Sequence record: MK573636
Strand: one strand, 5' to 3'
DNA: 64,000 nucleotides
Source of the DNA: Escherichia phage vB_EcoM_PHB13
Shown: positions 1 through 64,000 of the stretch, one piece after another
Numbering within the stretch: position 1 is the first letter of the stretch
How the letters are laid out: each line of letters opens with the position of its first letter
The notes under the pieces: model-generated
Database searches by the model: none
Seen by the model: only the letters and a program-made list of their open reading frames with translations
What the model was told of the DNA's origin: nothing
Translations under genes and position numbers: made by a program

Positions 1-171
1 AGCGCATCATGGCTTCCTGTGCAAGAAAATAGCGATATCTCAAGACCTGCAACTGTATTCGACCGTGGCGTTGTCTTTATCGATATTGACGAGACAGTAG
101 CAAAACTGCGTAAGAAAGCAATCAACAAGAAAAAGGTGATGTGGGATGAAAGAATATTTGAAACTGTTGCG
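1..171 (+). CDS. 3' end of upstream gene (partial; possibly dihydrofolate reductase by T4 synteny)
   Basis: Open frame enters window and stops at 169-171, overlapping td start by 26 nt. Identity not verifiable from 56 residues. Confidence 0.3.
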
Positions 172-1366
172 TGATGTTCTTGATAATGGCTGGCCTCGTG
201 AAGACCGCACGGGGGTAGGTACGCTCTCTAAATTCGGCGCAGAGATGCGAATTGATTTAAGCAAGGGTTTCCCATTACTGACCACTAAAAAGATGGCTAC
301 AGCCTCTGTAATTGGCGAATTGCTATGGTTTATGGAAGGGTCACTTGACCGCCGTCGCTTACAGGAAATTACACGCGGTAAGTTTGACGAAGAAGCCTTT
401 GACATTTGGCGCGGTAATTGTCTTGATATGAAAGAAAAGAATCCTTTGCGATTCAATGGTTATAATGTTGGCAATATGTATGGTATGGCATGGCGACGCA
501 AACCGATTCATCCACACGGTGAGATCAAAATTAAGCGCGTTAAGAGCAAATATACACATACATTTAAACACCCGTGGGTAGAAGACTTTACGCCAACCAA
601 TGAAACAGAAGACCGTTTATGTGCTATCTGGCGTGGTATGATTTATGAAGAGTTTGATTGTATTCTGGTAGCAGACCACTGGAAGACTCAATCTAATTTT
701 GTTAATGATGCATATTGCTTGTGGGGATTCCAGGAATGGGTAGATAGTGGTTATTTCGATTATCTGCTTGATAGTGATTATCTGGGTGGCGACATTTTAG
801 CACCGGATACCACGATGTTTGTTAGTATGGACGTAGACACATCAAGCACTAAAGACGATGAAGAATATGTCTATCGCCCGAAGATTTGGGAAGACCAGTT
901 ACAAAACGTGATTGAACAAATTAAAAACAATCCAACGGATCGCCGGATCATTATTGACTCATGGAACGTACAAGGAACACATAATGCTGTATTAGGTGTA
1001 TGTCATCCTTTCGTGCAATTCTATGTCAATGAAGGTAAACTGTCTTGTATGTGGTTTCAGCGAAGCGTAGACAGCTTTTTGGGCTTGCCCTTTAACGTCG
1101 CCAGCTATGCGCTGTTAACTCACATCATAGCGAAAATGTGTGATCTTGAGGTAGGAGAACTGATTTTCTCTGGTGGAGATACTCACATTTACAAAAACCA
1201 CTTTAATCAAGTTATGGAACAGTTAAGCCGTGTTCCGTTTGATAAACCAACAATTGAGTTGCCGGAATTTAAATCTTTAGATGAGATATTGACAAAGACT
1301 CCGAAAGACTTTAAAATTCACAACTATCAAAGCCATCCAGCGATCCCCGCTCAAATGGCAGTATAA
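146..1366 (+). CDS. td: thymidylate synthase (ThyA family) with ~120-aa internal insertion
   Basis: ThyA motifs: N-terminal RTGVGT, catalytic Cys in GVCHPFVQFYV, QRSVDSFLGLPFNVASYALL, GDTHIYKNH. 406 aa versus ~265-286 typical; upstream of nrdA as in T4. Confidence 0.85.
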   Translation: MKEYLKLLRDVLDNGWPREDRTGVGTLSKFGAEMRIDLSKGFPLLTTKKMATASVIGELLWFMEGSLDRRRLQEITRGKFDEEAFDIWRGNCLDMKEKNPLRFNGYNVGNMYGMAWRRKPIHPHGEIKIKRVKSKYTHTFKHPWVEDFTPTNETEDRLCAIWRGMIYEEFDCILVADHWKTQSNFVNDAYCLWGFQEWVDSGYFDYLLDSDYLGGDILAPDTTMFVSMDVDTSSTKDDEEYVYRPKIWEDQLQNVIEQIKNNPTDRRIIIDSWNVQGTHNAVLGVCHPFVQFYVNEGKLSCMWFQRSVDSFLGLPFNVASYALLTHIIAKMCDLEVGELIFSGGDTHIYKNHFNQVMEQLSRVPFDKPTIELPEFKSLDEILTKTPKDFKIHNYQSHPAIPAQMAV

Positions 1367-1372
1367 ACAAAG

Positions 1373-1388
1373 GGGGGCGAAAGCCCCC
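1373..1388 (+). other. GC stem-loop (GGGGGC-GAAA-GCCCCC) after td, no U-tract
   Basis: Perfect 6-bp stem read directly; no T-run follows, so likely RNA structure or processing site rather than strong terminator. Confidence 0.4.
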
Positions 1389-1436
1389 AATATGGAGGAT
1401 AAAACTTGTTCCTGCTAAAATATGAAGTGAGGTAAT

Positions 1437-3680
1437 ATGATTAAAAATGTTGTTAAGTCTTCCGGTCTGACTGTTCCGTTTGAAAAAGAAAAAGTAATGA
1501 AAATTCTGGAAGCGGCAGCCGAAGGTCATAACGTTGATCCATATGAATTGTTTGATATGGTTGAACCACTTCTGACAGAAGGTATGTCTACCAATGATAT
1601 CCAGAAAGTATTGATTAAGGTCGCCGCAGATAACATTACTGTAGAAACGCCTGATTATCAATATGTAGCAAGTAACCTTGCAATGTTCGCTCTTCGTAAA
1701 TCAGTATACGGTCAATTCCAACCGATTGATTTTTATAGCCATATTGAGCGTAATATTGCAACCGGAAAATATGATCGTGAAATTCTGCAAAAGTATTCCC
1801 GTGAAGAAGTGGAATATCTGGAGAAATTCATCGACCATAAACTTGATTTTAAAATGACCTATGCTGGTGCGATGCAGTTAAAAGAGAAATATCTTGTTCA
1901 GGATCGCAGCACTAAGAAAATCATTGAAACACCGCAATTTGCGTATATGCTGATCGGTATGTGCTTGCATCAAGAAGAGACAGAAAATCGACTTGAACAT
2001 GTGATTGATTTTTATAATGCTGTTGCGAATAAGCAAATCTCTCTGCCTACTCCGATTATGGCAGGTGTGCGTACCCCAACACGCCAATTTAGTTCGTGTG
2101 TGGTGATTGAAAGTGATGACTCATTGCAGGGCATCAACGAAACAGCAAATGCAATCATCAAGTATATTAGCAAGCGTGCTGGTATCGGTATCAACGCTGG
2201 CATGATTCGCGCGGAAGGATCTAAGATCGGGCATGGTGAAGTTCGTCATACTGGCGTTATCCCATTCTGGAAACATTTTCAGACTGCCGTTAAGTCATGC
2301 TCACAAGGCGGTATTCGTGGCGGGGCGGCGACTCTCTATTACCCAATGTGGCATTTAGAGTTTGAAAGTCTTATTGTGTTGAAGAACAATAAGGGGGTGG
2401 AAGATAACCGCATTCGTCATCTTGATTACGGCGTACAGATTAATAACCTGATGGTAGAGCGATTCCTTAAACGGGATTACATTACTCTGTTTAGTCCAGA
2501 TGTTGCAGGTGGCTTGTTGTGGGATCTGTACTTCCGAGATGAGGAAGGTTTCCGCCAGCTTTACGAAAAACTGGAAAAAGATCCGAGTGTTCGTAAAACT
2601 CGTGTTAAAGCCGAAGACCTGTTTTTAGCGGTGGCAATTGAACGTTTTAACACTGGTCGAATCTATCCAGCGTTCACAGACAACATGAACAATCACGGGG
2701 CGTTTATTCGTAATGTAGCACCGATTAAACAATCCAACCTGTGTTGTGAAATTGCTCTGCCGACAAAACCGATGGGTCGTGATGATTCAGAGATCAGTCT
2801 ATGCACTTTGGCAGCATATGTTTTAGGAAACTTTGATATCGAAAATATGGAAGAAGTAGAACGCATTGCTATGGTTATGGTGCGTGCACTTGACAACCTG
2901 TTAGATTATCAGGATTATCCTGTAGAACAAGCTCTGACAGCCAAAAAACGTCGCTCTCTGGGTGTTGGCGTGACTAACTTTGCATCGTATCTCGCGGATA
3001 ATTTCTTCACATATGAAGACGCTAACGAGTTTACGCATAAAACGTTTGAACGCTTGCAATATGCTCTGATTAAGGCTAGTGTGCAACTAGCAAAAGAGAA
3101 GGGTACTTGCGAACTGATGCACGAAACACGTTATGGTCGCGGTGAACTGCCTATCGACTGGTACAAAAAGACAGTAGATGAACTGGTTGATCCGGTGTAT
3201 GAGATGGATTGGGAAGAACTGCGCGAAGACCTGAAAAAATATGGCATTCGTAACAGTACGCTTTCGGCTCTGATGCCTTGTGAGTCGTCTTCTCAGGTAT
3301 CTAACAGCACAAACGGTATTGAACCGCCTCGCGGGATTGTATCGGTTAAAGGATCAAAGGAAGGACAATTTAATCAGGTTATTCCGAACGTAGAGAATAA
3401 TGCTGATGTTATTGACCTGCTTTGGACACTGATCAAGAAAGGTAACAAGCCTTATCTGACACTGGCAGCGATTATGCAGAAGTTTGTAGATCAGGCGATT
3501 AGTTCCAATACATCCTATGATCCAAGCACTTATAAGACTGGTAAAGTCGATATTGCTGATGTGTTAGATGATATGTTGTTCGCTCAACATTACGGTCTGA
3601 AAACCCTGTATTATGCGAACGTTCGCGACGGTGCAGATGGTACGGAAGACGCTAGCGAGTGCTCATCTTGCAAGCTGTAA
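1437..3680 (+). CDS. nrdA: ribonucleotide reductase class Ia large subunit
   Basis: 747 aa; active-site NLCCEIALPT motif, C-terminal CSSC redox pair; strong Shine-Dalgarno GAGGT; T4 synteny td-nrdA-nrdB. Confidence 0.93.
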   Translation: MIKNVVKSSGLTVPFEKEKVMKILEAAAEGHNVDPYELFDMVEPLLTEGMSTNDIQKVLIKVAADNITVETPDYQYVASNLAMFALRKSVYGQFQPIDFYSHIERNIATGKYDREILQKYSREEVEYLEKFIDHKLDFKMTYAGAMQLKEKYLVQDRSTKKIIETPQFAYMLIGMCLHQEETENRLEHVIDFYNAVANKQISLPTPIMAGVRTPTRQFSSCVVIESDDSLQGINETANAIIKYISKRAGIGINAGMIRAEGSKIGHGEVRHTGVIPFWKHFQTAVKSCSQGGIRGGAATLYYPMWHLEFESLIVLKNNKGVEDNRIRHLDYGVQINNLMVERFLKRDYITLFSPDVAGGLLWDLYFRDEEGFRQLYEKLEKDPSVRKTRVKAEDLFLAVAIERFNTGRIYPAFTDNMNNHGAFIRNVAPIKQSNLCCEIALPTKPMGRDDSEISLCTLAAYVLGNFDIENMEEVERIAMVMVRALDNLLDYQDYPVEQALTAKKRRSLGVGVTNFASYLADNFFTYEDANEFTHKTFERLQYALIKASVQLAKEKGTCELMHETRYGRGELPIDWYKKTVDELVDPVYEMDWEELREDLKKYGIRNSTLSALMPCESSSQVSNSTNGIEPPRGIVSVKGSKEGQFNQVIPNVENNADVIDLLWTLIKKGNKPYLTLAAIMQKFVDQAISSNTSYDPSTYKTGKVDIADVLDDMLFAQHYGLKTLYYANVRDGADGTEDASECSSCKL

Positions 3681-3688
3681 AATAAGTG

Positions 3689-3717
3689 TTGACGCGGGGA
3701 GAAATCCCCGCTATAAT
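3689..3717 (+). promoter_or_regulatory. early sigma70-type promoter TTGACG-N17-TATAAT with spacer palindrome GCGGGGA-GAAA-TCCCCGC (PeSL-like)
   Basis: -35/-10 hexamers and inverted repeat read directly, immediately after nrdA stop. Confidence 0.6.
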
Positions 3718-3748
3718 ACAACCATCAAAAACAAGTGAGGATTTTATT

Positions 3749-3916
3749 ATGACCAAATTAAAATGTGTTGCTGTAGATTTTGAGCTAGCTGATAGCTTTG
3801 TTGTCGGTGATGTATATGATGCTCGACATGATGGGACTTGCTACTACGTTGAGGATGAATACGGCGTAGAATGGGCTATTCTTCCTGATGATAAATGTTT
3901 TGAGGTTGTCGGATAA
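3749..3916 (+). CDS. small hypothetical protein (55 aa)
   Basis: ATG after GTGAGGA SD downstream of promoter at 3689; ORF-track start 3686 lies inside the promoter and is rejected. Confidence 0.5.
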   Translation: MTKLKCVAVDFELADSFVVGDVYDARHDGTCYYVEDEYGVEWAILPDDKCFEVVG

Positions 3917-4089
3917 TGGCTACTGTATGGTTATTGATTGCAATCAGCAATTCAATGTATAATTACGGAAATATGTCAAGCATTGAGTTTGCAACAAAGC
4001 AGGATTGCGTTAAAGCTCGCGAGGTTATCCGCGAAGACAATAAACGCTTTATGAATCTGTACTGTGTTGAAAAGCAGAAGGTGAACTAA
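3916..4089 (+). CDS. small hypothetical protein (57 aa), tandem paralog 1 (MATVWLL...)
   Basis: ORF below 60-aa track cutoff; N-terminus MATVWLLIA; SD GGATAA; paralogous to next ORF. Confidence 0.45.
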   Translation: MATVWLLIAISNSMYNYGNMSSIEFATKQDCVKAREVIREDNKRFMNLYCVEKQKVN

Positions 4090-4256
4090 TGGCTACAATA
4101 TGGTTATTGCTTTCCGTTAGCGTAGGCGTATATAATAAAGGAACTGTTACCAGCGTAGAGTTTTCATCACATCAAAATTGTTTTGAAGCTGTGCAGGAAT
4201 TGCAGCAGGATAGCGAAATAAACAGAAATACTAAGTTCTTTTGTGTTAAAAAGTGA
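4089..4256 (+). CDS. small hypothetical protein (55 aa), tandem paralog 2 (MATIWLL...)
   Basis: Start overlaps previous stop (TAATG); shares MATxWLL, SVEF and FCV/YCV motifs with preceding ORF. Confidence 0.45.
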   Translation: MATIWLLLSVSVGVYNKGTVTSVEFSSHQNCFEAVQELQQDSEINRNTKFFCVKK

Positions 4257-4271
4257 TAGTGAGGTGAATTA

Positions 4272-5435
4272 ATGAGCGTATTTAATCGTGAACATGTTGA
4301 TATTATGAATGAACCGATGTTTCTGGGTAGTGGGTTGGGTATCGCTCGCTATGATATTCAGCGTCATCAAGTATTTGAAGAATTAATTGAAAAATCTCTG
4401 TCATTTTTCTGGCGTCCAGAAGAAATTTCACTCGCAACCGACCGTATTCAATATCTTAATATGTGTGACGTTGAAAAGCGTTTCTTTACCGAAAACTTGA
4501 AGTATCAGACATTACTTGATTCTATTCAAGGTCGCGCACCGTCCGCAGCATTTGGTCCAATTGTATCTGATCCGACTCTCGATACATGGTTGCAAACATG
4601 GACATTCAGCGAAACGATTCATAGCCGAAGCTATACACACATTATGCGTAACTGTTTCATTGATCCGGCTAGTGAGTTCGACCAGATCATCGATAACCCT
4701 GCTATCATGAAGCGAGCGGAATCTATCGGGCAATATTATGATGATGTTCTGGTGAAAATCCGTGAATACGAGGACGCTAAAGAAAGTTTTAGTCGTTCTT
4801 CTGAAAATGAATTTGACCTTGATGCATATTCTGATAGCATTTCGTACGTGGAAGAAACTAAACGCAATCTGATGGACTCACTCTATCTGTGTATGCATTG
4901 CGTTAATGCACTGGAAGCAATCCGTTTTTATGTGTCCTTTGCATGTACTTTCAGCTTTGCCGAACGTGGTTTACTGGAAGGTAACGCGAAGATCATGAAA
5001 TTTATTGCGCGTGATGAACAACTTCACTTAAAAGGAACACAATACATTATTCGTCAATGGCAAACGGGGGCTGATGGTGATGAGTGGAAACAGATTGCGG
5101 AAGAACTTGAAGACGAAGCAACGAAAATCTTTCTGGATGTTGTCGAGCAAGAAAAAGAATGGGTAGATCACTTATTCGCAATGGGGGCAATTCCTGGCTT
5201 GTCACCGGAAATTCTGAAAACCTATGTAGAATACCTGGCAGATTCCCGTATGCGTGCTGCCGGACTGAAAAGCCCGTTTAGTGTTCGTCGTCATCCGTTA
5301 CCGTGGATGCGTAAATGGTTGAACTCTGACGAAGTACAGAATGCAGCGCAGGAAGTAGAGATTATGTATCTGGTATCTCAGGTTAATACCGATTTAACAG
5401 ACGACGACTACAACCGATTCGGGAAATATCTATGA
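4272..5435 (+). CDS. nrdB: ribonucleotide reductase class Ia small subunit
   Basis: 387 aa; di-iron ligand motifs (ETIHSRSYTHI, EAIRFYVSF...ERGLLEGN); uninterrupted (no intron). Confidence 0.92.
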   Translation: MSVFNREHVDIMNEPMFLGSGLGIARYDIQRHQVFEELIEKSLSFFWRPEEISLATDRIQYLNMCDVEKRFFTENLKYQTLLDSIQGRAPSAAFGPIVSDPTLDTWLQTWTFSETIHSRSYTHIMRNCFIDPASEFDQIIDNPAIMKRAESIGQYYDDVLVKIREYEDAKESFSRSSENEFDLDAYSDSISYVEETKRNLMDSLYLCMHCVNALEAIRFYVSFACTFSFAERGLLEGNAKIMKFIARDEQLHLKGTQYIIRQWQTGADGDEWKQIAEELEDEATKIFLDVVEQEKEWVDHLFAMGAIPGLSPEILKTYVEYLADSRMRAAGLKSPFSVRRHPLPWMRKWLNSDEVQNAAQEVEIMYLVSQVNTDLTDDDYNRFGKYL

Positions 5436-5908
5436 TATATTTTGTCGATTTAGATTTTACGATCACAGATCCAACGCATCGACTAGCAAAGATGCCAACC
5501 GAAAATCTTGATAAAGTCGAGTCGTGGATCGAATATAACAAGGCATGTGGGGGAGATTCCCCCATTTACGATGTAGTTCGTGTTATTAATGCTCTTTCCG
5601 ACAACGGGCATTTGATTTACATCCTCACCGGACGAAGTTCACATGCTTACATGGAAACAATTGATTGGTTAATTTCTAACGGGGTGTGTTTTGATAAAAT
5701 CTTTATGAGAGGCCGTACCGATTCCCGTAAAGACTATCACATCAAATTAGAGGTAATTAAATCCTTTGATAAAGATGAAGTTGTCGGAGTCTTTGAGGAT
5801 AACCCAGAAGTGATTAAAGTTTTGCGTGAAAATGGTTATCGTGTCTTTGACGTAGGAAATCACAAAGATAAGACGCGAGCGGATATTGCAAATCACGGTC
5901 ATGATTAA
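5432..5908 (+). CDS. HAD-superfamily phosphatase-like protein
   Basis: N-terminal DLDFTITD matches HAD DxDxT motif I; start overlaps nrdB stop (ATGA coupling). Confidence 0.55.
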   Translation: MIYFVDLDFTITDPTHRLAKMPTENLDKVESWIEYNKACGGDSPIYDVVRVINALSDNGHLIYILTGRSSHAYMETIDWLISNGVCFDKIFMRGRTDSRKDYHIKLEVIKSFDKDEVVGVFEDNPEVIKVLRENGYRVFDVGNHKDKTRADIANHGHD

Positions 5909-5920
5909 TGTTTGTTCAAA

Positions 5921-5945
5921 GTCGCCCATAGTGGCGACTTTTTTT
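5921..5945 (+). terminator. rho-independent terminator (GTCGCC-loop-GGCGAC + T7)
   Basis: 6-bp GC stem followed by TTTTTTT directly after 5432-5908 gene. Confidence 0.8.
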
Positions 5946-5956
5946 GTTATTGGGTG

Positions 5957-5985
5957 TTGACAATCTGATCTTGCCATAGCATAAT
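5957..5985 (+). promoter_or_regulatory. early promoter TTGACA-N17-CATAAT
   Basis: Hexamers read directly; 25 nt upstream of ORF 6010. Confidence 0.6.
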
Positions 5986-6009
5986 ACGCACATCGAAACG
6001 GAGGAACAT

Positions 6010-6228
6010 ATGGAAACAGAAGAACAAGTCATTGCATATTTTCATCGTAAAAAGATGAAACTTAGAATCGAAAAGCAGTACATCAATCACTACATTGACC
6101 GAGTTCACTTAACAAGTACACCTTACCTATTCCGGTTGATAAACCCTAGAAAACGGTGGGAGAAGTTGGATAGAAACACAAAAATAATTGATAAGCTCAC
6201 CCAATGGTGGAATGAATACAACAAGTAA
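6010..6228 (+). CDS. hypothetical early protein (72 aa)
   Basis: ORF with SD GGAGGAA, preceded by promoter. Confidence 0.5.
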   Translation: METEEQVIAYFHRKKMKLRIEKQYINHYIDRVHLTSTPYLFRLINPRKRWEKLDRNTKIIDKLTQWWNEYNK

Positions 6229-6242
6229 AAAGTAAAAAGTAG

Positions 6243-6270
6243 TTGACACTGAATAACGGGGTAGTAAGAT
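6243..6270 (+). promoter_or_regulatory. PeSL-like early promoter TTGACA-N16-TAAGAT with GGGGTAGTA/TACTCCC stem
   Basis: Direct reading; same cassette family as 6747 and 17337. Confidence 0.6.
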
Positions 6271-6301
6271 ACTCCCATCAAGAAAACAAAGGAGAATCAA
6301 A

Positions 6302-6520
6302 ATGAAATTTACTTGCACCGACTCTATCAACAAACACTTTGTAGTGGGCGAAGTATACGAATCTACTACCATTCGCCAGCGTGACCTGATGGGTCGCCTT
6401 TACAATCAGCCAGTATTCATTATTGGTGAAGAATTGTTCTACATTGAAAACCGTCCGTGGGTTGCTTTCAATAAACGAGGACGCAAGGTAGCAAAATTCG
6501 AACTTGTCATTAAAAAGTAG
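6302..6520 (+). CDS. hypothetical early protein (72 aa)
   Basis: ORF with SD AAGGAGAATC shared by all PeSL cassettes. Confidence 0.55.
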   Translation: MKFTCTDSINKHFVVGEVYESTTIRQRDLMGRLYNQPVFIIGEELFYIENRPWVAFNKRGRKVAKFELVIKK

Positions 6521-6549
6521 TTGACAGCATGAAACGGGGGTAGTAATAT
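6521..6549 (+). promoter_or_regulatory. PeSL-like early promoter TTGACA-N17-TAATAT with GGGGGTA/TACCCCC stem
   Basis: Direct reading. Confidence 0.6.
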
Positions 6550-6588
6550 ACCCCCCATCGAAACGAAATACACTTTAAGGAGAATCAA

Positions 6589-6738
6589 ATGAACAACTTT
6601 GACGCGGTACTGAAAATGGCAATCGAAACTTACGCGGAGATCTCCGGCGAGAAAGTAGAGGACATTATCAAAGAATGTCAGAACTTTGAAAGCCAGACAG
6701 CCAAGAATGTTCAAATGTTGATGTTTGCGGTTGCATAA
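6589..6738 (+). CDS. small hypothetical protein (49 aa)
   Basis: ORF below track cutoff, correct spacing after PeSL SD AAGGAGAATCAA. Confidence 0.4.
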   Translation: MNNFDAVLKMAIETYAEISGEKVEDIIKECQNFESQTAKNVQMLMFAVA

Positions 6739-6746
6739 AAAAGCAG

Positions 6747-6775
6747 TTGACAGCATATCACGGGAGTAGTAAGAT
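6747..6775 (+). promoter_or_regulatory. PeSL-like early promoter TTGACA-N17-TAAGAT with GGGAGTA/TACTCCC stem
   Basis: Direct reading. Confidence 0.6.
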
Positions 6776-6808
6776 ACTCCCATACCAAAACAACTAAGGA
6801 GTATCAAG

Positions 6809-7207
6809 ATGATTAAATTTCAAACTCGCAAAGACGTTCTGGACTTCGTTAAAGTTTTCGGTTACGCTGCATTGCAACATGCAATGGACAAAATGACCAT
6901 CTCCCCAGATCAGACTATGCTGATCCGTATGGTTAAAGCAACCGCCTACAAAAACGACATTACCCTCTCAGAAATCAACGACGGTAATACTGTCCGCGAG
7001 GTAATTGTTTCTTTCGAATCACCGAAAATTGGCGGTTTTCATACCACGATGTTAGGTGAAATCACTGTCACTGTATACGGGCAAGGTGGCGGAGTGTTTA
7101 CCGTCAAAGAAGCAATGGAAAATGGAACGCTGAACAAAGAAAAACTGGAATTTGTCCTGAAAATCATCAAGGAGCGTAACGAAGCTCGCGATATTCTGGA
7201 AAGTTAA
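6809..7207 (+). CDS. hypothetical early protein (132 aa)
   Basis: ORF with SD AAGGAGTATC; followed by terminator. Confidence 0.6.
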   Translation: MIKFQTRKDVLDFVKVFGYAALQHAMDKMTISPDQTMLIRMVKATAYKNDITLSEINDGNTVREVIVSFESPKIGGFHTTMLGEITVTVYGQGGGVFTVKEAMENGTLNKEKLEFVLKIIKERNEARDILES

Positions 7208-7214
7208 TAAGGTG

Positions 7215-7240
7215 GGCGGGAGAAATCCCGCCTTTGTTGT
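7215..7240 (+). terminator. rho-independent terminator (GGCGGGA-GAAA-TCCCGCC + T-rich)
   Basis: 7-bp stem and TTTGTTGT tail. Confidence 0.7.
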
Positions 7241-7257
7241 GACGTGAGGAAAGGATA

Positions 7258-7719
7258 ATGATTAATGAGCTAATAGAAAACTATGGATTCGTTAAATATT
7301 CATGTTTAGAGTGTAAAGATGGTGATGTGATTCTACCGCCTCAGAAGAACCGTTTAAATGTTCTTTATGCTATTGTGGTTGATGATGAACTGGTATACAT
7401 TGGTCAGACTGTCAATCTCAGAAAGCGGATCAATTATTACCGGACTAGCATTAACAGACAAACACCAACAGCGGATACTCGCAAGAGTAAGAATATTCAT
7501 AAGGCGCTAGAGGAAGGGAAGACAGTAACATTCTATTACCGCCAGTGCTTTGAGTTATATATTGAGAATCCAACGGGTAAAGATATTATAAGCACTGCCG
7601 ATATCGAAGAACCTGTTTTGATCACCAAATTTAAACCAGAATGGAACACAAATTATGTCAACAAAAGAAAACAACAAAAAAGTTTTAGCATTGTTCAAAA
7701 ATCTGATGGCACTATGTGA
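7258..7719 (+). CDS. denA: endonuclease II (GIY-YIG family DNA endonuclease)
   Basis: Colinear with remembered T4 DenA (YAIxxDDELVYIGxTxNLRKRINYYRT). 3' end overlaps rnlA start by ~65 nt in another frame. Confidence 0.8.
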   Translation: MINELIENYGFVKYSCLECKDGDVILPPQKNRLNVLYAIVVDDELVYIGQTVNLRKRINYYRTSINRQTPTADTRKSKNIHKALEEGKTVTFYYRQCFELYIENPTGKDIISTADIEEPVLITKFKPEWNTNYVNKRKQQKSFSIVQKSDGTM

Positions 7720-8824
7720 CGGATCTGATACGTTCTATTACAAAGATGAAATTACGGCGATGCAAACCCGTATGCGCATTTTTAGCTATCTGTACTTGAG
7801 CAAACCGGAAATGTGGAATAAACCAGATGCGTTAGAGTGTCGCGGGATCATGTTTGAAATTGACGATAAAGGTCGTCCGGTCCGCATCGCATCTCGTCCT
7901 ATGGAGAAGTTTTTTAATTTGGGTGAGAATGATCGCGCTCGCTTTAAGCCGGAAGATGTGGAAATGGTCATGGACAAAATGGACGGTAGTCTAGTAAGCA
8001 CATACATTGATAACGGCTATGTTCAGTTGAAGTCTAAAGCGGCCTTGTACTCAAGCCAGGCAGAGAGAGCAAACGGTCTTCTGTATTCAGAGAAGTATGC
8101 GGATCTACGAGCTAAGATCGCTGATATTGGGTCTGATTATACTTTCAACTTTGAATATACAGCACCCAGCAACCGAATTGTTGTAGAATATTCTGAACCG
8201 TCGCTAACACTTCTGAATGTACGCCATAACGTCACAGGAGAATACGTACCGCATCAAATGCTATTTGCTGACGCAATCCTACGTTCTCATCTGGTAAATG
8301 CGTTACAGGTTGATTCAGCGCGTTTTAGTAATATTCTTGATGAAGTTCGGACCGCAGAAGGTATCGAAGGAATTGTTGCACGCACTAAAGACGGTCAAAT
8401 GTTCAAGGTGAAGAGTGAATGGTATATTGGTGTGCATAACATTAAAAACACATCGATGTTTCCTAATAACCTGATCTACTATGTCGTAGAAAGCGAAACC
8501 GATGATTTGCGTGCTGCATATGAAGGCGAACCGGAAGCACTGGAACGAATCGAGCTATTCGAGGAAGCATTCAGGTCTATTCTTCGCAATGCCTTCACGA
8601 CAGCAACAGAATTTTATAACGCACACGCGGGAGAAGACAGAAAGACATATGCATCCAATGCGACTATCGAATCACGTAAACATGGTGACGCACAAGCATA
8701 TATTTTCATGTGTCTGATGATTGCATTTGATGGTCTTGATTATGACCGTATTCTGGCTTCAATGAAAACCTACTATCTACGGAATTATAAGAAACTGATT
8801 CCGGCTGATAAGATTGATTGGTAA
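7655..8824 (+). CDS. rnlA: RNA ligase 1 (T4 Rnl1 / gp63 homolog)
   Basis: Strong match to T4 RnlA incl. ALECRGIMFE, VRIASRPMEKFFNL and adenylylation motif KMDGSL. Start may be a downstream Met. Confidence 0.88.
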   Translation: MSTKENNKKVLALFKNLMALCDGSDTFYYKDEITAMQTRMRIFSYLYLSKPEMWNKPDALECRGIMFEIDDKGRPVRIASRPMEKFFNLGENDRARFKPEDVEMVMDKMDGSLVSTYIDNGYVQLKSKAALYSSQAERANGLLYSEKYADLRAKIADIGSDYTFNFEYTAPSNRIVVEYSEPSLTLLNVRHNVTGEYVPHQMLFADAILRSHLVNALQVDSARFSNILDEVRTAEGIEGIVARTKDGQMFKVKSEWYIGVHNIKNTSMFPNNLIYYVVESETDDLRAAYEGEPEALERIELFEEAFRSILRNAFTTATEFYNAHAGEDRKTYASNATIESRKHGDAQAYIFMCLMIAFDGLDYDRILASMKTYYLRNYKKLIPADKIDW

Positions 8825-8830
8825 TAATAA

Positions 8831-8854
8831 GCGGGGCTTGCCCCGCCTTTTGTC
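8831..8854 (+). terminator. rho-independent terminator (GCGGGG-CTTG-CCCCGC + TTTTG)
   Basis: Read directly after rnlA stop. Confidence 0.7.
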
Positions 8855-8866
8855 GTTGGGGGTAAT

Positions 8867-9190
8867 ATGTCAAAACTGATATACATTGTTATCATATCTG
8901 TGTTGCTGGGGGTAGGTGGCAATATGTGGTGGGAAAATAAAAAGGAGGTAGATCGACTGAATCAGGAATTTACAGAGTATAAGAAAAAGACAGATGAGAA
9001 GATGAAGATTGTAGACTCACTACAAAAGGAGATGTACGGAATAAGAACTAAGTTTGCAGAAGAACAAAACAAAGCAATGAAAGACGCTACACGAGGCTAT
9101 GTAGTAGCACAAAAACCCAAGTTGGTAGAGAAACAGCTTAATGATTCATTTAAGGAGTTTACCGAAGAATTAAAGGAGGCTACTAAATGA
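8867..9190 (+). CDS. putative i-spanin (N-terminal TM helix + periplasmic coiled-coil)
   Basis: 107 aa; hydrophobic LIYIVIISVLLGVGG then charged helical region; next to pseT where T4 places its spanins. Confidence 0.55.
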   Translation: MSKLIYIVIISVLLGVGGNMWWENKKEVDRLNQEFTEYKKKTDEKMKIVDSLQKEMYGIRTKFAEEQNKAMKDATRGYVVAQKPKLVEKQLNDSFKEFTEELKEATK

Positions 9191-9306
9191 GCATAGAAAT
9201 ATTGCCTACACAAGAGCAGATAAGCAATTTTAATCTGGTTGATTATCTGTGGATAGGTGCAAGCATTATTATCCTGATGGTGTTTTCAATTTTCGTGATA
9301 CACTGG

Positions 9307-9639
9307 ATGTTTAAGAAAGCACATAAGAATTTTCAGACCGCCATAATCCATGTCTTCGCTGTGCCTATTGTATTTGCTCTTTCTTCGTGTACAATGGACC
9401 ATTATTCACAGGAACCGAAATTACATCCTCCACTACCAGCACCAATAGAAAAAGTTGACATTGACCTGAATGTGGATACAATAGACGGTAAGCCTAGAGT
9501 TTCTATGTCGTGGGAGGACTCCCAAAAATTTAGAGTCTGGTTGGCTGATATTAAGAGATATACACTTGAAAGTAAGTTGATCCTGTGTTATTATCGCAAA
9601 GAACTCAATGAGGAACGGTGTAAACCGAAGGAGAAATAA
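9307..9639 (+). CDS. putative o-spanin lipoprotein (lipobox LSSC)
   Basis: Signal peptide MFKKAHKNFQTAIIHVFAVPIVFA + lipobox LSS-C, Pro-rich mature part. ORF track opens at 9187; the Met at 9307 is chosen because it gives a lipoprotein signal. Confidence 0.45.
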   Translation: MFKKAHKNFQTAIIHVFAVPIVFALSSCTMDHYSQEPKLHPPLPAPIEKVDIDLNVDTIDGKPRVSMSWEDSQKFRVWLADIKRYTLESKLILCYYRKELNEERCKPKEK

Positions 9640-10517
9640 TGCCGAAATGTGAAGTGATTTTAACCGTTGGTTGTTCTGGGTCCGGTAAAACTACATGGGC
9701 TATGGAAACGTGTAAACGGTTTAGTAATTATCGTAATGTGAATCGTGATGATCTTCGTCTTATGTTGTTTGGTGTTGACTCACCTTTGAAATACAAATAT
9801 ACTAAGGAAAAGGAAAAGCTGGTAGAGTCTATTCAGAGAATGATTGCTCGCGAGACTCTATCACGCGGATTAAGTATCATTATCTCTGATACTAACCTGA
9901 AAGAAAAACATCGTGTATTCTACAAAGAACTTGCAAAAGAATTTAACGCGGTGTATACTGAACAAGTGTTCAATGAATCATTTGAGACACTAAAGAAACG
10001 TAATTTCTATCGCGGCGAGAAAGCAATTCCACTTTCTCATTTGCGCAACCAATTTTATCTGATGCAGGAATATATGGGTCAAGAAGTATACAATCCGAAT
10101 ACCATGCTGCCGAAGGCAGTGATCTTTGATATTGATGGAACATTAGCGGATAAGGGCGGTCGTCATCCGTTTGACTGGACAAAGGTCAAAGAAGATAAAC
10201 CACGTCCGCAAGTGATCGAAATGCTTAAACTGTATCGTGATAATGGCTATCGTATCATTACATGCTCAGGGCGTGAGGATGTTTGCGAAGAAGATACTCT
10301 GCAATGGTTGCGTGAACAGGGTATTGAACCGAGTGATCACTTTCAACGTGAAACTAATGATCGTCGTCCTGATCATGAAGTGAAGAAAGAGATTTTCTTC
10401 TCTGAAATTGCACCGCGTTATCATGTTGTGTTGGCAGTAGATGATCGTGATCAAGTGGTTGACATGTACCGCTCAATTGGTGTAGAATGTTTTCAGGTTA
10501 ACTACGGAGACTTTTAA
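9639..10517 (+). CDS. pseT: polynucleotide 5'-kinase / 3'-phosphatase
   Basis: Colinear with T4 PseT: Walker A GCSGSGKTT, NRDDLR, phosphatase motif VIFDIDGTLA, C-terminal RSIGVECFQV. Confidence 0.9.
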   Translation: MPKCEVILTVGCSGSGKTTWAMETCKRFSNYRNVNRDDLRLMLFGVDSPLKYKYTKEKEKLVESIQRMIARETLSRGLSIIISDTNLKEKHRVFYKELAKEFNAVYTEQVFNESFETLKKRNFYRGEKAIPLSHLRNQFYLMQEYMGQEVYNPNTMLPKAVIFDIDGTLADKGGRHPFDWTKVKEDKPRPQVIEMLKLYRDNGYRIITCSGREDVCEEDTLQWLREQGIEPSDHFQRETNDRRPDHEVKKEIFFSEIAPRYHVVLAVDDRDQVVDMYRSIGVECFQVNYGDF

Positions 10518-10720
10518 TGTTTACCGATAAAATCAAGCAATTAGGCGAAGCACTTGCTAAACGTGGTTTTAGTGTTGATATTGAACCAGCGCCAGTTATG
10601 CCGTTTAGCGATGAACGTCGTAGTTTATATGTCATCATGAGAAATAATCATGGTGTGAATACATTCAATGTAAAACAGTATAGCGACGGATCAGTAGAAT
10701 ACTTTCGCGTATACGGTTAA
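10517..10720 (+). CDS. hypothetical protein (67 aa)
   Basis: ORF coupled to pseT stop (TAATG). Confidence 0.45.
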   Translation: MFTDKIKQLGEALAKRGFSVDIEPAPVMPFSDERRSLYVIMRNNHGVNTFNVKQYSDGSVEYFRVYG

Positions 10721-10741
10721 TTAATATGTGAGTATTATATT

Positions 10742-11248
10742 ATGTTGTCACAAACTTACATGCAGATCGCCTATCTAATCGCAAAGAACTCTAAATGCGT
10801 TTCGTGGAAGGTAGGCGCACTGATCGAAAAAGACGGGCGAATCATTTCTACTGGATTTAACGGCACTCCAGCAGGGCAAGTAAATTGTATCTGTCATGCA
10901 CATAAAAGCGGTTGGCTGGATGATGACGGCAAAATGATCTCAGAAAAACGACCAGAGCATAGTGCATGGTCACAGAAAAACGAGATCCACGCTGAATTAA
11001 ATGCTATTTTGTTTGCTGCCCGTAGCGGTGTATCGATTGAAGGCGCTAGTATGTGGTGTACTGCTTCACCGTGTCCAGATTGCGCTAAAGCAATTGCAAA
11101 CAGTGGAATTAAACATTTATACTATTGCGACACATATGATCGAAATGGTGGGCGTGATTGGGCTGATATTCTGAATAATGCAGATATTACGATCACGCGT
11201 ATTCCAAAAGCATTATTGACTGATTTGAAGGGTATTGATAATGACTGA
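10742..11248 (+). CDS. cd: dCMP deaminase
   Basis: Zinc-binding deaminase motifs HAELNA and SPCPDCAKAI; T4 synteny (pseT-cd-31). Confidence 0.88.
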   Translation: MLSQTYMQIAYLIAKNSKCVSWKVGALIEKDGRIISTGFNGTPAGQVNCICHAHKSGWLDDDGKMISEKRPEHSAWSQKNEIHAELNAILFAARSGVSIEGASMWCTASPCPDCAKAIANSGIKHLYYCDTYDRNGGRDWADILNNADITITRIPKALLTDLKGIDND

Positions 11249-11561
11249 ACAAGTTGATAATATCGCACTTCGTGAAGCACTAAAGAAAATGTTTTCGGTC
11301 GGTACTCACTCTTTGCAGTTTACTAAGAAAGATGGTACTGTCCGTGAGATGATCGCCACGCGAGATCCGGCACTGATGCCATTTGAAACATACGAAAAAT
11401 GGTTAGTTCCTAATGTTGAAAAACCGCGTAAAGAATCAGAAACATCTTTGCCAGTATATGAAATTGCAGTTGAAGGTTTCCGTAGTTTTGGGCTTGATAG
11501 TCTGATTAATGTAGACGGGCTGACTCCAGCGCAGATCGTCGAAATTTACGGTGGCAGTTGA
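11235..11561 (+). CDS. hypothetical protein (108 aa)
   Basis: ORF overlapping cd stop. Confidence 0.45.
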   Translation: MIMTEQVDNIALREALKKMFSVGTHSLQFTKKDGTVREMIATRDPALMPFETYEKWLVPNVEKPRKESETSLPVYEIAVEGFRSFGLDSLINVDGLTPAQIVEIYGGS

Positions 11562-12175
11562 CAATGGAAACAAAAGATGATAATATCGTATTACCAGCGC
11601 CGGAAGAATGGAGACAAGCTGTAGGTTATCCGTGGTATGAAATCTCTAATTATGGTAGATTGAGATCTATTGACCGAAGTATCGAATTTTATAGAGAAGT
11701 TTCTCCCGGTAATATTAAGCTCGTAAAACAAAAACGTGCTGGTAAAATAATAAAACCAATTTTAGACCGATATGGATATTATTATTCAACATTGTCAAAA
11801 CAAAAAGACAATGGTAAAATCTCAGTTAAAGCCGAAAAGATACATCGACTTGTAGCAAATGCATTTCTAGGAGACGTTACCGGACTTGAGGTTAATCACA
11901 TCAATGGTGTAAAAACCTGCAATTATGTGTGGAATCTAGAAATAGTAACCTTACTAGAAAATATGAGACATTCATTTAGAACTGGACTCAATAACAATGT
12001 CGGTGAAAACCACTCACGGGCAAAACTGACAAATGCGCAAGTCGAAGAAATAATGCGGCTTAAAGGAAAAGTTAAGAAGCAAATTATAGCTGATATGTTT
12101 AATGTTTCTTATTGTTGTATAGCGCAAATACATTCCGGTCTGCGGAGAAATCCAAAGGTCGCGAAATATAAATAA
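11558..12175 (+). CDS. HNH homing endonuclease (Mob-like, NUMOD4-type N-terminus)
   Basis: PWYEISNYGRLRS motif and HNH core HINGVKTCNYVWNLEIVT; inserted between cd and gene 31. Confidence 0.7.
   Translation: MTMETKDDNIVLPAPEEWRQAVGYPWYEISNYGRLRSIDRSIEFYREVSPGNIKLVKQKRAGKIIKPILDRYGYYYSTLSKQKDNGKISVKAEKIHRLVANAFLGDVTGLEVNHINGVKTCNYVWNLEIVTLLENMRHSFRTGLNNNVGENHSRAKLTNAQVEEIMRLKGKVKKQIIADMFNVSYCCIAQIHSGLRRNPKVAKYK
12167..12174 (+). promoter_or_regulatory. late promoter -10 box TATAAATA upstream of gene 31
   Basis: Exact TATAAATA ~38 nt upstream of gene 31 ATG, overlapping end of HNH gene. Confidence 0.5.
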
Positions 12176-12211
12176 TTTACTATTGAGATGAATTGAAGAG
12201 GTAAGAAAATT

Positions 12212-12535
12212 ATGACCGTTAAAACTCCTAAAGCACTTGGTGACTATGTGATCATTGAAGCTAAAGCGGAAAGCGCAGGGACCGAAGTAAAGAGCGATTT
12301 TGGTATTATCATCGAGCAAAAACGAACTATGGGAGAGATTCCTTTAGTCGGTAAGATTATTGATATCGGTGATAACGTTGATAAAGAATTGCTGGGCAAG
12401 ACTGTATTGCTTCCTCATGGGAAACTTAATAAAGTTCCTCATCCAGACGTTATTAACGGCGTTAAGAAGGAAGAAGAGATCGACCTGAAATGGACTGTAA
12501 CGCACAAACAGAATATTGTGGTAGTTTACGGTTAA
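12212..12535 (+). CDS. gp31: co-chaperonin GroES homolog (gp31), capsid folding
   Basis: 107 aa; colinear with T4 gp31 (GEIP loop, NKVPHPDV); SD GAAGAGGTAA. Confidence 0.8.
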   Translation: MTVKTPKALGDYVIIEAKAESAGTEVKSDFGIIIEQKRTMGEIPLVGKIIDIGDNVDKELLGKTVLLPHGKLNKVPHPDVINGVKKEEEIDLKWTVTHKQNIVVVYG

Positions 12536-12546
12536 TGATTTTAAAC

Positions 12547-12576
12547 GGCGGGAAATAATCCCGCCTATATTTTGGC
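12547..12576 (+). terminator. rho-independent terminator (GGCGGGA-AATAA-TCCCGCC + TATATTTT)
   Basis: Read directly after gene 31. Confidence 0.65.
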
Positions 12577-12617
12577 TATATGATTTTGTAAGTTATTGAT
12601 TATTAAGGAATTTTATT

Positions 12618-12782
12618 ATGAAAACTATGAATGTAAACATCCACGAAATCCATACCGAAGTATTCACCGAAGAAGACCAGTTTGGTGTATGGGTAAATCC
12701 TCATTCGATTACTATCGATATTCCTAATGACGATTATGATCCGTTCTCTCTGATTAGCGAGATTAGTTTCAATGACTTCTGA
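12618..12782 (+). CDS. small hypothetical protein (54 aa)
   Basis: ORF below track cutoff; acidic; weak SD. Confidence 0.3.
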   Translation: MKTMNVNIHEIHTEVFTEEDQFGVWVNPHSITIDIPNDDYDPFSLISEISFNDF

Positions 12783-13251
12783 AATTGATATCTATGCGGG
12801 TGGACCTTATCCATCGGGTGAATTGAGTAATTTCAATAAAAGACCATTCCGTCTATTTGGTTGCGATATTAACAGCACAGAAGGATTTTTACAGGGGCTA
12901 AGATTTAAGAACCCTCAGAGACAAAGAGAAATCTTTTTGATGCATGGTGGCAAAGCAAAAAGAACCGGAAGAACTGAAAAGATTGAGAATCACATGTTAT
13001 ATTTTCAGGGTCGCCCGATTCATCGAATGAGTGAGCATTATTACAAACTGGTACATCTGGCATTTGTTACGATGGCACGGAATAACCCAGAATTTTGTAA
13101 AGCATTACTCTCGACCGGAAATAAGAAATTACGTCATAGTATAGGTGGAACTGATCCGTTAAAGACTATATTGACTGAATCGGAATTTTGTAGTATCCTC
13201 AATGATATTCGTGAACGTTTAACAAAACGAGGTGAAAATGTCAATTCTTAA
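12772..13251 (+). CDS. NADAR (YbiA/DUF1768)-like protein
   Basis: Motifs LSNFNKRPF, STEGFLQG, GKAKRTGR, LLSTGNKKLRHS match NADAR family signature from memory. Confidence 0.55.
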   Translation: MTSEIDIYAGGPYPSGELSNFNKRPFRLFGCDINSTEGFLQGLRFKNPQRQREIFLMHGGKAKRTGRTEKIENHMLYFQGRPIHRMSEHYYKLVHLAFVTMARNNPEFCKALLSTGNKKLRHSIGGTDPLKTILTESEFCSILNDIRERLTKRGENVNS

Positions 13252-14734
13252 TATCATTAATCAGCTTGCAGCAACAGACAAAACATCGCTGAAAGAAAAG
13301 ATCCTGAAAGAATCTGCAAGCAATGAAACGCTGAAAGAATGCTTTTATCTGGCATATTGCAAACAGGTTACGTTTGGCGTAAAGAAATACGATAAACCAT
13401 CGCGTTATTCGTCTGTATTGTCTTTATCCGGTGCATTACAGGTCTTTAAAAATAAACTTGCCACGCGTCAAGTAACTGGTAACGCAGCATTACAGCTAGT
13501 TACCGATACTCTGACTTGCTTGTCAGAAGATGATGCTAAAGTTGCAATGATGGTCCTGAATCGTGATCTGGAATGTGGTTGTTCCGCTACCACTGCAAAC
13601 AAGGTATGGAAGAAACTGATCCCCCAGCAACCGTGTCACCTTGCATCGTCATGTTCTGATAAGACTATTGCTAATATCAAGTATCCGGCGTATGCACAAC
13701 TTAAAAGCGATGGCGCTCGTGGTATGGCTGATATTGACGGGGAAACATTAGCAATCTATACCCGTTCAGGTAATACCTATCAGGGACTTGATGATTTGTT
13801 TGCGGTTTTAGAGCGTCTACGAGGCCGTGGAATTGTTCTAGATGGCGAATTGGTATATATGCCTACCCTTTCGCAAACACCAGCGCAGAACTTCGTTGAG
13901 AGCATTTATGATGGTACTCTGTCATGGATATTTGAAGAAGAGGAAATGCCATTAACGCCAGTAGCGGAAGCAGTAAAAGAATCCGTTGTTGCAGATCGTC
14001 AGACCGGAAATGGTATCCTCAACAAATCACTGAAAGGAACTATTCCAAAAGAAGAAGCCCAATGTATTGTTTACACTGTCTGGGATGTTATCGACCGTGA
14101 TGTGTATTACGGAAACGAGAAAGCAACGAAGCAATATAAAGATCGATTCGAAGAACTAAAACAGATTGTTGAAGAACTTAACGATCCTCGTGTTCAGATA
14201 ATCGAAAACACTGTAGTTAACAATATAGATGAAGCTCGCGAAGTATATCATCGCTATGTAAACATGGGCTTAGAAGGTATTATCCTTAAAAATTTACATG
14301 GTGTATTTGAAGATCGTCGCAGTAAAGATCAGGTTAAATTTAAAGAAGTGATTGACTTCGACGCGGAAATTGTTGATGTATATCCGCATAGTAAAGACCC
14401 TAATAAGGTAGGCGGTTTTACTGTCCGTAGTGCGTGCGGACGAATGATGACTAACACCGGATCGGGATTGACTGACACCACAACCGAAAAAGGTGATGAT
14501 GGTATTGAACGTGTAATTCCGTTCGATCGTCGAAATGAACTCGACCGAGAAATGTTATGGGCTGACCGTCATAACCTGATTGGAAAAGTCATTGAGATGA
14601 CATGCAACGGGTATATCCGCAGCAAATCACGTAAAGAAGATGAACCGGAGTTCTCTTTATTTCTCCCGATCATCAAACGTATTCGCTACGACAAGACCAC
14701 TGCAAATACAGTAAAAGAGGTATTCGATGTGTGA
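13232..14734 (+). CDS. gp30: ATP-dependent DNA ligase
   Basis: 500 aa; colinear with T4 gp30 incl. RDLECG and adenylylation motif KSDGARG. Confidence 0.9.
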   Translation: MKMSILNIINQLAATDKTSLKEKILKESASNETLKECFYLAYCKQVTFGVKKYDKPSRYSSVLSLSGALQVFKNKLATRQVTGNAALQLVTDTLTCLSEDDAKVAMMVLNRDLECGCSATTANKVWKKLIPQQPCHLASSCSDKTIANIKYPAYAQLKSDGARGMADIDGETLAIYTRSGNTYQGLDDLFAVLERLRGRGIVLDGELVYMPTLSQTPAQNFVESIYDGTLSWIFEEEEMPLTPVAEAVKESVVADRQTGNGILNKSLKGTIPKEEAQCIVYTVWDVIDRDVYYGNEKATKQYKDRFEELKQIVEELNDPRVQIIENTVVNNIDEAREVYHRYVNMGLEGIILKNLHGVFEDRRSKDQVKFKEVIDFDAEIVDVYPHSKDPNKVGGFTVRSACGRMMTNTGSGLTDTTTEKGDDGIERVIPFDRRNELDREMLWADRHNLIGKVIEMTCNGYIRSKSRKEDEPEFSLFLPIIKRIRYDKTTANTVKEVFDV

Positions 14735-15200
14735 TAATGAAGGGGCGAAAGCCCCTAAACCTAAAAAATTGTCAAAGAAAGAGCAACGCCAGATCCTGAA
14801 AATGAAATATGGTGGACGTTGTGCCTATTGTGGCGAGGAACTAGGGGATCGCTGGCACGCAGACCACATCAAACCAGTATTGCGACGCTCAAAGGTAGTC
14901 TATGATGAAAATGGACGAATTGCCCGTAATGATGATGGATCGTGGAAGTATAAGGTTGTAGGAATGCATAAACCGGAACATGATATACTTGATAACATGA
15001 ATCCGGCGTGTGTGCAATGCAATCTTTATAAAAGCTGTATGGGCTTAGAATACTGGCGTAAGTTTATACGCGAGAACTTCCAGAAGTACATTCAGCGAAA
15101 TATGGGGTTGCGAGCGGCTAAACGCTTTGGCTTGCTGTCAATTCATGACCAGCCAGTAGAATTTTATTTCGAAAAGTACGAGCGCGAAAATAAGGAGTAA
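14727..15200 (+). CDS. HNH endonuclease (zinc-finger type)
   Basis: CAYCGEE...HADHIKP...NPACVQCN HNH signature; hairpin GGGGCGAAAGCCCC sits in first codons so true start may be Met26 (14802). Confidence 0.6.
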   Translation: MCDNEGAKAPKPKKLSKKEQRQILKMKYGGRCAYCGEELGDRWHADHIKPVLRRSKVVYDENGRIARNDDGSWKYKVVGMHKPEHDILDNMNPACVQCNLYKSCMGLEYWRKFIRENFQKYIQRNMGLRAAKRFGLLSIHDQPVEFYFEKYERENKE

Positions 15201-15207
15201 CCATTAT

Positions 15208-15552
15208 ATGTTCTTTATGTTTATCTATATCCTTTTTGTTTTCCTGGTAGGCATGTACGCAAGCCGTTTAAACCGTAGCGTTATCGGTTATGTTCTCCTA
15301 TCTTTGATCATTAGCCCGTTGATCACCTTTATCATTTTGTTGGTGTTGGGTCCAACTAAATCATATGAACAGGAACAAGCAGACAAGCTAAAAGCAGAGA
15401 TGGTAGAGAAACAATTTGTTCAACTGTATCTAGAAAACCCAGAGTTTGAGGAAGTTTCCACCCTTAAGCGAATGTATGACGATCTAACACGATACCCTAA
15501 CTATCGAAATGTGCTGGCTATGGAAGAAGCCATTAAGCTCATGAAAAAATAA
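15208..15552 (+). CDS. small membrane protein (2 predicted TM helices)
   Basis: Hydrophobic segments FIYILFVFLVGMYA and VLLSLIISPLITFIILLVLG. Confidence 0.5.
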   Translation: MFFMFIYILFVFLVGMYASRLNRSVIGYVLLSLIISPLITFIILLVLGPTKSYEQEQADKLKAEMVEKQFVQLYLENPEFEEVSTLKRMYDDLTRYPNYRNVLAMEEAIKLMKK

Positions 15553-15565
15553 TTCAAAAAAGTTG

Positions 15566-15594
15566 TTGACAGGGGATCACGTATCCCCTATACT
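15566..15594 (+). promoter_or_regulatory. PeSL early promoter TTGACA-GGGGATCACGTATCCCC-TATACT
   Basis: 17-nt spacer is a perfect palindrome. Confidence 0.65.
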
Positions 15595-15637
15595 ACACAC
15601 ATCAAAACGAAACACACTTTCTTAAGGAGAATCAAAA

Positions 15638-15949
15638 ATGAAATACATCGTAACGCTGCCAATGATTGACTTCGACGGAACCATGAACACCCAGAAGACC
15701 ATGAGCGCGGAGAACCAACTGAAAAACGCTACCCTGATTCGTGAAGTTCGCAAGGCACTGGCAAAAGAATTTAACACCAAAATTCATTCTGTAACTGGCG
15801 AACGTTTCGCGGATCATCTTGATATCAATATCAAACCAGTGCGCAACGGTGTTATCTCTGTAACAACCAACCGCCCACATGCTGACGCTGATAATCTGAC
15901 CGCTCGCGCAGAAGATGTAATTATGACCGTTATCATGGAAAAACTTTAA
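15638..15949 (+). CDS. hypothetical early protein (103 aa)
   Basis: ORF with PeSL SD AAGGAGAATCAAAAATG. Confidence 0.55.
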   Translation: MKYIVTLPMIDFDGTMNTQKTMSAENQLKNATLIREVRKALAKEFNTKIHSVTGERFADHLDINIKPVRNGVISVTTNRPHADADNLTARAEDVIMTVIMEKL

Positions 15950-15958
15950 AAAAAGTTG

Positions 15959-15988
15959 TTGACAGGGGAGGTTAAACTCCCCTATAAT
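15959..15988 (+). promoter_or_regulatory. PeSL early promoter TTGACA-N18-TATAAT (GGGGAG/CTCCCC stem)
   Basis: Direct reading. Confidence 0.65.
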
Positions 15989-16022
15989 ACACACATACCG
16001 AAACGAACTAGGAGAATCAATT

Positions 16023-16202
16023 ATGAACTTCAACGAAATCATCGCTAAAATCCGCTACAACGAAGAAACCATTGAACTGATGCAAAACAATATCACCAAT
16101 GGATATATGATTGCAGCGTCACAAGAAATCATTGATTTGACGGTAGCAGAAAATGCTCAGTTGAAACATCAACTTTCAACGGCTGGCGTGATTGTTATGT
16201 AA
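16023..16202 (+). CDS. small hypothetical protein (59 aa)
   Basis: ORF below track cutoff after PeSL SD. Confidence 0.4.
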   Translation: MNFNEIIAKIRYNEETIELMQNNITNGYMIAASQEIIDLTVAENAQLKHQLSTAGVIVM

Positions 16203-16219
16203 TAAAGAGAGGTGACTAA

Positions 16220-16522
16220 ATGGCAAAAGTTCAGGTAGGTGAGGTCTTCAAAATGGAAGACCATACCGTGGAAGAGATGAAAGGCGCAGTATTGAAAGTA
16301 ATTAATTCAATGTGGCGTAGTGTGCTTTACATCAACTTTATCGACGGTGATGTGTGGTGGGCTAGCGATAGCGATAAATGGGATATCAAGTTCTACAAAG
16401 GTCATACTCACTGGTTAGGATCAGAGGATGTTGTAGAAGTTCTGGCGGTTGATGTTATGCCAGGAGAGATCGAGAATCTTAGCGGAACAGCAAAAGAAGC
16501 ATTGACACGCCATTTTGCGTAA
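16220..16522 (+). CDS. HxHW/VLAVDV paralog family member A
   Basis: GHTHW then VLAVDV; SD AGAGAGGTGA. Confidence 0.55.
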   Translation: MAKVQVGEVFKMEDHTVEEMKGAVLKVINSMWRSVLYINFIDGDVWWASDSDKWDIKFYKGHTHWLGSEDVVEVLAVDVMPGEIENLSGTAKEALTRHFA

Positions 16523-16578
16523 TGTAGTATAACAATAATCGGGAGGGTAATACTCTCCCACAAATTGAGGATAATATT

Positions 16579-16770
16579 ATGTGTGGTCTTAAAATGGTTG
16601 CTGAATATAAGCGAACTGGTAATGTTATGATGTATCGACGCAATGCCAACGAAGAATGGAAACCTTCAAACCGCATTAAATCCATCCAGACGTTTATGAA
16701 TAACATCAAAGAAAACCTTTTCGTTAAGCGTGCTGGTGCTGGACATTGGGAAGTTTACGAAGCTGTATAA
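16579..16770 (+). CDS. hypothetical early protein (63 aa)
   Basis: ORF with SD GAGGATAA. Confidence 0.45.
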   Translation: MCGLKMVAEYKRTGNVMMYRRNANEEWKPSNRIKSIQTFMNNIKENLFVKRAGAGHWEVYEAV

Positions 16771-16786
16771 TTTTGAGGAAAATATT

Positions 16787-17095
16787 ATGGAACAAACTAA
16801 GCTATTTGTCGCGGAACCTTTTGTAAGAGACAATAAAAATCTGGCTAAAACAATCATTTTGTATTCGGATTGGATCTTTTATATCGATGGTAATTTAGAC
16901 GTATATTGTCGCACAGCTCCAACTGATTCGTTTTATATCGAAGAAAACGACACTCATAATCATTGGTATGATGGAAACGACAAAACCGAACTAGCTGTTG
17001 TCCTAGCGTCAGACGTAGAACCTGAAAACGCGGACAAAGTAGCAGACAAATTTATGAAGTACGCATATAAAGATAAAAATGAAGATGAAGAATAA
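16787..17095 (+). CDS. HxHW/VLAVDV paralog family member B
   Basis: THNHW then VVLASDV; start moved from track 16730 to Met after SD GAGGAA. Confidence 0.5.
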   Translation: MEQTKLFVAEPFVRDNKNLAKTIILYSDWIFYIDGNLDVYCRTAPTDSFYIEENDTHNHWYDGNDKTELAVVLASDVEPENADKVADKFMKYAYKDKNEDEE

Positions 17096-17102
17096 AAAGT
17101 TG

Positions 17103-17131
17103 TTGACAGGGGATCACCGATCCCCTATAAT
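17103..17131 (+). promoter_or_regulatory. PeSL early promoter TTGACA-GGGGATCACCGATCCCC-TATAAT
   Basis: Perfect palindromic spacer. Confidence 0.65.
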
Positions 17132-17165
17132 ACACACATACCAACGAGATATAGGAGAATCAAAA

Positions 17166-17333
17166 ATGTTCCAGACTAAAGCAGAATGCGAAGCATACAT
17201 TGTAGCAAACCACGGTGAAGACTACCTGAAATTCGATATCGTAGTAGCACAGAAGATCACCGGAATGGTTGCAAAATATCTGGGTGTTAAAGAAGGTTAC
17301 TATCCTAGCAACGCACCAGAAATTAACAAATAA
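17166..17333 (+). CDS. small protein (55 aa), duplicate copy 1 (MFQTKAECEAY...)
   Basis: Track start 17079 spans the promoter and is rejected; paralog of 20424-20591. Confidence 0.5.
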   Translation: MFQTKAECEAYIVANHGEDYLKFDIVVAQKITGMVAKYLGVKEGYYPSNAPEINK

Positions 17334-17336
17334 TAG

Positions 17337-17365
17337 TTGACAATGATTAAAGGGAGTAGTAAGAT
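17337..17365 (+). promoter_or_regulatory. PeSL early promoter TTGACA-N17-TAAGAT (GGGAGTA/TACTCCC stem)
   Basis: Direct reading. Confidence 0.6.
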
Positions 17366-17397
17366 ACTCCCATCAAGACAACAAACGGAGAATCAAA

Positions 17398-17577
17398 ATG
17401 AAAGCTATCGAAGTTCAGAAGTACATGGAAATCATCGTTGAAAGTAAAGCACATTTAGTGTTGACTACTCACGTAGGATATGATAAAAATGTGCATATGC
17501 TGGTAGACAACATCGGCTGGATGAAGTTTAATCCTAACGAGAACGTACAAGCTCAAGAAATGACCATCCCTTTCTAA
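17398..17577 (+). CDS. small hypothetical protein (59 aa)
   Basis: ORF below track cutoff after PeSL SD. Confidence 0.4.
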   Translation: MKAIEVQKYMEIIVESKAHLVLTTHVGYDKNVHMLVDNIGWMKFNPNENVQAQEMTIPF

Positions 17578-17589
17578 GAGGAATATATT

Positions 17590-17868
17590 ATGATGCGAAT
17601 TACTGCAACGCTGGATAAGACACACAAAGAAAGATTTTTCGGTATGATCTTAAAAACGCCGATTTTCGATAATTACCTTTATGTTGACTATAACGGTCAC
17701 ATTAGCTATAAATGTAAAAATGATATTCGTGATTCCTTTGGTGATAAATCACAAGCCGATATTCACGATCATTGGTGGAACCATGACGAACCTTTACGGG
17801 TTATCGCAGTTGATGTAAAAACAACAAAAGAAGCTGATAAGGTAGTGAATGATTATGAGCAAATTTAA
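17590..17868 (+). CDS. HxHW/VLAVDV paralog family member C
   Basis: IHDHWW then VIAVDV. Confidence 0.5.
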   Translation: MMRITATLDKTHKERFFGMILKTPIFDNYLYVDYNGHISYKCKNDIRDSFGDKSQADIHDHWWNHDEPLRVIAVDVKTTKEADKVVNDYEQI

Positions 17869-18064
17869 AGATTATAAAGCATATCAACAGATCTTGCGAG
17901 TATACGAACCAGAGTTCGCCGAAAAGATGATGGAAGATGCATCAAAATGCCCGTCCTTTTCTGGAAACAAAAACCATTATTCTACTGGTATTGTATCATG
18001 GAAAGAAACCGCATATACTCAACAATGGATAGATGTGTTTTCAAAAACTCTTGATTGGTGTTAA
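17849..18064 (+). CDS. small protein, MSKFKDY tandem paralog 1
   Basis: N-terminus MSKFKDYKAY; MMEDA motif shared with next ORF. Confidence 0.45.
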   Translation: MIMSKFKDYKAYQQILRVYEPEFAEKMMEDASKCPSFSGNKNHYSTGIVSWKETAYTQQWIDVFSKTLDWC

Positions 18065-18282
18065 TTATGAGTAAATTTAAAGATTATCGAGCATATAAAG
18101 CGATCTGCGATATATTCGATGAAAAGACCGCTCATGCAATGATGGAAGATGCAGAACAATATGAATCATTCGTCAATTCCAAAGATTGCACAGTAAACGA
18201 GGTTGTGTGCTGGAAAGATACAAAGTATGAAGAAAAATGGATTACTGTGTATTACGGAGAACTAGAATATGAAATTAACTAA
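18055..18282 (+). CDS. small protein, MSKFKDY tandem paralog 2
   Basis: N-terminus MSKFKDYRAY; MMEDAEQ; start possibly at internal Met 18067. Confidence 0.45.
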   Translation: MVLIMSKFKDYRAYKAICDIFDEKTAHAMMEDAEQYESFVNSKDCTVNEVVCWKDTKYEEKWITVYYGELEYEIN

Positions 18283-18589
18283 AAAGATTTTCCCAGAATT
18301 GCGTAACTGTCTGTTACTGGTTACTGAATATAAACCTTATACGATCTACTTGTATGTTGATGAAAATCTGAAAATCCGTTACTATGATTATACGTCTCCA
18401 GTAATGAGATCATTTGCTCACGCGATAGCAAACAATTGTATGAATCATAATCATTGGGTAAGTGATAATGATCATGATGCGTCAGAAGTTGTAGTGATCG
18501 CATGGAATCTATCACCAGCGGAAGCAGATCAAGCACGCATTAAGCATTATGCGAAAAACAATTGGTTTGACCTTATAAGTGAGGACTAA
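18269..18589 (+). CDS. HxHW/VLAVDV paralog family member D
   Basis: NHNHW then VVVIAWNL. Confidence 0.5.
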   Translation: MKLTKKIFPELRNCLLLVTEYKPYTIYLYVDENLKIRYYDYTSPVMRSFAHAIANNCMNHNHWVSDNDHDASEVVVIAWNLSPAEADQARIKHYAKNNWFDLISED

Positions 18590-18593
18590 TATT

Positions 18594-18872
18594 ATGTTCA
18601 AAGTAGGTGATAAGTTTATTCTTAGTCGTGATATTCTCCCTAATCTGAAAGGTTGTATCATCAATCCTAGTAAAAATTCATGGTTTTATCTGTTTATCGA
18701 CGACAAACTGAATGTACGCGCCGAATATAAAGAAGGTCTTCGTACTGGTCTAGGTTTCTTTCACGATCATGATCATAGCCATTGGCTAAACGGTGGATTC
18801 GAAGCAACGGTGCTAGCGGTTGATGTGACTTACACGAACATCATAGAAAAATATCAAAAAATTATTTTATAA
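18594..18872 (+). CDS. HxHW/VLAVDV paralog family member E
   Basis: HDHDHSHW then VLAVDV; start placed at ATG after SD GAGGACT. Confidence 0.5.
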   Translation: MFKVGDKFILSRDILPNLKGCIINPSKNSWFYLFIDDKLNVRAEYKEGLRTGLGFFHDHDHSHWLNGGFEATVLAVDVTYTNIIEKYQKIIL

Positions 18873-18878
18873 AAAGTG

Positions 18879-18907
18879 TTGACATAAGATCGGGTGTATA
18901 GCATAAT
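18879..18907 (+). promoter_or_regulatory. PeSL early promoter TTGACA-N17-CATAAT (GGGTGTAT/ATACACCC stem)
   Basis: Direct reading. Confidence 0.6.
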
Positions 18908-18953
18908 ACACCCATCGAAACGAGATACACTTTCTAACTAGGAGAATCAAATT

Positions 18954-19241
18954 ATGGCATACATCACTATCACTCTGAAAGTTAACAAATTTGCTCACGC
19001 TGCACACGAAACCGATAATGCAATCCGTAACAACAAGTTTGCACGTCTGGTACGCGATGCAGTAGCTAAAGAGTTCAACTTCAAATTTGCAGATGGTAAA
19101 GTTATCACTAAATGGACTCATGACGGCGAAACTAAAGTAGAACTTGCTGACAACTTCGCAAATCAGGAATATGCACACCGCCGCATCAATGAAATCATCA
19201 GCGATGAACTCTACTACGGAGTACAGGAAGGTTTGTTTTAA
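18954..19241 (+). CDS. hypothetical early protein (95 aa)
   Basis: ORF after PeSL SD; weak AKEFN similarity to 15638 ORF. Confidence 0.5.
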   Translation: MAYITITLKVNKFAHAAHETDNAIRNNKFARLVRDAVAKEFNFKFADGKVITKWTHDGETKVELADNFANQEYAHRRINEIISDELYYGVQEGLF

Positions 19242-19246
19242 TATAG

Positions 19247-19268
19247 GGGGCGTTAAGCCCCTTTTAAT
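19247..19268 (+). terminator. rho-independent terminator (GGGGC-GTTAA-GCCCC + TTTT)
   Basis: Read directly. Confidence 0.65.
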
Positions 19269-19290
19269 CTATCTGAATGAGGATATCACT

Positions 19291-19599
19291 ATGAAAAATC
19301 TTGTAGTTGAATTTACCCGCGAGAATTTACCACAATTTCGCAATTCTCTGCTTAAACTAGAGAACAGTAATTATGATGTATATTTTTACATCACCGAAGA
19401 TCTAGAGATCCTTTACGCTGATTACCCAGGTCCGATCCGTACCTTCGAAACCGCATCAAAATATAAAAATGTGCACGGTCATGAGCACTGGTTACGAGAA
19501 AACCCAGGTCGCAAGAAAGCACGCGTTAAAGTGTTGGCGATTGACATAACACCAGCATACGCCGACCGGATTGCACAGAATGATTATTTGTCTAAATGA
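19291..19599 (+). CDS. HxHW/VLAVDV paralog family member F
   Basis: HGHEHW then VLAIDI; start moved from track 19144 to Met after terminator and SD GAGGATA. Confidence 0.5.
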   Translation: MKNLVVEFTRENLPQFRNSLLKLENSNYDVYFYITEDLEILYADYPGPIRTFETASKYKNVHGHEHWLRENPGRKKARVKVLAIDITPAYADRIAQNDYLSK

Positions 19600-19606
19600 T
19601 TTCATT

Positions 19607-19633
19607 AGCCGACCTTAGTGTCGGCTTTTTTAT
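19607..19633 (+). terminator. rho-independent terminator (AGCCGAC-loop-GTCGGCT + T6)
   Basis: Read directly. Confidence 0.75.
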
Positions 19634-19657
19634 TGCATAAAATTTAAAAAAAAGGCA

Positions 19658-19686
19658 TTGACACCAGATCACGCCTATAGCATAAT
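19658..19686 (+). promoter_or_regulatory. PeSL early promoter TTGACA-N17-CATAAT
   Basis: Direct reading. Confidence 0.6.
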
Positions 19687-19726
19687 ACACCCATCGAAAC
19701 GAGATACCACTTAGGAGAATCAAACA

Positions 19727-19996
19727 ATGGCGCTGACTAAAACCACTACCAACTTTGCAAAACGTCACGGCTTCGACCTTGAAATCAATAGCTTTAACGA
19801 TTACACCCTTCTGTGTGTATATGAAATCGAAAATGATTGCGAGTGGATGTTCAGCTATCGCGTAAACGAAGACGGATCTTTCACTTGGAACGGAAATATC
19901 TATCTTGCACAGGAAGTAAAAGAAGAACTTCCGGCGACTATCAAAGATGAGAAACATTTACGTCAAGTTTTAAAATTTATTTCTGAAAATATCTAA
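19727..19996 (+). CDS. hypothetical early protein (89 aa)
   Basis: ORF after PeSL SD. Confidence 0.5.
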   Translation: MALTKTTTNFAKRHGFDLEINSFNDYTLLCVYEIENDCEWMFSYRVNEDGSFTWNGNIYLAQEVKEELPATIKDEKHLRQVLKFISENI

Positions 19997-20003
19997 AAAG
20001 TTG

Positions 20004-20032
20004 TTGACACCAAAGTAAGAACATAGCATAAT
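20004..20032 (+). promoter_or_regulatory. PeSL early promoter TTGACA-N17-CATAAT
   Basis: Direct reading. Confidence 0.6.
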
Positions 20033-20065
20033 ACACCCATACCGAAACGAACTGGAGAATCAAAA

Positions 20066-20347
20066 ATGAAATTCATCAAAGCAACCGAAATCCTGAAAAA
20101 CAAAGAAGCATACATCGGAAACATCGTTGGTATGAACATTCGCGGCGCTGGTAGCCAGTGGACCAAACTGGTTGATGTTAAAGCTAAAGGCGATAAAATT
20201 GAGTTCACTGTAAAAATGCTTACTCATAACGCACATATGGGTATCAAGACAAAAACGATGGCAGCAGATAAAAGCATCAACTATCAGGATCTGGGTGATT
20301 GGCTGAACTGGTGCAAAATGCACAACATCGAAACTAATCACGAATAA
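20066..20347 (+). CDS. hypothetical early protein (93 aa)
   Basis: ORF after PeSL SD. Confidence 0.5.
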   Translation: MKFIKATEILKNKEAYIGNIVGMNIRGAGSQWTKLVDVKAKGDKIEFTVKMLTHNAHMGIKTKTMAADKSINYQDLGDWLNWCKMHNIETNHE

Positions 20348-20361
20348 TTTTAAAAAAGTTG

Positions 20362-20390
20362 TTGACGGGGATCGGGAGATCCCCTATAAT
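20362..20390 (+). promoter_or_regulatory. PeSL early promoter TTGACG-GGGATCGGGAGATCCCC-TATAAT
   Basis: Direct reading. Confidence 0.65.
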
Positions 20391-20423
20391 ACACACATAC
20401 CGAAACGAAATAGGAGAATCAAA

Positions 20424-20591
20424 ATGTTCGAGACTAAAGCAGCATGTGAAGCATATATCATTGAAACCCACGGCGAAGATTATCTGAAATTTGACATTGT
20501 AGTAGCACAGAAGATTGTAGGGATGGTTGCGAAATACCTCGGAGTTAAAGAAGGTTACTATCCAAGCAACGCACCGGAAATTAACAAATAA
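20424..20591 (+). CDS. small protein (55 aa), duplicate copy 2 (MFETKAACEAY...)
   Basis: ~85% nt identity by eye to 17166-17333; identical C-terminus GVKEGYYPSNAPEINK. Confidence 0.5.
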   Translation: MFETKAACEAYIIETHGEDYLKFDIVVAQKIVGMVAKYLGVKEGYYPSNAPEINK

Positions 20592-20606
20592 TTTTTATAA
20601 AAAGTG

Positions 20607-20635
20607 TTGACAGGGGAGACACCCTCCCCTATAAT
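20607..20635 (+). promoter_or_regulatory. PeSL early promoter TTGACA-GGGGAGACACCCTCCCC-TATAAT driving the 20676-22731 operon
   Basis: Direct reading. Confidence 0.65.
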
Positions 20636-20675
20636 ACAACCATCAAGACGAGATACCACTTAGGAGAATCAAACA

Positions 20676-20927
20676 ATGGCTAACATCGAAACCGCAAAGA
20701 AAATCGCTAAAGACCTGAACGTTAAAGGCTTCCGTAAACTGAAATTACAGCGTGTACGCTACACCATCGGCAAACAGTGCTCTTTCATGAGCGAAGAAGT
20801 TGCTAACAGCCTCATTGATAACCTGATTGCGGCTGGCTGGGAAGTTGCGGATCTGAAAACTTGCCGCGAACTGGCTAACAAAGGTCTTTTAGATTCTGTT
20901 ACTATAAAACCAATGGGGGCAGCGTGA
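20676..20927 (+). CDS. hypothetical protein (83 aa), first gene of operon
   Basis: ORF after PeSL SD; stop overlaps next start. Confidence 0.5.
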   Translation: MANIETAKKIAKDLNVKGFRKLKLQRVRYTIGKQCSFMSEEVANSLIDNLIAAGWEVADLKTCRELANKGLLDSVTIKPMGAA

Positions 20928-21169
20928 AAAGAAAATTAATTAAACGAAATAAGGAATTTTTGAATAACTGCATTAAGGTTGCTAATGGTTGGCCTTTGTT
21001 CCTCTTCCTTTATGATTGGTATTCTAAACAATCGGTAGAGGAAACACGACACTATAAGAAGATCAGAAAAGAATCATATACAAAACAAGGCCGCATTAAC
21101 GGACTTTACTTAATGTGGCACGGCAAAGAACCTTCTAAAATCTGTGTTGGATTAAAGGGGCGTATATGA
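20924..21169 (+). CDS. hypothetical basic protein (81 aa)
   Basis: ATGA-coupled to neighbours. Confidence 0.45.
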   Translation: MKRKLIKRNKEFLNNCIKVANGWPLFLFLYDWYSKQSVEETRHYKKIRKESYTKQGRINGLYLMWHGKEPSKICVGLKGRI

Positions 21170-21882
21170 AACAAAAATTAATATTCTGCAACTTTGACGG
21201 ATCGGGGATAATGGGGCTAGAATGGGCTAAAGCAGGTCATAAGGTGATCTGCTTTAATGCAGATGATGCCGACCACGGCACATACAAAAAGTATAATACC
21301 CGATTTGAACATCCAAACATTACATATGTAAACACATGGATTGATTTGGATTGGCTGGAAAGAGCAATGGACCTTGAATGGGGAAAACCAGATATTATCT
21401 TTGCATTCCCACCGTGCACCAATTTAGCTGTTAGTGGCGCTGCACACTTTGAACGAAAGAAACGAGAACAAGGACCATTAATTCAAGTTCATGATGTAAG
21501 GGCAGCTAAAATAACCGCTTATTTGGGCGAATGGTTAGAAGTTCCCTACATGATAGAGAATCCTGTAAGCGTTATCTCTAGCATGTGGCGTAAGCCTGAT
21601 TACATGTTCCACCCGTGGGAATATGGCGGTTATTTGCCGGAATATGATATACATCCTACGTTTCCTGAGTATATTGCCTCCCGTGATATGTACCCGAAAA
21701 AGACTTGCTTATGGACGGGACAAGGTTTTATAATGCCAGAAAAGAAACCTATACCGATTAATAAAGGGTACAGTAAACAGCATTCTAAGCTAGGCGGGAA
21801 AGGAACCAGAACAAAGACTATCAGGTCACTTACCCCGCGAGGATTCGCAAAGGCAGTATTTGAAGCCAATAAGGATCTATGA
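21166..21882 (+). CDS. compact C5-cytosine methyltransferase-fold protein (variant motifs PCT / ENP)
   Basis: Motif I FDGSGIMG, motif IV FPPCTNLAVSG, motif VI ENPVSV, motif IX RSLTPRGFAKAV; only 238 aa. Confidence 0.55.
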   Translation: MKQKLIFCNFDGSGIMGLEWAKAGHKVICFNADDADHGTYKKYNTRFEHPNITYVNTWIDLDWLERAMDLEWGKPDIIFAFPPCTNLAVSGAAHFERKKREQGPLIQVHDVRAAKITAYLGEWLEVPYMIENPVSVISSMWRKPDYMFHPWEYGGYLPEYDIHPTFPEYIASRDMYPKKTCLWTGQGFIMPEKKPIPINKGYSKQHSKLGGKGTRTKTIRSLTPRGFAKAVFEANKDL

Positions 21883-22211
21883 TGGGATTGTTTAAGTATT
21901 CGCTAACGTCAAATTACGATAAACAAGGTCATTGCATCAGTTGCCCTGATTGTCGTAGCCATAACATCGAAAGCAAGATCACCGATCATATTGATGGACT
22001 TTGGTCGCCAGCAAGCGAGATAGAATACTATTGCGCTGATTGTGGAATTGTAGTAGCATATTGGGCATACGGATCATATGATCCTTACTTCCAGATGGGA
22101 GAGCGTTCAATCCCTGCTCTTATCTGGAGAATTAAGAACAATATCCGCCATTCATGGGATGAGTTCTTAAAAGATATTGATTTACGTGATGATCCATTCA
22201 GGAGACTATAA
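21879..22211 (+). CDS. zinc-ribbon protein (two CxxC pairs)
   Basis: CISCPDC and CADCG cysteine pairs; coupled to flanking genes. Confidence 0.45.
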   Translation: MMGLFKYSLTSNYDKQGHCISCPDCRSHNIESKITDHIDGLWSPASEIEYYCADCGIVVAYWAYGSYDPYFQMGERSIPALIWRIKNNIRHSWDEFLKDIDLRDDPFRRL

Positions 22212-22212
22212 C

Positions 22213-22731
22213 ATGAACCGTTTGACGCCTAAACGCCGTTACTATACCAATACTAAAAACTTTGTCATCTCTGTTTATGAGGCGTGGTTAGAAGATGGCT
22301 ATATCAACATGAACCCAGATTACCAGCGTCCTTTGGTATGGGACACCGAAAACAAACGTATGTTTATCGAAAACCTGATTAATGATTTTCCGGTTGGTGC
22401 TATCGCAATGGCTAAGATTGATGATGGCTCTCGCTATGAGATCGAAATCGTGGACGGTAAACAGCGTTTAAACGCAATATTCTCCTTTATGAAAGATGAG
22501 TTTAGCATTGCTGGTAATGATGATTCTATGTTGTATTACAGTGATTTTACGCCAGCAGAAAAGCGACGTTTTCGCAATCTCGGACTACCCGCGATCATGA
22601 TGGAAGAGAGCACACGAGAAGATCGATTAGAATATTTCTACAAAACAAACTTTTTCGGTGTGCCTCAATCAGAAGATCATCGCCAGCATGTGATTGCATT
22701 ATTGCAAGATGAGCAATTAAAAAATAACTAA
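22213..22731 (+). CDS. DUF262 / ParB-like (DGQQR-motif) domain protein
   Basis: DYQRPLVWD and DGKQRL motifs; start placed at ATG after SD GGAGA (track 22177). Confidence 0.5.
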   Translation: MNRLTPKRRYYTNTKNFVISVYEAWLEDGYINMNPDYQRPLVWDTENKRMFIENLINDFPVGAIAMAKIDDGSRYEIEIVDGKQRLNAIFSFMKDEFSIAGNDDSMLYYSDFTPAEKRRFRNLGLPAIMMEESTREDRLEYFYKTNFFGVPQSEDHRQHVIALLQDEQLKNN

Positions 22732-22738
22732 AAAGTTG

Positions 22739-22768
22739 TTGACAGGGGGATCGGTGATCCCCTATAAT
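22739..22768 (+). promoter_or_regulatory. PeSL early promoter TTGACA-GGGGGATCGGTGATCCCC-TATAAT
   Basis: Direct reading. Confidence 0.65.
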
Positions 22769-22804
22769 GCAAACATACCGAAACGAACTACTAAGGAGTA
22801 TCAA

Positions 22805-23017
22805 ATGGCTAACATCGAAATCATCATTACCGACGTAACTTATGACCGCATTAACGAAATCGGTACTGCTTTGCTAGAAGATGGAACAACTCGCACCATC
22901 AACTACGCAGAATACGTTGAAATGCGCGGTTGTATTAAACGAGTAGGAAAATATATCCTGATTGAAAAAGACTATTCAGGATACACATTAGAGCAATTGC
23001 TCGATGGTGCATTATAA
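22805..23017 (+). CDS. hypothetical early protein (70 aa)
   Basis: Start after PeSL SD; track start 22736 spans promoter and is rejected. Confidence 0.5.
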   Translation: MANIEIIITDVTYDRINEIGTALLEDGTTRTINYAEYVEMRGCIKRVGKYILIEKDYSGYTLEQLLDGAL

Positions 23018-23023
23018 TAAATT

Positions 23024-23046
23024 GGGGCGTTAAGCCCCCTTTTCAT
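23024..23046 (+). terminator. rho-independent terminator (GGGGC-GTTAA-GCCCC + TTTT)
   Basis: Same hairpin family as 19247. Confidence 0.65.
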
Positions 23047-23084
23047 AAATATAGGTTTATAGGTTATCAACTAGAGGATATAAA

Positions 23085-25136
23085 ATGTTTAACTTAGAAA
23101 TCGACGATCTAATGATTGAATCTTTCGAGAAATGGCTGTTGACGGAAGAGGAAGAAAACTTTGGCAGTATTGCTCCGGTACAGTGCTTAAAGCCTAAGCA
23201 GAATCCTAAACAGCTTTTTGCAGTACAGACACGCGATAAAGATGTGATTGTCCGTCTTTGTAACTTCACCAACAAAACACCTAAAATCATTCGTATGGGT
23301 GACAAGACCGCACATGTTGTACTGTGCGAAATGAACAAAAGCGGTCGTATTGTACAGCTTAAAAATGGTCTAGGCGATAACCCGATTGCAGTTATGGCAA
23401 GTGCTTTTGATGTGGTTATGGAAACAGCCCGTAAAGCGCAATTAGACGCTGTTATGTTCCGTTTTAACGTATCCCGCATGAAAGGTAAGACCGAACTGGT
23501 TAAGCGCGTTATAGAGCGTTTGGTGCGTCGTACACCGAAGTTTGAAGTATTCCAGCAGGAAGTAATGACCAGCAAAAAGATCGCTTTAGTTGTTGTCAAG
23601 CGTCGAGGTATGGCGATTGATAAGATTAAAGGGATTAAACTTGATGAATCCTTGTTCACTAAAGTAGAAAGTGATTTAGGTGATCGCTGGGTATCTAAAG
23701 CTACTGGCGAATCTCTGACTAAAGATGAAGCATATGCGGCTAGTCTTGTGTCAGAAGAAGAACGAAACGCGGAAGCAGAACAACGCGTAGCGGCTAAATC
23801 TCGTTTGACTAAAGAAGAAATGCTGAAAACTCAAGCGACCTATAACAGCGACTATGTGAATCATCCAGAAAAAATTAATCTTAAACCGGAAGAAGATATC
23901 ACCGAAGCAGAACCTAAGAAACAGTTTAATACTCTGATTGACCGTCAAGCCTTAGAACGTTCAACCGCCCGTTCTCTGAATGACTGGACAAGTGATATTA
24001 TCACTCGCTATGGTTTCATGCGTACTATTTTTGAAAGCGAAGCCGATGCAAAATACGCAGTAAGCGAACTGGTAAAAGTTCAGGACCAATATGATCCGTT
24101 GTCTGCGGAAGTTATCGCAGCATCAATCAAACGCTTAAAAGAAATCATGAGCGAGGAAGTATTCGAAAACAAGATCACTGCGTTGGCAATGGATCGAGTA
24201 GACCAGTCTATGCCAGCAGATGTAAAAGCTGAAATGCTGCGTAGTCATATCACACAGATTAAAACCGATGCCCTTCGTAATGTTGCCTCCGGTATGTTTG
24301 AAGCAATTGCAAGTAACATGGGTGAAATGATGGCAGATATTGATCTTGACCTACCAGGCGCGGAAGGTTTTGTGTTGAGCGAATATGCGGATGCAGCATA
24401 CATCAATATGAACAACTTCCTAACCGATCGTAAGCTGGATGAGTTCGAAGGGATCGCTGACCCAGAAGAATTGGTCAAGATGTGCGACGCACTGGATAAT
24501 GCCTTCGCTAACTATGGCGTTAAACTTGATCCGGGTACTATTCTGTATCGTGGTATGGACTTCCGGTCTCAAATGTGGGAAACTGCACGTAAGCAAAAAG
24601 CGTTTTACTTTAAAAACTATGTGAGCACTTCCCTTGCACCTAACATTTTTGGCGGCTGGAATGCAAACGTGGCTAGTGCCGTTGCTGGTGTTGATTCTAT
24701 GGCTGGCTCTCGCGGTGAAGGTGGCGCGAATGTTGCTTTCTCCATTGCTGGCGCGGAAAACATCCCTGTATTGCCAGTAGGTAACAAAGCATTTGCTTAC
24801 AAAGAATGCGAGATTTTACTTCCTCGCGGTGTTGTGTTATCCTTTGATACGGTAACTCGTGCTACGGCATCGACGGATTCACAAGAAACATATTACATTG
24901 AGGCACATATTATGAACAAAAGTGAACTGGCAGCATTACAAGAATCTGGCGAAATGATCGCGGATGGTGATGCATTCATCCGTGAAGGTGTTGTTAAACC
25001 TGCTTCTGACCTGTCTTTCTCCAGATTCATTACAGAAGCTAAAACCGAACGTAAGAAAGCAGATAAGGCAACTCTACGTCAGCTTATCGCTGATCTGGTG
25101 TCTGTAGACGCAATGCCAGATAAATTTAAAATGTAA
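23085..25136 (+). CDS. alt: Alt-like ADP-ribosyltransferase (virion-packaged in T4)
   Basis: 683 aa; matches to T4 Alt (FTKVESDLGD, FYFKNYVSTSLAPNIFGGW) and R-S-E ART triad (YRG, STS, ECEILLPRG). Confidence 0.8.
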   Translation: MFNLEIDDLMIESFEKWLLTEEEENFGSIAPVQCLKPKQNPKQLFAVQTRDKDVIVRLCNFTNKTPKIIRMGDKTAHVVLCEMNKSGRIVQLKNGLGDNPIAVMASAFDVVMETARKAQLDAVMFRFNVSRMKGKTELVKRVIERLVRRTPKFEVFQQEVMTSKKIALVVVKRRGMAIDKIKGIKLDESLFTKVESDLGDRWVSKATGESLTKDEAYAASLVSEEERNAEAEQRVAAKSRLTKEEMLKTQATYNSDYVNHPEKINLKPEEDITEAEPKKQFNTLIDRQALERSTARSLNDWTSDIITRYGFMRTIFESEADAKYAVSELVKVQDQYDPLSAEVIAASIKRLKEIMSEEVFENKITALAMDRVDQSMPADVKAEMLRSHITQIKTDALRNVASGMFEAIASNMGEMMADIDLDLPGAEGFVLSEYADAAYINMNNFLTDRKLDEFEGIADPEELVKMCDALDNAFANYGVKLDPGTILYRGMDFRSQMWETARKQKAFYFKNYVSTSLAPNIFGGWNANVASAVAGVDSMAGSRGEGGANVAFSIAGAENIPVLPVGNKAFAYKECEILLPRGVVLSFDTVTRATASTDSQETYYIEAHIMNKSELAALQESGEMIADGDAFIREGVVKPASDLSFSRFITEAKTERKKADKATLRQLIADLVSVDAMPDKFKM

Positions 25137-25153
25137 TTTTTAAGAAATAATGG

Positions 25154-25182
25154 TTGACTCAAACGGGGACTAGTTTTATACT
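25154..25182 (+). promoter_or_regulatory. promoter TTGACT-N17-TATACT overlapping alt terminator hairpin
   Basis: Direct reading; stem CGGGG(A)CTAG/CTAGCCCCG then TTTTCTG. Confidence 0.5.
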
Positions 25183-25214
25183 AGCCCCGTTTTCTGTTAT
25201 ATGGGAGGTTTAAA

Positions 25215-26039
25215 ATGTTCAAGAAATTACAGGATTTTCGTCTTTCAGAAGAATCACGCGAATCAATGATGGAACGTATGGATAATTACATCGAAACATA
25301 TGACATTGAGGGGATTAATGGTTACATGATCACTGAGATGATCAGCGATCAGATTAACTTTGATGATTATGTGAAGGTTATCCGCTTCCTTGAGCGTGAG
25401 ACACAAGATTATGGATTTGTCAAGAAAATCATTAATGTGATGTATGAAGTACACTCCGAAGACTTTGGAGATAATGTATTCAAACATTACAAACATAACA
25501 ACATAACCCCAGCAGAATATAATGCAATCTGTGATTATGTGTCTGAACAATACGAATGGGTAAATGGTGCTCTCTTAGGGGAAGAAGACATGACCGATGA
25601 GATATCAGAGATTGTTGATTTGATGGATTGCGCCATGGATAAAACCGAAAAGTTAAACGGTACTCTTTATCGCGGTCAACATCTTGACATTCAGACAATA
25701 GAGCGTATTATTGAAGATAAGGAATTTACCTTTAAAAACTTTGTGTCAACCAGCATGACACCGATCATCTTTGGAGGCTGGCTATCAAACAGCACTAGCC
25801 TTTATTGTGAGAATCGATATGAATCCATGACCGGAAAGATGCAACATTCTTGTAATGTATCGTGGGTAATTGACGTAAAAGATCATAAAGGTTTTGTTGT
25901 TGGGTCAATTGCATGGAATCCTTGCGAATGTGAAGTAATTTTACCGCGCGGGACTTGCGTCAAGGTAAACGACGTAGTAGAATCTTTCGGTGATGAGAAT
26001 CGTAGACAATTTACAATTTTCGGTGAGGTGACTAAATGA
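25215..26039 (+). CDS. ADP-ribosyltransferase, short Alt/Mod-like paralog
   Basis: R-S-E motifs LYRGQ, FTFKNFVSTSMTPIIFGGW, CECEVILPRG; 274 aa. Confidence 0.7.
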   Translation: MFKKLQDFRLSEESRESMMERMDNYIETYDIEGINGYMITEMISDQINFDDYVKVIRFLERETQDYGFVKKIINVMYEVHSEDFGDNVFKHYKHNNITPAEYNAICDYVSEQYEWVNGALLGEEDMTDEISEIVDLMDCAMDKTEKLNGTLYRGQHLDIQTIERIIEDKEFTFKNFVSTSMTPIIFGGWLSNSTSLYCENRYESMTGKMQHSCNVSWVIDVKDHKGFVVGSIAWNPCECEVILPRGTCVKVNDVVESFGDENRRQFTIFGEVTK

Positions 26040-26548
26040 AAATGATTAAACTGATTGGTCTTGCGGCTTTAGTGGCTATGCTTAATGGGTGCGCTGTGCA
26101 TGATCTGGCACTTGCATCTAAGAATACACACGAGTTTGTACGGTCATGTGAACGATGGCAGAAAGAGTCACGTTTTCCATTTAATAGCGTTGAAGATTGC
26201 GTGATTGACTACCTTGAAAAGAAAGACGCCTCATTACAGCGTTTAGGTCGTCAACCGGAATCAGCAGAACAGATCGCAAAGATTAAGGCAGATAAAGAAG
26301 CAGAGAAGAAACGCATTTACGAATATTATTATGGTCATGAAAATTCAATTGAAGAAATGAATCGCAAAGCAATGGAAGATGCCGACCGTCGTAGAAAATT
26401 TGGAGTATGTGTAATCGGGACGGAAGCAGCATATCAAGATGATCTTTCGGCTGCATATGAGGAAGGGGATTATGAAAAACTTCAATTGCTACAATCAAAA
26501 CAGTATCGCTATAAACTACGCAAACAATGTGATGATTTAATCAAATAA
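26036..26548 (+). CDS. putative lipoprotein
   Basis: Signal peptide with lipobox LNG-C (MKMIKLIGLAALVAMLNGC); start overlaps previous stop. Confidence 0.55.
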   Translation: MKMIKLIGLAALVAMLNGCAVHDLALASKNTHEFVRSCERWQKESRFPFNSVEDCVIDYLEKKDASLQRLGRQPESAEQIAKIKADKEAEKKRIYEYYYGHENSIEEMNRKAMEDADRRRKFGVCVIGTEAAYQDDLSAAYEEGDYEKLQLLQSKQYRYKLRKQCDDLIK

Positions 26549-26550
26549 AA

Positions 26551-26575
26551 GGCGGGGATTATCCCCGCCTTTCGC
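26551..26575. terminator. bidirectional terminator hairpin (GGCGGGG-ATTAT-CCCCGCC) between convergent genes
   Basis: Sits between stops of 26036-26548 (+) and gp54 (-). Confidence 0.6.
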
Positions 26576-26578
26576 TTA

Positions 26579-27511
26579 TCAGAACCAGTTAGTGACAGTA
26601 TTCACCACACGCCCACCAACGCCATTTAGACGCGATAAAGCATTACCAGCAGCAGATAACCCACTATCAAGTAAATTATTGCCGAACGTGTTTGTTATTG
26701 CGTTTATTGCCTTATCCTCAATCCATTCTCGCGCGGCTTGCTCTCCTACAGCACCAGTTTGCATAGAACGATATGCGAAAGTAACATCGAATGTTGTGAT
26801 TTCGTTGTTGTTTTCATAGTTTAATTCCGGTGCACTCACACCAACAGGAACACAACCATTAAACATCATGATCGTGTGAGGAACTCCCATTCGGTTATGT
26901 AAGTTGACCTGAATATCTGCTTCAACGTCAACAGGAAGCGCACGAAGCCCTGTAACGGGGTCTTCTACTGAGTTAACCCAATCCTGCATTGCTCGATAGT
27001 TTGATGCGCTAGAGTCCATTCTAAAGCTCAATACAAGCGGATCGAAATCACGTCCGGTAATTCGAATGTTTGGCGCATTGTGGTTACGGTCCATTTCATA
27101 ATTCAATCTGTTTTCTGGAACCTTAACAGCATACACCAGAAGACCGCTTGTCTTATATGCCATATTGAACCAGTCAAGCGCATATGTACCAACATCAAAT
27201 TGCCCCAGAAGAGATTGAACTACGCGGGATGACATTGCACCTAAAAGATACTTTTTGACACCAGATGAATCAACAGCACGCCTAACACCCTGTACAGCAA
27301 GATTTGTTAATGCGTCAGTATAATCACCACGAGTAATCCCGAAATAGTCATTTAATGCATTTGGTATAATATCATATACCGCACCGCCCATACTTTCTAG
27401 GATCGCTTGTGTCTTATTACTTGGAGTGGTGGCAAATGCCACGCTGAATAAGTTAGATCGCTGAAAGTCAAGGTTAGCGGCTTGTTCGTTAAAGTCATTT
27501 AAATCAAACAT
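26579..27511 (-). CDS. gp54: baseplate tail-tube initiator
   Basis: Size and order 54-48-29-28-27-51 as T4; start overlaps gp48 stop. Confidence 0.7.
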   Translation of the reverse strand: MFDLNDFNEQAANLDFQRSNLFSVAFATTPSNKTQAILESMGGAVYDIIPNALNDYFGITRGDYTDALTNLAVQGVRRAVDSSGVKKYLLGAMSSRVVQSLLGQFDVGTYALDWFNMAYKTSGLLVYAVKVPENRLNYEMDRNHNAPNIRITGRDFDPLVLSFRMDSSASNYRAMQDWVNSVEDPVTGLRALPVDVEADIQVNLHNRMGVPHTIMMFNGCVPVGVSAPELNYENNNEITTFDVTFAYRSMQTGAVGEQAAREWIEDKAINAITNTFGNNLLDSGLSAAGNALSRLNGVGGRVVNTVTNWF

Positions 27512-28569
27512 TATGCCGCACTCCCAAATATAGTACCACGGGAAAGTGTCAAGATCTCTCTAAATGATACTTCCAGAACAAAGGTACTCGGCAAGTTAGG
27601 AGAAATAGCAAGGCCATTAAACTTACCATCAGGCGACTTGTCCAGACGTACACTTGAGATCTGAGCGGGACCAAATGCATCGCTACGCCCTTCAAACGAT
27701 GTACGCTTACCGAAGTTAGAGATCATCCATATTGTCGGGTTAGATACAGTAATTGCGTTTGATAGAAAATCGGTGATCCCTTCAAACAGAGTATCATTTC
27801 TCTTCGCTTCCTCTGGGGTGGATTTTCTCAATAGTGTATTTTTATACCACGCATCAACTTCCGCTTTTAGTTCTTTTGCGGTGCTTGAAATACCACTAGA
27901 TCCATAAGACAATTCTAAAAACGTTTCGTATATGATCAGAATATTGCGAAGGTCTTCAATACTACGTGGGGTTAAATGCCATACATAGTTTTTAGTTCGT
28001 GCGTCAGCACCCGCATACATGCTTCGTGCAGTATTATAAATCTGTTCACCGTGATCGGCAAGGTATCCACCAGTAATACTTTCGATACCACCAAAAACGG
28101 CAGTAGATGCCATATTAGAAAGAGCACCGCCTAAAGTACCACCGCCGCGAGAAATGACAGATTCACCAACATCATTAAACTTATGGCTAGCAGCGTCAAC
28201 GTCAGATTGACTACGAGGAAGAAGAATATTAGCAATTGCCTCTCGGTCAAATGCAGCATTTCTCCCACCCAAATTTAAATCAAAACCAGCGATATTAACG
28301 CTACCACCAAAACCACTAGCAACATTTTTCTTTTTCCTGAAATCACGCAACGATCCGGTAGTACGAGATGTATAATCGTATGCAGTGAATAACAGACCAT
28401 TATTATATAAGTCGTTGATATAATAACCGCTAGCATCATTACCGCTAGCACGTTCAGCGGGGAATTGAGCGGTTAATGTTTTCCCTTTATTTTTTGAGGT
28501 AAAACCAGCGGAGGTTTTAACCCCCGCTTTAAAGCTATCAACGGCATCATTGATAACACTAATTTTCAT
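27511..28569 (-). CDS. gp48: baseplate tail-tube cap
   Basis: 352 aa; synteny. Confidence 0.7.
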   Translation of the reverse strand: MKISVINDAVDSFKAGVKTSAGFTSKNKGKTLTAQFPAERASGNDASGYYINDLYNNGLLFTAYDYTSRTTGSLRDFRKKKNVASGFGGSVNIAGFDLNLGGRNAAFDREAIANILLPRSQSDVDAASHKFNDVGESVISRGGGTLGGALSNMASTAVFGGIESITGGYLADHGEQIYNTARSMYAGADARTKNYVWHLTPRSIEDLRNILIIYETFLELSYGSSGISSTAKELKAEVDAWYKNTLLRKSTPEEAKRNDTLFEGITDFLSNAITVSNPTIWMISNFGKRTSFEGRSDAFGPAQISSVRLDKSPDGKFNGLAISPNLPSTFVLEVSFREILTLSRGTIFGSAA

Positions 28570-30296
28570 TAAAAGTTCCCCATATTAATTGTACCGGGGG
28601 CATCAATTCTAGTTGTTGGTGCACCCTGTTTAATAGTTCTATTGTTTGTTACAATTTGTGTATTATTTACGTTTGAGGTCTGATTTGTCGTTTGTTGCTG
28701 GATTGCAGCTTGTTTCTGCATTTGTTCAGTACGTTCCGCTTGTTTTGCTGTTTCCGTTTCAGTTGCAGGAACAGGATTAGTTGGAACCACACCATTAGTT
28801 TTATCAGCATACATCTCATCAAATTTTTCAATAAGACGCTCTAACTGAGAACGATCACTTTCAACTAATGTAGGATCTTGAACTTGCTCACGGTAAACAT
28901 CAATATCCTTTTTCAACTCTACCATTCTTTCTTTGTCATAGTCACCGCTCAAATTCTCCATAACTTCATTAATATTATTGATCGCACCCTCGCTTTTAAT
29001 TCTAAGTTTACGACTAGCAGATCGTTGTTCAGCAGAAACAGACTTGTATTCCCCTCGTTTTAATTCTTCTTGTCGTTTCTCTGCGTCAACATCCTTTTGA
29101 TCTCTCCAGCCCAGACTAACAAGACCTTCATTAAATTTATCTTTAATAGATTCGCCTATGGCCTCGCCAATATCACGGGCTTTTCCTGTCCATCCTGTGC
29201 GCTCTCCATATTTGTCTTCTTCGTGTTCAGACTCGACCTTATCCATTAATTCGAGTTCTCTGTCATTTGGCTTATAGCCTTTAGCAACAGCAGACTTTAA
29301 AGCACCGTATTCTAAATTATCGGCATAATCACCCATACCAGGGATCATGCGAAGAATTTTAGCAATACCAGTAGTGATAATTCGATCAAGTTGGATAAAG
29401 GTTTTATAGAATGCATCACCAATACCCATAACCAGCGATTTAATTAATTCTTTATATTCTCCTTTAGACCAATAATCTCGAACCTGACGAACAGTAGTTA
29501 AAATATCGCTAATAGGACCAGCCCATCCTCCGGCCTTATCCATAAATTCATTGAATTTTGTTTCGAATAAATCACTCCAATATCTGAAATGAACCATCAG
29601 GGTATCAATAACAAAAACAATACCCAGCAAAATAGCACCCCATTTTGCGGCTTCTGCCATTGCGGTTAAGGTGATCTTAAATAACATCCCTAAGACCTTA
29701 TTAGAGATTCCTATGGTTTCTTTAAATCCACCACGAACAACTTTAATAAGATTTTCCATAGAGTCTTTATCTAACTCTTTCCTTTTCTTCTTTTTGTCTT
29801 CCTGTTCAGGTTTCCTCTTAGGGAGATTCTGATAATTGTCGTTGTTAGGTTGTTCAGGGACAGTAGGCAAAACTGGCTGAGGTGATGGCATTGTTTGCGG
29901 TTGTTCCGGTTTTTTCAGTGCTTCTTCAATCGCACCAATACCGCTAGCCATTTTACTGACAACACCAAATCTACGTTCCATCATAACACCAAAACCACGT
30001 AATTTCTCATTCATCTGAGAAGAGAAATTATTGAGTTTTTGCAATTCTTCATAAGTTTTTTGGGTATTGCCAGCGGTAGATTGTGTATTTTCTGCCGTCA
30101 ATTCATTGGCTGCGGTGTTATCCTCTACCGCACCAACAACTTCATTAGATTTTTGTTCCACTGTCTCCGCCACCAATTCGGTAGCGGCTTGCAAATTATC
30201 AATAGAATCAAGTTTATCTAATTTGTTAAGTTTATCAATCGGGTTTTCTTCCGCTTCCTTGCGCATCCCGCGAAATGATGTTAATGCGTCATTCAT
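28569..30296 (-). CDS. gp29: baseplate hub / tail-length tape-measure protein
   Basis: 575 aa, coiled-coil/low-complexity N-terminal half; synteny. Confidence 0.7.
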   Translation of the reverse strand: MNDALTSFRGMRKEAEENPIDKLNKLDKLDSIDNLQAATELVAETVEQKSNEVVGAVEDNTAANELTAENTQSTAGNTQKTYEELQKLNNFSSQMNEKLRGFGVMMERRFGVVSKMASGIGAIEEALKKPEQPQTMPSPQPVLPTVPEQPNNDNYQNLPKRKPEQEDKKKKRKELDKDSMENLIKVVRGGFKETIGISNKVLGMLFKITLTAMAEAAKWGAILLGIVFVIDTLMVHFRYWSDLFETKFNEFMDKAGGWAGPISDILTTVRQVRDYWSKGEYKELIKSLVMGIGDAFYKTFIQLDRIITTGIAKILRMIPGMGDYADNLEYGALKSAVAKGYKPNDRELELMDKVESEHEEDKYGERTGWTGKARDIGEAIGESIKDKFNEGLVSLGWRDQKDVDAEKRQEELKRGEYKSVSAEQRSASRKLRIKSEGAINNINEVMENLSGDYDKERMVELKKDIDVYREQVQDPTLVESDRSQLERLIEKFDEMYADKTNGVVPTNPVPATETETAKQAERTEQMQKQAAIQQQTTNQTSNVNNTQIVTNNRTIKQGAPTTRIDAPGTINMGNF

Positions 30297-30811
30297 GATA
30301 GGCGATCCAATATGTTAATTCCACCATAGATAGTACCTTCCGGTGTATCCAGTGCAATAGTTTTTCTTAATCCTGTAGCCCAATCCATAATAAAAGCTGG
30401 GAAATCATGGAAGTCTACGCTAGGATCGTGATAATGATGACTCAAGAAATCAGCGTCATCGATAATGGGGTCAGAAGTATACATTGGATTTTTAAATTTA
30501 AAGACTTTACCATTTAAAGTAAATTCAGTCTCTGTACAAATATACACATCAGACAGCTTAAGACCATCTTTTTCTTCCAGACACTTACCATTAAACGCAC
30601 AAAGGTTAAGCATAACCAATTCAGACTCGGCAGCGTTTAACCCAGGACAGATTGAATCAAGAAGAATCTTTAATGTTTCATCACAGCTACGAACATCTTT
30701 TAATAATCGATGTTGCTTAATCCCCATTTTTGGGATCTTAATATGTTTCCCGTTTATCTCTAATTTTTTTACAGGAACAACAAATTTTAACATAGGTTTA
30801 GTTTCTGTCAT
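30293..30811 (-). CDS. gp28: baseplate distal hub subunit
   Basis: 172 aa; synteny. Confidence 0.65.
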   Translation of the reverse strand: MTETKPMLKFVVPVKKLEINGKHIKIPKMGIKQHRLLKDVRSCDETLKILLDSICPGLNAAESELVMLNLCAFNGKCLEEKDGLKLSDVYICTETEFTLNGKVFKFKNPMYTSDPIIDDADFLSHHYHDPSVDFHDFPAFIMDWATGLRKTIALDTPEGTIYGGINILDRLS

Positions 30812-31920
30812 TATATCTTACCTTCAAATTTGACTTCCTGTAATTCTTCGCTGTTACCGATCATATACAGGTGAGTTAATGATTGCTCTCGGCTAATTTC
30901 ATGCACAACTTCGTCAACAATAAAATCATTGCGTGCTTGTTGCTTCTCATCAAAGAATCGAATAACCATACCGGGGCGCAACGAAAAATTACCGTGACAC
31001 ACGGCGGTAGCATATGAATCATATTGTTCTATTGTGGCAAGTTTAGAACCTTCCAAAAACGCATTCTTATAAGTTAAATCGCCATAAGCGCCACCATGAG
31101 CAAAGTGTGCAATATTATCCCCATTACCAACAATAATTTTATTATACTGCTTAGTAACAAAATCAATAGTTGTGTATGTCACATTGCTAAACGAATTTTT
31201 AACTTTAGCATTGCTCTTAGTCTGCCATTCGAAATTAAAAACCATCAGATTAGGCGACATATCAATAAATTGCCCCATGAGTCTAGGCTCACAGATTATA
31301 GCTGGTATTGGCTCATTTTTTAGTATTGTATCGTGTCCAGCGATCGTTATACCATCAAAATCTTCCCAGCAATACACGAAAGACTCTGTTTCTACGCTTT
31401 GCCCGTATGCCCTCACAAAATCCATATAGTCATTTATGGTACTAACCCACGGACAACGAGGAATAACAACGTTATCACCCTTTATAGTAGGTTTCCATAA
31501 AGGAACTTCCTTATAGATGGCATCAATCATGCTAGTTACGTTATTAACCGCGTTATTTGTCAATGAGCGAGAAAATTTAAGGTTTAATGTTTCGTGATAG
31601 CTCTTTAACTGGAATGTTAAAATATTGTCGGATTTTTGGTCAATTGTTACATTACTATGAGAGATCCCATAGATTCGGTTAAACACTTCATCTGTATTAG
31701 CAGTGGATAGCGAAATCTGAATGATCTCTCTCCCGTTTAATTTTGTATGCATCGCCTTATTATCATAGAATTGCAACAATCCTTCATTCACCCCACGAAT
31801 CGAATCACGCAGAGTCATTGTAACAAAGGTAGCACCCAACTCTATAAAGCGATGATTTAGAAATGCCTCATAATCCTGATAAAGTTTTATTGAGACATTA
31901 GGAAACCCCGTTCTTTGCAT
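30811..31920 (-). CDS. gp27: baseplate hub subunit
   Basis: 369 aa; synteny. Confidence 0.7.
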   Translation of the reverse strand: MQRTGFPNVSIKLYQDYEAFLNHRFIELGATFVTMTLRDSIRGVNEGLLQFYDNKAMHTKLNGREIIQISLSTANTDEVFNRIYGISHSNVTIDQKSDNILTFQLKSYHETLNLKFSRSLTNNAVNNVTSMIDAIYKEVPLWKPTIKGDNVVIPRCPWVSTINDYMDFVRAYGQSVETESFVYCWEDFDGITIAGHDTILKNEPIPAIICEPRLMGQFIDMSPNLMVFNFEWQTKSNAKVKNSFSNVTYTTIDFVTKQYNKIIVGNGDNIAHFAHGGAYGDLTYKNAFLEGSKLATIEQYDSYATAVCHGNFSLRPGMVIRFFDEKQQARNDFIVDEVVHEISREQSLTHLYMIGNSEELQEVKFEGKI

Positions 31921-32668
31921 TATTTGCCTCTTTTACGTCTTTCTCGACCAGTGTCAGCGCAATGTTTCTCTCAATCGGTAACATATCCATAAGATCACTG
32001 ATAGAATAATTTGATTTTGCCAATAGATGGTTTATTCGATAAAAGATGAATAACTCATCTGGATTCAACAACAATTTGAATAATGGAAGAAGACCTATGT
32101 ATTTCAGGTCATGACTTTCACAACAAGATATCTTTTGTTCGATCTTGATTGTGTGCATCTGCTTAACAACTTCTTCAAATTCAGCAAATGAGATTGAATC
32201 GATAACCTGTTCTCTAACTTCTTCCGGTAATTCAGTCCATAGATAATCATTAATACCATCAGATACACGCTCTATCGCATCCAGAAACGTTTTTGCATAG
32301 TCGGTTGATGGTTTAACATACCGGAAAGTTATTTTAAGCCCTGCGGCCTCTAGAACGATTGGTTTTAGTGCTTCAATCTGTAAGTTAAGCAACATTTTTC
32401 TTTCTTTGTTGCAAGTCGGGCAAGTAAAGCAAAGCGGTATCTTTGTTTTACCTATTGAGCTAGTAAAAACGTTCAGGAAAATATATTCACGAAATGCAGG
32501 GTCTACGTCTGGATATATTTCTTCTAGTAGCTCATCCAGGATAGTTTGTTCTTCTTCTGGATTCATCTTAATTTCAGTTGACACCAGAAGGAAATCTCTG
32601 TAATCTTTAACAGTGAAAGGTTTAAATCGCTGTACACCTTCCGGTAGTTTTATTCGGATAATATTCAT
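31898..32668 (-). CDS. gp51: baseplate hub assembly catalyst
   Basis: 256 aa; CxxC...C motif; synteny; late promoter upstream. Confidence 0.65.
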   Translation of the reverse strand: MNIIRIKLPEGVQRFKPFTVKDYRDFLLVSTEIKMNPEEEQTILDELLEEIYPDVDPAFREYIFLNVFTSSIGKTKIPLCFTCPTCNKERKMLLNLQIEALKPIVLEAAGLKITFRYVKPSTDYAKTFLDAIERVSDGINDYLWTELPEEVREQVIDSISFAEFEEVVKQMHTIKIEQKISCCESHDLKYIGLLPLFKLLLNPDELFIFYRINHLLAKSNYSISDLMDMLPIERNIALTLVEKDVKEANNAKNGVS

Positions 32669-32688
32669 GGTATAATCCCCCTTTCGGG

Positions 32689-32696
32689 TATTTATA
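32689..32696 (-). promoter_or_regulatory. late promoter -10 box TATAAATA for gene 51
   Basis: Exact reverse-complement TATTTATA ~21 nt upstream of gp51 ATG. Confidence 0.6.
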
Positions 32697-32738
32697 AAAT
32701 ACTAAATAATTCTATGTGTTTATAAAGGGTGTTTTATT

Positions 32739-33368
32739 ATGCAATACTTTTTCAAGATCCAATTAGGCGAAAAGTTGATACACGCCCGTGCTTTCACCTT
32801 CGGCGAATTTCAAAAACTGGTAGCAGCAAAAGAGACTGGCAAGCTGTCAGAGGTTGTTATAGAGATCATACATGAATGTACGGGGATCAATGCATTAGAG
32901 CTAGAGAAATGCGAAGCAGAATATATTTTTCTTCTCTTATGGTGTCACAGCCTCAATAAGATGAAAATTGATGCTACTTGGGTATGTGGTGTATGCAATA
33001 AAGAGAAAGTATATTCTCTTGATGTTTCACGCACACAGATACCAGAAGTTGAACCGTATATTCTGGACTTAGGTCAAATAAAAATTAAATTTCGTCAACC
33101 TAAGTTTACAGAAGATGTTGATATTATGCAGATGGTAATTGCATGTATCGAATATATCGTGATCGGCGATCAGCAATTCAATATAGACGACCTGAACGCA
33201 CAGGACTTTGACCGTGTGCTGGATATGCTTACCACGGATAAAGTGGAAGAAGTGATCGACGAGCTAACAAGAAATCAAATCACGCTGGCAGTACCGATCA
33301 AATGCGAATGCGGGGAATCTGGTGTATATTCATTATCAGGTCTATCCAGTTTCCTTAAAATTCTTTGA
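32739..33368 (+). CDS. gp26: baseplate hub subunit
   Basis: 209 aa (T4 gp26 208 aa); adjacent to gp25. Confidence 0.65.
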   Translation: MQYFFKIQLGEKLIHARAFTFGEFQKLVAAKETGKLSEVVIEIIHECTGINALELEKCEAEYIFLLLWCHSLNKMKIDATWVCGVCNKEKVYSLDVSRTQIPEVEPYILDLGQIKIKFRQPKFTEDVDIMQMVIACIEYIVIGDQQFNIDDLNAQDFDRVLDMLTTDKVEEVIDELTRNQITLAVPIKCECGESGVYSLSGLSSFLKIL

Positions 33369-33763
33369 GGTATAACATGGCAACTATTAATCAGATGTAT
33401 ACTGATTTGGATCTCAATATATCCAGATCGTGGAATAACGACGTTAAAAAGAACATAGGGATTAAAGCGGTTAAGGATTCTATTCTACTGATCGTAACTA
33501 CTCGCAAAGGATCTCGTCCATTTGATCCACTGTTTGGATGCGATCTCAATAAATCACTGTTTGAGAACATGAACCCACTGACAGTGGATACCTTATCAAA
33601 AAACATTAATGAGGCGATCCGAAACTATGAACCACGGGTCCGAAACCTGACAGTAGAAGTAACTCCGCAGTACGACGATAACTCAATCATAGTATCAATC
33701 TACTTTTCAGTAATAGATAACCCGGATGATCTTGAACAACTACGCATAAGACTTGCAAAGTGA
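33365..33763 (+). CDS. gp25: baseplate wedge subunit (lysozyme-like fold)
   Basis: 132 aa, colinear with T4 gp25 (TTRKGSRPFDP.FGCDL, IRNYEPR, FSVIDNPDD). Confidence 0.9.
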   Translation: MRYNMATINQMYTDLDLNISRSWNNDVKKNIGIKAVKDSILLIVTTRKGSRPFDPLFGCDLNKSLFENMNPLTVDTLSKNINEAIRNYEPRVRNLTVEVTPQYDDNSIIVSIYFSVIDNPDDLEQLRIRLAK

Positions 33764-33810
33764 TTTTGTGTGTGATATGATATAGGTCTTAGTGTGAATA
33801 AGGGGATATT

Positions 33811-34218
33811 ATGGACCTAAACGATTTGAAAGAACAATTAGAAGCTGACATGAAGATCGATGCGACTAAGTTGCAATGGGAGGCGCTGAATAATCCGGTA
33901 GTATACTCAAAGTGGTTAAGGATTTACAGCGAGGCAAAGCGAGAGACGATTGCACTTGAGGCTAAAAAGAAAAAGGCTATGAAAAATCGTCTTGATTTTT
34001 ATACTAACCGTAGTGATGACTGGTGTCGCGCAGAGTACGAGAAATCAGAATTGAAAGTTGTCATGGCAGCAGATGACGAGATCTTGCCACTTGATACGAA
34101 AATTGCATATTACCAGATGGTAATGGATTTCGCTGGTCGCGCACTTGATATCGTTAAATCTCGTGGATTTGCGATCAAGAATGCTATAGAATTGCGTATG
34201 CTGGAATCTGGTCGCTAA
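33811..34218 (+). CDS. uvsY: recombination mediator protein UvsY
   Basis: 135 aa, colinear with T4 UvsY (YSKWL, KSRGFAIK). Confidence 0.88.
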   Translation: MDLNDLKEQLEADMKIDATKLQWEALNNPVVYSKWLRIYSEAKRETIALEAKKKKAMKNRLDFYTNRSDDWCRAEYEKSELKVVMAADDEILPLDTKIAYYQMVMDFAGRALDIVKSRGFAIKNAIELRMLESGR

Positions 34219-34238
34219 ATACATACAGGAGGAATTTT

Positions 34239-34415
34239 ATGAAAATCTGTATTTGTTGTAAACAACCTGTCGAGGATGCGTTAGCCGTCCAGACAGAAAA
34301 CGGCGTTGTTCACACTGGCTACTGCTTACAGCTAGTAACAGAACGTTCGATTAGTGAAGATGCGAACGGCGAAGAACAAGAACAACTCGTAGAGCAAACA
34401 ATGCTGTTAATGTAA
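34239..34415 (+). CDS. small Cys-rich hypothetical protein (58 aa)
   Basis: ORF below track cutoff; SD GGAGGAA. Confidence 0.4.
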   Translation: MKICICCKQPVEDALAVQTENGVVHTGYCLQLVTERSISEDANGEEQEQLVEQTMLLM

Positions 34416-34447
34416 TTTGTTGATAACCGATTTTAATTGGTTTATTT

Positions 34448-34473
34448 TGCCCCATCATTGATGGGGCTTTTTT
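34448..34473. terminator. bidirectional terminator (GCCCCATC-ATT-GATGGGGC + T6)
   Basis: 8-bp stem with T-run; between convergent genes. Confidence 0.75.
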
Positions 34474-34478
34474 ATATC

Positions 34479-34715
34479 TTAAAAATCCTCTTCTGGCTCC
34501 TCTTCTGGCTCGTTGTCGGCCTCCAATTGCTTACGGCGTCCAGCGATGGCATCACGGATCGAAATATCATCAGCAGGTTTCAATTCTGTTTCTTTCTTGC
34601 GCTTCTCATAATATGCCTCAAGTTCATTTAATCCCTCGATAGTATTACAAGAATAAATCTTACTCATGAAACCGTCAATAGCGGCCTCAACCAAAAAACG
34701 TTTAAAGCTAATCAT
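34479..34715 (-). CDS. uvsW.1: UvsW.1-like small acidic protein
   Basis: 78 aa immediately downstream of uvsW as in T4; acidic C-terminus. Confidence 0.6.
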   Translation of the reverse strand: MISFKRFLVEAAIDGFMSKIYSCNTIEGLNELEAYYEKRKKETELKPADDISIRDAIAGRRKQLEADNEPEEEPEEDF

Positions 34716-34758
34716 TTTTAATCTCCGTAGAATAAAGGGGCATTAAAGCCCCTATTTA

Positions 34759-36261
34759 TTAAATCTCGATGGTTTTCGTGACATATTCGAATCGATCGGT
34801 GTTGTAAATTTTTATTCTTTCAAGGGCATGTTTAAGAGCATAATTAAGGTGACTAAACTGTTTCTTAGCATTCTTGCTCTTTGTCTTCACCGCCAGATGA
34901 TCTATAAGATCCCAGACCGTTGCAATATCCTTAGAACCATGTTTACGCAATGCACGACCGATACTCTGACGAACGATAGTTGATTCCTTCACTGGATGAC
35001 CGAAAATAACATGGTGCAAATTCTTAATTGAAACACCAGTAGAGAACACACCATAGGATGCAACACAAATGATCCCGGTGTCACCCTCCGCCATTTTCTT
35101 AAATTCATCACGTTCTTCTGTCTTAACTCCACCGTCAATATAATAAACCTTGTCGTGTACCTTCTGTAACGCGTCATACATAAGTTTTCCGTGCTTAGTA
35201 TTGCGGAACATCAGGAATACGTTTTCTCCCTTCTTAGCGAGTTTTAGCGCCAAATTGCAAGCAAACTTATTACGTCGTGGGTTAGATGTAATATACTTGA
35301 TCTCTTCCGCATATTCTCTCCCCTTAACCGCGCTACATTCCTCATCGGTATAACGAAGGAAAAGACAGTTAATTTTCAGTTTTGTCACTTGCCCTTCTTC
35401 CATCAGGCGGTCAATACTCACGATCTTAGAAATATCACCGAAAAGCCCGACATACTGCATCATGTTAGCTTTCCCGTCACGAGGGGAACCAGTCATACCG
35501 ATCTTAAATTGGCAATGATCCATATCAGTAACGATGTTTAGCAGGTTTTTAGCAGTGGCTTTGTGACATTCGTCAACAATAACCATCCCAAATTGCTGGA
35601 ACCACTCACGAGGTTGTTTACATGCAGATTGCCACGTACTAACAACGATCAGGCGATCACCTACGTGTTTACTAGTACCGCTCATGATAGTATGAATTGC
35701 TTCATAAGGAAACTGGCGATAATCAACAAAGTCATCACGCATTTGCAGCACTAGCGACGTGGTAGGAACGATGATCAACACTTTCCCTTCGTAGTTCTCT
35801 AAGTACCAACGAGACAACATACAAGCAATCGCAGATTTACCAGCGGACGTAGGCAAAACTAACATACGGCGTTTATGATGAATACCTTCAAAGACGGCCT
35901 TTGATTGATACCAATGAGGGGTGATCCTGTTATCACCGGAATATAATTCTAAGTCATTACACCATTTTGTAATTTCTTCTTCTGTAACTTGTTCTTTTTC
36001 GAATAAGCGAGGATCTACCCATACGCTATAGCCCATATTTTTAGCGAAGATTCCCACGGTTTTAGTTAGGCCGATTGGCAGCTTTCCGTTGTAATCTAAA
36101 AGACGAATACGCCCATCCCATCCACCATACTTAAATCTTTTTTGAAACCGCGCTCCCTCGACTTCAAAACTAAAATAATCTCGCATTTCTAATAAAATTG
36201 AATCGCTACATTCAATTTGAACATGGGAGTAGTTCAGAAAGTGAATTTTAATATCTTGCAT
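34759..36261 (-). CDS. uvsW: UvsW DNA helicase (SF2)
   Basis: Walker A LPTSAGKS, DECH box MVIVDECH; N-terminus MQDIKIHF matches T4 MDIKVHF, so ATG at 36259-36261 preferred over track GTG at 36276. Confidence 0.88.
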   Translation of the reverse strand: MQDIKIHFLNYSHVQIECSDSILLEMRDYFSFEVEGARFQKRFKYGGWDGRIRLLDYNGKLPIGLTKTVGIFAKNMGYSVWVDPRLFEKEQVTEEEITKWCNDLELYSGDNRITPHWYQSKAVFEGIHHKRRMLVLPTSAGKSAIACMLSRWYLENYEGKVLIIVPTTSLVLQMRDDFVDYRQFPYEAIHTIMSGTSKHVGDRLIVVSTWQSACKQPREWFQQFGMVIVDECHKATAKNLLNIVTDMDHCQFKIGMTGSPRDGKANMMQYVGLFGDISKIVSIDRLMEEGQVTKLKINCLFLRYTDEECSAVKGREYAEEIKYITSNPRRNKFACNLALKLAKKGENVFLMFRNTKHGKLMYDALQKVHDKVYYIDGGVKTEERDEFKKMAEGDTGIICVASYGVFSTGVSIKNLHHVIFGHPVKESTIVRQSIGRALRKHGSKDIATVWDLIDHLAVKTKSKNAKKQFSHLNYALKHALERIKIYNTDRFEYVTKTIEI

Positions 36262-36297
36262 AGCGAATAGCCTCACTCAATAAATACAGTATACAAA

Positions 36298-36305
36298 TAT
36301 TTATA
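36298..36305 (-). promoter_or_regulatory. late promoter -10 box TATAAATA upstream of uvsW
   Basis: Exact reverse-complement TATTTATA 37 nt upstream of corrected uvsW ATG. Confidence 0.5.
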
Positions 36306-36331
36306 CAAACACCCCCAATCAGGAGAATAAC

Positions 36332-37057
36332 ATGTTTGATAAAGAATATTTCGAAGAACTCCGCGCTATTGCGGCGTCCGACGACAAAGAAGCACAGAAA
36401 ACCGCTAAAACAGAATTAGCGGACTACGCGAAACAATTTGATATTAAGGTCAAAAAGACGTTCTCACTAGAGAACATGATCGAGTTCGTAGAAACCGAAT
36501 TAACTAAACTGGCTTCCGAAATGGAAGAAGAAACTCCGGCAGAAGGAACCAGTATTAACGATCTTATTCTGGCAGCAGACACCGCAGATGATAAAGTGGT
36601 ATTCGACGAAGTTGATCCGTCTCTGGTTGAAGCAATGAAAGAACCTGAGATCGTCATTGAAGAAACAAAAGAAGAATCTCCAGCAGTTGAACCAGTGGTC
36701 GAAGAAGTTAAGTCAGATGTTGAAGAAGCACCGGAAGTTAAAGTGGAATCTCCGGTAGCCAACATTTTCTCTAACGAAGCAGAGCATCGTTCCCCAGCAC
36801 ATGACACTGATTCATTTTGCGATCTTACCGGCTTCCGTCCGACCATTTGCTTGATCGGTGGCGGTCGTGGTTACTACTCCTGCCCGTGGTGGATTTTCGA
36901 CTGGATCGTTAATACTCCAGATTGGAAGAAGTATCCAGAGCGTTTCCCGCACGCGTATGTACACGACACCCTCAAGTCACTGATCTATTATATCAAACGC
37001 GATGGGTCTGTCAAGGTGCGAGAGACTAAACATAGCCAATTCCACACACTCAAGTAA
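36332..37057 (+). CDS. acidic low-complexity protein with Hoc-like C-terminal motif (possible Inh homolog by synteny)
   Basis: E/P/V-rich linker; C-terminal CPWWIFDWIV resembles Hoc GWWVFDEIV; between uvsW and hoc. Confidence 0.45.
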   Translation: MFDKEYFEELRAIAASDDKEAQKTAKTELADYAKQFDIKVKKTFSLENMIEFVETELTKLASEMEEETPAEGTSINDLILAADTADDKVVFDEVDPSLVEAMKEPEIVIEETKEESPAVEPVVEEVKSDVEEAPEVKVESPVANIFSNEAEHRSPAHDTDSFCDLTGFRPTICLIGGGRGYYSCPWWIFDWIVNTPDWKKYPERFPHAYVHDTLKSLIYYIKRDGSVKVRETKHSQFHTLK

Positions 37058-37322
37058 TTTTTGGGTGATAAAAGTTGTGAAATATTTGTTATACTTTTAA
37101 TTGTAGTTCCGTTATGCAATTAAAAAGAGGATACTACATGTCTAACAAAATCAATGTATTACATCAAACAGAACAAATACCCAGACGAGATCGATACTAT
37201 TTCGGCCTCGTTGCATCACTATTCTAATACTCATGTATTGGAATCTCGCAATGGTTATCTGGTTGATGACAATCAACTATTTCAATTAATTAAATTCGGA
37301 TTTTCGATGGGAGTGGCTTTAT

Positions 37323-38537
37323 ATGGCTTTCACAGTATCAATACAATCTAACAAAAGATGTTTTCTTGCTGGAGATGGTTTCACCTTAACGGCGACTGTA
37401 GCGGGTGACGAACCATTACCCAGCAATTTGACATATACATGGACAAAAGACGACCAACCGCATGAAAATAGCACAGCTACGCTAACTGTAGCAGACGCAA
37501 CAAGTGAAAATGCGGGTAGCTATAAAGTAACGGTACAAGATACCGATACGACGGAATCAGTAGAATCTGAAGTTTTCCTCATGGAAGAAGCTGAATTAAT
37601 CGTAAATATCACCGAACCGCAGCATTTCTACGTATCATCACAAAAAGACGTAGAATTACATGCAACAGTAAATTTTTCTGGTGGGAAGACCCCAGCAGAC
37701 AACTATGAACTACATTATAGTTGGAGTAAGGGCGAAGACGTTATAGACACAAAACAGGATATTACAATCCAAGAATTTACAGCAGATAAAAACGGCGTGT
37801 ATACTGTAAAAGTGTGGGGTGAGTCGGAAGATTCAGCCGCTAGCGCATCGACTAAAATCATGCTGGCAACAATGAACGTAGATCAGGATGTGGTGGAATC
37901 AAAGACCGTGGCACTAGGTAATGAGATCTTACTTAATTATGTTGTGTCAGAGGACATTGTAGGCGATTCTAGCGGTATGCCTAATTTGACGATCAAATAT
38001 AACTGGTATTTGCAGCGCGAAGGGCAACCGTCACCGACTCTAATCGGTAGTGAGGTCGGCGAAGCACTGGAAGGATTTTCTATCATGCCAGACGGTCATC
38101 TGTTCAAAGAGAGTGCTACTTACGATGACACAGCCAAATTCTGGTGTGTTGCTAAACTATATCAACAGATCGAAGATGAAACAGTAGAAGTTGCAGCAAG
38201 TACAAGCCGAAAATGTTCAATGGAAGTTGTTAAAATGTTTCGTTACGTACACCCGATCCCGTGGCGCAAAACTTCATTTATCTACATTGGATGGTGGGTA
38301 TTTGACGAGATTGTTAAATTCAATGAGGCTGGGTTAGAGTGGCGTGATCGAGAAGTTTATTCAACCAGCAAGTACGCCAAAGATCTGGAGACAATCGCGG
38401 CAGCGGAAGAAAAATATAGTGATTGCACTTGCATGGAATCTCGCAATGGTTTCATGTATCATTCCAAAGAGTTACATAAACTGGACCGAGATACGTTAGA
38501 GCGAGTTCTACGCATTCGTGAAACGCATCCTGCTTAA
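37323..38537 (+). CDS. hoc: Hoc outer capsid decoration protein (Ig-like domains)
   Basis: Ig-like repeats; C-terminus matches T4 Hoc (YVHPIPWR, GWWVFDEI, ESRNGF). Confidence 0.8.
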   Translation: MAFTVSIQSNKRCFLAGDGFTLTATVAGDEPLPSNLTYTWTKDDQPHENSTATLTVADATSENAGSYKVTVQDTDTTESVESEVFLMEEAELIVNITEPQHFYVSSQKDVELHATVNFSGGKTPADNYELHYSWSKGEDVIDTKQDITIQEFTADKNGVYTVKVWGESEDSAASASTKIMLATMNVDQDVVESKTVALGNEILLNYVVSEDIVGDSSGMPNLTIKYNWYLQREGQPSPTLIGSEVGEALEGFSIMPDGHLFKESATYDDTAKFWCVAKLYQQIEDETVEVAASTSRKCSMEVVKMFRYVHPIPWRKTSFIYIGWWVFDEIVKFNEAGLEWRDREVYSTSKYAKDLETIAAAEEKYSDCTCMESRNGFMYHSKELHKLDRDTLERVLRIRETHPA

Positions 38538-38548
38538 TGAAATCTATC

Positions 38549-38576
38549 AGCCATCCTTCGGGGTGGCTTTTTTGTT
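38549..38576 (+). terminator. rho-independent terminator (AGCCATCC-TTCG-GGGTGGCT + T6)
   Basis: Read directly after hoc. Confidence 0.75.
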
Positions 38577-38584
38577 TTTAGTGC

Positions 38585-38612
38585 TTGACAGAGCGATTTA
38601 GATGCCTATAAT
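38585..38612 (+). promoter_or_regulatory. sigma70-type promoter TTGACA-N16-TATAAT
   Basis: Direct reading. Confidence 0.55.
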
Positions 38613-38738
38613 GGCACGCATCGACATGCTACTGTCATAGTGAGGCGAAGAAAATATTATGAATATGGGGTTGAAAATGGCTTTAATAACTGTTACTGTC
38701 CTATTCGTTGTTGTGTTTATGAATGTATGAGGTGAAGT

Positions 38739-38936
38739 ATGAATGAGATTGTACGATTGATCAAAGAAGCACCAATCGAGATGTATTTTCTGGCTTTGGT
38801 TGCAACAATGGTCTATCAGCTAGTCGCATGTCATGTGTGGAAGTCGGAAAATGCGTTTATCCGGTTTTTTGGTACTGTCATGATCCAGTTTCCGGTACTG
38901 ATCACTATCCTGTTAATCGTCAATGGGGCGAAGTGA
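38739..38936 (+). CDS. small membrane protein (65 aa)
   Basis: Two hydrophobic segments; preceded by a 23-aa hydrophobic mini-ORF at 38659-38730. Confidence 0.4.
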   Translation: MNEIVRLIKEAPIEMYFLALVATMVYQLVACHVWKSENAFIRFFGTVMIQFPVLITILLIVNGAK

Positions 38937-39211
38937 TGGACAAGAAAACAGCGTTAATGGTTTACATGCTACGCGAAGACCACGGTCTTAATTTTGTTGA
39001 TATTGCTAAAAAGATTGGCGGGATCAGCGGACAAGATGCGGCTAAGGCATGGTTGATGGTAAAAGATGCACGCGAGGCTTACGCCAGCCGTGAAAAGGTT
39101 GTTTATCGTAAACACCACATCAACAAAAAATTTAAAAATAAAGTTCAAAAACGTGTTGACAAGCCAAATAACACTGTTATAATGGACGCATTCAAACGGG
39201 CAATGTCCTGA
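38936..39211 (+). CDS. small basic protein (91 aa)
   Basis: Start taken at MDKKTALMVY (GTGATGG overlap with previous stop) rather than track 38828. Confidence 0.4.
   Translation: MDKKTALMVYMLREDHGLNFVDIAKKIGGISGQDAAKAWLMVKDAREAYASREKVVYRKHHINKKFKNKVQKRVDKPNNTVIMDAFKRAMS
39155..39183 (+). promoter_or_regulatory. sigma70-type promoter TTGACA-N17-TATAAT inside 3' end of preceding ORF
   Basis: Direct reading. Confidence 0.5.
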
Positions 39212-39257
39212 TTTGTAATTAATATTCTGAATAACTAATCAATAGAGGTGACTAATT

Positions 39258-39695
39258 ATGAAATTCCGTAAAAACCACGTAGCAATGAAAAAGGCAATGT
39301 TCGAAGCATTCAAAGCAGTTGATCAGGGCGGTGTTACTCTGATTGAGCAAATTAATGTTGATGTTTGGCAATCTCCGGCGATCACCTGCTCCCGTCTTGC
39401 TACGGCTGGACTTCTGAAAGTTCACAGCTCTACCGCATACGACGAAGCATTGCAAGTTATTAAGGCTTTTTCTGGAGACGTTACCAGCAAGTTGGTCTAT
39501 GAGAATAAAGGTGAAATTGCGGTTGCTCACGTAGGCAACAATATCCAGATGGAGATCAAGATTAAGGAAGGGTCTAAACGCAATCAGATGCTTGTTCGCT
39601 TCCAACCATACAAAACTAACGTAGTGCCGGATGATCTGATCATCTCTAAGAGTAATGTTACCATTCGCCGAAATCAGATCGTTATCAACAAATAA
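39258..39695 (+). CDS. hypothetical protein (145 aa)
   Basis: ORF with SD GAGGTGA; followed by terminator. Confidence 0.55.
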   Translation: MKFRKNHVAMKKAMFEAFKAVDQGGVTLIEQINVDVWQSPAITCSRLATAGLLKVHSSTAYDEALQVIKAFSGDVTSKLVYENKGEIAVAHVGNNIQMEIKIKEGSKRNQMLVRFQPYKTNVVPDDLIISKSNVTIRRNQIVINK

Positions 39696-39703
39696 TTAAC
39701 ATT

Positions 39704-39730
39704 AGCCGTCCTTCTGGGCGGCTTTTTTGT
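39704..39730 (+). terminator. rho-independent terminator (AGCCGTCC-TTCT-GGGCGGCT + T6)
   Basis: Same family as 38549 and 63084. Confidence 0.75.
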
Positions 39731-39781
39731 ATCTGTTATCAACATAATTTTAGTTTACATGTGCACAATATTAATACTGTT

Positions 39782-39808
39782 TGATTAAATTGTGACCAAA
39801 ACGAAGAA
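39782..39808. repeat. 27-nt imperfect direct repeat, copy 1 (TGATTAAATTGTGACCAAAACGAAGAA)
   Basis: Matches copy 2 at 24 of 27 positions, ~148 nt away, in 380-bp AT-rich non-coding region. Confidence 0.6.
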
Positions 39809-39929
39809 AGATCTTTAGAACATAGAAAATGTATCTTTGGTTAATTATTAATCACTACATATTGTAACACAAATGTTATACTCCGTAGGAGTTCGCGAAG
39901 CGATATCCTTTTGTGTAGTTTTTACATAT

Positions 39930-39956
39930 ATGATTAAATTATGAACAAAACGAAGA
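39930..39956. repeat. 27-nt imperfect direct repeat, copy 2 (TGATTAAATTATGAACAAAACGAAGAC)
   Basis: See copy 1. Confidence 0.6.
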
Positions 39957-40108
39957 CTTATCTTATAGAATAATAAAAATTTGTTTCGAACATTTATTAA
40001 TCAATTACTGGAAGTGTTTTAATGCTCGCTGTGCTCGCTTCCGCTACGCGGATACTTGTATTTGTTATTAACTTGTAGTATGATATTGCTTTCTATGGAG
40101 GAAATATT

Positions 40109-40696
40109 ATGTTTGACCAGTTACAAGATCTATTTGGAGTAAAACCACTTCGTAGATGTGCTCTTATAGGCTCTAGAAAAGCGCCTAACGACATTTTGAT
40201 AATGGCTAGTACCATTGGGAGGGTATTGTCAGAAAATCGCGTTGTAGCGCATTCTGGAGGGGCTTACGGTATGGACAATGCTTTCATGAAGTATTACGAC
40301 CCAGATTATAGAAAAATTTTCATTCCAAATTGGAAGTTTTACGATCATAAGCATAATGGTCGTGATGTGATTGCGTGGCAGACTCTAGAGCAAAAGAATC
40401 TGGCGATGGATGAATTAGAACACGTTTATGATAATCCTCGTTCTATACCGTTATACATGCAAAATCTGTTTTCTAGAAATGTTGCTCAAGTCTTAGGTGA
40501 GACACTTGATGATCCTGTAGATTGTGTGTTATTTTGGGCGAAAGAAGTTAATGGAATCGTTTCGGGAGGAACTCGAATTGCTGTCTATATTGCTCGTAGA
40601 CATGGGATACCATGTTTTAACTTATATCATCAAGAAAATAGATCCGCCGTCGAAAAAATATTGGGCGGATCTGACTTGTCTTGGTTAGATATTTAG
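40109..40696 (+). CDS. SLOG-superfamily (DprA/Smf- or LOG-like) Rossmann-fold protein
   Basis: ALIGSRKAP, AHSGGAYGMDNAF, NLFSRNVAQVLG, NGIVSGGTRIAVYIARRHGIPCF match DprA/LOG signatures from memory; convergent with gene 24. Confidence 0.45.
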   Translation: MFDQLQDLFGVKPLRRCALIGSRKAPNDILIMASTIGRVLSENRVVAHSGGAYGMDNAFMKYYDPDYRKIFIPNWKFYDHKHNGRDVIAWQTLEQKNLAMDELEHVYDNPRSIPLYMQNLFSRNVAQVLGETLDDPVDCVLFWAKEVNGIVSGGTRIAVYIARRHGIPCFNLYHQENRSAVEKILGGSDLSWLDI

Positions 40697-41938
40697 TTAA
40701 GCGTTGTCAATCTCAAGCGGTGGCAGTTCGATTCCTAAAATGTAGGACATTTCTGAACGTCCAGCCATTTTACCCCAATCGTCACCCTTGATGACCTGGT
40801 GTTCTTCCTGATCAACTTTTGATGTGTATGGGTTGACAGAGAGTGAATAACGATTCATAATAGCTACATGATGCTGGAAGCTATTAGGGTCAATTACGCT
40901 CTTATACGCGCCAGCGCCGTCGGCTTCTGTATATGGGGAGTAGAACAGAGAACCTACACTCTCCATATCACCGATCATGTGCTTACAACCAACGAGCATA
41001 TAATCGAAAGGTGTTGTCGTGTCTGCGTACACTTCCAGACCGCAACGTAGACGACCTTCGCTTAGAGCATTGTCGGTTTCTTCCATCCAACCGGTAGATT
41101 GCAGGAGGCCAACCACGCGAGAAGACGCCAAAACGTATGTACCAGCAAAGGAGGAAGTCCGCAACATTTGATTGCTCATCTCGCAAGCATAGCGGTAAAG
41201 TTCACGCGCTTGTGTTGGTGCATCCTGAACGCTAACGAGAGAAAGTACGCCATCAGGGGTGATCCCTTTAATTTTATAGCGAGATGATACAGTGATCAAC
41301 TTCTGAATAATATCTTTGTTGATCTCTTCGGAAGCAACAGTAGCCAGAAGATCAATTACAGAGTTTTCAGAGTTGATTTGGCTTGCCTCAAGATCCTGCA
41401 TTAATTCAGTGGTGAACGAGGTTTTCAGTTTACGAGAACCTACATTAACTTGCCACTTGTCAAACTGCATAGAGGTAGACGCAATTTCGGTGTTTTTATC
41501 TTCAAAGTATTCTACCGATGCACAATCGCTATAGAAACGAATTTTGTTTGTCATTACGCCTTTAAAGATCGCAGCTTCTGGAGTTGCGGCATCTTCACCG
41601 ACTGTACCAGCGGTCACAACTTCGTATACAACATCGCCTGATTTGAATAGTGCGCCTTCGTCATAAGATTTTTCTTTTGAAAACTCTTCAATCTCTGTGC
41701 GATCACCAACCGCTCCACCGTAGGTTGCAGCAGTTCGGAAAGTCATCTGACCATCATGATTAAGATAACGTAGGCCGTACAATGCAGATACTGGTTGATC
41801 CGTTGGTTGGATTGCTACCAGATCAGAGAAAATCAGGTTGTTTACCGCGCGAGTTAATGATAATAGTTGCGGTCGCGCTGTCTGGTTAGCTACTGAGGAA
41901 GTAGATTCCCGCAACAGTTCAGTAAAAATATGAGTCAT
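40697..41938 (-). CDS. gp24: head vertex protein
   Basis: Colinear with T4 gp24 (ELLRESTSS, KRYKIKGITPDG, GSLFYSPYTE); start set at MTHIF because track start 41986 runs over the late promoter. Confidence 0.9.
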   Translation of the reverse strand: MTHIFTELLRESTSSVANQTARPQLLSLTRAVNNLIFSDLVAIQPTDQPVSALYGLRYLNHDGQMTFRTAATYGGAVGDRTEIEEFSKEKSYDEGALFKSGDVVYEVVTAGTVGEDAATPEAAIFKGVMTNKIRFYSDCASVEYFEDKNTEIASTSMQFDKWQVNVGSRKLKTSFTTELMQDLEASQINSENSVIDLLATVASEEINKDIIQKLITVSSRYKIKGITPDGVLSLVSVQDAPTQARELYRYACEMSNQMLRTSSFAGTYVLASSRVVGLLQSTGWMEETDNALSEGRLRCGLEVYADTTTPFDYMLVGCKHMIGDMESVGSLFYSPYTEADGAGAYKSVIDPNSFQHHVAIMNRYSLSVNPYTSKVDQEEHQVIKGDDWGKMAGRSEMSYILGIELPPLEIDNA

Positions 41939-41975
41939 GTTTATGAATCCTGTATTTGCCTTAATGGATATATCA

Positions 41976-41983
41976 TATTTATA
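41976..41983 (-). promoter_or_regulatory. late promoter -10 box TATAAATA for gene 24
   Basis: Exact TATTTATA on + strand ~40 nt upstream of gp24 ATG. Confidence 0.65.
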
Positions 41984-42675
41984 CAAAAAGAAAAAGGAAT
42001 CCGAAGGATTCCAAAAATAAACTTACTTCTTCCTAGAAACATTATCAACGCTACGGTTAACTTTGTTTACCATATTAATTGCATGATCAGAACGAATAAT
42101 TGCATAAGCTAATGCTAACATCAATTCGTTGTATTCCTTACGAGTCATAACATAGCTGTTTTCTTTCTTACTCATGCATTCCTCCTTATGGAGAATTTTG
42201 GGTTAATTCAGGGAACAGCGTACCAAAACCAAAAATTATCGCTAGCGTCACGCTGGAATGCCATAACAAGGTCGACATACACCAGATCTGTATATCTACC
42301 AAATCTATCCGACCCAATATCAACATGAACGCTCATTTCATTCATTGGTCCTTTGCCATGCAGTTACTACGAAAATTGGTGAAATTGTTTGTTGTGTTTT
42401 AATAAATCCAGCATCAAAAGCAATTACACATATCATAGCCACCGGATTTAGGCTCGCGACCCCCGATGTTCTGCATCTTCCTGTCTTTGTTGTGTGTATC
42501 TATTTTTCGCTCCCAATAGAATATAGGCTTGCAACCTTATTTATAACGGGATATAATACGCAAAAAGGGAAGACCCTTTCGAGTCTTCCCTTTGGAATTA
42601 ACACTTTACACTGTCATAAGGTTTATGATAAGTCGGGTATTGCACCCGACCGGAGTTTTTCAGGAATGGCTTATA

Positions 42676-44262
42676 TTAGCAACCTTTAACCCATACACGA
42701 CGGAAGTATGCGTTTTTACCTACGCTGTCTTTGCTCAACATACCGGAGGTGATGCGAGCGGACGGTGCTTGGGATTTGCTGTCTGCAAACGGGTTAATGC
42801 CGATGCCATAGCGAGTCTTGAAGCCCAGAACCGGGTGGAAAGACTGCGGGTCAGTTGCACGCAGCGGAGTCAGAGCAACATACGGAGCATAGTAGATACC
42901 AGCATCCATTTCGTTGTCGCCTTTGTAACCTACGGTGAAGTAGTCTTGACGAGCATACTGGTCGATGAACACTTTGTACTTACCAGCCAGAACACCAGCG
43001 AAAACAGCTTTAGTGGTGTCGGTATTCAGACCTTTTGCAGCACCCTGCATAGCAAGACTGATACCCTGATCAGCAGAAGCCAGAATGTTTACAACGTTAC
43101 GGGAAGCGATAACAAAGTTACCCGCACCGCGACCAGTCTGACGAGCGATTTCAGCAGCTTCTTTGTCGATCTGGTAGATCAGAGATTTGAAGGATTCACC
43201 AGCCCAACGAGCACCGCGAGTATCGATCGGGTCTTGCAGGTCAAATACACCAGCTTTAGAACCAACGGTCTGAGTCATGCCAGTCTTACCAACCTGAGCG
43301 GTAAAGTTGATGACGTCAACGATTTCACGGTTGATTTCAAGCAGAACTTCGTTAGCCAGGATAGCATTCAGTTCAGCGTCAGCATCCATACCGTGTACAG
43401 CACGCAGATCCTGCGCAACTTCGATAGAGTAACGGGCTTTCAGTTGGCGAGATTTCGCTTCAACAACCTGTTTGTCAATACGCATTGACATTTCAGCCCA
43501 CGGGTTATTGCTGGAACCGTTAAAGCCTTCCTGAATTTCGGCAATGGAAGTAGCCATACCGAAAGCGATTTCAGCAAGTTTACCTTCTTCCATCAGCTTC
43601 ATGACAACTTCATCATCTGACTCGCTGCCAGCTTTGGTCGGGGTTACTGCGCCAGCGGTAACGTTTTGCAGATATGCAATGCCAGTTTCTGCGAAGGTGT
43701 GGTGTACAATATCACCTGCTTCAATCTGAGTATTGATAGTTAGTTTAGCAAACGGAGTCCCGGTCGGAGAACCTACAGCTGCACCTTTAGCAGCAAGAGA
43801 GCTATGGAACGCATCAGGTGCATACATCGGATGGAATGCTTCTTTAGCCTGAGACGCCAGCGGATCAGCACCATATACAGAACGGATTGCAAAGATCTGG
43901 CTAGTCGGAGTGCTCATCGGCTGAACGCCACAAATATCAAATGCGATCAGGTTAGGGATAGCACGGCGAACCATACCGATAACAGCCGGACCTACGTTGG
44001 TGATTGCACCGGTAGTCTGACCAGCCGCGATGTGAGATGCATCATAACCGTGGTCGCCAGCAACTTCGGCTTCTGCGATAAAGCCACCGAATGCTTCAAC
44101 AACTTTTTCATCCTTATAGATCGGGTCTACAGCAAAATCCGCTTCCTGAGATTCCAGAATTTTAGCAACCAGTTTCTGCTTAGACGCAGTTGCGATTTCC
44201 GGCAGTTTTTCGTTCTCCAGCAGCGGGGACCATTTTTCCATCAGTTCTTTGGTAGTTTTCAT
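42676..44262 (-). CDS. gp23: major capsid protein
   Basis: 528 aa, high identity to T4 gp23 over full length (RRAIPNLIAFDICGVQPM, GRGAGNFVIASRNVVN, YYAPYVALTPLR). Confidence 0.97.
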   Translation of the reverse strand: MKTTKELMEKWSPLLENEKLPEIATASKQKLVAKILESQEADFAVDPIYKDEKVVEAFGGFIAEAEVAGDHGYDASHIAAGQTTGAITNVGPAVIGMVRRAIPNLIAFDICGVQPMSTPTSQIFAIRSVYGADPLASQAKEAFHPMYAPDAFHSSLAAKGAAVGSPTGTPFAKLTINTQIEAGDIVHHTFAETGIAYLQNVTAGAVTPTKAGSESDDEVVMKLMEEGKLAEIAFGMATSIAEIQEGFNGSSNNPWAEMSMRIDKQVVEAKSRQLKARYSIEVAQDLRAVHGMDADAELNAILANEVLLEINREIVDVINFTAQVGKTGMTQTVGSKAGVFDLQDPIDTRGARWAGESFKSLIYQIDKEAAEIARQTGRGAGNFVIASRNVVNILASADQGISLAMQGAAKGLNTDTTKAVFAGVLAGKYKVFIDQYARQDYFTVGYKGDNEMDAGIYYAPYVALTPLRATDPQSFHPVLGFKTRYGIGINPFADSKSQAPSARITSGMLSKDSVGKNAYFRRVWVKGC

Positions 44263-44295
44263 GTTCTTTAAACCTTGTTTGTTGTTAACCTAAAG

Positions 44296-44303
44296 TATTT
44301 ATA
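44296..44303 (-). promoter_or_regulatory. late promoter -10 box TATAAATA for gene 23
   Basis: Exact TATTTATA on + strand 34 nt upstream of gp23 ATG. Confidence 0.7.
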
Positions 44304-44321
44304 AAGTAGATTTGAATTACA

Positions 44322-45116
44322 TTAGATGAAATTCAGGTAGCGGGATACGCCGGAATCTACAGTTGCCTTTTTATCTGATTTTTCGACATTTTCTGCAATA
44401 ACATTCAGCTTGTCGGCATCAGTATTTAGTGATTCTTCAATCTTCGCTTGTTTGTCTTCTTTCTTAGCAACCATTTCGACAATTGCAGTTAATTTCTTAT
44501 CGAAAGTTTCGCTATATTCCAGACCTTCAATCAGCGCGGTTACTTTTTCTTTCTGAGTATCGGAAAGATCACGAGTGCTTTCATTGATCGCTTGTTCGCG
44601 CTTCATGCCACGAATTTCGCTTTCAAGTTGCAGTTTGGCATCAAAGAGTTCAGAGGTTTTTTCTTTTTCTTCTTTGAGTGCTTCGTCAAGTTCAGCAACA
44701 ACGTCTACAGATTCTTCCGGTACTACAACATTGTGAGTAACGAAAACATCTTTCAGAGAACCAATCAGGGATTCACACAGATCCGCTTTAATATTACGGG
44801 TGACGGCTTCTTTATTTTCTGCCAGCCATTTAGCGCCTAAGTGATTCAGGAATTTATCTGCATCTTCGTACAGTTTGGTTTCAATCTCGGTGCGTGCTTC
44901 TTCGACCTTTGATTCTACCAGTTCATCGGCTTTAGCGGCGATTTTTTCAATGTGGCTTTCTGCCAGTGCAGCAGCATTAGCTTTTACCGCCTGAGCGTAG
45001 ATAGTACCAAAATTTTCTTTTACTTCCGGCGACAGTTCGACGGATTCAAACAGGTCATCGAGAGCAACGTCTACGGTGATCTGTTTTGCTTCTTCGAGCA
45101 GCATTTCTTTAAGCAT
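44322..45116 (-). CDS. gp22: prohead core scaffold protein
   Basis: 264 aa acidic helical protein; synteny 21-22-23. Confidence 0.8.
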   Translation of the reverse strand: MLKEMLLEEAKQITVDVALDDLFESVELSPEVKENFGTIYAQAVKANAAALAESHIEKIAAKADELVESKVEEARTEIETKLYEDADKFLNHLGAKWLAENKEAVTRNIKADLCESLIGSLKDVFVTHNVVVPEESVDVVAELDEALKEEKEKTSELFDAKLQLESEIRGMKREQAINESTRDLSDTQKEKVTALIEGLEYSETFDKKLTAIVEMVAKKEDKQAKIEESLNTDADKLNVIAENVEKSDKKATVDSGVSRYLNFI

Positions 45117-45147
45117 GGTTATAACCTTCTTGTTGATAACGACGTTA

Positions 45148-45843
45148 TTATTTATAGCGTTTAGATAACGCTTCTGCGAGCGCCATAAACGCGCTATTAT
45201 TCGATTCTACGATGTTTTGTTGTGAGGCTGTAGGGTTAGTCACTTTTTCGGTTTTATCGCTTTCTGGTGCGTCTGACGCGCTAGAATCGCTATCCGTTGA
45301 CTCAACCACCGGAGTTACCCACGCATCTGGTGCGCTCGGACCCCAAACAACATCAACACCAACCGTCAACACAAAACCTTCCTGTACAATATTGTATCCG
45401 CGACCAGAGTCTTTCAACCGACCCAACCCACGGGAGGAAACGCCAGGAATCCAGCCAGCGCGAATCAGTGCAGCAAGTTTATCACCTGCGCCTTTATCCC
45501 CTTCAATAACACGGGCTTTACCCATCACGTTATTACCTTCCCACCATAATTTTTCAATTATGATGCAAGCATTAGATGGATCTGGCATTGCTCTTGCTGG
45601 GTGATTAAGTTCGCCTAGAGCTTGATGTGTCTCAACTTGTTCATGTATGTATTTAGTAACCGCATTTTCTAGAACACTGCGAGGATACCAGCGTTTATTG
45701 CGGTTTACCGTTTCGGCTTGCAGGAAAATCCCTTGAATATAGAGATTTCCTGTAGCCTTATCATCAAATGATTCAAGCAATGACGAACTACCGCGAGCAC
45801 AAGGAACGCCCCATTGTTCGATCAGTAATTCGTTCTTTTCCAT
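45148..45843 (-). CDS. gp21: prohead core protease
   Basis: Colinear with T4 gp21 (LLIE.WG, GIFLQAE.VNRNKR.YP, LGELNHP, IRAGWIPGVSSRGLG). Confidence 0.92.
   Translation of the reverse strand: MEKNELLIEQWGVPCARGSSSLLESFDDKATGNLYIQGIFLQAETVNRNKRWYPRSVLENAVTKYIHEQVETHQALGELNHPARAMPDPSNACIIIEKLWWEGNNVMGKARVIEGDKGAGDKLAALIRAGWIPGVSSRGLGRLKDSGRGYNIVQEGFVLTVGVDVVWGPSAPDAWVTPVVESTDSDSSASDAPESDKTEKVTNPTASQQNIVESNNSAFMALAEALSKRYK
45149..45156 (-). promoter_or_regulatory. late promoter -10 box TATAAATA for gene 22 (within 3' end of gene 21)
   Basis: Exact TATTTATA on + strand ~33 nt upstream of gp22 ATG. Confidence 0.55.
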
Positions 45844-45854
45844 GTTGTTTCCTG

Positions 45855-46262
45855 TTATAATCCTAACGCCTTACGTTTACGCATTGCTTTTTTGCGCTTA
45901 CGTTCCGCATGACGTTCGATAGATGGATTTGCACGTTTGGTTTTTGCAGCACGACGGGCAATTTGACGGCGTTTAGCTTTGCTTAGGCCAGTAGTCATGT
46001 AAGCATTACGCTCACGGGTTTTGCGATCTTTCTTACGTGCAACTTCCCCGCGTGCGTTTACATGTTTAACCATTGCTTCATTTACAGTAATTCCGTCGAT
46101 GATAGACAGCATTGCTACCGCCAGTTCAGGCTCATCCTCGGAGATACCTTCAACGATTTTCAATAGTTCTTCTGACTCAAACATAGCCAACATGTCCAAT
46201 TTTTCCTGTGCTTCCGGCAGAAAAGTTTCTAAGTCAGCTTTAGGAGTAAAATCTTTAATCAT
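45855..46262 (-). CDS. gp68: prohead core protein
   Basis: 135 aa, basic C-terminus; synteny 67-68-21. Confidence 0.7.
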   Translation of the reverse strand: MIKDFTPKADLETFLPEAQEKLDMLAMFESEELLKIVEGISEDEPELAVAMLSIIDGITVNEAMVKHVNARGEVARKKDRKTRERNAYMTTGLSKAKRRQIARRAAKTKRANPSIERHAERKRKKAMRKRKALGL

Positions 46263-46274
46263 GTTGGCTTCCTA

Positions 46275-46514
46275 TTATTCGTCGTCTTCTTTATCTTTTT
46301 TATCGTCTTTGCGATCTTCGTCTTCGTCGTCCTCATAATCCATATCTTCATCATCGCGGTCTTTTTCTTCTTCACCTTCGATCATGATACTGGATGCGAT
46401 TTCGACACGCTGAGATTCGATGATCTGGGCTTTTTTAGCCTCCATGATCTTATCAAATTCTTTTTCGATCAGCGTTAGATCGCGAGTTTTAATTGCTTCG
46501 ATAAATTGTTTCAT
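46275..46514 (-). CDS. gp67: prohead core protein (internal peptide precursor)
   Basis: 79 aa, strongly acidic DE-rich C-terminus; synteny 20-67-68. Confidence 0.75.
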   Translation of the reverse strand: MKQFIEAIKTRDLTLIEKEFDKIMEAKKAQIIESQRVEIASSIMIEGEEEKDRDDEDMDYEDDEDEDRKDDKKDKEDDE

Positions 46515-48080
46515 TTAAAAATCCTCTATTTCATCGGGAGTTTGTTTAAAGCGCGGATCGTTCGCTTCTTCTTCGATCTGTTTCTTCTCGGTGTCCATCT
46601 GGTCATCGGTATATTTCAGAATGTCACGCATCACTGTCTGGTTAGAGAAATATTTACCAATGTAAGGTGTAATACGTTCGATTAGACCGATTCGACGTTC
46701 TAAAATTTCCGCGTCTTTAACTTCTGTATAGTAAGAGTCCCGATGGAAAACCACCTTGATATTATTTATTTCACGATCCCAATCGTCTTCCGTAATTACA
46801 TTTTTGAGAATCAGATTATATTTCAGAGGATCGCGCAATACTTCCGAAAACTGTGATTGCAGAGTTCTAATGAATTTCGAAAATTCCAACTCATCGCGAG
46901 TAATTTCTGAACCGTCACCACCGATCACCATATTAGCATCGGAGAGATTGCTGCGTGACAATGGCACACGCAACGCTTCATACAATTTACGGTTAAAGTA
47001 GCGAATATCATCGATATCACTCATACCGGATGCACCGGGTAAAGTAGTAACGTCGGTGATTGCTTTACCATCTCGACGCTGTAACCAGTAGTCCTCTGTC
47101 ATTGATAGATTTGCTTGCTGGTTTTTAAGTTTACCAGTCGATGCATCATAAACAACGCGGTTTTTAAAAGACTGTGCCACTGAGTTCATGTGCTGTGCAG
47201 CCTTGCGGTTGTTCATGTTTCCGGTATCAATAAAGAACACTCGGCGTTCCGGTGCACGCGTGATACGATAAACGACCATTGCGTCTTCCAACAATTTAAG
47301 CTGGTTTGCTGGCTTAACAGCCCGATGCAAATAACCAATGATATATTTATCATCACAATCCATCAAGCCGCTGTGAGCGTATGTAATAGCACTACGAGGG
47401 ATTTTAACGCGACTGTTAGGAGAGAATACTTGACCACCTGCGCAATAAGAGCTATTGCCTACAGTGTAAATGAAATATTCTTTCGTTGCTTTATAAATTT
47501 TACCTTCCGGTGTGTCTTCTGTAATGATCTCGCGAACATATTCAAGATTACGTGGGTCAAGCTGGCGCAATTCTACGATACCATCTTTTGGATTTTTGCC
47601 GATGATTTTATGGAAGAAAATACGCGAATCGACATACCAGCGACGGAACATATCCTGACCGCGCCTATCAAACTGGATAGTGTTTAAAAGATCTTTAAAT
47701 TCTTCATGAATGCGCTCTTTTACAGATTCACTAAAGCCAGTCGCCTCAAGATTTAATGAAACAACTTCATGGCCTTCTTCAAATACAATCGCATCGTTAA
47801 CGATATTTTGTACAGCGTTTTCGACTTCATGGTTATTCATCAAACCGCGATATGTGTTAACTAATTGCTTAGTTGTGCTGATTTTCTGGTCGGTGCTGTA
47901 AAATTGCTGGGTAAGAGAGTTCCACGCGCTAGCAGGTAAATTATCATTAATTTCTACTTCCGTAGCACCATCATTGTTTTTAGGTGCGGCGATAGACTCT
48001 GCTTTATCTTTAATTTGTTCTTCGTATTTGTCGTTGTCAAAATCAGCCCAACGCGCAAGCATTTTTAATCTACTAAACAT
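46515..48080 (-). CDS. gp20: portal vertex protein
   Basis: 521 aa, high identity to T4 gp20 (FRRWYVDSRIFFHKI, GYLHRAVKPANQLKLLEDA, MTEDYWLQRRDGKA). Confidence 0.95.
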   Translation of the reverse strand: MFSRLKMLARWADFDNDKYEEQIKDKAESIAAPKNNDGATEVEINDNLPASAWNSLTQQFYSTDQKISTTKQLVNTYRGLMNNHEVENAVQNIVNDAIVFEEGHEVVSLNLEATGFSESVKERIHEEFKDLLNTIQFDRRGQDMFRRWYVDSRIFFHKIIGKNPKDGIVELRQLDPRNLEYVREIITEDTPEGKIYKATKEYFIYTVGNSSYCAGGQVFSPNSRVKIPRSAITYAHSGLMDCDDKYIIGYLHRAVKPANQLKLLEDAMVVYRITRAPERRVFFIDTGNMNNRKAAQHMNSVAQSFKNRVVYDASTGKLKNQQANLSMTEDYWLQRRDGKAITDVTTLPGASGMSDIDDIRYFNRKLYEALRVPLSRSNLSDANMVIGGDGSEITRDELEFSKFIRTLQSQFSEVLRDPLKYNLILKNVITEDDWDREINNIKVVFHRDSYYTEVKDAEILERRIGLIERITPYIGKYFSNQTVMRDILKYTDDQMDTEKKQIEEEANDPRFKQTPDEIEDF

Positions 48081-48099
48081 TATTCACCTCGAATTGGGA

Positions 48100-48124
48100 G
48101 AAATTAGGCGGGGAACTTCTCCCC
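48100..48124 (-). other. intergenic stem-loop (GCGGGGAGAAGTTCCCCGC) between genes 19 and 20
   Basis: Read directly; family of GCGGGGAGAA hairpins (also 3693, 48650). Confidence 0.5.
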
Positions 48125-48138
48125 GCATGATAATATAT

Positions 48139-48633
48139 TTATTCTACCCAATCGATAGCAAAAGTAACTTCAAACGTTTCAACTTCGTTGTTTTGTTCCC
48201 AATCGAGGGTTACTTCACCAACGTTGGTCGGGAAAATACCGTACAATGTTTTTTCGCTAGTTGATTCGGTGTTACGGTTAAGTTGACGAACAATAGCTTG
48301 TTTCTTATATTGTGCAGGAGTTGCACCAGTGATCGCCGAACCAGTGCCGTGTGTCTGATCGCTCCATGCAACGATAGCATCACGGATCTTGTGTGCGTCA
48401 TCGTTGAATACAGTGATGGTCCAGTCGTCATATACACGGTCGCCAGCGATGTTAATTTTACGGTTTTGATAGCCTATAGCAATTTTTTCTACGGTAGCAG
48501 CCGGGACAGTCGCAGCCTTACACATCAGCTTAAAGTTTTGCCCCAGATACGGGATCTCAACTTCAAACAGGTTAGGACGAGCAAAATCGCCAGACTCGAA
48601 ACCGCGTGTAATATCATTCAAATCGAGTGCCAT
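48139..48633 (-). CDS. gp19: tail tube protein
   Basis: 164 aa, colinear with T4 gp19 (FESGDFARPNLF, KINIAGDR, WPTNVGE). Confidence 0.93.
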   Translation of the reverse strand: MALDLNDITRGFESGDFARPNLFEVEIPYLGQNFKLMCKAATVPAATVEKIAIGYQNRKINIAGDRVYDDWTITVFNDDAHKIRDAIVAWSDQTHGTGSAITGATPAQYKKQAIVRQLNRNTESTSEKTLYGIFPTNVGEVTLDWEQNNEVETFEVTFAIDWVE

Positions 48634-48649
48634 AATTGATATTCCTTAA

Positions 48650-48675
48650 TAGAGCGGGGATTTTCTCCCCGCTTG
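48650..48675 (-). other. intergenic stem-loop (GCGGGGAGAAAATCCCCGC) between genes 18 and 19
   Basis: Read directly. Confidence 0.5.
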
Positions 48676-48706
48676 ATTTAACTTTTAATCTATGCTAATT
48701 TACTGA

Positions 48707-50707
48707 TTATGCCTGGTTAGCTGGACCGATAATTTCGTCAAAGTCAGCACCAGTTGCAACAGCAGTGAAATTGAGCATGATATAGTTGATCGATTTTGCT
48801 GGTTTGATGAACATACTAGCAACAAATTCATTACGATCAATTACATCCGGCGTGTTATTCGTGGTGTCGCATTGTACTCGGAAGTCATAAATGCCACCCA
48901 GAGAGCGAATCGTGCTGAGATATTGCGAAACCTCCATACGGAAGGAAGCGCGAGTAAAGTTATCGTTGTTTTCAAACAGTTTGTATTTGCTTGAATCGCC
49001 GATATTCTTTTTCAGCATGTTAAACAGACGACGAACGTTAATTCGGTCAAACGGGCTAGGAACAGTCGTAGCGGTTTTATCACCCATCAGGATAAACCCT
49101 TCACCACCAGCACCGATTACCGGGTTAATTGCGGCCTGATACAGACGATCGCGGTGCGCCTTGCGAGGCTCAATTGCCAGTTTAACCACGTTCATGATCT
49201 GACCACGGTTATAACCTGCCGGACTCATCCACGGCTGGGATACAGCATCAGTACGAGCGCACAGACCAGCAATATCGGCAGCCAACGGAACCCAACGGTT
49301 TACGTCGTTGTATTTGTCATACTGATATTTGTAGTTACCATCAATAACCGCGTAAGTGGTATTAATGTTCATGTTGTTTTCATTATAGTTTCCTGAACCT
49401 TCGCGCCATGCAATCAGGTTATCAATTGCAGTAGTCACCGGAATATTAACAACAGTGCTACGCGGCGGAGAAACCATTACTAAGCAATCCTGACGCTCAT
49501 CACCGATGGAAACAGCATGTTTCTGTACGGTAGAGAACGCATCGCCTTCGCCAGCACATGCACCAGCGATCAACAGGTTTACGTGAATAGATTCTCGTTC
49601 AGCAAACAGATCCCAACCTTGCATCATCGCACCGATGAACGGATCAGCACCAACACCAGCAGTCGTTGCTTCGTTAGCAGAAACACCACCAGCAAGAGAG
49701 ATAATACCACTGAAACCATCTACCCACCCTTGAGCGGTTGCATAGATGTACTGGCTAGAACCACGAGCAAAGAAGTCGTCCATGTAGATAGAATTGCCGT
49801 ATACGTCTTTATCCCCTTTCAGAGTAGACAGTACATAGGATTCTACCACAACACCATCGCGACGAACAATAAATGCATATTGATTATCATTCTGCGGTGC
49901 ATATGGAATCAGGTTGCGTGCTGCGGTGCGCTCGCCACCATAAGGATACATGGTCAGATCCGGTGCAGTGTTCTTAAACGCACTACGTGCCAGAATTTCC
50001 ACTTCCAGCGAGTTGCCAATCTCACCAGCATAGATCGCGCTTACCGCTGGCATATCATACTTCTGGAGTTTAGTCAAGAAAGTTTGATTTGTGATATTGG
50101 CGCGGGAAGTTTCCAGATCCGTTAAGAGAAGACCGGAATCAGTGACAATTTTAGTTACTGACAGCGCCGCACTACCGTTACCTGACGAAGAAGTGAACTC
50201 TGCCGTCCAACCTCCATCAAGTTCTGGATATACACCGATTGCTTTAGCGTGAGCGATAATTTTACCAGTTGGGATAAATACGCCCTTAACTTTACCATCA
50301 CCATCAACTTTAGTTACTTTACCTGCCGTTTCAATATCTTGACGGTTATGTTTAATCTTGATGGTATCGCCTACTTCATAGTTTGAACCTTCGTTTGTGA
50401 TTTCAAACTCTACGTTACCAGCTAGGGCAGTTGCGTTTTTTGCTTTTTCTTTATTGAGTACACGAACAACACGCAGGTCATTGCCATACTGGAGGAAGTT
50501 AGCCCCGCTCATGAAATAGTCTGCGGTGTTATTATCCGGCTGACCAAATTTATTAACTAATTCAACTTCATTAGTTACTTGAATAATCTGGAAAGCTGGA
50601 CCCCATTGGAATTTACCTACCAGTGCCGCGCGACCAGTCGCAGATTGCACAATGGTAGTGGAGAGAGTAGTTTCTTTCGTTTCGAAACCCGGTGATAATA
50701 GAGTCAT
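48707..50707 (-). CDS. gp18: tail sheath protein
   Basis: 666 aa, colinear with T4 gp18 (MTLLSPG, GKFQWGPAFQI, FMSGANFLQYGNDLRVVR). Confidence 0.95.
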   Translation of the reverse strand: MTLLSPGFETKETTLSTTIVQSATGRAALVGKFQWGPAFQIIQVTNEVELVNKFGQPDNNTADYFMSGANFLQYGNDLRVVRVLNKEKAKNATALAGNVEFEITNEGSNYEVGDTIKIKHNRQDIETAGKVTKVDGDGKVKGVFIPTGKIIAHAKAIGVYPELDGGWTAEFTSSSGNGSAALSVTKIVTDSGLLLTDLETSRANITNQTFLTKLQKYDMPAVSAIYAGEIGNSLEVEILARSAFKNTAPDLTMYPYGGERTAARNLIPYAPQNDNQYAFIVRRDGVVVESYVLSTLKGDKDVYGNSIYMDDFFARGSSQYIYATAQGWVDGFSGIISLAGGVSANEATTAGVGADPFIGAMMQGWDLFAERESIHVNLLIAGACAGEGDAFSTVQKHAVSIGDERQDCLVMVSPPRSTVVNIPVTTAIDNLIAWREGSGNYNENNMNINTTYAVIDGNYKYQYDKYNDVNRWVPLAADIAGLCARTDAVSQPWMSPAGYNRGQIMNVVKLAIEPRKAHRDRLYQAAINPVIGAGGEGFILMGDKTATTVPSPFDRINVRRLFNMLKKNIGDSSKYKLFENNDNFTRASFRMEVSQYLSTIRSLGGIYDFRVQCDTTNNTPDVIDRNEFVASMFIKPAKSINYIMLNFTAVATGADFDEIIGPANQA

Positions 50708-50738
50708 TAGAATTTCCTCATCTTTTTATGCATTATCG

Positions 50739-53059
<2,321 letters not shown>

Positions 53060-53072
53060 AATAAATTACCTC

Positions 53073-53906
53073 TTAAAACTCTCTTACAATACGTGGACCC
53101 GGTGGAGTTGGCGCAACTGGTATTGGAATATCACTAGAATATGATTCTTTGACAGTTCCGTCCCATTCTTCTTGCTCAACATCACGTTTAACGACCTCAT
53201 GATCCACTGATTCAAAATTACCGCTAGGATTTAATTCACGAGAATTAGCATGAAAATCAAGATAAATCGTTCTGATTTCCCCCTTAACGTCGGTGGCTGG
53301 AGGATAGATAAACCCGATGAACTCAAACATAATGGTCCACTCAAGACGACGACGAGAAAACTTATCTTCGCCTACCTGTTCATCTGGAGTGATAGAACTA
53401 ATTGTGACCTGAATATCTCGATCAATCCATACATCATTACCGTGTAGTTCTTTAATCTTACAGTTAAAATGAGGCTGGAAGTAAGGAAGAATCTGTTCAA
53501 TTATCTGAAACATATCATCTTCGCTACGCGTATAAATCCCTAACTCGAAAGTAAACTTATATGGTACAGGATTATATTGTGTTACGCTCCTGATTCCATC
53601 CGCTGTATATTTTGGTACTGTCTTATTTGCAATATTGGTTTTAAAGTTCTGGGCGTATGTCATATCAATCAAAGAAAGACACATACGCGGTAAAATAGTT
53701 TCTACCTTTGCTACGTCTTCCTCACTTGAGATATTGTTATATTTGTCCAGACTCATCATGAATTTTTCTTTCTTTGCGTAGGTAATTGGAACTTTAATAT
53801 AACGCTCACCGTCACTACGCACCCTTTTAATTTGTACGCCGGAGAATAAATTACCCAGCAATACAATATACCGTCTAATTGACGAATTATAGTGCCAACC
53901 GAACAT
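53073..53906 (-). CDS. gp15: tail sheath stabiliser / tail completion protein
   Basis: Start set at MFGWHYNSS (T4 gp15 begins MFGYFYNSS); track start 53936 is 10 codons upstream. Confidence 0.8.
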   Translation of the reverse strand: MFGWHYNSSIRRYIVLLGNLFSGVQIKRVRSDGERYIKVPITYAKKEKFMMSLDKYNNISSEEDVAKVETILPRMCLSLIDMTYAQNFKTNIANKTVPKYTADGIRSVTQYNPVPYKFTFELGIYTRSEDDMFQIIEQILPYFQPHFNCKIKELHGNDVWIDRDIQVTISSITPDEQVGEDKFSRRRLEWTIMFEFIGFIYPPATDVKGEIRTIYLDFHANSRELNPSGNFESVDHEVVKRDVEQEEWDGTVKESYSSDIPIPVAPTPPGPRIVREF

Positions 53907-53932
53907 TTGACCCCCTTGTTTATGAGTATTTA

Positions 53933-54673
53933 TCAAAAATTAGCAAAAGGTGAACCAGTGCCATTAATTGGATCAAATGGGTCAATAAAATCTTGTCCTT
54001 CGCTTCTGAATTGCTTATCTTCTTTGTACTGATCTAAGTTGATATCTGTTAACCCGTCCAGATTAGTGATCGGTGCAAGATCCAGATCCGCGAACTCATC
54101 AACGTTGATTCCCTCGTTGCGTTGTAATTCTGGTCGCAATTCCTCACCGCTATACACGAATTTCTCTGCAATGATTTTACGCATGGCATTTTTGCCAGCC
54201 TGAAAAAACGGCTGATATGGCTCGACGTAATTGATTTCAAATAAATCATTACTCATTGGAATATAAATCAAGTCACCTGATTTTGGCTCTTGATCATCTA
54301 CTTGATGTTTGAATAGGTTAGGATTAACCGTAAAAGTTAGTTCATCATTGGCTTGATAACCGAAACTAGAGAAGAAATTACCCGCGCCTTCATACCCATC
54401 AAATGAGTTAATATAAGCAGCAAATTTCCATGCTTTAGTAAATTTGCTTTGAACATCCTCGCCAAAGATCATGTCTGGTTTGACAAATTCACGAGGGATG
54501 TAATATAATTCTACACCTCGCATCTGAATAGCTTCGGCGACCATAACGTCGGCTAACGTCTGAGTATTTGTATATTTGTGAAAGTTCACATAAGGATTAA
54601 GAATCTCTGATTGTCGTGTATTCTCATAATCCTTTTGCGATTCAAGGCGAGCAAAAAGAGTGTTGTTAAACAT
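53933..54673 (-). CDS. gp14: neck protein
   Basis: 246 aa; synteny 13-14-15. Confidence 0.75.
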
Positions 54674-54682
54674 ATGTTACTC

Positions 54683-54700
54683 CAAATGGGGGAATACTCC
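54683..54700 (-). other. stem-loop GGGGGAGTATTCCCCC between GIY-YIG gene and gene 14
   Basis: Perfect 6-bp GC stem read directly. Confidence 0.45.
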
Positions 54701-54709
54701 CCCAATTTA

Positions 54710-55525
54710 TTAATCTACGAAGAAATAATTTTTGTTTTTATCGGTATTTGATTTAAGTCTTCCGACAATCAATCCTCGCTTAACGTTTAATTTTATAACA
54801 GCTTCTCCTATGCTATTGTATATCACTCCGTTGATGCTTATTCTTCTTGATCTAGTGCTAGTTATTCCGAGTCTAGATTTGCTAATTCTTTCTCTCCATT
54901 CTTTAGTAAAAACACGTCCGGTGTGTTTTTGTCTTATTTTATCTTTCACCTCATCGGATAACGATAGCCCCTTATGTGAATCAGACATTTTTCTTCTCGT
55001 TTCTTCTGTATGTCTTTTTCCTAAATTAATCATCCTTAACTTTTCTTTTGTCTCCTCTGCAATAACTTTTCCTAAGTTATTTTGTCTCATCTTTTCTTTT
55101 GTTTCTTCCGTGTGCTTCCTTCCCTTTTGAGATGCGGACATCTTTTGTCTTGCATCTTTAGTATGTTTCCTTCCGGTATTTTTCTCTGAGATCTTTTTTC
55201 TCATTTCTTCTATCTTTGCTTCATCAGAAACCTTCCACATACAAACAGTGCCACCGCCTTCTGCTATATTATATGTGTCTTCTCTCCTGACAAAATCAAC
55301 CGTAACAATCCTTGCCTCTTCTTTATCCGCATCTTCTCTGCTATCAAATTTTGACAATATCTCTTTAGTGAAATTTTCTAATCCGTGATGCTTAATAGCT
55401 TGTTTTATTATTTTTCCACTTCCCATGTATTTTGTATCGTCTTCTGCCAATCCATCACAAGACCGAACACCTACGTAAATCTTATCGTTTATTTTGTTGG
55501 TTATTTTGTATACATAATGTTCCAT
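54710..55525 (-). CDS. GIY-YIG homing endonuclease (Seg-like) with three NUMOD3 repeats
   Basis: GIY-YIG core YVYKITNKINDKIYVG...NIAEGG; three RKHTEETKEKM-type repeats; sits between genes 13 and 14. Confidence 0.75.
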   Translation of the reverse strand: MEHYVYKITNKINDKIYVGVRSCDGLAEDDTKYMGSGKIIKQAIKHHGLENFTKEILSKFDSREDADKEEARIVTVDFVRREDTYNIAEGGGTVCMWKVSDEAKIEEMRKKISEKNTGRKHTKDARQKMSASQKGRKHTEETKEKMRQNNLGKVIAEETKEKLRMINLGKRHTEETRRKMSDSHKGLSLSDEVKDKIRQKHTGRVFTKEWRERISKSRLGITSTRSRRISINGVIYNSIGEAVIKLNVKRGLIVGRLKSNTDKNKNYFFVD

Positions 55526-55578
55526 TTAGTATCTCCGATATAACATAGGGTATATGATAACATATACCCATATTTATT

Positions 55579-56511
55579 TTATATCATTAGTATACCAAAT
55601 GGTGGATCTAAGTCAAGTAATTCTTGTCGTAATTTCTCAATATCCGCGCGTGCTTCTTCGATGATTCTGACACCATCAACTGTTACACCACCTGGTAATT
55701 GCAACCCTTGATGTTTAGCTAAGATCTGCCCCCATAGCTCACGAGTAAACGCGGTCGCGCAGTCTTTAACCCAGCGGTTATTATATGCGCCCTGCTTGTT
55801 CTCACTGATCGGTCCCATGCCAGCAACAATCCCGCTTAAACCAGCAGTTGGATTATCATAAACGGCGCTAATCCCGCCAGCGGTAGAACATCCTCCAGCA
55901 TGAGCATAACCAGCAACCGCGCCGATCATATCAGGAACGTCTACATAGCTTTTAACATATAATTCAACAACAATGAGATCACCTTCTCGGAAGTTTCCTG
56001 TAATCTTAAGTTGTCCGTTTGCGCTATTATACCAATAGTCTGGCAGTGGATTAAGCATATTTTGCATAGTGGCTCGATAGCTCATAAGCTGTTCGAAATA
56101 TCCTAGATCACCGCCCATTGCATTTGGACCATAAAATTTACTACATCCAGATCCTAAACCGCCATTTACACCAGCTAAACCCAACAGAAAGTCAGTAAAC
56201 CACGGATAAACGGCAGTGCCATCCATCGTAGCCGCGCTACCTACGTTTGTTCTAATTATTTTAGTTACTGCGAATACCCCAGAATCGCTTAAATCAAATA
56301 CCCCGTGTTGCGCTTGCTCTGCACTAACACGAAATACTTTATATCCTTTATTCACACCATCGAAATGATATTCCCCATAGAGTTCTAATGCTCTCTGAAT
56401 ACAATCGTAAATCTGGTCTTCTGTTACTTCTACGTTAATTACTGGTGCGCCTAAACGACGCAGAATAGCGTCTTTTAATTCTCTTGGGTTATTTGTTACA
56501 TATCCTGACAT
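55579..56511 (-). CDS. gp13: neck protein
   Basis: 310 aa, N-terminus near-identical to T4 gp13 ([37 protein letters not shown]). Confidence 0.92.
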
Positions 56512-56532
56512 AATATCACCTATAAACGAAAA

Positions 56533-56557
56533 AGGGGCTTAACGCCCCTTTAATTTC
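56533..56557 (-). terminator. terminator-like hairpin (GGGGCGTTAAGCCCC + TTTT) between wac and gene 13
   Basis: Same hairpin family as + strand 19247 and 23024, here on - strand. Confidence 0.5.
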
Positions 56558-58327
56558 TTATACCGGAGAAATTCCAAAGAGGAACTCTTTAATTTGTAGC
56601 TGTTGCGCTAATGCTTCTTCGGATACGCCCTTAATGCGAATATCGATCCGGTCGCCCTTTTCAATATTTAGGAAAGCACTGGTAGAATAGCTAATTAAAT
56701 CATCAGCTCCATAATGACCATTTCGTACCTCATGTACAATCAGACCATTTTTAGCAATACCGACTACGAAAGTAGCGTTATGTGCCGCATTTACAGAACA
56801 ACGGAAATCACAACGGAATAAGCCTTTGTCGTTAACCGTAACAAGAGATTCGCTCTTAACCATTCCACGCGCAGGAACTTCTTCGGTCATATCGTTTAGC
56901 GGAATCGGTTTATAAACATCCTGTTCGTCAAGTTCAACCGTAATATCTGCGGTATTTTTAAATGCTCCAGCAGCATATGCAACTTGCACCCATTCGCCGT
57001 GCTTACGCAGATAATGAAAACCGTCATCAGGTACATCATCTACTTTGTTTCCGTTAGATGTTTGTAGCTCTTTGACGATTTTAATCACGCCTTTCTGAGT
57101 AAATGGATCTTCTGAACCATCATCGCCATAGATATCACTTGATAGTTTAATAACGCCAGCGGTCAAACCTGATTCGCGATCACCTACAAGCTGTTCCATG
57201 TCCTGTACGCTTGCTTCTAACCGACCCTGAGTGTTTTCTACAACTTTAATACGTCCGGCTAGAGTATGTCGATCGCTGTCAGTGCCAATCTCATTGGAAA
57301 GTCGAACAACTTCACCGCGCAAACCGTCAGCACCGCTTACACCAACAACCTGTTTAAGATCTAAAAATTCTCGCTCTGTGTTGGTTAATCGATAATCAAT
57401 GCTTCCAGCCGATTGAGGCGTTCCGATCTTATTCTCGACAGCCAGAAGACGAGGACGAATACCGGAATCTACACCATTAACATCATTGTTTAGACGTTCA
57501 TAATTAGTTCCCAGCGTAGTGACTTTAGTCCCGATATCAGGGATTGAATCAAACAAAATTGCTTTCTTGACTTCTAGAACTTCGTTTGATAAGTTAGCAA
57601 TGTTTCTTGCGTTGGTGCGGAGACGAACATACACATTTTCTTGTGTTGCAAGAGACGTGTCGCCGATCTCACTGCGCATTTTGTTAACTTGTCTTGTTAA
57701 CTCGCCTACGTCAGAATCTTGCCAGTCGTTTTCAAGCTGAACGATTCGGCGACCGTGGTCATTTAATGCTGCGGTATTCTGAATAACTCGGTATTTGATG
57801 CCAGAACCGGAACTGCCAGCATCAGGGGAACCATTGATATTAAAGTTAGGATAAGAACCCATTTCTTGTTTGATGAAAGAAATGTCATCATAGATTGTTC
57901 TTGTGCTAGGATCGGCAGCGGGGCGATCACCAATCTTGATGTTAAGTTCTGATACAGCGTCTACCGTTGTTTGCAGAGTTCTTGCTGTTTCTCCTAAGTT
58001 CTCTTCGACGGATTCAACTTTTGCGACAGTCTGGTTAACCACATCAATGATACTTCCGTCAGAAATTACCCCTAAAGTTGTTTTAATATCGTTAACCGCC
58101 GTTACAACCTCGTTAACTTTAGCGACGGTTGATTTTGCGTTTTCGTTTACGCGTGCAACGTTTTCTTGAATTGCAACAGGGGCGCGGTTAAGCGTCCCGT
58201 CATTGCCAGTCTGTGTCGTTGCTGCGCTTAAACATTCGCCATTCTTGATCCAGTTAATACGGTGCTGTCCTTCGCTTGGTACACCGTCAACATGTGGGAT
58301 CTCGTGGATGTTTAATTGTTCAATCAT
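56558..58327 (-). CDS. wac: fibritin (whiskers) with extra C-terminal domain
   Basis: N-terminus matches T4 fibritin (VDGVPSEGQHRINWIKNGE); foldon-like YLRKHGEWV is followed by ~140 more residues. Confidence 0.85.
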   Translation of the reverse strand: MIEQLNIHEIPHVDGVPSEGQHRINWIKNGECLSAATTQTGNDGTLNRAPVAIQENVARVNENAKSTVAKVNEVVTAVNDIKTTLGVISDGSIIDVVNQTVAKVESVEENLGETARTLQTTVDAVSELNIKIGDRPAADPSTRTIYDDISFIKQEMGSYPNFNINGSPDAGSSGSGIKYRVIQNTAALNDHGRRIVQLENDWQDSDVGELTRQVNKMRSEIGDTSLATQENVYVRLRTNARNIANLSNEVLEVKKAILFDSIPDIGTKVTTLGTNYERLNNDVNGVDSGIRPRLLAVENKIGTPQSAGSIDYRLTNTEREFLDLKQVVGVSGADGLRGEVVRLSNEIGTDSDRHTLAGRIKVVENTQGRLEASVQDMEQLVGDRESGLTAGVIKLSSDIYGDDGSEDPFTQKGVIKIVKELQTSNGNKVDDVPDDGFHYLRKHGEWVQVAYAAGAFKNTADITVELDEQDVYKPIPLNDMTEEVPARGMVKSESLVTVNDKGLFRCDFRCSVNAAHNATFVVGIAKNGLIVHEVRNGHYGADDLISYSTSAFLNIEKGDRIDIRIKGVSEEALAQQLQIKEFLFGISPV

Positions 58328-59727
58328 TAGCGCACCCTTATGATATAGTTTAATGCCAGACTCTTGACGCGAGTCTCGTTAGCCGTTCTTACGGATCTTC
58401 CTGAGTCAAAGTTAACAGTAGTACCCCAATCATCACCACCACCGTTTTTATAGTTCGTGCTCCATTGACCGCGCTGTGCAGTAAATGCTCCACCATACCA
58501 ACCGCGCCAGCGGTCAGCTACAGGGAATTTACCAGTAATTCTCTGCATTGCGTCTTCTTGATAAGAACCAAATCGACGACCTGGATCAAGGTTTCTTCCA
58601 TGATCGCAACCACGAGCAACTAAACCGCGCATATCAGGAATGTTAAAATTGTCACCTGAACCACCAAAGGTATAACCAATCGCAGAAAATAATTGCGGAT
58701 ATTGATTTTTATTCAGCGAACGACCATTACAGATCAGAAAGTCACCTCGATCGGCATTGAATCCAGAAAGGATAATACCACCAATTGGCATTGCGTGATT
58801 CGCTAATTCATTTTTAGTAACAAACTGGTTGCCGTCTGAGTTTGAACCTTTATAGACGTTTCCGCTTACCGTACCGCCAGTGCTAGGAAGAACCTTAGCA
58901 TTTGCTGATAGTGCAGCGTTAGCCTCACTTCCCACGGTGTCTCGTAGTTTAACAATACCGTATTGAGACGTTGTTGCCTTAGTGCTTGCAAACTTCTTAG
59001 CAGAAACAACTACAGTATCATCTGAACCAGCATTCATCTGTGACTGACTGGCGATCTTAACAGTACCCGCCTGATTCTCATTGGCGCGAGCATTTGCAAA
59101 TGCATAAGGACTAATTGCAAAACCTTCTCGAATCTGGCCTTGTAAAACTTGCGCATTGGTTGCTAACTGAACTAAACCCTGTGCGCTTTCGGTTGCTGTG
59201 TTTTGATCTGGAATTAATCCAGGTACAATCTGTGCAATGGCAGTGTGCATCTTTTTCGGTGTTACTGCCATTGTGTCATCACTGCCAATCTTTGCCGCCT
59301 CAAGAGAACATATCTTAATAGTCCCCTGAACGCTCTCTGACGCCTTTTTAGTGGTGAAGTAATGGTTTAGTGTGTCTGGACCGATTGCTATGTTCTCGTT
59401 GCTCTCTTGCAGCGATTCTTCCATCGTGGCAAATCGGGTAATGCCTTTTACTTCTTTTGTGGCATCTGGACGTGACATTTTAACAGCCAGTGTTTTTGGA
59501 GTCACGATCTTATTGTCTACTGTCCCGTCGTTTACTTCTTCCTGAGTTGCGATTGCAGCGATCCCGGCTGTATCTTCCGTAGCGTCCGGTAATCCATTTA
59601 CGGCAAAGCCATTAATAGCGGCTAAAGCCGCTTGTACGTTGGTAATGCTTTGAGGCCAATCATTTACAGGGTTAAACTTGACGTATTGAGCATCGTCTTT
59701 TACATGGTTAATAGTATTGTTTGCCAT
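58327..59727 (-). CDS. gp12: short tail fibre protein
   Basis: 466 aa; colinear with T4 gp12 (YVKF.P, ATESAQGLVQLAT, REGFAISPY, DMRGL, LALNYIIRV). Confidence 0.92.
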   Translation of the reverse strand: MANNTINHVKDDAQYVKFNPVNDWPQSITNVQAALAAINGFAVNGLPDATEDTAGIAAIATQEEVNDGTVDNKIVTPKTLAVKMSRPDATKEVKGITRFATMEESLQESNENIAIGPDTLNHYFTTKKASESVQGTIKICSLEAAKIGSDDTMAVTPKKMHTAIAQIVPGLIPDQNTATESAQGLVQLATNAQVLQGQIREGFAISPYAFANARANENQAGTVKIASQSQMNAGSDDTVVVSAKKFASTKATTSQYGIVKLRDTVGSEANAALSANAKVLPSTGGTVSGNVYKGSNSDGNQFVTKNELANHAMPIGGIILSGFNADRGDFLICNGRSLNKNQYPQLFSAIGYTFGGSGDNFNIPDMRGLVARGCDHGRNLDPGRRFGSYQEDAMQRITGKFPVADRWRGWYGGAFTAQRGQWSTNYKNGGGDDWGTTVNFDSGRSVRTANETRVKSLALNYIIRVR

Positions 59728-59738
59728 TATACATCACC

Positions 59739-60383
59739 TTATGCAATACGTTTGAAATAATATAGGGTAGTTCCAAATTTCTCTTCTGTACCCATTCGAG
59801 ACCATGAACCATAACCAACACGAGCAGGAGAATCAACATTTCCTGTGATTGTAATTCCGTACTTGTTAATATCGGTTGGTGGATGTTCAAGAGAATCGAT
59901 ATAATGAATTTCTAATTGGTCGTTGCTACTTCCTTTTCTTTTTACTTCTTTGAACATAATGTTTTTATTCATTAGTTCGGTAAATTTTTCCGTTACTTTC
60001 TCACATAGAGAAACGCCGGAAGACCCAACATCAACAATAAATGGATAACCCAAAACATCAATTAATACTTTGTTTGCGTCTGGATTATGCTGATTGTTAA
60101 CAGAACCAGAAAATGACAGAGTTTCAATCTGTCCTGCGGCTTGTGGTGGAGTTGAGTTGGTTGTAACCAACACATCACCAATTCGGATCATTGACAATGA
60201 ATAAAGGTCATCAATTGCAGATTGAACGTTGCTTACATAGGAACCTTTTCTTGATTGATCGACATTAACACCACCGATAGGACGAGAACCACCGATAACA
60301 GGATCTTTCGATCCTGGATCGTATGAAATAAACGCCGCATCGCTGGAAAATACACTAGCTTTTGAACGTGTTTTCGAAATCAT
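59739..60383 (-). CDS. gp11: baseplate wedge subunit / short tail fibre attachment
   Basis: 214 aa (T4 gp11 219 aa); position between 10 and 12. Confidence 0.8.
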   Translation of the reverse strand: MISKTRSKASVFSSDAAFISYDPGSKDPVIGGSRPIGGVNVDQSRKGSYVSNVQSAIDDLYSLSMIRIGDVLVTTNSTPPQAAGQIETLSFSGSVNNQHNPDANKVLIDVLGYPFIVDVGSSGVSLCEKVTEKFTELMNKNIMFKEVKRKGSSNDQLEIHYIDSLEHPPTDINKYGITITGNVDSPARVGYGSWSRMGTEEKFGTTLYYFKRIA

Positions 60384-60384
60384 A

Positions 60385-62187
60385 TTAACCTACCCTTAGC
60401 CAACGATAGACAGTTCTGTATGGAGGAAGAATACCAATCATTGACGGGTCGGTATTTCCCTGATTAACTTTAACATTATCTTCGCGATATTTGGTAAACG
60501 CTGGACCTACTGCATCAGGATCTACCTGACAACCACCGATAATAATATTTCCGTTATCATCTTTTACAAGAACTCGATCGTCGCTCTGTAATTCAGGAAT
60601 CATATTTTTCTTGATCTGGTATGCAACATCACCACCGTTACCCCCTGCGGTGTGTGTAGGTTGACCATGTGTATCAAGATCGTTGTTGTTTAGTGCGAAG
60701 TTTTGATCGCTTGCGTCAGAAGACCAACCAACTAAAAATTCTTTTTCTGCATAACGTACCCATGTACCAAATCCCATATATGTCGCTGGGTTAGCTGGGT
60801 TATGCGCATTTTCATAAATTGTGCCTATAGGATAGAAAATATCGAATATGGAATAGATATCCATCACACGACCTGTATAATCTTCCATTGGGCGTTTAGT
60901 TGCTTGGCTTGGATTCTGGAAATCGGTATATTCAATTCGATTTGTCAGAGTAACTTCATCTTCGTTATTAAGATAGATTTTATCTGCTTTTTCTTTAATA
61001 CCGCCTACACCGTCCCATTCCATTAATGTTCCGATATCATTATTAAACCAGCGAATTGTGATAGTATCTCGGTTATCTAGTGCTTTAGATAATTTAATAC
61101 CAGTCACCACGCTGTTTTCGTCGAACATCAATGAATAATCTTCCCCAGATTCCACCCATTGACCGCCAGCAAGTACGCAGGTTTCTTCCGTTTCACCGTC
61201 AGCGCCTTCACAAATAAAGGAAGGTAAATCCGCATCACCCGCTTTAATCATTTGTGTGCCGTTGATCAGCAATTCAAATGAATTTGGATTAATAAGATCT
61301 CGCTTACTTACGCCTAATTCAACATTAGTAAATTCTTTCTTATTAGCTAGTTCACCAACCCAAACTTCACCAGGGATGGATTCCAAAGTGGTCATTCCTG
61401 TTTCATAAACGCGGATTGTATGAGTAATATAGCTTGACCGGAAGGATGCGATACCGTCCATATAAGTTATGATTTGAATGGTATCACCCGCCGAACAAGG
61501 GAAGCGTAATTTAATGCTTTTACCGTCCAGCGGAACAATATCACCGTTTTCACCGATTGATCCATAGTTAGAATCATCGGTTAAATCCTTGCCATAATAA
61601 AGCAAGTTACCGCGATAATACACTTCAACATTTCGAATATTGTAAGTATTGGAACCAAACACATTAGGGAAGTCTGTTTGTCCTTCGGTTGCAATATAAA
61701 CTTCTTTGGCAACTGTGCTTAAATCGGAAGTGGTGATAGTATCTACTCGTTTATTTTCGACATATTCCCAACGTCCAGGCGCACAATAAACCAATTCAAC
61801 ATCCATGAAATCTTTATACAACTCACGGTCGATTGGAGATCCCTTAATGGTATCACCTTGTGCTGGCTTCAACGTTACGTTATGTGCAGCCCATGAGCGC
61901 CAAACATCACGAAGTTTAATTGTTTTATTATAATCACTCGCGCTTCCTTTAGGCAATTCAACAGAAACAGCGTTGTTCGTTGTATTAATCGCCCATGCAT
62001 CACCAAAATTTGGTTTTAATACTGGTTGTGTGTGAGTTTTCCACGCGCCGGATGCATGAGGGATATCACCATCCCCCAGCTTATTATAAAGTTCAGAAAA
62101 GTTGTCATTAATCTTTTGACCACCTTTTCTTAGATAATCACCTGTACCGTCATCAACAACGTTACCGATATTAATTAATTGTTTCAT
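60385..62187 (-). CDS. gp10: baseplate wedge subunit
   Basis: 600 aa (T4 gp10 602 aa); synteny. Confidence 0.8.
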   Translation of the reverse strand: MKQLINIGNVVDDGTGDYLRKGGQKINDNFSELYNKLGDGDIPHASGAWKTHTQPVLKPNFGDAWAINTTNNAVSVELPKGSASDYNKTIKLRDVWRSWAAHNVTLKPAQGDTIKGSPIDRELYKDFMDVELVYCAPGRWEYVENKRVDTITTSDLSTVAKEVYIATEGQTDFPNVFGSNTYNIRNVEVYYRGNLLYYGKDLTDDSNYGSIGENGDIVPLDGKSIKLRFPCSAGDTIQIITYMDGIASFRSSYITHTIRVYETGMTTLESIPGEVWVGELANKKEFTNVELGVSKRDLINPNSFELLINGTQMIKAGDADLPSFICEGADGETEETCVLAGGQWVESGEDYSLMFDENSVVTGIKLSKALDNRDTITIRWFNNDIGTLMEWDGVGGIKEKADKIYLNNEDEVTLTNRIEYTDFQNPSQATKRPMEDYTGRVMDIYSIFDIFYPIGTIYENAHNPANPATYMGFGTWVRYAEKEFLVGWSSDASDQNFALNNNDLDTHGQPTHTAGGNGGDVAYQIKKNMIPELQSDDRVLVKDDNGNIIIGGCQVDPDAVGPAFTKYREDNVKVNQGNTDPSMIGILPPYRTVYRWLRVG

Positions 62188-63038
62188 GTAGCAACCCCGA
62201 TTTTAATAGTGTCTACGGCTTTAACTGCTAAACGAATATTTTCGCCAGTAGCCTTATACTCTGCATATACTTTATCGCCGGAACCGATGAAATAACGAAC
62301 CGTGTATAGTTCATCTTCTGTCTTCTGCAAAACTGCATATTCCGTCGCATAAACTTTTCCGGCTTTAGAATCAATCATCAGTAGCGTTTCACTTGAACGC
62401 ATTTTTGAACCGGATGTATTGCTAGCGGTAGTTAATAATTTGATGGAAACGTATTCTGTTTTTGCGGCAATAGCAACGTTTGTTGCTACTCCAGTTACGT
62501 TAACTGTTTTATCTAATGGCGTTGTTGTATCGGTAAACATACTTTCGATACCCAATCTCCACGTTACGCGACTACCTTCAACGGCAGTACACCAAACAGT
62601 GACTTTTGAAAATGGTTGTGTTATTGTAGCATCACCGGAATAACCGCTAATAGAATCACCTGCTTGAGTTCGAATATTGAGCGGTGTCGTCGTTGAAAGG
62701 CTACCGTTACTATTTATGAATACAACACCCTCGCCGACCTTTGCTTTAGGTAGAATAGCAATAAGTGCGCCTTGAGTTGTATCGATATCGTGTAGACTCC
62801 CAATCTCAACAGCGGAACCAGCGTAGCTTTGACGTGGATGTTTCTGATAGTATCCGGTTGCATGAATAACCATTCTTCCCACGCCGTGGTCTACGTCTTT
62901 AAACCGTTGATCAGCGAATGCGTCATAGATTGAATCAAAGTTATCGTTAATTTTATTACCGCCATCATATAAGATATCGCCAGTCGATGGATTGCCGACA
63001 GTACCTGTGTCTATTCTTTTCTTTGGAACTTGTGCCAT
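62184..63038 (-). CDS. gp9: baseplate wedge / long tail fibre socket
   Basis: 284 aa (T4 gp9 288 aa); synteny; late promoter upstream. Confidence 0.8.
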   Translation of the reverse strand: MAQVPKKRIDTGTVGNPSTGDILYDGGNKINDNFDSIYDAFADQRFKDVDHGVGRMVIHATGYYQKHPRQSYAGSAVEIGSLHDIDTTQGALIAILPKAKVGEGVVFINSNGSLSTTTPLNIRTQAGDSISGYSGDATITQPFSKVTVWCTAVEGSRVTWRLGIESMFTDTTTPLDKTVNVTGVATNVAIAAKTEYVSIKLLTTASNTSGSKMRSSETLLMIDSKAGKVYATEYAVLQKTEDELYTVRYFIGSGDKVYAEYKATGENIRLAVKAVDTIKIGVAT

Positions 63039-63065
63039 TGTTTAATTCCTCATGTTATGATGTAT

Positions 63066-63073
63066 TATTTATA
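63066..63073 (-). promoter_or_regulatory. late promoter -10 box TATAAATA for gene 9
   Basis: Exact TATTTATA on + strand 28 nt upstream of gp9 ATG. Confidence 0.65.
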
Positions 63074-63083
63074 AAATACATAC

Positions 63084-63110
63084 AAAAAAGCCGCCCACAA
63101 GGACGGCTTA
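63084..63110 (-). terminator. rho-independent terminator (AGCCGTCC-TTGT-GGGCGGCT + T7) after methyltransferase gene
   Basis: Same hairpin family as + strand 38549 and 39704. Confidence 0.75.
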
Positions 63111-63113
63111 TAA

Positions 63114-63953
63114 TTAAATGTCAAACAAATCTGAGAGCGTCCCAGACTCGCTTTCCTGTTTCGGTAAGATAATCTCCTTACTTTCTTCTATTTGTTCGTT
63201 AGGACGTGATTTAGGAGCTTCTACGGCTTCTTTCTCGTAATACCGAACCTCAACCACTTCTGTTAAAACGTTGGTACTATGCCATTCATCGCGATAGATT
63301 GATGTATCGATCCCACATCCGGCATAAGTCACCAAACCAGTTTGTTTGCTCCATTTTAGATATTTATTAGACTTCATGGTCCCGTCATAATAAGGTCTAC
63401 CAGAATAGGCAAAACCAGCGGAACCAACAGGAACAATAAAATAACCTACATCTGCAAACTTCTGGCCTAATGTCATAACCTTAAATTCAAATTCTCCGCC
63501 AGTGTACTCAAATACATCCTTTGTGTCGGTTGTATTGATTTTCCCGAAAGGTGGATTGCTGATCACCACATCGAATTTTTCGTTTGACTCAAATTCGAAT
63601 ACATCGCTGGTGATCCATTCTGCTTCCGGTAATAGTCGCTTGCCAATCCGCGCAAATTCTGGATTGAGTTCGACGCATACGATCTTTTCTGGCTTACAAC
63701 GATGTAACATACAAAAAGATAAGCGACCGATCCCAGCACAAAGATCTAATACTTTTCCTGTGCAATGTGCATCGATGGTAAAATCCCATGCAAGCCCTTC
63801 TGGGGTAAAGAATGCACCGGAACCACCTAGCCCATCGCCATGATAGTTATTATAGCAAAATTCTTTTTCTTCATATGTCAATGGGCGATCTGAATTAATC
63901 AACTCCATTGCTCGGTCGTGTAATTTTTGTTCTTGTTTAGAAAGTCGTGCCAT
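63114..63953 (-). CDS. orphan N6-adenine DNA methyltransferase (gamma-class, NPPF)
   Basis: FFTPEGLAWDF, SAM-binding VLDLCAGIGRL and catalytic VISNPPFG; lies between gene 9 and the upstream gene ending at 63953. Confidence 0.65.
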   Translation of the reverse strand: MARLSKQEQKLHDRAMELINSDRPLTYEEKEFCYNNYHGDGLGGSGAFFTPEGLAWDFTIDAHCTGKVLDLCAGIGRLSFCMLHRCKPEKIVCVELNPEFARIGKRLLPEAEWITSDVFEFESNEKFDVVISNPPFGKINTTDTKDVFEYTGGEFEFKVMTLGQKFADVGYFIVPVGSAGFAYSGRPYYDGTMKSNKYLKWSKQTGLVTYAGCGIDTSIYRDEWHSTNVLTEVVEVRYYEKEAVEAPKSRPNEQIEESKEIILPKQESESGTLSDLFDI

Positions 63954-64000
63954 TATTTAACCTTTGCTGTGACGGTAACGCTATGCCCCAAATAAACATG
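63953..64000 (-). CDS. 3' end of upstream late gene (partial; possibly baseplate gp8 by synteny)
   Basis: Open frame to window edge; stop overlaps methyltransferase start (TAATG). Identity not verifiable. Confidence 0.3.
   Translation of the reverse strand, partial: HVYLGHSVTVTAKVK

Follow-up and report, generated by a model that had tools for sequence, protein, structure and literature searches.

The 413-nt ORF-free gap between a 145-aa ORF and a DprA-like gene of an RB49-like (Krischvirus) coliphage harbours two tandem copies of an AT-rich palindromic unit with a promoter-like core, accompanied by small GC-rich hairpins. We tentatively read it as two autonomous non-coding promoter-hairpin cassettes yielding short structured RNAs, an explanation that we regard as plausible rather than probable. 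The cassette is apparently undescribed, lying outside the Rfam families, the canonical early promoters of the PeSL (promoter-early stem-loop) type and the published promoter lists for RB49. In the proposed scheme, host RNA polymerase would initiate at the centre of each palindrome, transcribe the 3' arm together with the mini-hairpins and stop or pause at hairpins A/B (unit 1) or at hairpin T2 (unit 2), giving structured RNAs of ~60-95 nt. T2 would insulate the DprA-like gene, which would itself be served by the weak promoter P3. The polymerase may need a helper, because the -35 elements are poor.

Layout of the gap

The gap extends from 39696 to 40108 and has a GC content of 31% (Table 1). 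Within the whole stretch of DNA that was analysed (64 kb, referred to as the window) it forms the minimum of duplex stability at the 100-, 200- and 400-bp scales, ~3.3-3.7 SD from the mean. The AT-rich non-coding region of the original prediction is indeed present. The gap had also been called the largest ORF-free interval of the window, which holds when ORFs of at least 50 or 60 aa are counted but fails at cut-offs of 80 or 100 aa. Its supposed position next to the gene 24 block proved incorrect, the DprA-like gene separating the two. The neighbouring genes encode the DprA-like protein, DUF2774 and proteins of unknown function, and searches of Pfam and PHROGs found no Rep-like, initiator or DNA-binding domain in the proteins that flank the gap. 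For the 145-aa ORF (phrog_15652) both collections were uninformative and a PDB fold search with its AlphaFold model (pLDDT 80.5) gave no significant match; on these grounds it was rejected as a candidate DNA-binding or initiator protein.

Table 1 Features in and around the gap, in window coordinates.
Feature	Position	Strand	Remark
145-aa ORF	39258-39695	+	Stop codon is the left edge of the gap
T0, intrinsic terminator of the 145-aa ORF, AGCCGTCC-TTCT-GGGCGGCT and T run	39704-39730	+	Terminator scan
Unit 1, AT-rich imperfect palindrome	39782-39854	+	Direct repeat and inverted repeat; fold -14.2 kcal/mol, z -1.9
Unit 1, 5' arm	39782-39800	+	Followed by core box TGACCAAAACGAAGAAAGATCTT
Unit 1, -10-like hexamer TAGAAC	39816-39821	+	TAGAAT or TATAAT in other copies
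Unit 1, 3' arm	39836-39854	+	Contains near-palindrome GGTTAAT-T-ATTAATC
Extended -10-like element TGTTATACT	39874-39882	+	Just 5' of hairpin A
Mini-hairpin A, CTCC-GTA-GGAG	39881-39891	+	Compensatory stem changes
Mini-hairpin B, TCGC-GAA-GCGA	39893-39903	+	GCGAAGC motif; T-rich stretch to 39921
Unit 2, second AT-rich palindrome	39931-40003	+	Core box TGAACAAAACGAAGACTTATCTTA
Best sigma-70-like match in unit 2, TGAACA-18-TAGAAT	39942-39971	+	Consensus scan, 9/12
GC tract GCTCGCTGTGCTCGCT	40024-40039	+	Counterparts in relatives
T2, terminator-like hairpin TCCGC-TAC-GCGGA and T-rich tail	40040-40069	+	Terminator scan
P3, putative weak sigma-70-like promoter of the DprA-like gene, TTGTAT-17-TATGAT	40056-40084	+	Overlaps the T2 tail
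Shine-Dalgarno GGAGG and ATG of the DprA-like gene	40097-40111	+	Ribosome-binding site annotated in the Makalu_001 record
DprA-like ORF	40109-40696	+	ATG is the right edge of the gap
Gene 24	40697-41986	-	Beyond the DprA-like gene

The two direct repeats of the original prediction, given there as 27 nt long and ~148 nt apart, are present as TGATTAAATTGTGACCAAAACGAAGA (39782-39807) and TGATTAAATTATGAACAAAACGAAGA (39931-39956), with a corrected length of 26 nt and a start-to-start spacing of 149. They differ at 2 positions, and no third copy occurs in the window with up to 3 mismatches allowed (0 chance matches expected). The similarity reaches beyond the repeats, to 34 nt at 85% and ~73 nt at 76% (39782-39854 versus 39931-40003); the repeats are the conserved core box of two cassette copies, each lying within an AT-rich imperfect palindrome of ~73 nt whose centre bears a -10-like hexamer. 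Complementarity of the 5' and 3' arms is kept across sequences, the unit 1 stem pair 39796/39840 being C-G, T.G or T-A among 11 Krischvirus sequences, and the anatomy of unit 1 recurs in 6 diverged lineages. A promoter alone leaves this arm complementarity unexplained, since transcription from the loop would give an RNA without the 5' arm. Comparison of the wobble pairs and of the plus and minus folds of the AT-rich palindrome revealed no clear strand asymmetry; the folding energies are similar and the palindrome therefore gives no strand signal.

Three elements make up the promoter-like core, which takes in the 5' half and the centre of the palindrome: the A/T block TGATTAAAT on the upstream side, the conserved box (TGAnCAAAACGAAGA...ATCTT) and, at a fixed distance, a -10-like TAGAAT or TATAAT. 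Downstream of the palindrome come one or two GC mini-hairpins, mostly with GNA triloops, and a T-rich tail. The ATCT(N)TATA/TAGAAT block is asymmetric, and its distance from the 6-mer ahead of AAA(A)CG is constant at 17-18 nt. Within the core, conservation is lowest in the -35 hexamers, and a "spacer" box as strongly conserved as this one is not usual in sigma-70 promoters. The best match in unit 2 has the counterparts ATGATC-17-TATAAT in lineage L023 and TTGAAC-17-TATAAT in L026. The extended -10-like element is represented by TGTTAAAAT in L004 and by TGTTAATAAT in L022 and L036; it is missing in L023, and L025 has a similar TGATATACT only after the second unit.

Several results speak against strong promoters in the gap. 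The hexamer of unit 1 is degenerate, since it lacks the final T, the -35s are poor, and a matrix derived from the 18 canonical early promoters of the phage (15-33 bits) reached at most 0.5 bits on either strand of the gap. The best match of this matrix on the + strand was P3, at -1.9 bits far below the canonical promoters. The early-promoter predictions of Nolan et al. for RB49 include none at the gap, and the late promoter TATAAATA is absent from both of its strands. A canonical early promoter in the gap was consequently rejected on the basis of the own-promoter matrix and the published predictions, and the core motif was rejected as a general promoter class, not being above chance elsewhere in the 64 kb. 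Likewise, a small repeat-encoded peptide (M-x-K-T/R-K/H...) was discarded: it has no Shine-Dalgarno sequence, its start varies between ATG, GTG, TTG and ATA, and a 1-nt indel (CAAAACG versus CAAACG) puts it out of frame although the DNA motif is preserved.

Hairpins, conservation and further copies

GEC-3S is among the records that list T0 as a terminator, and TransTerm calls it in RB49 (97821-97838). T0-like hairpins were also seen at 38549-38575 (+) and 63080-63108 (-). Between the two units, the stem of hairpin A appears among the lineages as CTCC/GGAG, ATCC/GGAT, AATCC/GGATT or ATGCC/GGCAT and that of hairpin B as TCGC/GCGA, TTGC/GCAA or ATGC/GCAT. Taken together, 4 of the 8 pairs of the two hairpins show compensatory change, and their covariation score was reached by 0 of 500 shuffles. 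With 4-bp stems and interrupted T tails both are poor terminators by the usual rule. The 8-bp palindrome TTCGCGAA of the original prediction was found at 39892-39899 and the GC-rich tract GCTCGCTGTGCTCGCTTCCGCTACGCGG at 40024-40051; what had escaped notice is that the former is part of the GCGAAGC-type mini-hairpin B and that the latter ends in a terminator-like hairpin, T2.

The GC tract has the counterparts GCTCGCTTTGCTCGC (L004, L036) and GCTCACTGCGTTCGC (L023, L025) and is represented by the hairpin GCGAGC-TTTT-GCTCGC in L022. Across 7 lineages the stem of T2 shows compensatory change at 4 of its 6 pairs; 92.9% of the cells are paired, and 0 of 500 shuffles reached the observed covariation score. 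The T-rich tails that follow T2 are present in all lineages and on the + strand only. With its GC stem-loop, U-rich tail and compensatory changes, T2 thus looks like an intrinsic terminator. An equivalent of P3 (TTGNNT-16/17-TATNNT) follows T2 in L004, L022, L023, L025 and L036, and in L026 the -10 (TATAGT) is kept with a poor -35. A scan of the gap against Rfam 15 at permissive thresholds gave best scores of 14.7-21.6 bits, mostly over T0, versus gathering scores of 38-111.

Conservation of the repeats in related phages was confirmed: the layout is kept in six diverged lineages outside Krischvirus proper, in the order T0, two or three AT-rich units, GC hairpins, T2, P3 and DprA-like gene. The DprA-like proteins of these relatives are 86, 70, 59, 58 and 50% identical and the 145-aa ORFs 88 to 55%. 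Three units are found in L022 and two in the other lineages from which the whole gap was recovered. Within Krischvirus, 10.7% of the gap columns are variable versus 17% of third codon positions, and the 11 Krischvirus sequences share three near-invariant blocks of 43 to 155 nt each: 39797-39839 and 39870-39912 are invariant, and 39946-40100 has only ~5 variable columns. As judged from these comparisons, the gap is under selection within Krischvirus and its layout is kept far beyond neutral expectation. In some lineages the copies are closer within than between genomes (the units of L004 are 89% alike over 104 nt), and in L036 the two units differ and are not homogenised. The cassette and the 145-aa ORF are found together, and this only in the Krischvirus-like lineage. 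In Bragavirus, Jiaodavirus and a Providencia phage the DprA-like gene adjoins gene 24 and the cassette is absent, so that a tie of the cassette to this gene was rejected; more distant T4-like phages carry rnlB at the position of the gap.

Every Krischvirus genome contains two extra copies of the cassette, one between the tail-fibre genes gp35 and gp36 and one beside gp2, which makes four copies at three loci (gene 24/hoc/uvsW, tail fibres gp35/36 and gp2), all of them intergenic and in late-gene modules. Neither these copies nor the one found in an E. coli prophage had been noticed in the original prediction. The gp35/gp36 copy starts ~8 nt past the upstream terminator and is followed by the own late promoter of gp36, TATAAATA; because there is no room for an upstream promoter, any transcript must begin inside the unit or be read-through. 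Both extra copies carry TAGAAT and the hairpins GCC-TAC-GGC and TCGC-GAA-GCGA. At the gp2 copy the homology among Krischvirus genomes breaks right after hairpin B, where a few phages have an HNH homing endonuclease gene.

Over 76 nt the prophage homolog shows 78-82% identity (E ~3e-9), and 53 of 5426 E. coli genomes carry it. Behind it come ~250 nt of GNA mini-hairpins and then an intrinsic terminator, a region whose + strand folds with -106.7 kcal/mol (z -5.4). The homolog itself lies ~120 nt 5' of a GTGTAGGTTT repeat array resembling an iteron origin. With the prophage gap as query, an Rfam scan gave no family match and a plasmid search no match; a pattern scan of GTDB genomes yielded a single match, probably by chance.

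Possible functions of the cassettes

The conserved layout, the covarying GC hairpins and the promoter- and terminator-like signals of the + strand agree in outline with the regulatory or non-coding RNA locus that had been predicted. These signals are directional. Whereas the anatomy, its conservation, the hairpin covariation, the several copies and the prophage homolog are seen in the sequences, the transcription of the cassettes, the points where transcripts would start and stop and a role for the RNAs are inferred. A search of the literature found no transcript data for any Krischvirus. An anti-leader small RNA, in which the 3' arm would pair with the conserved CGAAACGA leader of early mRNAs, was not adopted, as the pairing is marginal at best (p ~0.02-0.03 for the gp35/36 and gp2 copies and none for the two units of the window). 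No small-RNA target or seed was identified.

The main rival, conceivable though on balance unlikely, holds that the cassettes are R-loop replication origins of the T4 type (oriF/oriG-like). The promoter would fire into an AT-rich unwinding element, the annealed transcript would prime leading-strand synthesis, and the GNA-triloop mini-hairpins would fold in the displaced non-template strand and help to hold the bubble open. The minimal T4 origins oriF and oriG measure ~100 bp (Kreuzer & Brister 2010, PMC3016281), and T4 origins lie in late-gene regions near switches of the transcribed strand, oriE using an early promoter (PMC3016281). RB49-type phages lack MotA (PMC1524935) and their origins, if any, therefore cannot use MotA promoters. 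The least stable duplex of the 64 kb and the restriction to three loci in late-gene modules are consistent with such origins, although these loci are only roughly comparable to T4 oriF, oriG and oriE and match their positions only to within several kb. Furthermore, when both strands are considered, 27 of 30 triloops have the form GNA, 19 of them on the + (non-template) strand, an enrichment that is overstated because orthologous hairpins are non-independent samples. C-GNA-G triloops are, reportedly from the work of Hirao and colleagues, exceptionally stable in DNA. The closeness of the prophage cassette to an iteron-like array points the same way, whereas the T-rich tails of T2 and the hairpins are typical of RNA terminators. 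Nothing relevant on origin mapping in Krischvirus or RB49 was found in the searched literature, and an origin need not be conserved, because T4-type phages can replicate by recombination alone. If this reading held, the cassette family would represent the early replication origins of Krischvirus, T4-like phages that have no MotA: the promoter box TGAnCAAAACGAAGA-N7-TAGAAT, either newly recognised or independent of an activator, would fire into the unwinding element, C-GNA-G DNA mini-hairpins of the displaced strand would stabilise the open state, and a related module would serve beside the iteron array of the E. coli prophage. As a second reading, the copies would form a four-copy family of short phage RNAs, present both in a lytic phage of the T4-like kind and in a temperate prophage.

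An origin of the iteron type, as in the original prediction, with the direct repeats binding an initiator, is highly improbable. The 26-27-nt repeats do lie in an AT-rich gene-free region, but there are only two copies (three in L022) ~150 bp apart, with neither an array nor helical phasing, and every copy is embedded in a larger palindrome; no initiator-like gene was recognised nearby. Alternatively, the gap could be a long structured leader or intercistronic spacer, transcribed through T0 from the strong promoter at 39156 (TTGACA-16-TATAAT, 5' of the 145-aa ORF), whose AT-rich hairpins and GC hairpins would act as sites of RNA processing (e.g. by RNase III) or attenuation and set the timing or level of DprA-like expression. 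This is unlikely, although 39156 is the only canonical early promoter nearby and P3 is weak. The imperfect stems, 20-25 bp long and interrupted by internal loops, look like RNase III substrates, both palindrome arms would occur together only in read-through RNA, the change at 39796/39840 passes through a wobble intermediate, and the element stands 5' of the DprA-like gene in all lineages. Against it, T0 is a strong terminator, and more distant T4-like phages carry the DprA-like gene without such a leader. Since copies also precede unrelated genes (gp36 with its late promoter, the homing endonuclease) and occur in a prophage, the cassette is not specific to the DprA-like gene.

That the palindromes are operators or binding sites, for a phage protein such as the 145-aa ORF product or for a host DNA-binding protein, is improbable. 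On this view, the site TG(A/G)TTAAT-N-ATTAA(T/C)CA and the core box would recur as direct and inverted copies. Between the window and L025, where the DprA-like protein is 59% identical, the 17-nt near-palindrome GGTTAATTATTAATCAC does not differ, the L023 version is a perfect 8-1-8 palindrome, and a near-identical site lies in the prophage gap (L040, 4993-5009). The within-genome likeness of unit copies, as in L004, and the co-occurrence with the 145-aa ORF would also fit. On the other hand, no DNA-binding domain was found in the neighbouring proteins, the 145-aa model has no significant PDB match, and copies are not always homogenised (L036). Inspection by eye for the consensus sites of Fur, ArgR, PurR, CRP, LexA, IHF, DnaA and alternative sigma factors gave no convincing match. 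Quite improbable, finally, is a non-functional relic, either a duplicated promoter/terminator cassette that recombination left behind to decay or the former place of a lost gene such as rnlB. The presence of rnlB at this position in more distant T4-like phages, the degenerate -10 of unit 1 and the recombination between repeated regulatory cassettes documented in RB49/phi1 (PMC2839356) would suit it. Yet lineages down to 50% protein identity retain both units, although direct repeats are prone to deletion, and near-invariant blocks, compensatory changes in three hairpins, extra copies and a prophage homolog also speak against it.

RB49-type phages do without MotA and middle promoters, and their replication origins and any small RNAs are not described in the searched literature. 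A conserved, multi-copy and structured cassette outside the known promoter classes, confined to late-gene modules and shared with a prophage, narrows the search for origins, small RNAs or a new kind of promoter to a few concrete sites, in a widely isolated genus that has served in phage therapy. It would also broaden the PeSL concept, that of portable promoter/hairpin cassettes, by a second sequence class. Should it prove to be no more than a weak promoter plus attenuators that serve accessory genes, the gain would be a modest one in annotation.

Comparison with known systems

Iteron origins (lambda ori, plasmid RK6 gamma, the T4 oriE repeats) share with the gap direct repeats in an AT-rich non-coding region, but consist of arrays of short phased repeats, in contrast to two widely spaced copies without an initiator gene. 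When at least three short (~12-22 bp), regularly spaced direct repeats and an adjacent initiator gene were looked for, the gap had neither; instead, it holds two copies 149 bp apart in 73-nt palindromes. T4 oriF (uvsY) and oriG (34) are ~100-bp modules with a good -10, a non-sigma-70 -35 and a downstream A+T-rich element (PMC3016281), which the cassettes may resemble in having a promoter-like core followed by the AT-rich 3' arm. A location in late genes, few copies per genome and the easiest-melting DNA (in the window, the gap) are common traits; the cassette, however, has no MotA box, the phage has no MotA, and the positions are only roughly parallel. To our knowledge, palindromic arms and GC mini-hairpins are not features of T4 oriF or oriG. 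T0 and T2 resemble enterobacterial and phage terminators in their GC stems followed by T-rich tails. A unit with its hairpins has in outline the promoter, the 60-95 nt, the hairpin and the U-rich tail of a small-RNA gene, and the prophage version ends in a clear terminator. Differences from both are the lack of an Rfam match and the 4-bp stems and interrupted T tails of hairpins A/B.

The closest parallel in construction is the PeSL, in which a promoter and a stem-loop occupy the interval from a stop codon to the following Shine-Dalgarno sequence (Arbiol et al. 2010, PMC2839356). PeSLs occur in RB49/phi1 and in further phages of the T4-like kind (PMC2839356; Comeau et al. 2014, PMC4122927). 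The cassette likewise is intergenic, between a stop codon or terminator and the next Shine-Dalgarno sequence, it is repeated within the genome, and one copy (gp2) marks the edge of a homing-endonuclease insertion; T2 and P3 before the DprA-like gene form a stem-loop directly followed by a promoter. The intergenic or insertion-junction position of a PeSL is thus present, whereas the sigma-70 consensus (TTGACA-17-TATAAT) is lacking in the gap, with at most 0.5 bits versus 15-33 for the 18 PeSL-type promoters of the window. A stem-loop does overlap the promoter-like core, but in place of the usual PeSL stem, GGGG...CCCC, it is a 73-nt AT-rich palindrome which spans the whole core and is followed by GNA-triloop mini-hairpins. 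The four copies lie at three loci in conserved late-gene modules and not in hyperplastic regions, and the cassette is absent from the published list of RB49 early promoters and unmentioned in the text of the PeSL paper. The cassette and the PeSL are related in the way they are built, though they belong to separate sequence classes.

Organization of the gap

The window belongs to a Krischvirus, a T4-type coliphage (RB49/phi1/JSE-like), and its positions 39000-41000 align with the minus strand of 58 of 58 Krischvirus records at 95-99% identity. Along the + strand, hoc is followed by three small ORFs, the 145-aa ORF, the gap (39696-40108) and the DprA-like ORF. As originally predicted, the gap is the longest interval in the window devoid of ORFs when the minimum ORF length is set to 50 or 60 aa; it also is the least stable DNA duplex in the entire 64 kb at 100, 200 and 400 bp. 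The TTCGCGAA palindrome and the GC tract of the original prediction were both located, and its direct repeats were recovered as two copies (39782-39807 and 39931-39956), which are, however, 26 instead of 27 nt long and 149 instead of about 148 nt apart. A third copy with up to three mismatches was not found in the window, where chance expectation is also none, and the reading of the repeats as an iteron-type origin is unsupported.

The repeat similarity reaches ~73 nt at 76% identity, the repeat itself representing the 5' arm and subsequent core box of an AT-rich imperfect palindrome, hereafter unit. In each unit an AT-rich centre is enclosed by paired outer arms, TGATTAA/TTAATCA, and paired inner arms. 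Unit and following GC mini-hairpins are termed cassette (see table). Besides, a terminator hairpin, AGCC(G/A)TCCTTC(T/G)GGG(C/T)GGCTTTTTT, occurs at three window sites as a repeated terminator module.

Table. Features of the gap, its neighbourhood and the prophage locus
Feature	Position	Strand	Remarks
gp24.3/DUF2774		+	one of the three small ORFs between hoc and 145-aa ORF
145-aa ORF	39258-39695	+	RB49ORF165c; phrog_15652; function unassigned
T0	39704-39730	+	strong terminator of upstream 145-aa ORF
Unit 1	39782-39854	+	AT-rich imperfect palindrome
Mini-hairpin A	39881-39891	+	CTCC-GTA-GGAG
Mini-hairpin B	39893-39903	+	TCGC-GAA-GCGA, then T-rich stretch
Unit 2	39931-40003	+	
GC tract	40024-40039	+	
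T2	40040-40052	+	TCCGC-TAC-GCGGA with T-rich tail; flagged terminator-like in scan
P3	40056-40084	+	weak sigma-70-like promoter, TTGTAT-17-TATGAT; then Shine-Dalgarno and ATG
DprA-like ORF, 195 aa	40109-40696	+	RB49ORF164c; abuts end of gene 24
Gene 24	40697-41986	minus	
Repeated terminator hairpin	38549-38575; 39704-39730; 63080-63108	+; +; -	
Prophage gene-free gap, 1.27 kb	L040 (E. coli prophage locus) 3885-5151		E. coli H2 chromosome NZ_CP028733.1, 2553383-2554649

Conservation and covariation

Among 11 Krischvirus sequences 10.7% of the gap columns were variable, compared to 17% of third and 1-3.6% of first and second codon positions, and the blocks 39797-39839, 39870-39912 and 39946-40100 were near-invariant. 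The unit 1 stem pair 39796/39840 occurs as C-G, T.G and T-A. At 39792, 39796, 39945 and 40022 the window phage differs from all 10 other sequences; three of these four positions belong to the -35-like segments of both core boxes, which read GTGACC and ATGAAC in the window phage and ATGACT and ATGATC in the others.

The same locus was recovered in six diverged lineages by way of the DprA-like protein and 145-aa ORF. Most of these lineages are represented by short metagenomic contigs, L036 by one of 170 kb, and the comparison covers this locus. Identity to the DprA-like protein was 86% (L004), 70% (L022/L037), 59% (L025), 58% (L023) and 50% (L026), and to the 145-aa ORF 88% (L036). All six exhibit a gene-free gap of 330-570 nt, and the conservation across related phages at issue in the original prediction was borne out by two AT-rich units per gap, three in L022, with GC hairpins after the units. 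The T2-type hairpin with its T-rich tail is present in all six, as is a TTGNNT-16/17-TATNNT promoter-like site before the DprA-like gene, which is weaker in L026. The relatives' hairpins are stronger than those of the window (z of -3.1 and -4.9 for L023, -6.0 for L026, -2.6 and -3.1 for L022).

Alignment of the units by anchoring on CAAA(A)CG unveiled a shared plan: T(G/T)G(A/G)TTAAA, a few nt, (A/T/G)TGAnC-AAA(A)CG and ...ATCT(N), then TATAAT or TAGAAT exactly 17-18 nt after the 6-mer, an AT-rich centre and a 3' arm complementing the 5' arm and ending TG(A/G)TTAAT-N-ATTAA(T/C)CAC. Between phages, the tails behind unit 1 and those behind unit 2 are orthologous. The AT-rich parts show a higher similarity within than between genomes in some lineages, such as L004 with 89% over 104 nt, but not in L036.

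For T2, 92.9% of the cells were paired, both sides had changed in four of six pairs and the score was reached by 0 of 500 shuffles; the signal collapsed when the 3' partners were slid by 1-3 columns. Hairpins A and B together gave 87.5% paired cells and compensatory changes in four of eight pairs, again at 0 of 500 shuffles. GNA triloops on either strand account for 27 of 30 triloops over all copies seen (19 on the + strand), orthologous hairpins being non-independent samples.

Several further observations concern the relatives. In L004 an extra ~170 nt (2280-2440) separate P3 from the start codon of the DprA-like gene and include a 19-nt inverted repeat besides the repeats CTAAAATCAATTCT / CTAAAATCGCTTCT. 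The Logan contigs L038, L039, L022 and L037 stop inside or just past the repeat region, an outcome to be expected if short-read assembly fails at tandem units. The DprA-like gene of more distant T4-like phages (Bragavirus, Jiaodavirus and a Providencia phage; L033-L035) likewise adjoins gene 24. What precedes it there is RNA ligase 2 (rnlB), in some cases separated from it by a small ORF, and a long gap is absent; the Krischvirus-like lineage instead carries the 145-aa ORF and cassette array.

Copies at other loci

An exact-pattern scan located two more cassette copies per Krischvirus genome, both outside the window. The copy between gp35 and gp36 (ECD7 ~151.4-152.1 kb; 57 of 58 records) begins ~8 nt past the T run of the upstream terminator and is followed by the next gene's late promoter TATAAATA, without space for any other promoter. 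The other adjoins gp2, ~63 kb into the GEC-3S record, and there Krischvirus homology stops just past hairpin B. Both carry TAGAAT and the hairpins GCC-TAC-GGC and TCGC-GAA/AAA-GCGA, and in both the inner stem, AACCAAAACGAA / TTTGTTTCGGTT, is 12 bp long. In a few Krischvirus genomes (the gp2-side locus L054 on IMG/VR contig 3300045988_033703, phages phiS and AV108) an HNH homing endonuclease gene directly follows hairpin B of the gp2 copy.

A 76-nt homolog of the unit (78-82% identity, E about 3e-9) was found in an E. coli prophage, occurring in 53 of 5426 complete E. coli genomes and ~25 IMG/VR prophage contigs. It opens a gap within an accessory-gene block between the small and large terminase genes, whose flanking genes obtained no family assignment. 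The unit is followed by ~250 nt dense in GNA mini-hairpins, then by a clear terminator (ACGGC-TAC-GCCGT and T run), an iteron-like array of about 8-9 GTGTAGGTTT repeats and, further on, a TGATTAATTATTAATC palindrome. From unit to terminator the fold reaches -106.7 kcal/mol (z -5.4 on the + strand, -3.3 on the other). Two CAAAAATTTTGATAG repeats also lie in this gap, of which a stretch of ~350 nt is highly structured.

Candidate functions of the cassette

The recurring design is the previous gene's terminator, the unit, mini-hairpins and the next gene's own promoter. Its recurrence ahead of unrelated genes, as well as in a prophage, points to a portable, self-contained module and speaks against a leader dedicated to the DprA-like gene. 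All functional statements are inferred from sequence; the searched literature yielded no transcript, promoter-activity or replication data on any Krischvirus. The asymmetric, position-fixed -10-like element and the T-rich tails on the + strand would fit a small transcription unit, and together with the recurrent design and the gp35/gp36 spacing they favour promoter-hairpin cassettes that would make short structured RNAs. Against this, the -35 is poor, the -10 of unit 1 is degenerate, the supposed spacer is unusually conserved, and the arm complementarity is conserved though a promoter does not need it. In view of these features, the promoter may require a factor, or the units may act as a supercoil-sensitive cruciform or an R-loop replication origin. 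The last would parallel the T4 paradigm of a promoter plus an AT-rich unwinding element, with origins in late-gene regions (PMC3016281), and would also draw on the exceptionally unstable duplex of the gap, the presence of the cassette at three loci and the DNA-type triloops.

An Rfam search of the gap returned no useful match, and the core motif was not found as a general signal in the window. The window holds ~18 near-consensus PeSL-type early promoters (3689-25154, 38585 and 39156, all +) of the form AAAAAGTTG-TTGACA-GGGG..CCCC-TATAAT-ACACACAT-CGAAACGA. With a matrix built from these, nothing in the gap exceeded 0.5 bits, compared to 15-33 bits for the promoters themselves. The RB49 early promoters listed by Nolan et al. 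include none in the gap; the closest of them, Pe:98401, is the promoter at window ~39156. Common to the PeSL-type promoters is a transcribed leader, CAT(A)C(C)GAAACGA(A/G), immediately preceding the Shine-Dalgarno sequence and resembling the cassette core box CAAAACGAAGA. The cassettes are relatives of the PeSLs (PMC2839356) in construction, yet a distinct class.

Follow-up and report, generated by a model that had tools for sequence, protein, structure and literature searches.

The stretch of DNA analysed here, 64,000 nucleotides of Escherichia phage vB_EcoM_PHB13 (MK573636; hereafter the window), comes from a Krischvirus, a T4-like coliphage of the RB49/Phi1 type, and encodes beside its capsid genes a small protein of the SLOG superfamily. 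What does such a protein do for a virulent phage? The locus is in itself an ordinary, already annotated member of a known and widespread phage family, PHROG 768, whose Phi1 representative (ORF164) bears the RefSeq name 'DprA-like DNA recombination-mediator protein', and we found no sequence difference that would set the window protein apart from the phage proteins annotated in this way (Phi1 ORF164, phi92 gp047). A literature search on PHROG 768 itself found no experimental work. For jumbo phages, DprA/Smf copies have been discussed as possible extra ssDNA-binding proteins in recombination (Iyer et al, 2021). Among the uncharacterised accessory genes that large virulent phages carry, this family ranks with the more widespread. 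The present analysis adds two points: the name 'recombination mediator' does not stand up to a residue-level test, and the family has ties to ligases as well as to genes of ADP-ribose processing and repair.

The gene and its transcription unit

The gene and the features upstream of it are as follows.

40109..40696, + strand: coding sequence of the DprA-like SLOG protein (195 aa), orthologue of Phi1 ORF164, assigned from the ORF listing, PHROG 768, the Phi1 annotation, dN/dS and the AF2 model
40097..40101, + strand: Shine-Dalgarno sequence GGAGG, 7 nt 5' of the ATG of the SLOG gene, by direct sequence reading
39258-39695, + strand: ORF165 (145 aa), in place of T4 gene 24.2; PHROG 15652 (unknown function), no Pfam match
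39704..39729, + strand: strong intrinsic terminator behind ORF165 (stem of 8 bp, 6 of them GC, followed by a T-run), dividing the SLOG gene from the hoc-24.3-ORF165 transcript
39730..40096, + strand: AT-rich spacer (30% GC) 5' of the SLOG gene, presumed to hold an early or middle promoter

The frame runs from ATG to TAG and encodes a 22-kDa protein, which recurs at 95-99% identity in 58 Krischvirus records; the surrounding 3 kb share 98.6% nucleotide identity with Phi1 and 98% or more with dozens of RB49/GEC-3S-type phages. Against four orthologues, dN/dS was 0.06-0.15 (0.06-0.07 for Phi1-type orthologues, and 0.15 for the orthologue from the metagenomic locus L004, with 86% protein identity). 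The GC content of the gene is 39.0%, against 40.6% for the window. This is a real gene under purifying selection and no chance ORF.

The original prediction had described a 195-aa protein with paired glycine-rich motifs, convergent with the capsid genes and located at a synteny break relative to T4, and each of these points was confirmed. GSRKAP at residues 21-26, HSGGAYGMDNAF at 48-59 and NGIVSGGTRIAVYIA at 148-162 are all present, and the gene lies tail to tail with gene 24 (capsid vertex; 40697..41938, - strand). In T4 the very same slot, facing gene 24, is taken by rnlB (RNA ligase 2), with 24.2, 24.3, hoc and inh coming next, while the window order is inh, hoc, 24.3, ORF165, SLOG gene; from this comparison, the SLOG gene and ORF165 fill the slots of rnlB and 24.2. 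A search of the 64-kb window for Rnl2 found none, and the same was true of NAMPT and DUF4326, the sole NADAR match being a gp30.3 homologue 27 kb away. Two possible origins of ORF165, as an rnlB remnant or as kin to the small spacer ORFs that lie between Rnl2 and the SLOG gene elsewhere, were rejected, as it has no Pfam match and the PHROGs are all different.

The SLOG gene and gene 24 have touching stop codons (40694-40699), with zero intergenic bases and no terminator between them, so that the early or middle transcript and the late transcript must run into each other's 3' ends. On the gene 24 side, the mechanical ORF reaches a TTG at 41986 (extension 41938-41986, - strand), and the late-promoter motif TATAAATA at 41976-41983 falls inside it, in favour of the shorter start, equivalent to 41938, that the Phi1 annotation uses.

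The T4-type late promoter TATAAATA is present before genes 24, 23 and 22 (- strand) and was not found 5' of the SLOG gene. Considering also the upstream terminator and the gene's own spacer, the SLOG gene is an independent, non-late transcription unit, presumably expressed early or in the middle period from a predicted promoter within the spacer. The spacer between terminator and gene, given as 385 bp when the terminator is counted as 39704-39723, holds only weak sigma-70-like promoter matches (e.g., 39942-39971), and its RNA fold is unremarkable (z -0.83). It also contains a 26-bp direct repeat (39782-39807 and 39931-39956, 92% identical), which could represent duplicated promoter or regulatory elements. 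The terminator stem-loop sequence occurs three times in the window, after hoc (38549-38575), after ORF165 (39704-39732) and on the - strand at 63080-63108, with 89-97% identity over 27-29 nt. Mobile 'promoter-early stem-loop' cassettes have been reported in RB49-type phages; the spacer was rejected as such a cassette, as only the terminator recurs in the window, plus the one internal 26-bp repeat.

The protein is a DprA-type pocket core

The AF2 model (pLDDT 93.7) has the three-layer alpha/beta Rossmannoid fold with a parallel sheet that characterises the SLOG superfamily, and the glycine-rich SLOG loops GSR (residues 21-23), SGGAxGxD (49-56) and GGT (153-155), placed behind strand 1, behind strand 2 and ahead of the late helix, are 79-100% conserved among 161 sequences. 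Loops and fold together bear out the earlier assignment to a SLOG/DprA-like fold. Four motifs line up with known SLOG proteins.

40169..40186, + strand: motif 1, GSRKAP (residues 21-26), the DprA 'G-S/T/A-R' loop; G21, S22, R23 and P26 are kept in 90-99% of 161 homologues
40253..40276, + strand: motif 2, SGGAYGMD (residues 49-56), the second glycine-rich loop, aligning with DprA SGxAxGxD; G50 and D56 are invariant
40466..40489, + strand: motif 3, LFSRNVAQ (residues 120-127), the DprA 'F/L/Y-x-x-R-N/D' helix
40565..40582, + strand: motif 4, GGTRIA (residues 153-158); G154 aligns with G164 of H. pylori DprA (HpDprA), and Ala158 stands at the position of the LOG catalytic Glu

For the comparison with bacterial DprA/Smf (PF02481), we used the DprA proteins of H. 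pylori (PDB 4LJK/4LJR), S. pneumoniae (3UQZ) and R. palustris (3MAJ). The DprA domain is defined by the ssDNA-binding motifs G-S/T/A-R and F/L/Y-x-x-R-N/D, and LOG by PGGxGTxxE (Wang et al, PMC3950713). Both DprA motifs are present in the phage protein: in hhalign, G21-S22-R23 and L120-F-S-R123-N124 fall on HpDprA G50-R52 and F140-N144, with G50/T51/R52, F140, R143, N144 and G164 of HpDprA paired with G21/S22/R23, L120, R123, N124 and G154. R23 thereby occupies the place of R52, the pocket 'switch' arginine, and Q127 in the same helix as R123 is specific to the phage clade. Conservation at these DprA-equivalent pocket positions is 80-99%, the median identity of family members to the query being 33%. 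We infer that the pocket binds a nucleotide unit.

Sequence searches place the protein in its phage family more readily than in any bacterial one. The match to PHROG 768 is full-length (E 2.7e-60, 204 bits, residues 15-187 on profile positions 4-181 of 191). The matches to Pfam PF02481 (22.5 bits against a cutoff of 29.6, residues 15-60 only) and to NCBIfam TIGR00732 (dprA; 14.5 bits against 191) are both below threshold, and 28/35 relatives likewise match DprA/Smf at sub-threshold E-values only (best 4.6e-6). A sequence search of the PDB with the single protein gave no match, DprA being reached by profiles and structure only; a profile search of the PDB with E-values up to 10 returned no YpsA or ThsA match and, as the best LOG match, a non-significant one (E 0.067). 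The values listed for other proteins were 13.3 for the Moco carrier protein, 9.9-12.5 for LOG-type proteins including TM1055, 11.2 each for YpsA and ShosA, and 10.4 for ThsA-SLOG with 3'cADPR. The original prediction had proposed comparison with DprA, LOG and YpsA-type families, and the outcome is that the DprA clade is closer than the LOG, YpsA or ThsA clades. Within BFVD, the phage DprA-like clade is tight (E <= 2e-7, TM 0.6-0.78), with the Marseillevirus-type and YspA/YAcAr-type viral SLOG proteins much farther away (TM ~0.43-0.47). The signature of the family can be written as GSRxxP, SGGAxGxDxAF, PxxxF, LxxRNxxQvLG, GGTxxAxxxA and IPxxN.

The apparatus for loading RecA is missing

Outside the pocket, the likeness to DprA ends. 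The HpDprA contacts K137, Y108 and R170, which are non-conserved, are not kept in the phage protein (M117, K81 and Y160). The RecA-binding residues E235, M238 and D243 of S. pneumoniae DprA correspond to Y160, R163 and P168, and E265 has no counterpart; of its dimer interface (249-275), G249 aligns to H174 and positions 250-275 have no counterpart. The alignment to DprA stops at residue 174, after which there is only a tail helix of ~20 residues, so the phage protein comprises the ~160-residue DprA core alone, without the SAM domain, the C-terminal extension or the winged helix. It has in turn invariant residues unlike those of DprA (P26, P73/F77, Q127, G130, N171), and its gene belongs to a virulent phage, whereas DprA has a competence or SOS setting. 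As the pocket is kept while the RecA triad, dimer zone, SAM domain and winged helix are missing, the protein is best described as a DprA-type nucleotide-pocket core without the RecA-loading apparatus. On these alignments it is predicted to work like the DprA pocket, yet it is no DprA orthologue, and the database name 'recombination mediator' is unsupported at the residue level.

These findings bear directly on the possibility that the protein is a true recombination mediator, which would supplement UvsY by binding ssDNA and loading UvsX (or host RecA). The database name, the ssDNA-binding suggestion of Iyer et al (2021) and the conserved ssDNA-pocket motifs speak for it. However, besides the missing interface and domains and the sub-threshold DprA scores, the phage already has UvsY and UvsW in a separate unit ~4-6 kb away, and uvsX or recA was linked to the SLOG gene in 0/27 sampled loci (described below). 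We consider this function improbable, and a canonical RecA loader was rejected, considering that the interface is missing.

A second role suggested by DprA-like proteins of bacteria would be that of an antitoxin mimic, standing in for ShosA or PsyrA and neutralising the PRTase toxins of the ShosTA/PsyrTA defence systems. The phage protein does share with ShosA and PsyrA a DprA-type Rossmann core and the same two arginines needed for function, and PADLOC reported PsyrA at 21.2 bits and ShosA at 18.3 bits. Both matches, however, are limited to ~45 N-terminal residues, a region common to all DprA-like proteins. ShosA and PsyrA have ~300-400 aa, carry a SAM domain, dimerise, bind RecA and are partnered by a PRTase toxin, and the phage protein lacks all of these; no PRTase toxin gene lies beside the SLOG gene, whose neighbours are ORF165 and gene 24. 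Orthology with ShosA/PsyrA was rejected on the N-terminal-only match and the missing toxin partner. As ShosA function requires dimerisation, the SAM domain and RecA binding, mimicry is also a weak explanation, and the host range of the family (marine, rhizobial and Pseudomonas phages) probably far exceeds the distribution of ShosTA/PsyrTA. Of all the roles considered, we regard this one as the most improbable.

LOG enzymes, cADPR sensors and ORF83

LOG phosphoribohydrolases (PF03641) carry PGGxGTxxE, in place of which the phage protein has SGGTRIA; the T+3 position is Ala in 154/160 sequences and T+2 is never acidic. None of the LOG Pfam models matched among 35 family members, and a LOG-type hydrolase was rejected considering the missing catalytic Glu. 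Nor does the protein have its closest kinship, in sequence or structure, with the cADPR-sensing SLOG clade of ThsA/YpsA.

One functional precedent is ORF83. According to the EVADES preprint (10.1101/2025.06.06.658234), which cites Gao et al (2022), the phage 'Smf/DprA' protein ORF83 and the DNA ligase ORF55 inhibit type III Avs; the preprint describes ORF83 as lacking the DprA dimer and RecA residues and as a predicted AMP binder. Like the window protein, ORF83 is a small stand-alone phage SLOG without DprA dimer or RecA residues, with an R-N motif and a Thr-containing glycine loop in its pocket; its relatives are fused to DUF4326, and it is found alongside ORF55, which is also anti-Avs3. However, ORF83 has R89-N90 and T112-x-D114 at a spacing of 23 residues, whereas the phage family has 27-41 (query 32) and I157 replaces the Asp, and the best PDB match of ORF83 is LOG, not DprA. 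The Marseillevirus-type relatives of ORF83 match the window model weakly (TM 0.43). From the different pocket geometry and the structural distance of the marseilleviral relatives, ORF83, compared here by its published description, probably belongs to a sister SLOG clade. The ORF83 sequence is absent from the EVADES and dbAPIS supplements; phiEco32 was rejected as its source, since ORF83 there proved to be a GlmS-type enzyme, and ZL19 encodes no more than 73 genes.

Family members and their genomic neighbourhoods

By tblastn, the family occurs in 1,343 of ~50,700 phage records, most commonly in phages of Klebsiella, Pseudomonas, Escherichia, Aeromonas, Vibrio and Acinetobacter, and an exhaustive profile search gave at least 4,316 clusters at 50% identity with E <= 1e-3 (2,733 with E <= 1e-10). 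Nearly all members are stand-alone proteins of 160-230 aa, which holds for all of the best 120 of 296 in a word-indexed search. The rare fusions join the domain to NADAR (three separate clusters), to DUF4326, to RecJ (DHH-DHHA1-OB) or, in polyvalent proteins of 1,475-1,488 aa, to YAcAr-SLOG, LDcluster4-SLOG and NADAR.

Neighbourhoods were sampled by hand at 27 loci; a narrow-alignment search for related loci gave only 6. In 8/27 loci, the SLOG gene has a ligase (Rnl2 or NAD-dependent DNA ligase) no more than three genes away. Rnl2 lies immediately upstream of the SLOG gene, with overlap, in Jiaodavirus UTI-K4 and an RB43-like Klebsiella phage (the latter has the pair at a different genomic position); a single small ORF separates the two genes in Bragavirus, Emdodecavirus phiM7 and Providencia phage PSTCR6. 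NAD-dependent DNA ligase is found at +3 on a 99.5-kb contig and at +2 on a 292-kb jumbo contig. The eighth case is the T5-like Vibrio phage Chester (L024, 1854-4973), whose SLOG gene is flanked by the genes for the two subunits of a split NAD-dependent DNA ligase. A rough binomial estimate over the first 21 loci gave P from 1.5e-4 to 0.07 depending on the assumptions, and in a hold-out of six loci the linkage appeared in 1/6, a non-independent T4-type arrangement. Considering this range and a hold-out that repeats only the T4-type case, we take the ligase linkage to be real but partial, and some of it may arise simply because both genes reside in replication modules.

Other neighbours include DNA polymerase, helicases, RecJ, RNase T, PIN-PhoH and RNR, and the gene also occurs in N4-type early regions. 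NAMPT, with or without PRPP synthetase, is nearby in Pakpunavirus, Otagovirus and the RB43-like phage, and the Otagovirus locus has in addition a weak Macro-like neighbour.

In the window, the NADAR gene is itself adjacent to a ligase.

12772-13251, + strand: NADAR protein of the gp30.3/AdfN type (PF08010, E 4.6e-38)
13232-14734, + strand: gp30, ATP-dependent DNA ligase (PF01068), its start overlapped by 20 nt by the NADAR gene

NADAR removes ADP-ribose from guanine in DNA, and T4 gp30.3 (AdfN) defeats DarTG1. As T4 AdfN is a proven de-ADP-ribosylase, the window phage probably carries an anti-DarTG1 counter-defence that is translationally coupled to its ligase. The adjacency of NADAR to ligase, that of SLOG to ligase and the fusion of NADAR to SLOG form a triangle of associations.

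A candidate role in repair or shielding of damaged nucleic acid

We tentatively favour, while rating its probability at somewhat under one half, a role in which the pocket would hold a nucleotide on single-stranded, nicked or damaged nucleic acid, the protein serving as a repair or shielding accessory to ligases, NADAR and RecJ against host defences. The phage would make a minimal, stand-alone DprA-type SLOG domain early or in mid-infection, whose pocket could grip a nucleotide on single-stranded, nicked or chemically damaged (e.g., ADP-ribosylated) DNA or RNA, much as H. pylori DprA does with a flipped-out base. It might then act as a substrate-binding or protecting accessory for RNA ligase 2, NAD-dependent DNA ligase, the NADAR de-ADP-ribosylase and RecJ, and would work against host systems by which phage nucleic acids are nicked, cleaved or ADP-ribosylated. 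Pointing this way are a pocket closer to that of DprA than to those of LOG or ThsA, the fusion to RecJ, the linkage to ligases, the DNA substrate of NADAR and the precedent of ORF83 and ORF55 against a nuclease-effector system, and from them we infer a nucleic-acid ligand as opposed to a free nucleotide, a partnership with ligase and NADAR, and a role in counter-defence.

Several observations weigh against this role. The HpDprA contacts K137, Y108 and R170 are not conserved, and DprA binds ssDNA with high affinity only as a two-pocket dimer, for which the S. pneumoniae-type interface is missing in the phage protein. The invariant polar residues D56, Q127, T155 and N171 resemble specific ligand recognition or catalysis more than generic strand binding. 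The ligase linkage is partial, the Krischvirus window being itself without Rnl2, and ORF83 is apparently in a different SLOG clade. The links to NADAR, DUF4326, Nudix, Macro-like and NAMPT genes would suit a soluble ligand derived from ADP-ribose or NAD equally well. Net charge was non-discriminating as a test of ssDNA binding (query pI 6.6, family median 8.5).

The NADAR, Nudix, DUF4326 and NAMPT contexts, together with the invariant polar pocket residues, support the main rival, a small-molecule sponge or hydrolase. Such a protein would sequester or cleave a free adenine nucleotide or an NAD/ADP-ribose derivative (AMP, ADPr, ADPr>P or cADPR isomers), either blunting host immune signalling or clearing by-products of NAD-dependent repair; a survey of viral SLOG domains, which recorded Macro, NADAR and DUF4326 as fusion partners, predicted a function in sensing or degrading immune signals derived from ADP-ribose (Iyer et al, 2022). 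However, the family is nearer to DprA than to the LOG, YpsA or ThsA clades and lacks the acidic residue of PGGxGTxxE, and the RecJ fusion and the ligase, polymerase and helicase neighbours indicate nucleic acid. As NADAR acts on ADP-ribosylated DNA, fusion to it no longer implies a soluble ligand, and Avs3, which ORF83 inhibits, uses no nucleotide messenger. We consider a free small-molecule ligand possible but doubtful.

A more specific form of the nucleic-acid role is speculative and, in our estimate, unlikely, if less so than recombination mediation. The SLOG domain would be more than a passive binder, namely a base-flipping enzyme or adaptor that recognises a modified nucleotide in single-stranded or nicked nucleic acid, such as a base carrying ADP-ribose or the 5'-adenylated end left by abortive ligation. 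NADAR, Nudix, HAD and one of the ligases (Rnl2, LigA or gp30) would be its partners in an undescribed 'de-ADP-ribosylation and reseal' pathway that defeats defences of the DarT, Avs-nuclease or anticodon-nuclease type.

Should the ligase, NADAR, Nudix and RecJ links prove functional, the family would give access to the ways in which phages mend or shield nucleic acids after an immune attack, be it DarT ADP-ribosylation, nicks made by Avs or Cap4-type nucleases, or cleavage of tRNA. It might likewise account for the anti-Avs3 activity scored for both a SLOG protein and a ligase.

Further observations on related loci

Some homologues are labelled 'RNA ligase' or 'putative RNA ligase' (Pantoea phage Phynn, P0007; Escherichia phage vB_EcoM_Skers, H18), probably a mis-annotation by positional transfer from T4 rnlB. 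The early region of a T7-like metagenomic contig (L031, 1889-8720) encodes a SAM lyase, RNA polymerase and then the SLOG protein (228 aa), with a stand-alone DUF4326 gene 2.5 kb downstream. On another contig, with RecJ, PIN-PhoH and an RNase T-type exonuclease, a match to Pfam 'Tad6' (anti-Thoeris) lies ~5 kb downstream of the SLOG gene (L017, 11188-12048). The jumbo Stenotrophomonas phage RAS14 (L032, 2143-4043) has an operon of four overlapping genes, NADAR, HAD (of the 'Swiss-Army-Knife RNA repair' type), Nudix and SLOG, which are annotated as hypothetical or mislabelled 'GTP cyclohydrolase II'.

Follow-up and report, generated by a model that had tools for sequence, protein, structure and literature searches.

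Background

The segA to segG genes of phage T4 are free-standing GIY-YIG homing endonuclease genes (HEGs) that mediate intronless homing or marker exclusion. Such genes occur in structural regions of the T4 genome, for example segD between genes 23 and 24 and segC between genes 5.1 and 5.3 (PMC2988022). Promoters within the 3' end of the upstream gene and hairpins sequestering the ribosome binding site (RBS) are known for T4 HEGs, and their specific promoters are middle or late, never early (PMC2988022). I-TevI, the GIY-YIG enzyme encoded in the td intron of T4, doubles as an autorepressor (PMC2988022). Cassettes of another kind have been described for RB49 and phi1, which belong to the same genus as the phage analyzed here: they are bounded by a sigma70 promoter and a stem-loop (often of the GGGG..CCCC type), recombine with crossovers occurring even inside the loop, and form mini-circles (Arbiol et al. 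2010, PMC2839356). Promoter-stem-loop (PeSL)-type homologous recombination is the mechanism proposed for these ORFan cassettes.

Here we analyze a 64,000-nt stretch of DNA (the window) from Escherichia phage vB_EcoM_PHB13 (MK573636), a Krischvirus, i.e. an RB49-like T4-type coliphage. We consider it likely that the spacer between genes 13 and 14 of this Krischvirus harbors a free-standing Seg-type cassette for an I-TevI-like GIY-YIG enzyme, which spreads by homing and is equipped with a predicted read-through RBS switch.

The seg gene and its protein

The gene, referred to as seg in the following, is a 271-aa ORF at 54710-55525 on the minus strand with an ATG start (55523-55525) and a TAA stop; a Shine-Dalgarno (SD) sequence GGAG is located 7 nt 5' of the ATG (55533-55536) and is annotated as RBS in Makalu_001 and Makalu_002. 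It is flanked by gene 13 (55579-56511) and gene 14 (53933-54673), both called as ORFs on the minus strand, and neighboring ORFs match the Pfam families T4_neck-protein (gp14) and T4-gp15_tss. The seg ORF is thus free-standing in an intergenic spacer and oriented like its neighbors. No group I intron or other relevant RNA family was detected between 52000 and 58000 (Rfam, E <= 1), no seg paralogue elsewhere in the 64-kb window (tblastn), and no paper describing the 13/14 Seg in the literature. An earlier note on this DNA had recognized a free-standing GIY-YIG/NUMOD3 homing endonuclease gene, which agrees with the spacer position and with the Pfam, NCBIfam and fold matches reported below. The span it gave, 54683-55560, correctly includes the ORF between genes 13 and 14, but its end splits the upstream palindrome and the strand was left unstated.

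Matches to domain and family models, conservation among homologues and an AF2 model all bear on the identity of the protein. It consists of a GIY-YIG catalytic domain (residues ~1-95), six NUMOD3-type helical repeats (residues ~102-220; Pfam, with all six repeats visible in the AF2 model) and an I-TevI-type C-terminal DNA-binding domain (residues ~225-271; Pfam and Foldseek). The respective Pfam matches are SegE_GIY-YIG (26.6 bits, cutoff 25), PF07460 NUMOD3 (44.8 bits, cutoff 20.4) and PF20987 I-TevI_DNA-bd (28.1 bits, cutoff 27); the NCBIfam model for group I intron endonucleases, TIGR01453, scores 77.9 bits (cutoff 56.05), and PHROG 314 (homing endonuclease) matches with E = 4.6e-59. Because phmmer against PDB sequences gave marginal matches only (1i3j, E = 0.2), comparison at the profile and fold level was needed. 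By hhalign, Seg aligns with residues 1-99 of I-TevI (using a sequence that matches annotated I-TevI at 100%) with a probability of 95.9% and E = 6e-9; Y6 and Y17-V-G19 of Seg are paired with Y6 and Y17-V-G19 of I-TevI, E70 with E75, and N86 with N90. Y6, Y17, G19, E70 and G91 are invariant among 50 Seg homologues and N86 is conserved in 49 of them; the GIY and YIG motifs read YVY (Y6) and IYVG (Y17, G19). Arg27 of I-TevI aligns to a gapped stretch of Seg, whose R21 is kept in 10 of the 50 homologues, and a Y33-x-G35-S-G37 motif is conserved in the Seg subfamily in place of the R27 region.

The AF2 model has a pLDDT of 91.4 overall and of 95-98 over residues 1-90. Its best Foldseek matches in the PDB are 1i3j (I-TevI DNA-binding domain) and 1mk0 (catalytic domain), both with a probability of 1.00, the latter with a target TM of 0.63 and 97/97 columns aligned. 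Seg is at most about 35-43% identical to any database protein outside its own 90% cluster and less than about 25-35% identical to the nearest characterized enzymes; a scan of IMG/VR yielded no additional copies, its matches all being distant relatives that are 32-47% identical along parts of the sequence. Judged by its profile matches and the structural model, Seg is an I-TevI-like GIY-YIG endonuclease with an intact catalytic domain, a NUMOD3 linker and an I-TevI-type DNA-binding domain.

Insertion site and flanking palindromes

The earlier note had regarded the gene as an insertion at a place where genes 13 and 14 of T4 are adjacent, and had suggested a comparison with relatives lacking the insert. 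Genes 13 and 14 are indeed adjacent in T4 (1-nt gap) and also in RB49 (36-nt spacer), and most close relatives are without the insert: the cassette is present in 6 of 59 Krischvirus-level records, the remaining records having a 13/14 spacer of 36-38 nt, and ~870 bp are missing from roughly 50 close relatives, whose seg-less junction is uniform and free of seg remnants. The boundaries are precise. Insert-less Krischviruses align through 54706 and again from 55583 (boundaries 54706|54707 and 55582|55583), and the RB49 junction reads TGA-TTTATT-GGGGGAGTATTCCCCC; the cassette proper (54704-55578, minus strand) is thus a net insertion of ~870 bp where insert-less relatives have the 6 nt TTTATT. Carriers are otherwise ~95-97% identical to non-carriers and have the cassette always exactly at the 13/14 site, and the order gp13-seg-gp14 was found in 13 of 13 checked members of the Seg 90% cluster. 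As about 90% of the close relatives lack seg and retain the same 13-14 operon, the gene is dispensable.

Short palindromes were said to flank the endonuclease gene and to point to insertion. Both palindromes are present (54688-54703 and 55548-55569), yet they do not bear out the second part of this claim, as they are unrelated in sequence, do not represent terminal repeats, and one of them is found in insert-less phages. This downstream palindrome, GGGGGAGTATTCCCCC (54688-54703, minus strand), is situated past the seg stop and ahead of gene 14, 5' of the gene 14 SD, and is identical and at the same place in RB49, JSE and other insert-less phages; it is therefore native 13/14 sequence and no insertion scar. 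Conserved in relatives, the GGGGG hairpin with its 7-bp stem (dG -12.9, z -1.3) is not unusual in itself, stems of at least 7 bp being found 65 times in the window compared with 31.7 expected from dinucleotide shuffles of the 64-kb sequence. The upstream palindrome, on the plus strand GGGTATAT-GATAAC-ATATACCC and with GTTATC as loop on the gene strand, forms a hairpin with a 9-bp stem (GGGTATATG/CATATACCC) and a 4-nt loop downstream of the gene 13 stop and ahead of the seg start codon (55548-55569, minus strand). It is terminator-like (dG -12.9, z -3.7) and one of five loci with stems of at least 9 bp in the 64 kb (7 instances; 1.9 expected from the same shuffles). Its stem is invariant among 14 seg copies, and the loop occurs in both orientations (GTTATC/GATAAC). 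The cassette carries this upstream hairpin as part of its own regulatory leader.

Selection and mosaic flanks

The seg ORF is under strong purifying selection: among 12 nucleotide alleles, 35 of 45 polymorphic codons differ silently (pN/pS 0.05), and none of the 14 copies contains a frameshift or stop. In the same eight genomes, the pS of seg is 0.080 and that of genes 13 and 14 is 0.21 and 0.36, respectively; at synonymous sites, seg has thus diverged 2.6-4.5 times less than the flanking genes, as expected for a spreading cassette. The insertion had been called recent in the earlier note. This holds insofar as the cassette is younger than the backbone genes; however, the 12 alleles differ by ~8% at synonymous sites, which indicates that it has been circulating for some time.

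The presence of seg is incongruent with the phylogeny of its flanks. Over 1100 nt upstream, the window is identical to the seg-less ELT4 and JSEP8-type phages (ELT4, JEP8), followed by an abrupt switch. A patch of gene 13 (55620-55774, minus strand) is identical to phage E26 at 28 consecutive informative sites, 97% identical to JSE and unlike the other seg-positive phages, so that the flank is mosaic. In the Makalu, KFS-EC and MIZ4 phages the donor-type tracts span 39 nt, and in the window at least 195 nt; these tracts may reflect cleavage.

Recoded gene 13 tail and predicted control of seg expression

A recoded 3' tail of gene 13 (55579-55617, minus strand), invariant in the 14 seg-positive copies, travels with the cassette. 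The seg-diagnostic columns are confined to the final 39 nt of gene 13, with none in the 1300 nt downstream. An initial count of 14 diagnostic substitutions was too generous, since CTTGAC (55612-55617) is shared by JSE, which has an empty site and an intermediate gene 13 allele. Eight substitutions, all among the final 25 nt of gene 13, are strictly linked to seg (55603, 55600, 55597, 55594, 55591, 55588, 55582 and 55580). Seven of them are silent and fall on third codon positions, and the eighth turns the stop codon TGA into TAA. The recoded tail is a candidate for target-site immunity or a co-conversion tract. Two further features of this region were discarded. In empty alleles, CTCCG is found 22-26 nt ahead of the gene 13 stop and could be taken for an I-TevI-like CNNNG cleavage motif, which is lost in seg-positive alleles; it was disregarded, as CNNNG is expected by chance about every 16 positions. 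The resemblance of the seg 3' end (GATTAATAAATT) to the gene 13 3' end of empty alleles (GATTTGATTTATT) is too short to be interpreted.

Within the last gene 13 codons, a sigma70-like promoter is predicted at 55589-55616 on the minus strand (TTGACT-16 nt-TATACT with TG at -15/-14, hence TTGACT-16-TGgTATACT), which matches the consensus at 10 of 12 positions plus the TG; insert-less alleles have ATTATT...CATCCT instead. Promoter-like matches number 7 in 6 kb compared with 15.3 expected, and promoters in the early region of this phage are of the TTGACA-17-TATAAT type. Part of the putative promoter is merely a gene 13 allele, as its -35 element (CTTGAC) is also found in the empty-site phage JSE. 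The site comes from a consensus scan, and such scans are no evidence of function. Directly 3' of the gene 13 stop, AATAAATA (55571-55578, minus strand) is a candidate late promoter, matching the T4-type late promoter TATAAATA at 7 of 8 positions (it differs from the consensus at position 1) and missing from insert-less relatives. A comparable first-position variant, GATAAATA, occurs in the 14/15 spacer (53927-53934).

A long-range RNA stem is predicted at 55522-55602 (minus strand), with the final ~22 nt of gene 13 (55579-55602) as one arm and the region around the seg SD and AUG (55522-55543) as the other. It encloses the inner hairpin and would form on read-through transcripts only (dG -27.8, z -3.1). 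On the read-through RNA, the translation initiation region has a mean unpaired probability of 0.13; on RNAs that start at 55582 or 55565, this value is 0.59. The same fold is predicted for Makalu_001 and an analogous nested fold for E26 (z -3.2), in which the AUG is hidden and the SD is not; the RB49 junction has no such fold (z -0.1). The outer stem is invariant in 14 of 14 copies and thus shows no covariation, the 100-nt leader varying only by the loop flip and one SNP. The 53-nt leader contains one SNP and one loop flip in 14 copies compared with ~10 polymorphic sites expected at the silent-site rate of the ORF (P ~0.001 to 0.05). Altogether, three roles are predicted for the gene 13 tail: it would protect the seg-positive genome from its own enzyme, provide a sigma70-like promoter and, on read-through late mRNA, form the 5' arm of a stem in which the seg RBS is hidden.

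Proposed homing and alternative explanations

In comparisons among phages, the locus shows the hallmarks of a mobile cassette, i.e. patchy presence, precise boundaries, low synonymous divergence compared with the flanks, mosaic flanks and a recoded target region. We propose that during mixed infection the enzyme would cut the empty 13/14 junction of a seg-less phage, probably in or beside the last ~25-40 bp of gene 13, and that repair from the seg-positive genome would copy the cassette together with a variable flanking stretch (intronless homing or marker exclusion). The seg-positive allele would be protected from cutting because the insert splits the site and because of the eight mostly silent seg-linked substitutions in the last 25 nt of gene 13. 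The recoded tail may in addition provide the sigma70-like promoter, with the late-like motif AATAAATA just downstream, and on read-through late mRNA from the wac-13 operon it may act as the 5' arm of the stem pairing with the seg SD and AUG, so that translation of seg would be confined to its own short transcripts.

A mechanism that would treat seg as mere cargo is PeSL-type homologous recombination with the native GGGG..CCCC hairpin as recombination site. [quoted passage not shown] However, the two hairpins have no common sequence and thus cannot recombine with each other. The definition of PeSLs (PMC2839356) also fits the locus poorly, and only the native hairpin is PeSL-like: the promoter-like site is part of the coding sequence at the end of gene 13 and not of an AT-rich intergenic PeSL, the hairpin of the cassette is itself AT-rich, and the site belongs to the conserved virion module, the structural core, and not to a hyperplastic region. 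In contrast to the RB49 and phi1 cassettes, the cargo is moreover an intact, selection-maintained, site-specific nuclease with its own means of spreading, which alone explains site-specific spread, and a recoded target-like tract beside the insert is a prediction of homing and not of PeSL shuffling. We thus regard movement by PeSL-type recombination as unlikely.

We likewise give little credence to the idea that seg is kept for the benefit of the phage and is no longer, or not only, selfish, either excluding the neck-gene alleles of relatives or regulating the 13-14 late operon by DNA binding. The strong purifying selection extends across the whole ORF including the DNA-binding domain, the leader is invariant, the cassette is situated within an essential late operon, and I-TevI sets a precedent as a dual endonuclease and repressor (PMC2988022); yet the same operon is kept by the great majority of close relatives that do without seg, and purifying selection is equally expected of an actively homing element in a recombining population. 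Still more improbable is an ancestral seg at the 13/14 site, inherited vertically and deleted in most Krischviruses. Long occupancy is suggested by two diverged Seg lineages at one site (37% identity overall, ~63% in the N-terminal domain), but an ancestral seg is at odds with the lower silent-site divergence of seg than of genes 13 and 14 in the same genomes, with the uniform, remnant-free junction of about 50 seg-less genomes, with the adjacency of genes 13 and 14 in T4 as well, and with the identity of the seg-positive window and the seg-negative ELT4 and JEP8 over 1100 nt beside the site. Spread by homing accounts for the locus best, and the seg cassette is real, intact and horizontally spreading, yet an ordinary example of its kind.

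Comparison with known systems

Seg resembles I-TevI (PDB 1mk0/1ln0, 1i3j) in its N-terminal GIY-YIG domain, flexible linker and C-terminal helix-turn-helix DNA-binding domain, and the conserved Tyr, Tyr-x-Gly, Glu and Asn are found in both catalytic domains. The predicted RBS-sequestering stem with an internal promoter mirrors the regulation of I-TevI (PMC2988022), and translation from its own short transcripts only, here a prediction, is a feature of I-TevI, segB and mobE of Aeh1. I-TevII and I-TevIII likewise belong to the HEGs regulated by hairpins. In contrast to the intron-encoded I-TevI, with which it shares only about 24% identity, Seg is free-standing, its linker consists of six NUMOD3 helical repeats instead of a zinc finger and a minor-groove helix, and in place of a late promoter it has a candidate sigma70-like early promoter and at best a 7/8 late motif. 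With T4 SegA-G, it has in common the free-standing intergenic ORF in the orientation of its neighbors, the presence/absence polymorphism and the SegE_GIY-YIG match, and copies in relatives are annotated as 'Seg-like' in GenBank; a promoter in the 3' end of the upstream gene, predicted here, is also found for segA and segG. The locus is a different one, the 13/14 junction of T4 being uninterrupted.

The closest homologue outside the orthologue cluster, the Seg of phage E26 (QHB48747.1; 37% identity overall, about 63% in the catalytic domain), occupies the same 13/14 site and has the same domain order. It likewise comes with a recoded gene 13 tail of its own, together with an inner hairpin, a sigma70-like promoter (GTTTAC-18-TATAAT) and a predicted outer stem between the gene 13 tail and the seg AUG. 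In contrast to the Seg of the window, it stands in place of the GGGGG hairpin and overlaps with the start of gene 14, and its C-terminal half is diverged, implying a different DNA-binding specificity. This type is represented by one record only. The seg flanks in the window are identical to those in E26 for at least 155 nt on the upstream side and for about 380 nt on the downstream side. As proof that an E26-type cassette was replaced, these flanks are weakened by the 97%-identical gene 13 patch in the empty-site phage JSE, and homing into a JSE/E26-like empty allele would explain the upstream flank equally well. A cassette swap is still favored by the downstream side, where nt 19-400 of gene 14 are identical only to E26; an 'E-type patch' noticed downstream was partly an artefact of using Makalu_002 as reference.

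It is a tentative and rather doubtful idea that the ~40-nt tail of the essential gene 13 carries a four-layer code (gp13 C-terminus, sigma70 early promoter, an arm silencing seg on the abundant late read-through mRNA, and self-immunity), together with two rival Seg lineages swapping precisely at the 13/14 site. If true, the sigma70 (early) promoter of seg would represent a HEG-specific class unseen in T4, and the exchange of this Seg and the E26 type between identical flanks would mean homing into an occupied site or competition of HEG against HEG. To our knowledge, Krischvirus lacks the middle-mode transcription of T4.

No current concept is challenged by the 13/14 Seg cassette. It offers a natural, well-delimited presence/absence/replacement system for intronless homing, in which the site is known in three states (empty, Seg type A or Seg type B) and sequenced donors and recipients are at least 95% identical. 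The target predicted in the final ~25-40 bp of gene 13, the predicted promoter and the predicted RBS switch are directly testable. Krischvirus phages are used in phage therapy collections. The cassette marks the neck-gene region 13-14-15 as a homing endonuclease hot spot, which bears on how recombination boundaries and mosaicism are read in these therapeutic phages. Flank mosaicism as such is widespread in these phages, and the endonuclease need not be its driver.

Identity and architecture of the seg protein

The window is a segment of a Krischvirus (RB49-like, T4-type) genome in which the late structural genes lie on the minus strand. Here wac (56558-58327) and gene 13 (55579-56511) are followed by an ORF of 271 aa (54710-55525), termed seg, then by gene 14 (53933-54673), gene 15 (53073-53906) and, further on, genes 16 and 17. 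seg starts with ATG, ends with TAA and has a Shine-Dalgarno (SD) sequence, GGAG (55533-55536), 7 nt upstream. Its product, identical to QBQ74368.1 annotated in Escherichia phage vB_EcoM_PHB13, matches the Pfam families NUMOD3, I-TevI_DNA-bd and SegE_GIY-YIG, each above the curated cutoff, as well as NCBIfam TIGR01453 'group I intron endonuclease' (77.9 bits, cutoff 56.05) and PHROG 314 'homing endonuclease' (E = 4.6e-59). Aligned with 49 database homologues, it shows invariant Y6, Y17, G19, E70 and G91, and N86 in 49 of the 50 sequences. Profile comparison with residues 1-99 of I-TevI (probability 95.9%, E = 6e-9; reference sequence 100% identical to annotated I-TevI genes) pairs Y6, Y17-V-G19, E70 (I-TevI E75) and N86 (I-TevI N90). 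No counterpart of I-TevI R27 was found in this profile alignment, where R27 falls on a gapped stretch; in its place, a Y33-x-G-S-G motif is conserved in the subfamily according to the homologue alignment. The AlphaFold2 model (mean pLDDT 91.4) has an alpha/beta domain at the N-terminus, followed by six regular helical repeats (residues 102-220) and, at the C-terminus, a small domain; its best two PDB matches are the DNA-binding domain (1i3j) and the catalytic domain (1mk0) of I-TevI (probability 1.00 each; 97/97 columns and target TM 0.63 for 1mk0). From these family matches, conserved residues, profile comparison and structural matches, the protein shows in full the bipartite layout of GIY-YIG homing endonucleases of the I-TevI/Seg type.

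An Rfam scan around seg revealed no intron and no other RNA family, and the gene is therefore free-standing. The 90% cluster of the protein has 13 members on 13 contigs, with the order gp13-seg-gp14 at every locus fetched; beyond this cluster no protein exceeds about 43% identity. A literature search found no paper on the 13/14 seg, its site or its regulation. It is an uncharacterised member of a well-known kind, which GenBank records of relatives already label 'putative Seg-like homing endonuclease, GIY-YIG family'.

Insertion site and flanking palindromes

A megablast search of 50,697 phage records with 53900-56600 as query returned 59 records at 80% identity or more. Only six of them (Ec_Makalu_001, Ec_Makalu_002, two records of KFS-EC, MIZ4 and MIZ5) cover the whole query; the rest, RB49, GEC-3S, ELT4 and JEP8 among them, align as two segments with the ORF left out. 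The junction comparison proposed in the earlier note thus finds most relatives empty, with 36-38 nt between genes 13 and 14, against 1 nt in T4. Alignments of insert-less genomes to the window end at 54706 and resume at 55583. The RB49 junction reads ...ATGATT TGA TTTATT GGGGGAGTATTCCCCC ATTTGGAGTAACAT ATG, so that 875 nt in the window stand against 6 nt (TTTATT) in RB49. As judged from these alignments, the seg cassette is an insertion with precise ends. Together with the domains of the protein, its presence in six of 59 records and a synonymous divergence below that of the flanking genes, this upholds the initial proposal that a mobile homing endonuclease has been inserted at the 13/14 junction.

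Both palindromes reported to flank the gene exist, GGGGGAGTATTCCCCC at 54688-54703 (gene strand, minus) between seg and gene 14, and GGGTATAT-GATAAC-ATATACCC at 55548-55569 (plus strand) between gene 13 and seg. As signs of insertion, however, they do not hold. The GGGGG..CCCCC palindrome GGGGGAGTATTCCCCC also occurs in insert-less RB49 and JSE; because the empty RB49 junction contains it, it belongs to the native 13/14 spacer, and is neither a scar nor a terminal repeat of the insert. Taken alone it is not unusual (z -1.3; 65 stems of at least 7 bp observed versus 31.7 expected). The 55548-55569 palindrome had been misread, being part of the cassette's own leader. It forms a perfect 9-bp stem (RNA fold dG -12.9, z -3.7) of a kind that only five loci of the 64 kb share (7 observed instances, 1.9 expected from dinucleotide shuffles). 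Its 4-nt loop occurs in both orientations, GTTATC in 10 and GATAAC in 4 copies from phages carrying the cassette (seg+; loci L004, L007, L024 and L026 beside the window), on an unchanged stem. Template switching at a hairpin or cruciform typically leaves small loop inversions of this kind, and since loop orientation and a linked T/A SNP form three haplotypes, one flip event is enough. A superficially similar stem is found in the early region (18879-18913, plus strand), where TTGACA-17-CATAAT overlaps the hairpin GGGTGTAT-AGCATA-ATACACCC, resembling the published promoter-stem-loop (PeSL) motif. Another hairpin, the bidirectional terminator-like AAAGGGGC-loop-GCCCCTTT (56531-56551) between wac and gene 13, carries a terminator annotation in GEC-3S, G2248 and the Makalu phages.

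A recoded gene 13 tail linked to seg

In a comparison of five seg+ genomes against seven seg- ones, a base counted as diagnostic if present in all seg+ and absent from all seg- genomes. All diagnostic columns lie within the 39 nt that end gene 13 (seg+ allele TTACTTGACTTAGATCCACCATTTGGTATACTAATGATATAA, seg- allele CTAGAATTATTAGATCCTCCGTTCGGCATCCTCATGATTTGA); in the same genomes, none were found in the 1300 nt downstream. From seg- to seg+, the gp13 protein changes only from ELELLD to ELLDLD and the stop codon from TGA to TAA, the remaining differences being silent. JSE has an empty site and yet contains CTTGAC, so that eight strictly seg-linked substitutions remain, all in the last 25 nt (55603, 55600, 55597, 55594, 55591, 55588, 55582 and 55580). 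The recoded tract does not vary among 14 of 14 seg+ copies. Mostly silent differences clustered beside a homing endonuclease gene are a classic sign of a carrier-resistant target that was co-converted with the gene. The enzyme would thus recognise or cut the empty allele in or beside the recoded stretch. Upstream of the tract, a 155-nt patch (55620-55774) is identical to phage E26 and 97% identical to JSE; the window is alone among seg+ phages in having it, the others being RB49-like there. This fits donor-type tracts of differing length, at least 195 nt in the window as against 39 nt in the majority of seg+ phages, although flank mosaicism is common in these phages.

Age, mobility and alternative explanations

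The 14 copies of seg fall into 12 nucleotide alleles, all of them free of frameshifts and premature stops; 35 of 45 polymorphic codons are purely synonymous and pooled pN/pS is 0.05. Within one set of eight genomes, seg diverges by 0.080 at synonymous sites, compared with 0.21 in gene 13 and 0.36 in gene 14, which makes the cassette younger than its backbone. This lower divergence is as expected under horizontal spread and is not that of one very recent event; the insertion, earlier called recent, is so only relative to the backbone. The presence of seg is also at odds with the flank phylogeny. For the 1100 nt that precede gene 13 position ~1105, the seg+ window is identical to ELT4 and JEP8, both without seg; an abrupt switch follows. 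Farther upstream, seg+ Makalu_001 clusters with RB49 and seg- Makalu_003.

An ancestral seg at 13/14, later lost in most relatives, is contradicted by this lower divergence and by empty junctions that are uniform and free of remnants. PeSL-type recombination, which moves a cassette of promoter and stem-loop without a nuclease (PMC2839356), could in principle have delivered seg, as the cassette abuts a hairpin of the GGGG..CCCC type; against this, neither hairpin is related to the other, the 13/14 locus lies in the conserved core, and the cargo itself is predicted to be an intact site-specific nuclease. A domesticated seg with a role for the phage is possible, although about 90% of relatives live without it.

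Predicted regulation of seg

Inside the recoded tail we predict a sigma70-like promoter on the gene strand (55616-55589; TTGACT-16 nt-TATACT, TG at -15/-14, 10/12 matches), where empty alleles read ATTATT...CATCCT; a promoter scan found 7 such sites in this 6 kb versus 15.3 expected. The early region of the window phage is full of TTGACA-17-TATAAT promoters, and in RB49-type phages sigma70 promoters of the TTGACA/TATAAT type drive early genes (PMC2839356). Directly after the gene 13 stop lies a candidate late promoter, AATAAATA (55571-55578; 7/8 matches to the late consensus TATAAATA), which is missing from empty alleles. A perfect 12/12 sigma70 consensus, TTGACA-18 nt-TATAAT, is located antisense within gene 14 (54480-54509, plus strand) and faces the start of gene 14 and the antisense strand of seg. 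Being the same in 12 of 12 relatives examined, seg+ or seg-, it belongs to the backbone.

In the predicted fold of 55600-55470 (dG -27.8, z -3.1; Makalu_001 folds alike), the seg SD and AUG are base-paired to the final 22 nt of gene 13, and the 9-bp hairpin lies enclosed between the two arms; this pairing requires four of the eight seg-linked substitutions. On read-through RNA, the translation-initiation region has a predicted mean unpaired probability of 0.13 (AUG 0.0), versus 0.59 for RNAs from the predicted +1 of either candidate promoter, 55582 or 55565 (SD GAG 0.94-0.99). Across 14 copies, the only variation in the 53-nt leader is one SNP and one loop flip, whereas the silent-site rate of the ORF predicts about 10 polymorphic sites (P about 0.001 with the flip as one event, 0.05 as four sites); the outer stem is invariant among seg+ copies, leaving no covariation to read. 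The unrelated leader of E26 adopts an analogous nested fold with the gene 13 tail paired to the seg AUG (z -3.2); its inner hairpin contains a promoter-like GTTTAC-18-TATAAT, and its SD stays accessible. The empty RB49 junction has no significant structure (z -0.1).

The seg ribosome-binding site would thus be hidden on read-through RNA and free on a transcript of its own, started in the 3' end of gene 13. This predicted layout matches that known from T4 homing endonuclease genes, in which the 3' end of the preceding gene contains a promoter and the ribosome-binding site is hidden on read-through RNA but free on the element's own transcript, as described for segA, segG, I-TevI, I-TevII, I-TevIII, segB and Aeh1 mobE (PMC2988022). 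For T4, that review lists element-specific promoters of the middle or late class only (PMC2988022); the early-type promoter of seg, if real, would differ in this respect.

A second Seg in E26 and the neck-gene hot spot

E26 (MN655998; L002/L014) carries a different Seg-like GIY-YIG/NUMOD3 ORF at the same site, found in this phage only within the phage collection. It is annotated with 311 aa, probably 13 codons too early (start at M14), and is 37% identical to the window seg overall and about 63% in the catalytic domain. The gene 13 tail beside it is of a third version, the GGGGG hairpin has given way to it, and the opening 18 nt of gene 14 are recoded. The window equals E26, unlike most other Krischviruses, in both segments bracketing the site, the 155 nt preceding the recoded tail and 54274-54655 (gene 14 nt 19-400), yet the seg genes differ, which suggests a recent cassette swap between the window and E26 types. 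For the upstream side, homing into an empty JSE/E26-like site is possible, given the JSE allele.

A further Seg-like gene (I-TevI_DNA-bd and a weak SegE_GIY-YIG match), preceded by the extended -10 motif TGATATAAT, lies between genes 14 and 15 in MIZ4/5 (L006 1342-2097 in MIZ4), JSE (L031 386-1141), Phi1, ECD7 and kvi. The window lacks it, and its 26-nt 14/15 spacer contains GATAAATA (53927-53934). Seg-like genes at both 13/14 and 14/15 make the neck-gene block a hot spot of homing endonuclease genes. In Makalu_002 and Makalu_003, the large terminase gene (L004 and L013, 1850-4666) is interrupted in frame by ~990 bp that include a LAGLIDADG_3 domain and are probably an intein; the site corresponds to ~52075 in window gene 17 (50742-52565), which is free of the insertion.

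Follow-up and report, generated by a model that had tools for sequence, protein, structure and literature searches.

The foldon of T4 is in wide use as a trimerisation tag, and this is the chief reason why fibritin is known. Folding nucleators at the C-terminus are common in phage fibres. In T4, fibritin attaches to the neck by its N-terminal domain, and its folding needs the foldon only (PMC3797505). Fibritin trimers of RB49 have been reported as neck whiskers that bind the long tail fibres (PMC3797505). A passage in Letarov & Krisch (2013, PMC3797505), citing Letarov et al. 2005, distinguishes eight forms of fibritin C-terminus, one of them an "RB49 type"; according to the same passage, the expanded C-terminal domain of RB49 is required for folding, and the foldon-like motif alone is insufficient. 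JS98 (double foldon), RB43 (Ig-like domains) and Aeh1 (separate chaperone) have likewise exchanged the C-terminal module and kept the N-terminus and shaft, and variant fibritins may have additional functions (PMC3797505). A 2022 paper described the C-terminal moiety of Wac in RB49-like phages as unrelated to that of T4 (PMC9569957). The extra domain analysed here is therefore already known, as part of the RB49-type fibritin described in 2005. Our additions are incremental and consist of a fold assignment, a distribution, a co-occurrence with gp36 and a crossover inside the gene. A literature search combining fibritin, C1q and phage found nothing on the fold of the fibritin head.

The window analysed here comprises 64,000 nucleotides of Escherichia phage vB_EcoM_PHB13 (record MK573636). 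The gene under study, wac, is an uninterrupted open reading frame on the minus strand, flanked by a gp12-like short-tail-fibre gene 12 (58327..59727) and a gp13-like neck gene 13 (55579..56511). The order 12-wac-13 is also annotated in RB49, JSE and other records and is the position expected of a fibritin gene. The product matched PHROG 1056, "fibritin neck whisker", over aa 1-581 (E=5e-186), and residues 5-432 of T4 fibritin (2bsg) aligned with its aa 6-427 (E=4e-50). With the Pfam, PHROG and T4 matches all above threshold, we identify the product as fibritin (Wac). The gene was 100% identical in nucleotide sequence to the "neck whiskers protein" gene of Escherichia phage vB_EcoM_011D4, and it shared 95.3% nucleotide identity with wac of RB49 (AAP04366.2). 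On the strength of these identities, the source phage is assigned to Krischvirus, the RB49-like phages. The features of the locus were as follows.

56558..58327, minus strand: wac, fibritin neck whisker protein, 589 aa and stop codon, from the open reading frame and the PHROG 1056 and T4 2bsg matches.
58178..58327, minus strand: putative N-terminal neck-attachment domain, about aa 1-50, the block closest to T4 fibritin.
57044..58177, minus strand: shaft of segmented coiled coil, about aa 51-428, which aligns collinearly with that of T4 fibritin.
56978..57043, minus strand: foldon-like motif with core VPDDGFHYLRKHGEWVQV, about aa 429-450, where the match to Pfam Fibritin_C finishes.
56561..56977, minus strand: extra C-terminal head, aa 451-589, a predicted TNF/C1q-like jelly roll, the 139 residues past the end of Fibritin_C.
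56900..56903, minus strand: recombination crossover in the head, codons 475/476, placed by RB49/JSE diagnostic sites and sliding-window identity.
56531..56551, minus strand: terminator-like hairpin, AAAGGGGCGTTAAGCCCCTTT, and subsequent T-run, just 3' of the wac stop codon.

Most of the PHB13 protein follows the T4 plan. The N-terminal domain and the shaft were collinear with those of T4 fibritin, and the block most alike lay near the N-terminus, where aa 7-83 matched PDB entries 1ox3 and 2ibl (E ~1e-15). The foldon core was also kept. The foldon equivalent, DDVPDDGFHYLRKHGEWVQV (aa 430-449), fell within a strong match to Pfam Fibritin_C (PF07921; aa 368-451, 103.9 bits against a cut-off of 21, E=5e-30). 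This match covered profile positions 2-92 of 93 and stopped at aa 451; thus, the family model ends where the extra domain starts. In a phmmer alignment, aa 425-449 (NGNKVDDVPDDGFHYLRKHGEWVQV) paired with residues 456-480 of the 487-residue T4 chain, with identity at 10 of 18 foldon core residues, the Tyr, Arg and Trp among them. The second AlphaFold model predicted a β-hairpin at aa 438-442 and 445-449, so that the Y-x-R ... W-V hairpin directly follows the last coiled-coil segment. The Y, R, W and Q of the motif were retained in all 14 aligned RB49-type fibritins, even where the heads were only about 26-30% identical to that of PHB13.

In contrast to T4 fibritin (1aa0, 1avy, 2bsg), whose chain ends a few residues past the foldon and in which the foldon alone drives trimerisation, PHB13 Wac continues for 139 residues beyond the motif. 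The original prediction had proposed about 140 extra residues past a foldon-like YLRKHGEWV segment, encoded at 56558-56977 on the minus strand. Both the extent and the position were borne out, the latter exactly, with the codons at 56561-56977 and the stop codon at 56558-56560. The end of Fibritin_C at aa 451 and the alignment to the T4 foldon confirmed that YLRKHGEWV is the foldon equivalent, and no foldon was found at the C-terminus, where the true one would lie if this segment had been misidentified. One detail needs a small correction: the T4 chain runs a few residues past ...EWV, so that its foldon does not strictly stop at this motif.

In the comparison with related phages that the prediction suggested, all 9 Krischvirus wac genes were exactly 1770 nt long, with no indels. 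The ratio dN/dS in the head was about 0.17 (0.15-0.18) between the RB49-type and JSE-type alleles. The terminator-like hairpin lies downstream of the stop codon, and the G2248 and Makalu_003 records annotate a terminator at the same site. Given the lack of indels, the low dN/dS and the hairpin downstream, the head is genuine coding sequence and not a read-through artefact.

A HMMER search of 1.84 billion representative proteins returned three matches to the head. Two were genuine, and both were fibritins (589 and 591 aa). The third (P0005, 696 aa), matched in six stretches, was a tandem-repeat, low-complexity protein with Ig-like repeats, and we judged it spurious because its score was a sum over the repeats. 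In the phage collection, the head occurred only in annotated fibritins, in 57 Krischvirus records and 9 records of Serratia and Cronobacter phages, and it was preceded by a foldon-like motif in every case. The carriers outside Krischvirus were Serratia phages 92A1, WSPA, 4S, PS2, Muldoon and SP1 and Cronobacter phage VP8. Judged by its sequence, the head is almost an orphan, a module specific to fibritins.

Word-indexed protein searches yielded no distant relatives of the head, only one foldon fragment and two partial gene calls, each of 110 aa, from the fibritin head. One such 110-aa protein was traced to an ENA metagenome contig, the Krischvirus-like TONG22-1 scaffold_107 (L001:4409-6001), where it was a call from an internal Met codon. 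The remainder of wac on this scaffold, from gene 12 up to the 110-aa open reading frame, bore no gene call. Calls of this kind, with the rest of wac left uncalled, explain why the full-length fibritins of the group were missing from the word-indexed search.

An AlphaFold2 single-chain model of aa 451-589, based on a 5-sequence alignment, had a mean pLDDT of 73.4 and a pTM of 0.66. The model was all-β with about ten strands, and it could be superposed on ten-stranded members of the C1q/TNF-like jelly-roll fold. The first 45 or so residues were modelled weakly (pLDDT 39-67), and the prediction for a longer construct (aa 416-589) was less good, at a pLDDT of 65; the models rest on 5-6 sequences. 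A Foldseek search of the PDB with the head model retrieved 4-1BBL, cerebellin and C1QL with probability 1.0 and a TM score of about 0.5. Among viral models (BFVD), the matches were phage tail-fibre, collagen-repeat and C1q-domain proteins, with many tail-fibre C-terminal domains. The closest structural matches included the "CBD" of the cyanophage A-1(L) short tail fibre (8ke9) and the cyanophage A4 tail fibre (9k09), as well as the Photorhabdus TNF-like lectin (9ib6), PRD1 P5 and BclA.

Profile comparisons gave fainter signals. Four of six family members matched Pfam BclA_C (PF18573), with a best E value of 3e-4, and PHB13 itself scored 18.6 bits against a cut-off of 38. Three of the six matched Pfam C1q (PF00386; best E 0.018), again below the gathering score, so that neither of these C1q/TNF-like families was matched above it. 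A profile search of PDB sequences returned nothing relevant, only chance matches to ribosomal protein L15 (E ~0.2). Considering the moderate-confidence model, the agreement of two fold-search methods and the weak Pfam matches, the head very likely adopts a TNF/C1q-like fold, but its sequence does not place it in a particular family.

The head differs from its structural relatives in several respects. The C-terminal domain of BclA (1wck, 3twi; PF18573) and the C1q/TNF heads share only 9-19% sequence identity with it. They are carried on collagen-like stalks in BclA and C1q, whereas the stalk of PHB13 Wac is a coiled coil followed by a foldon. The cyanophage domains (A-1(L) and A4; 8ke9, 9k09) and the PRD1 P5 head (1yq8) belong to tail or vertex fibres, which make contact with the host. 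The PHB13 head, in contrast, is located on neck whiskers, and the known partner of their T4 counterparts is the long tail fibre of the phage itself. PHB13 Wac is also unlike the JS98, RB43 and Aeh1 modules, in that the foldon is kept and a jelly-roll head is added. To our knowledge, the TNF/C1q fold forms a compact trimer in every one of the matched proteins. In BclA, C1q and collagen NC1, the fold caps a trimeric stalk at its C-terminus and nucleates the assembly of the stalk. From the trimeric stalk and the behaviour of this fold family, we infer that the head of PHB13 Wac forms a threefold trimer.

These features suggest that the head is probably a trimeric cap which nucleates folding and provides a docking site for the long tail fibre. 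Its architecture, conservation and restricted distribution are matters of observation. The chain consists, in order, of a neck-binding domain, a coiled-coil shaft of T4 length, a foldon-like β-hairpin and what is predicted to be a TNF/C1q-like jelly roll of about 137 residues. Together, three copies of the jelly roll would make up a compact, globular head at the far end of each whisker. This head would act as the C-terminal nucleus for trimerisation and registration, from which the coiled coil would zip up. A trimeric head at the whisker tip fits the published need of RB49 fibritin for its C-terminal region in folding, and the folding role is taken from that literature. As far as can be judged from the fold family and the co-occurrence with a long gp36, the head may also serve to dock the long tail fibre at its knee region, built by the enlarged 496-aa gp36. 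Such docking would allow the whiskers to aid fibre attachment and retraction, as the C-terminus of T4 fibritin does. The RB49-type protein would then be a natural case in which the foldon-like motif is kept, is reportedly insufficient, and is supplemented by a second trimeric module that caps the whisker. The fold assignment also offers a concrete hypothesis for the variant fibritin C-termini and for their pairing with variant gp36 at the tail-fibre knee. It leaves the main verdict unchanged: the extra domain is conserved and already described in a phage genus that is well sampled.

Covariance between the fibritin C-terminus and gp36 was proposed earlier (Letarov & Krisch 2013, PMC3797505). 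RB49 gp36 (gene 36, L011:25157-26647) is 496 aa long, and T4-like phages aligned only to its aa 1-171/184. At least 80% of its C-terminal 231 aa was matched in 67 records. Among the gp36 matches listed, only phages with the Wac head and one further phage, Skers, were present, and the C-terminal extension of about 310 aa was found at full length only in Wac-head phages. This co-occurrence supports a partnership between the head and gp36 at the tail-fibre knee, although the shared ancestry of a few related genera would explain it equally well. Fine-scale covariation between head allele and gp36 allele was looked for and not found. The gp36 of vB_EcoM_011D4, the twin of PHB13 in wac, was 99.6% identical to that of RB49 and that of JSE only 95%, while the PHB13 head is of the JSE type. 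This leaves two options: one gp36 surface accommodates both head alleles, or the head makes no contact with gp36.

Two further observations were made in these comparisons. Some parts of the RB49 gp36 extension are similar to proximal tail-fibre subunits from other phages and to the L-shaped tail fibre of T5. In the Skers record (MW748999.1, positions 1-16000), labelled "complete genome", a baseplate wedge gene is followed by the large terminase gene, with two small hypothetical open reading frames between them. We considered Skers as a Krischvirus devoid of wac and rejected this, since the record is without genes 9-16 altogether; the gap is most likely an assembly gap and not the mark of a whisker-less phage.

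The original prediction had also suggested that a distal domain on the whiskers could provide an accessory adhesin or environmental sensor. The distal position after the foldon stood, while the proposed role fared less well: the TNF/C1q-like fold speaks for it, and the conservation of the head, its tracking with gp36 and the folding role in RB49 speak against it. According to this alternative, the six whisker tips would bind a host glycan or an environmental ligand, allowing reversible pre-adsorption or sensing independently of the tail fibres. Several of the closest structural matches are indeed binding heads at fibre tips (8ke9, 9k09, 9ib6, PRD1 P5 and BclA), and tail-fibre C-terminal domains are frequent among the BFVD matches. 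Krischvirus lineages have traded the head independently of gp36, and the head shows a dN/dS about twice that of the shaft (~0.09 within the genus). The literature also allows additional functions for variant fibritins (PMC3797505).

The pattern of variation within the genus argues against an adhesin. Head identity within Krischvirus ranged from 80 to 100%, with zero indels and a dN/dS of at most 0.18 between the head alleles, despite the varied E. coli and Shigella hosts reported; there was no sign of hypervariability. The variable positions were spread evenly, 25 of them among the 80 predicted strand positions and 22 among the 59 others, and were not concentrated in loops. No positive selection on the head was found in the comparison of these alleles. 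The one higher dN/dS, 0.76 between JSE and G2248, came from only 10 nonsynonymous and 4 synonymous changes. No lectin or carbohydrate-binding family in Pfam was matched at threshold, and among the matches listed the head tracked the long gp36. The receptors of RB49 are reported to be recognised by its tail fibres, long and short (PMC9569957; bioRxiv 10.64898/2026.04.02.716166), and the biochemistry summarised in the passage on RB49 gives its C-terminal domain a role in folding and trimerisation (PMC3797505). The selection pattern (dN/dS 0.15-0.18, no indels) fits a conserved partner better than an arms-race adhesin. We therefore regard an adhesin as unlikely, and as less likely than a folding and docking cap. 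The question is now directly testable with the isolated 140-residue domain.

A more far-reaching form of the same idea would give the head a genuine ligand-binding function, such as that of a lectin recognising a glycan of the host or the gut. The whiskers of Krischvirus and Muldoonvirus would then constitute a second, fibre-independent system for attachment or sensing, with alleles traded by recombination, possibly through co-conversion beside the GIY-YIG endonuclease described below. This seems to us rather doubtful, somewhat more so than an accessory adhesin. Least credible is that the head is an intramolecular folding chaperone only, cleaved off or idle once the virion is mature, in the manner of the chaperone domains known from the T5 L-shaped fibre and from endosialidase tailspikes: C-terminal nucleators of this kind are familiar, and folding depends on the expanded C-terminal region in RB49 fibritin but on the foldon alone in T4 (passage on RB49 in PMC3797505), but Peptidase_S74 and other intramolecular-chaperone families in Pfam gave no match at E up to 1 and the TNF/C1q jelly roll is a stable part of the mature molecule in all matched proteins, both of which disfavour a cleaved or transient domain, the foldon-head junction bears no conserved cleavage motif, only an invariant Ala-Ala dipeptide, and a conserved foldon would be redundant if the sole task of the head were to nucleate folding.

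Returning to the head as a trimeric cap, we found that the PHB13 version is of mixed descent. The fibritins of RB49 and PHB13 are both 589 aa long, lie in the same order 12-wac-13 and share 98-100% nucleotide identity over codons 1-475. From codon 476 the PHB13 head is the JSE allele, and over the whole domain it has about 82% amino acid identity with the RB49 head. At sites that distinguish RB49 from JSE, PHB13 carried the RB49 base at 309 of 315 before nt 1250 of wac and at all but three of the listed sites between nt 1305 and 1425. From nt 1428 onward it carried the JSE base at every listed site except one, which matched neither (64 of 65 after nt 1450). Judged from these sites, the head is chimeric, with aa 451-475 of the RB49 type and aa 476-589 of the JSE type. 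Between the RB49 and JSE lineages, dS in the head was 0.76-0.91, below the 1.6-1.8 of the shaft, which is consistent with exchange of the head module within the genus. The crossover is single and sharp; it shows that the module has been exchanged recently within one fibritin type, and this slightly qualifies the published view that C-terminal swapping has long ceased.

The 3' end of gene 13 (to about 55579) again showed a JSE-like signal, and gene 14 returned to RB49-like sequence. Between genes 13 and 14 lies an open reading frame of 271 aa (54710..55525, minus strand) with GIY-YIG (SegE-like), NUMOD3 and I-TevI DNA-binding matches, and the JSE-like tract ends at this endonuclease. This reading frame is missing between genes 13 and 14 in RB49, JSE, G2248, JK32, Makalu_003, SSG23 or UPWr_E1. 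G5211 has one at this position, and it gave no blastn match to that of PHB13. It is plausible, though unproven, that one-sided co-conversion by the homing endonuclease caused the mosaic in wac. The wac gene of Shigella phage JK32 was also mosaic: its gene 12 end was RB49-like, its shaft divergent, and its head JSE-like from about codon 540. Recombination within the head is therefore not unique to PHB13.
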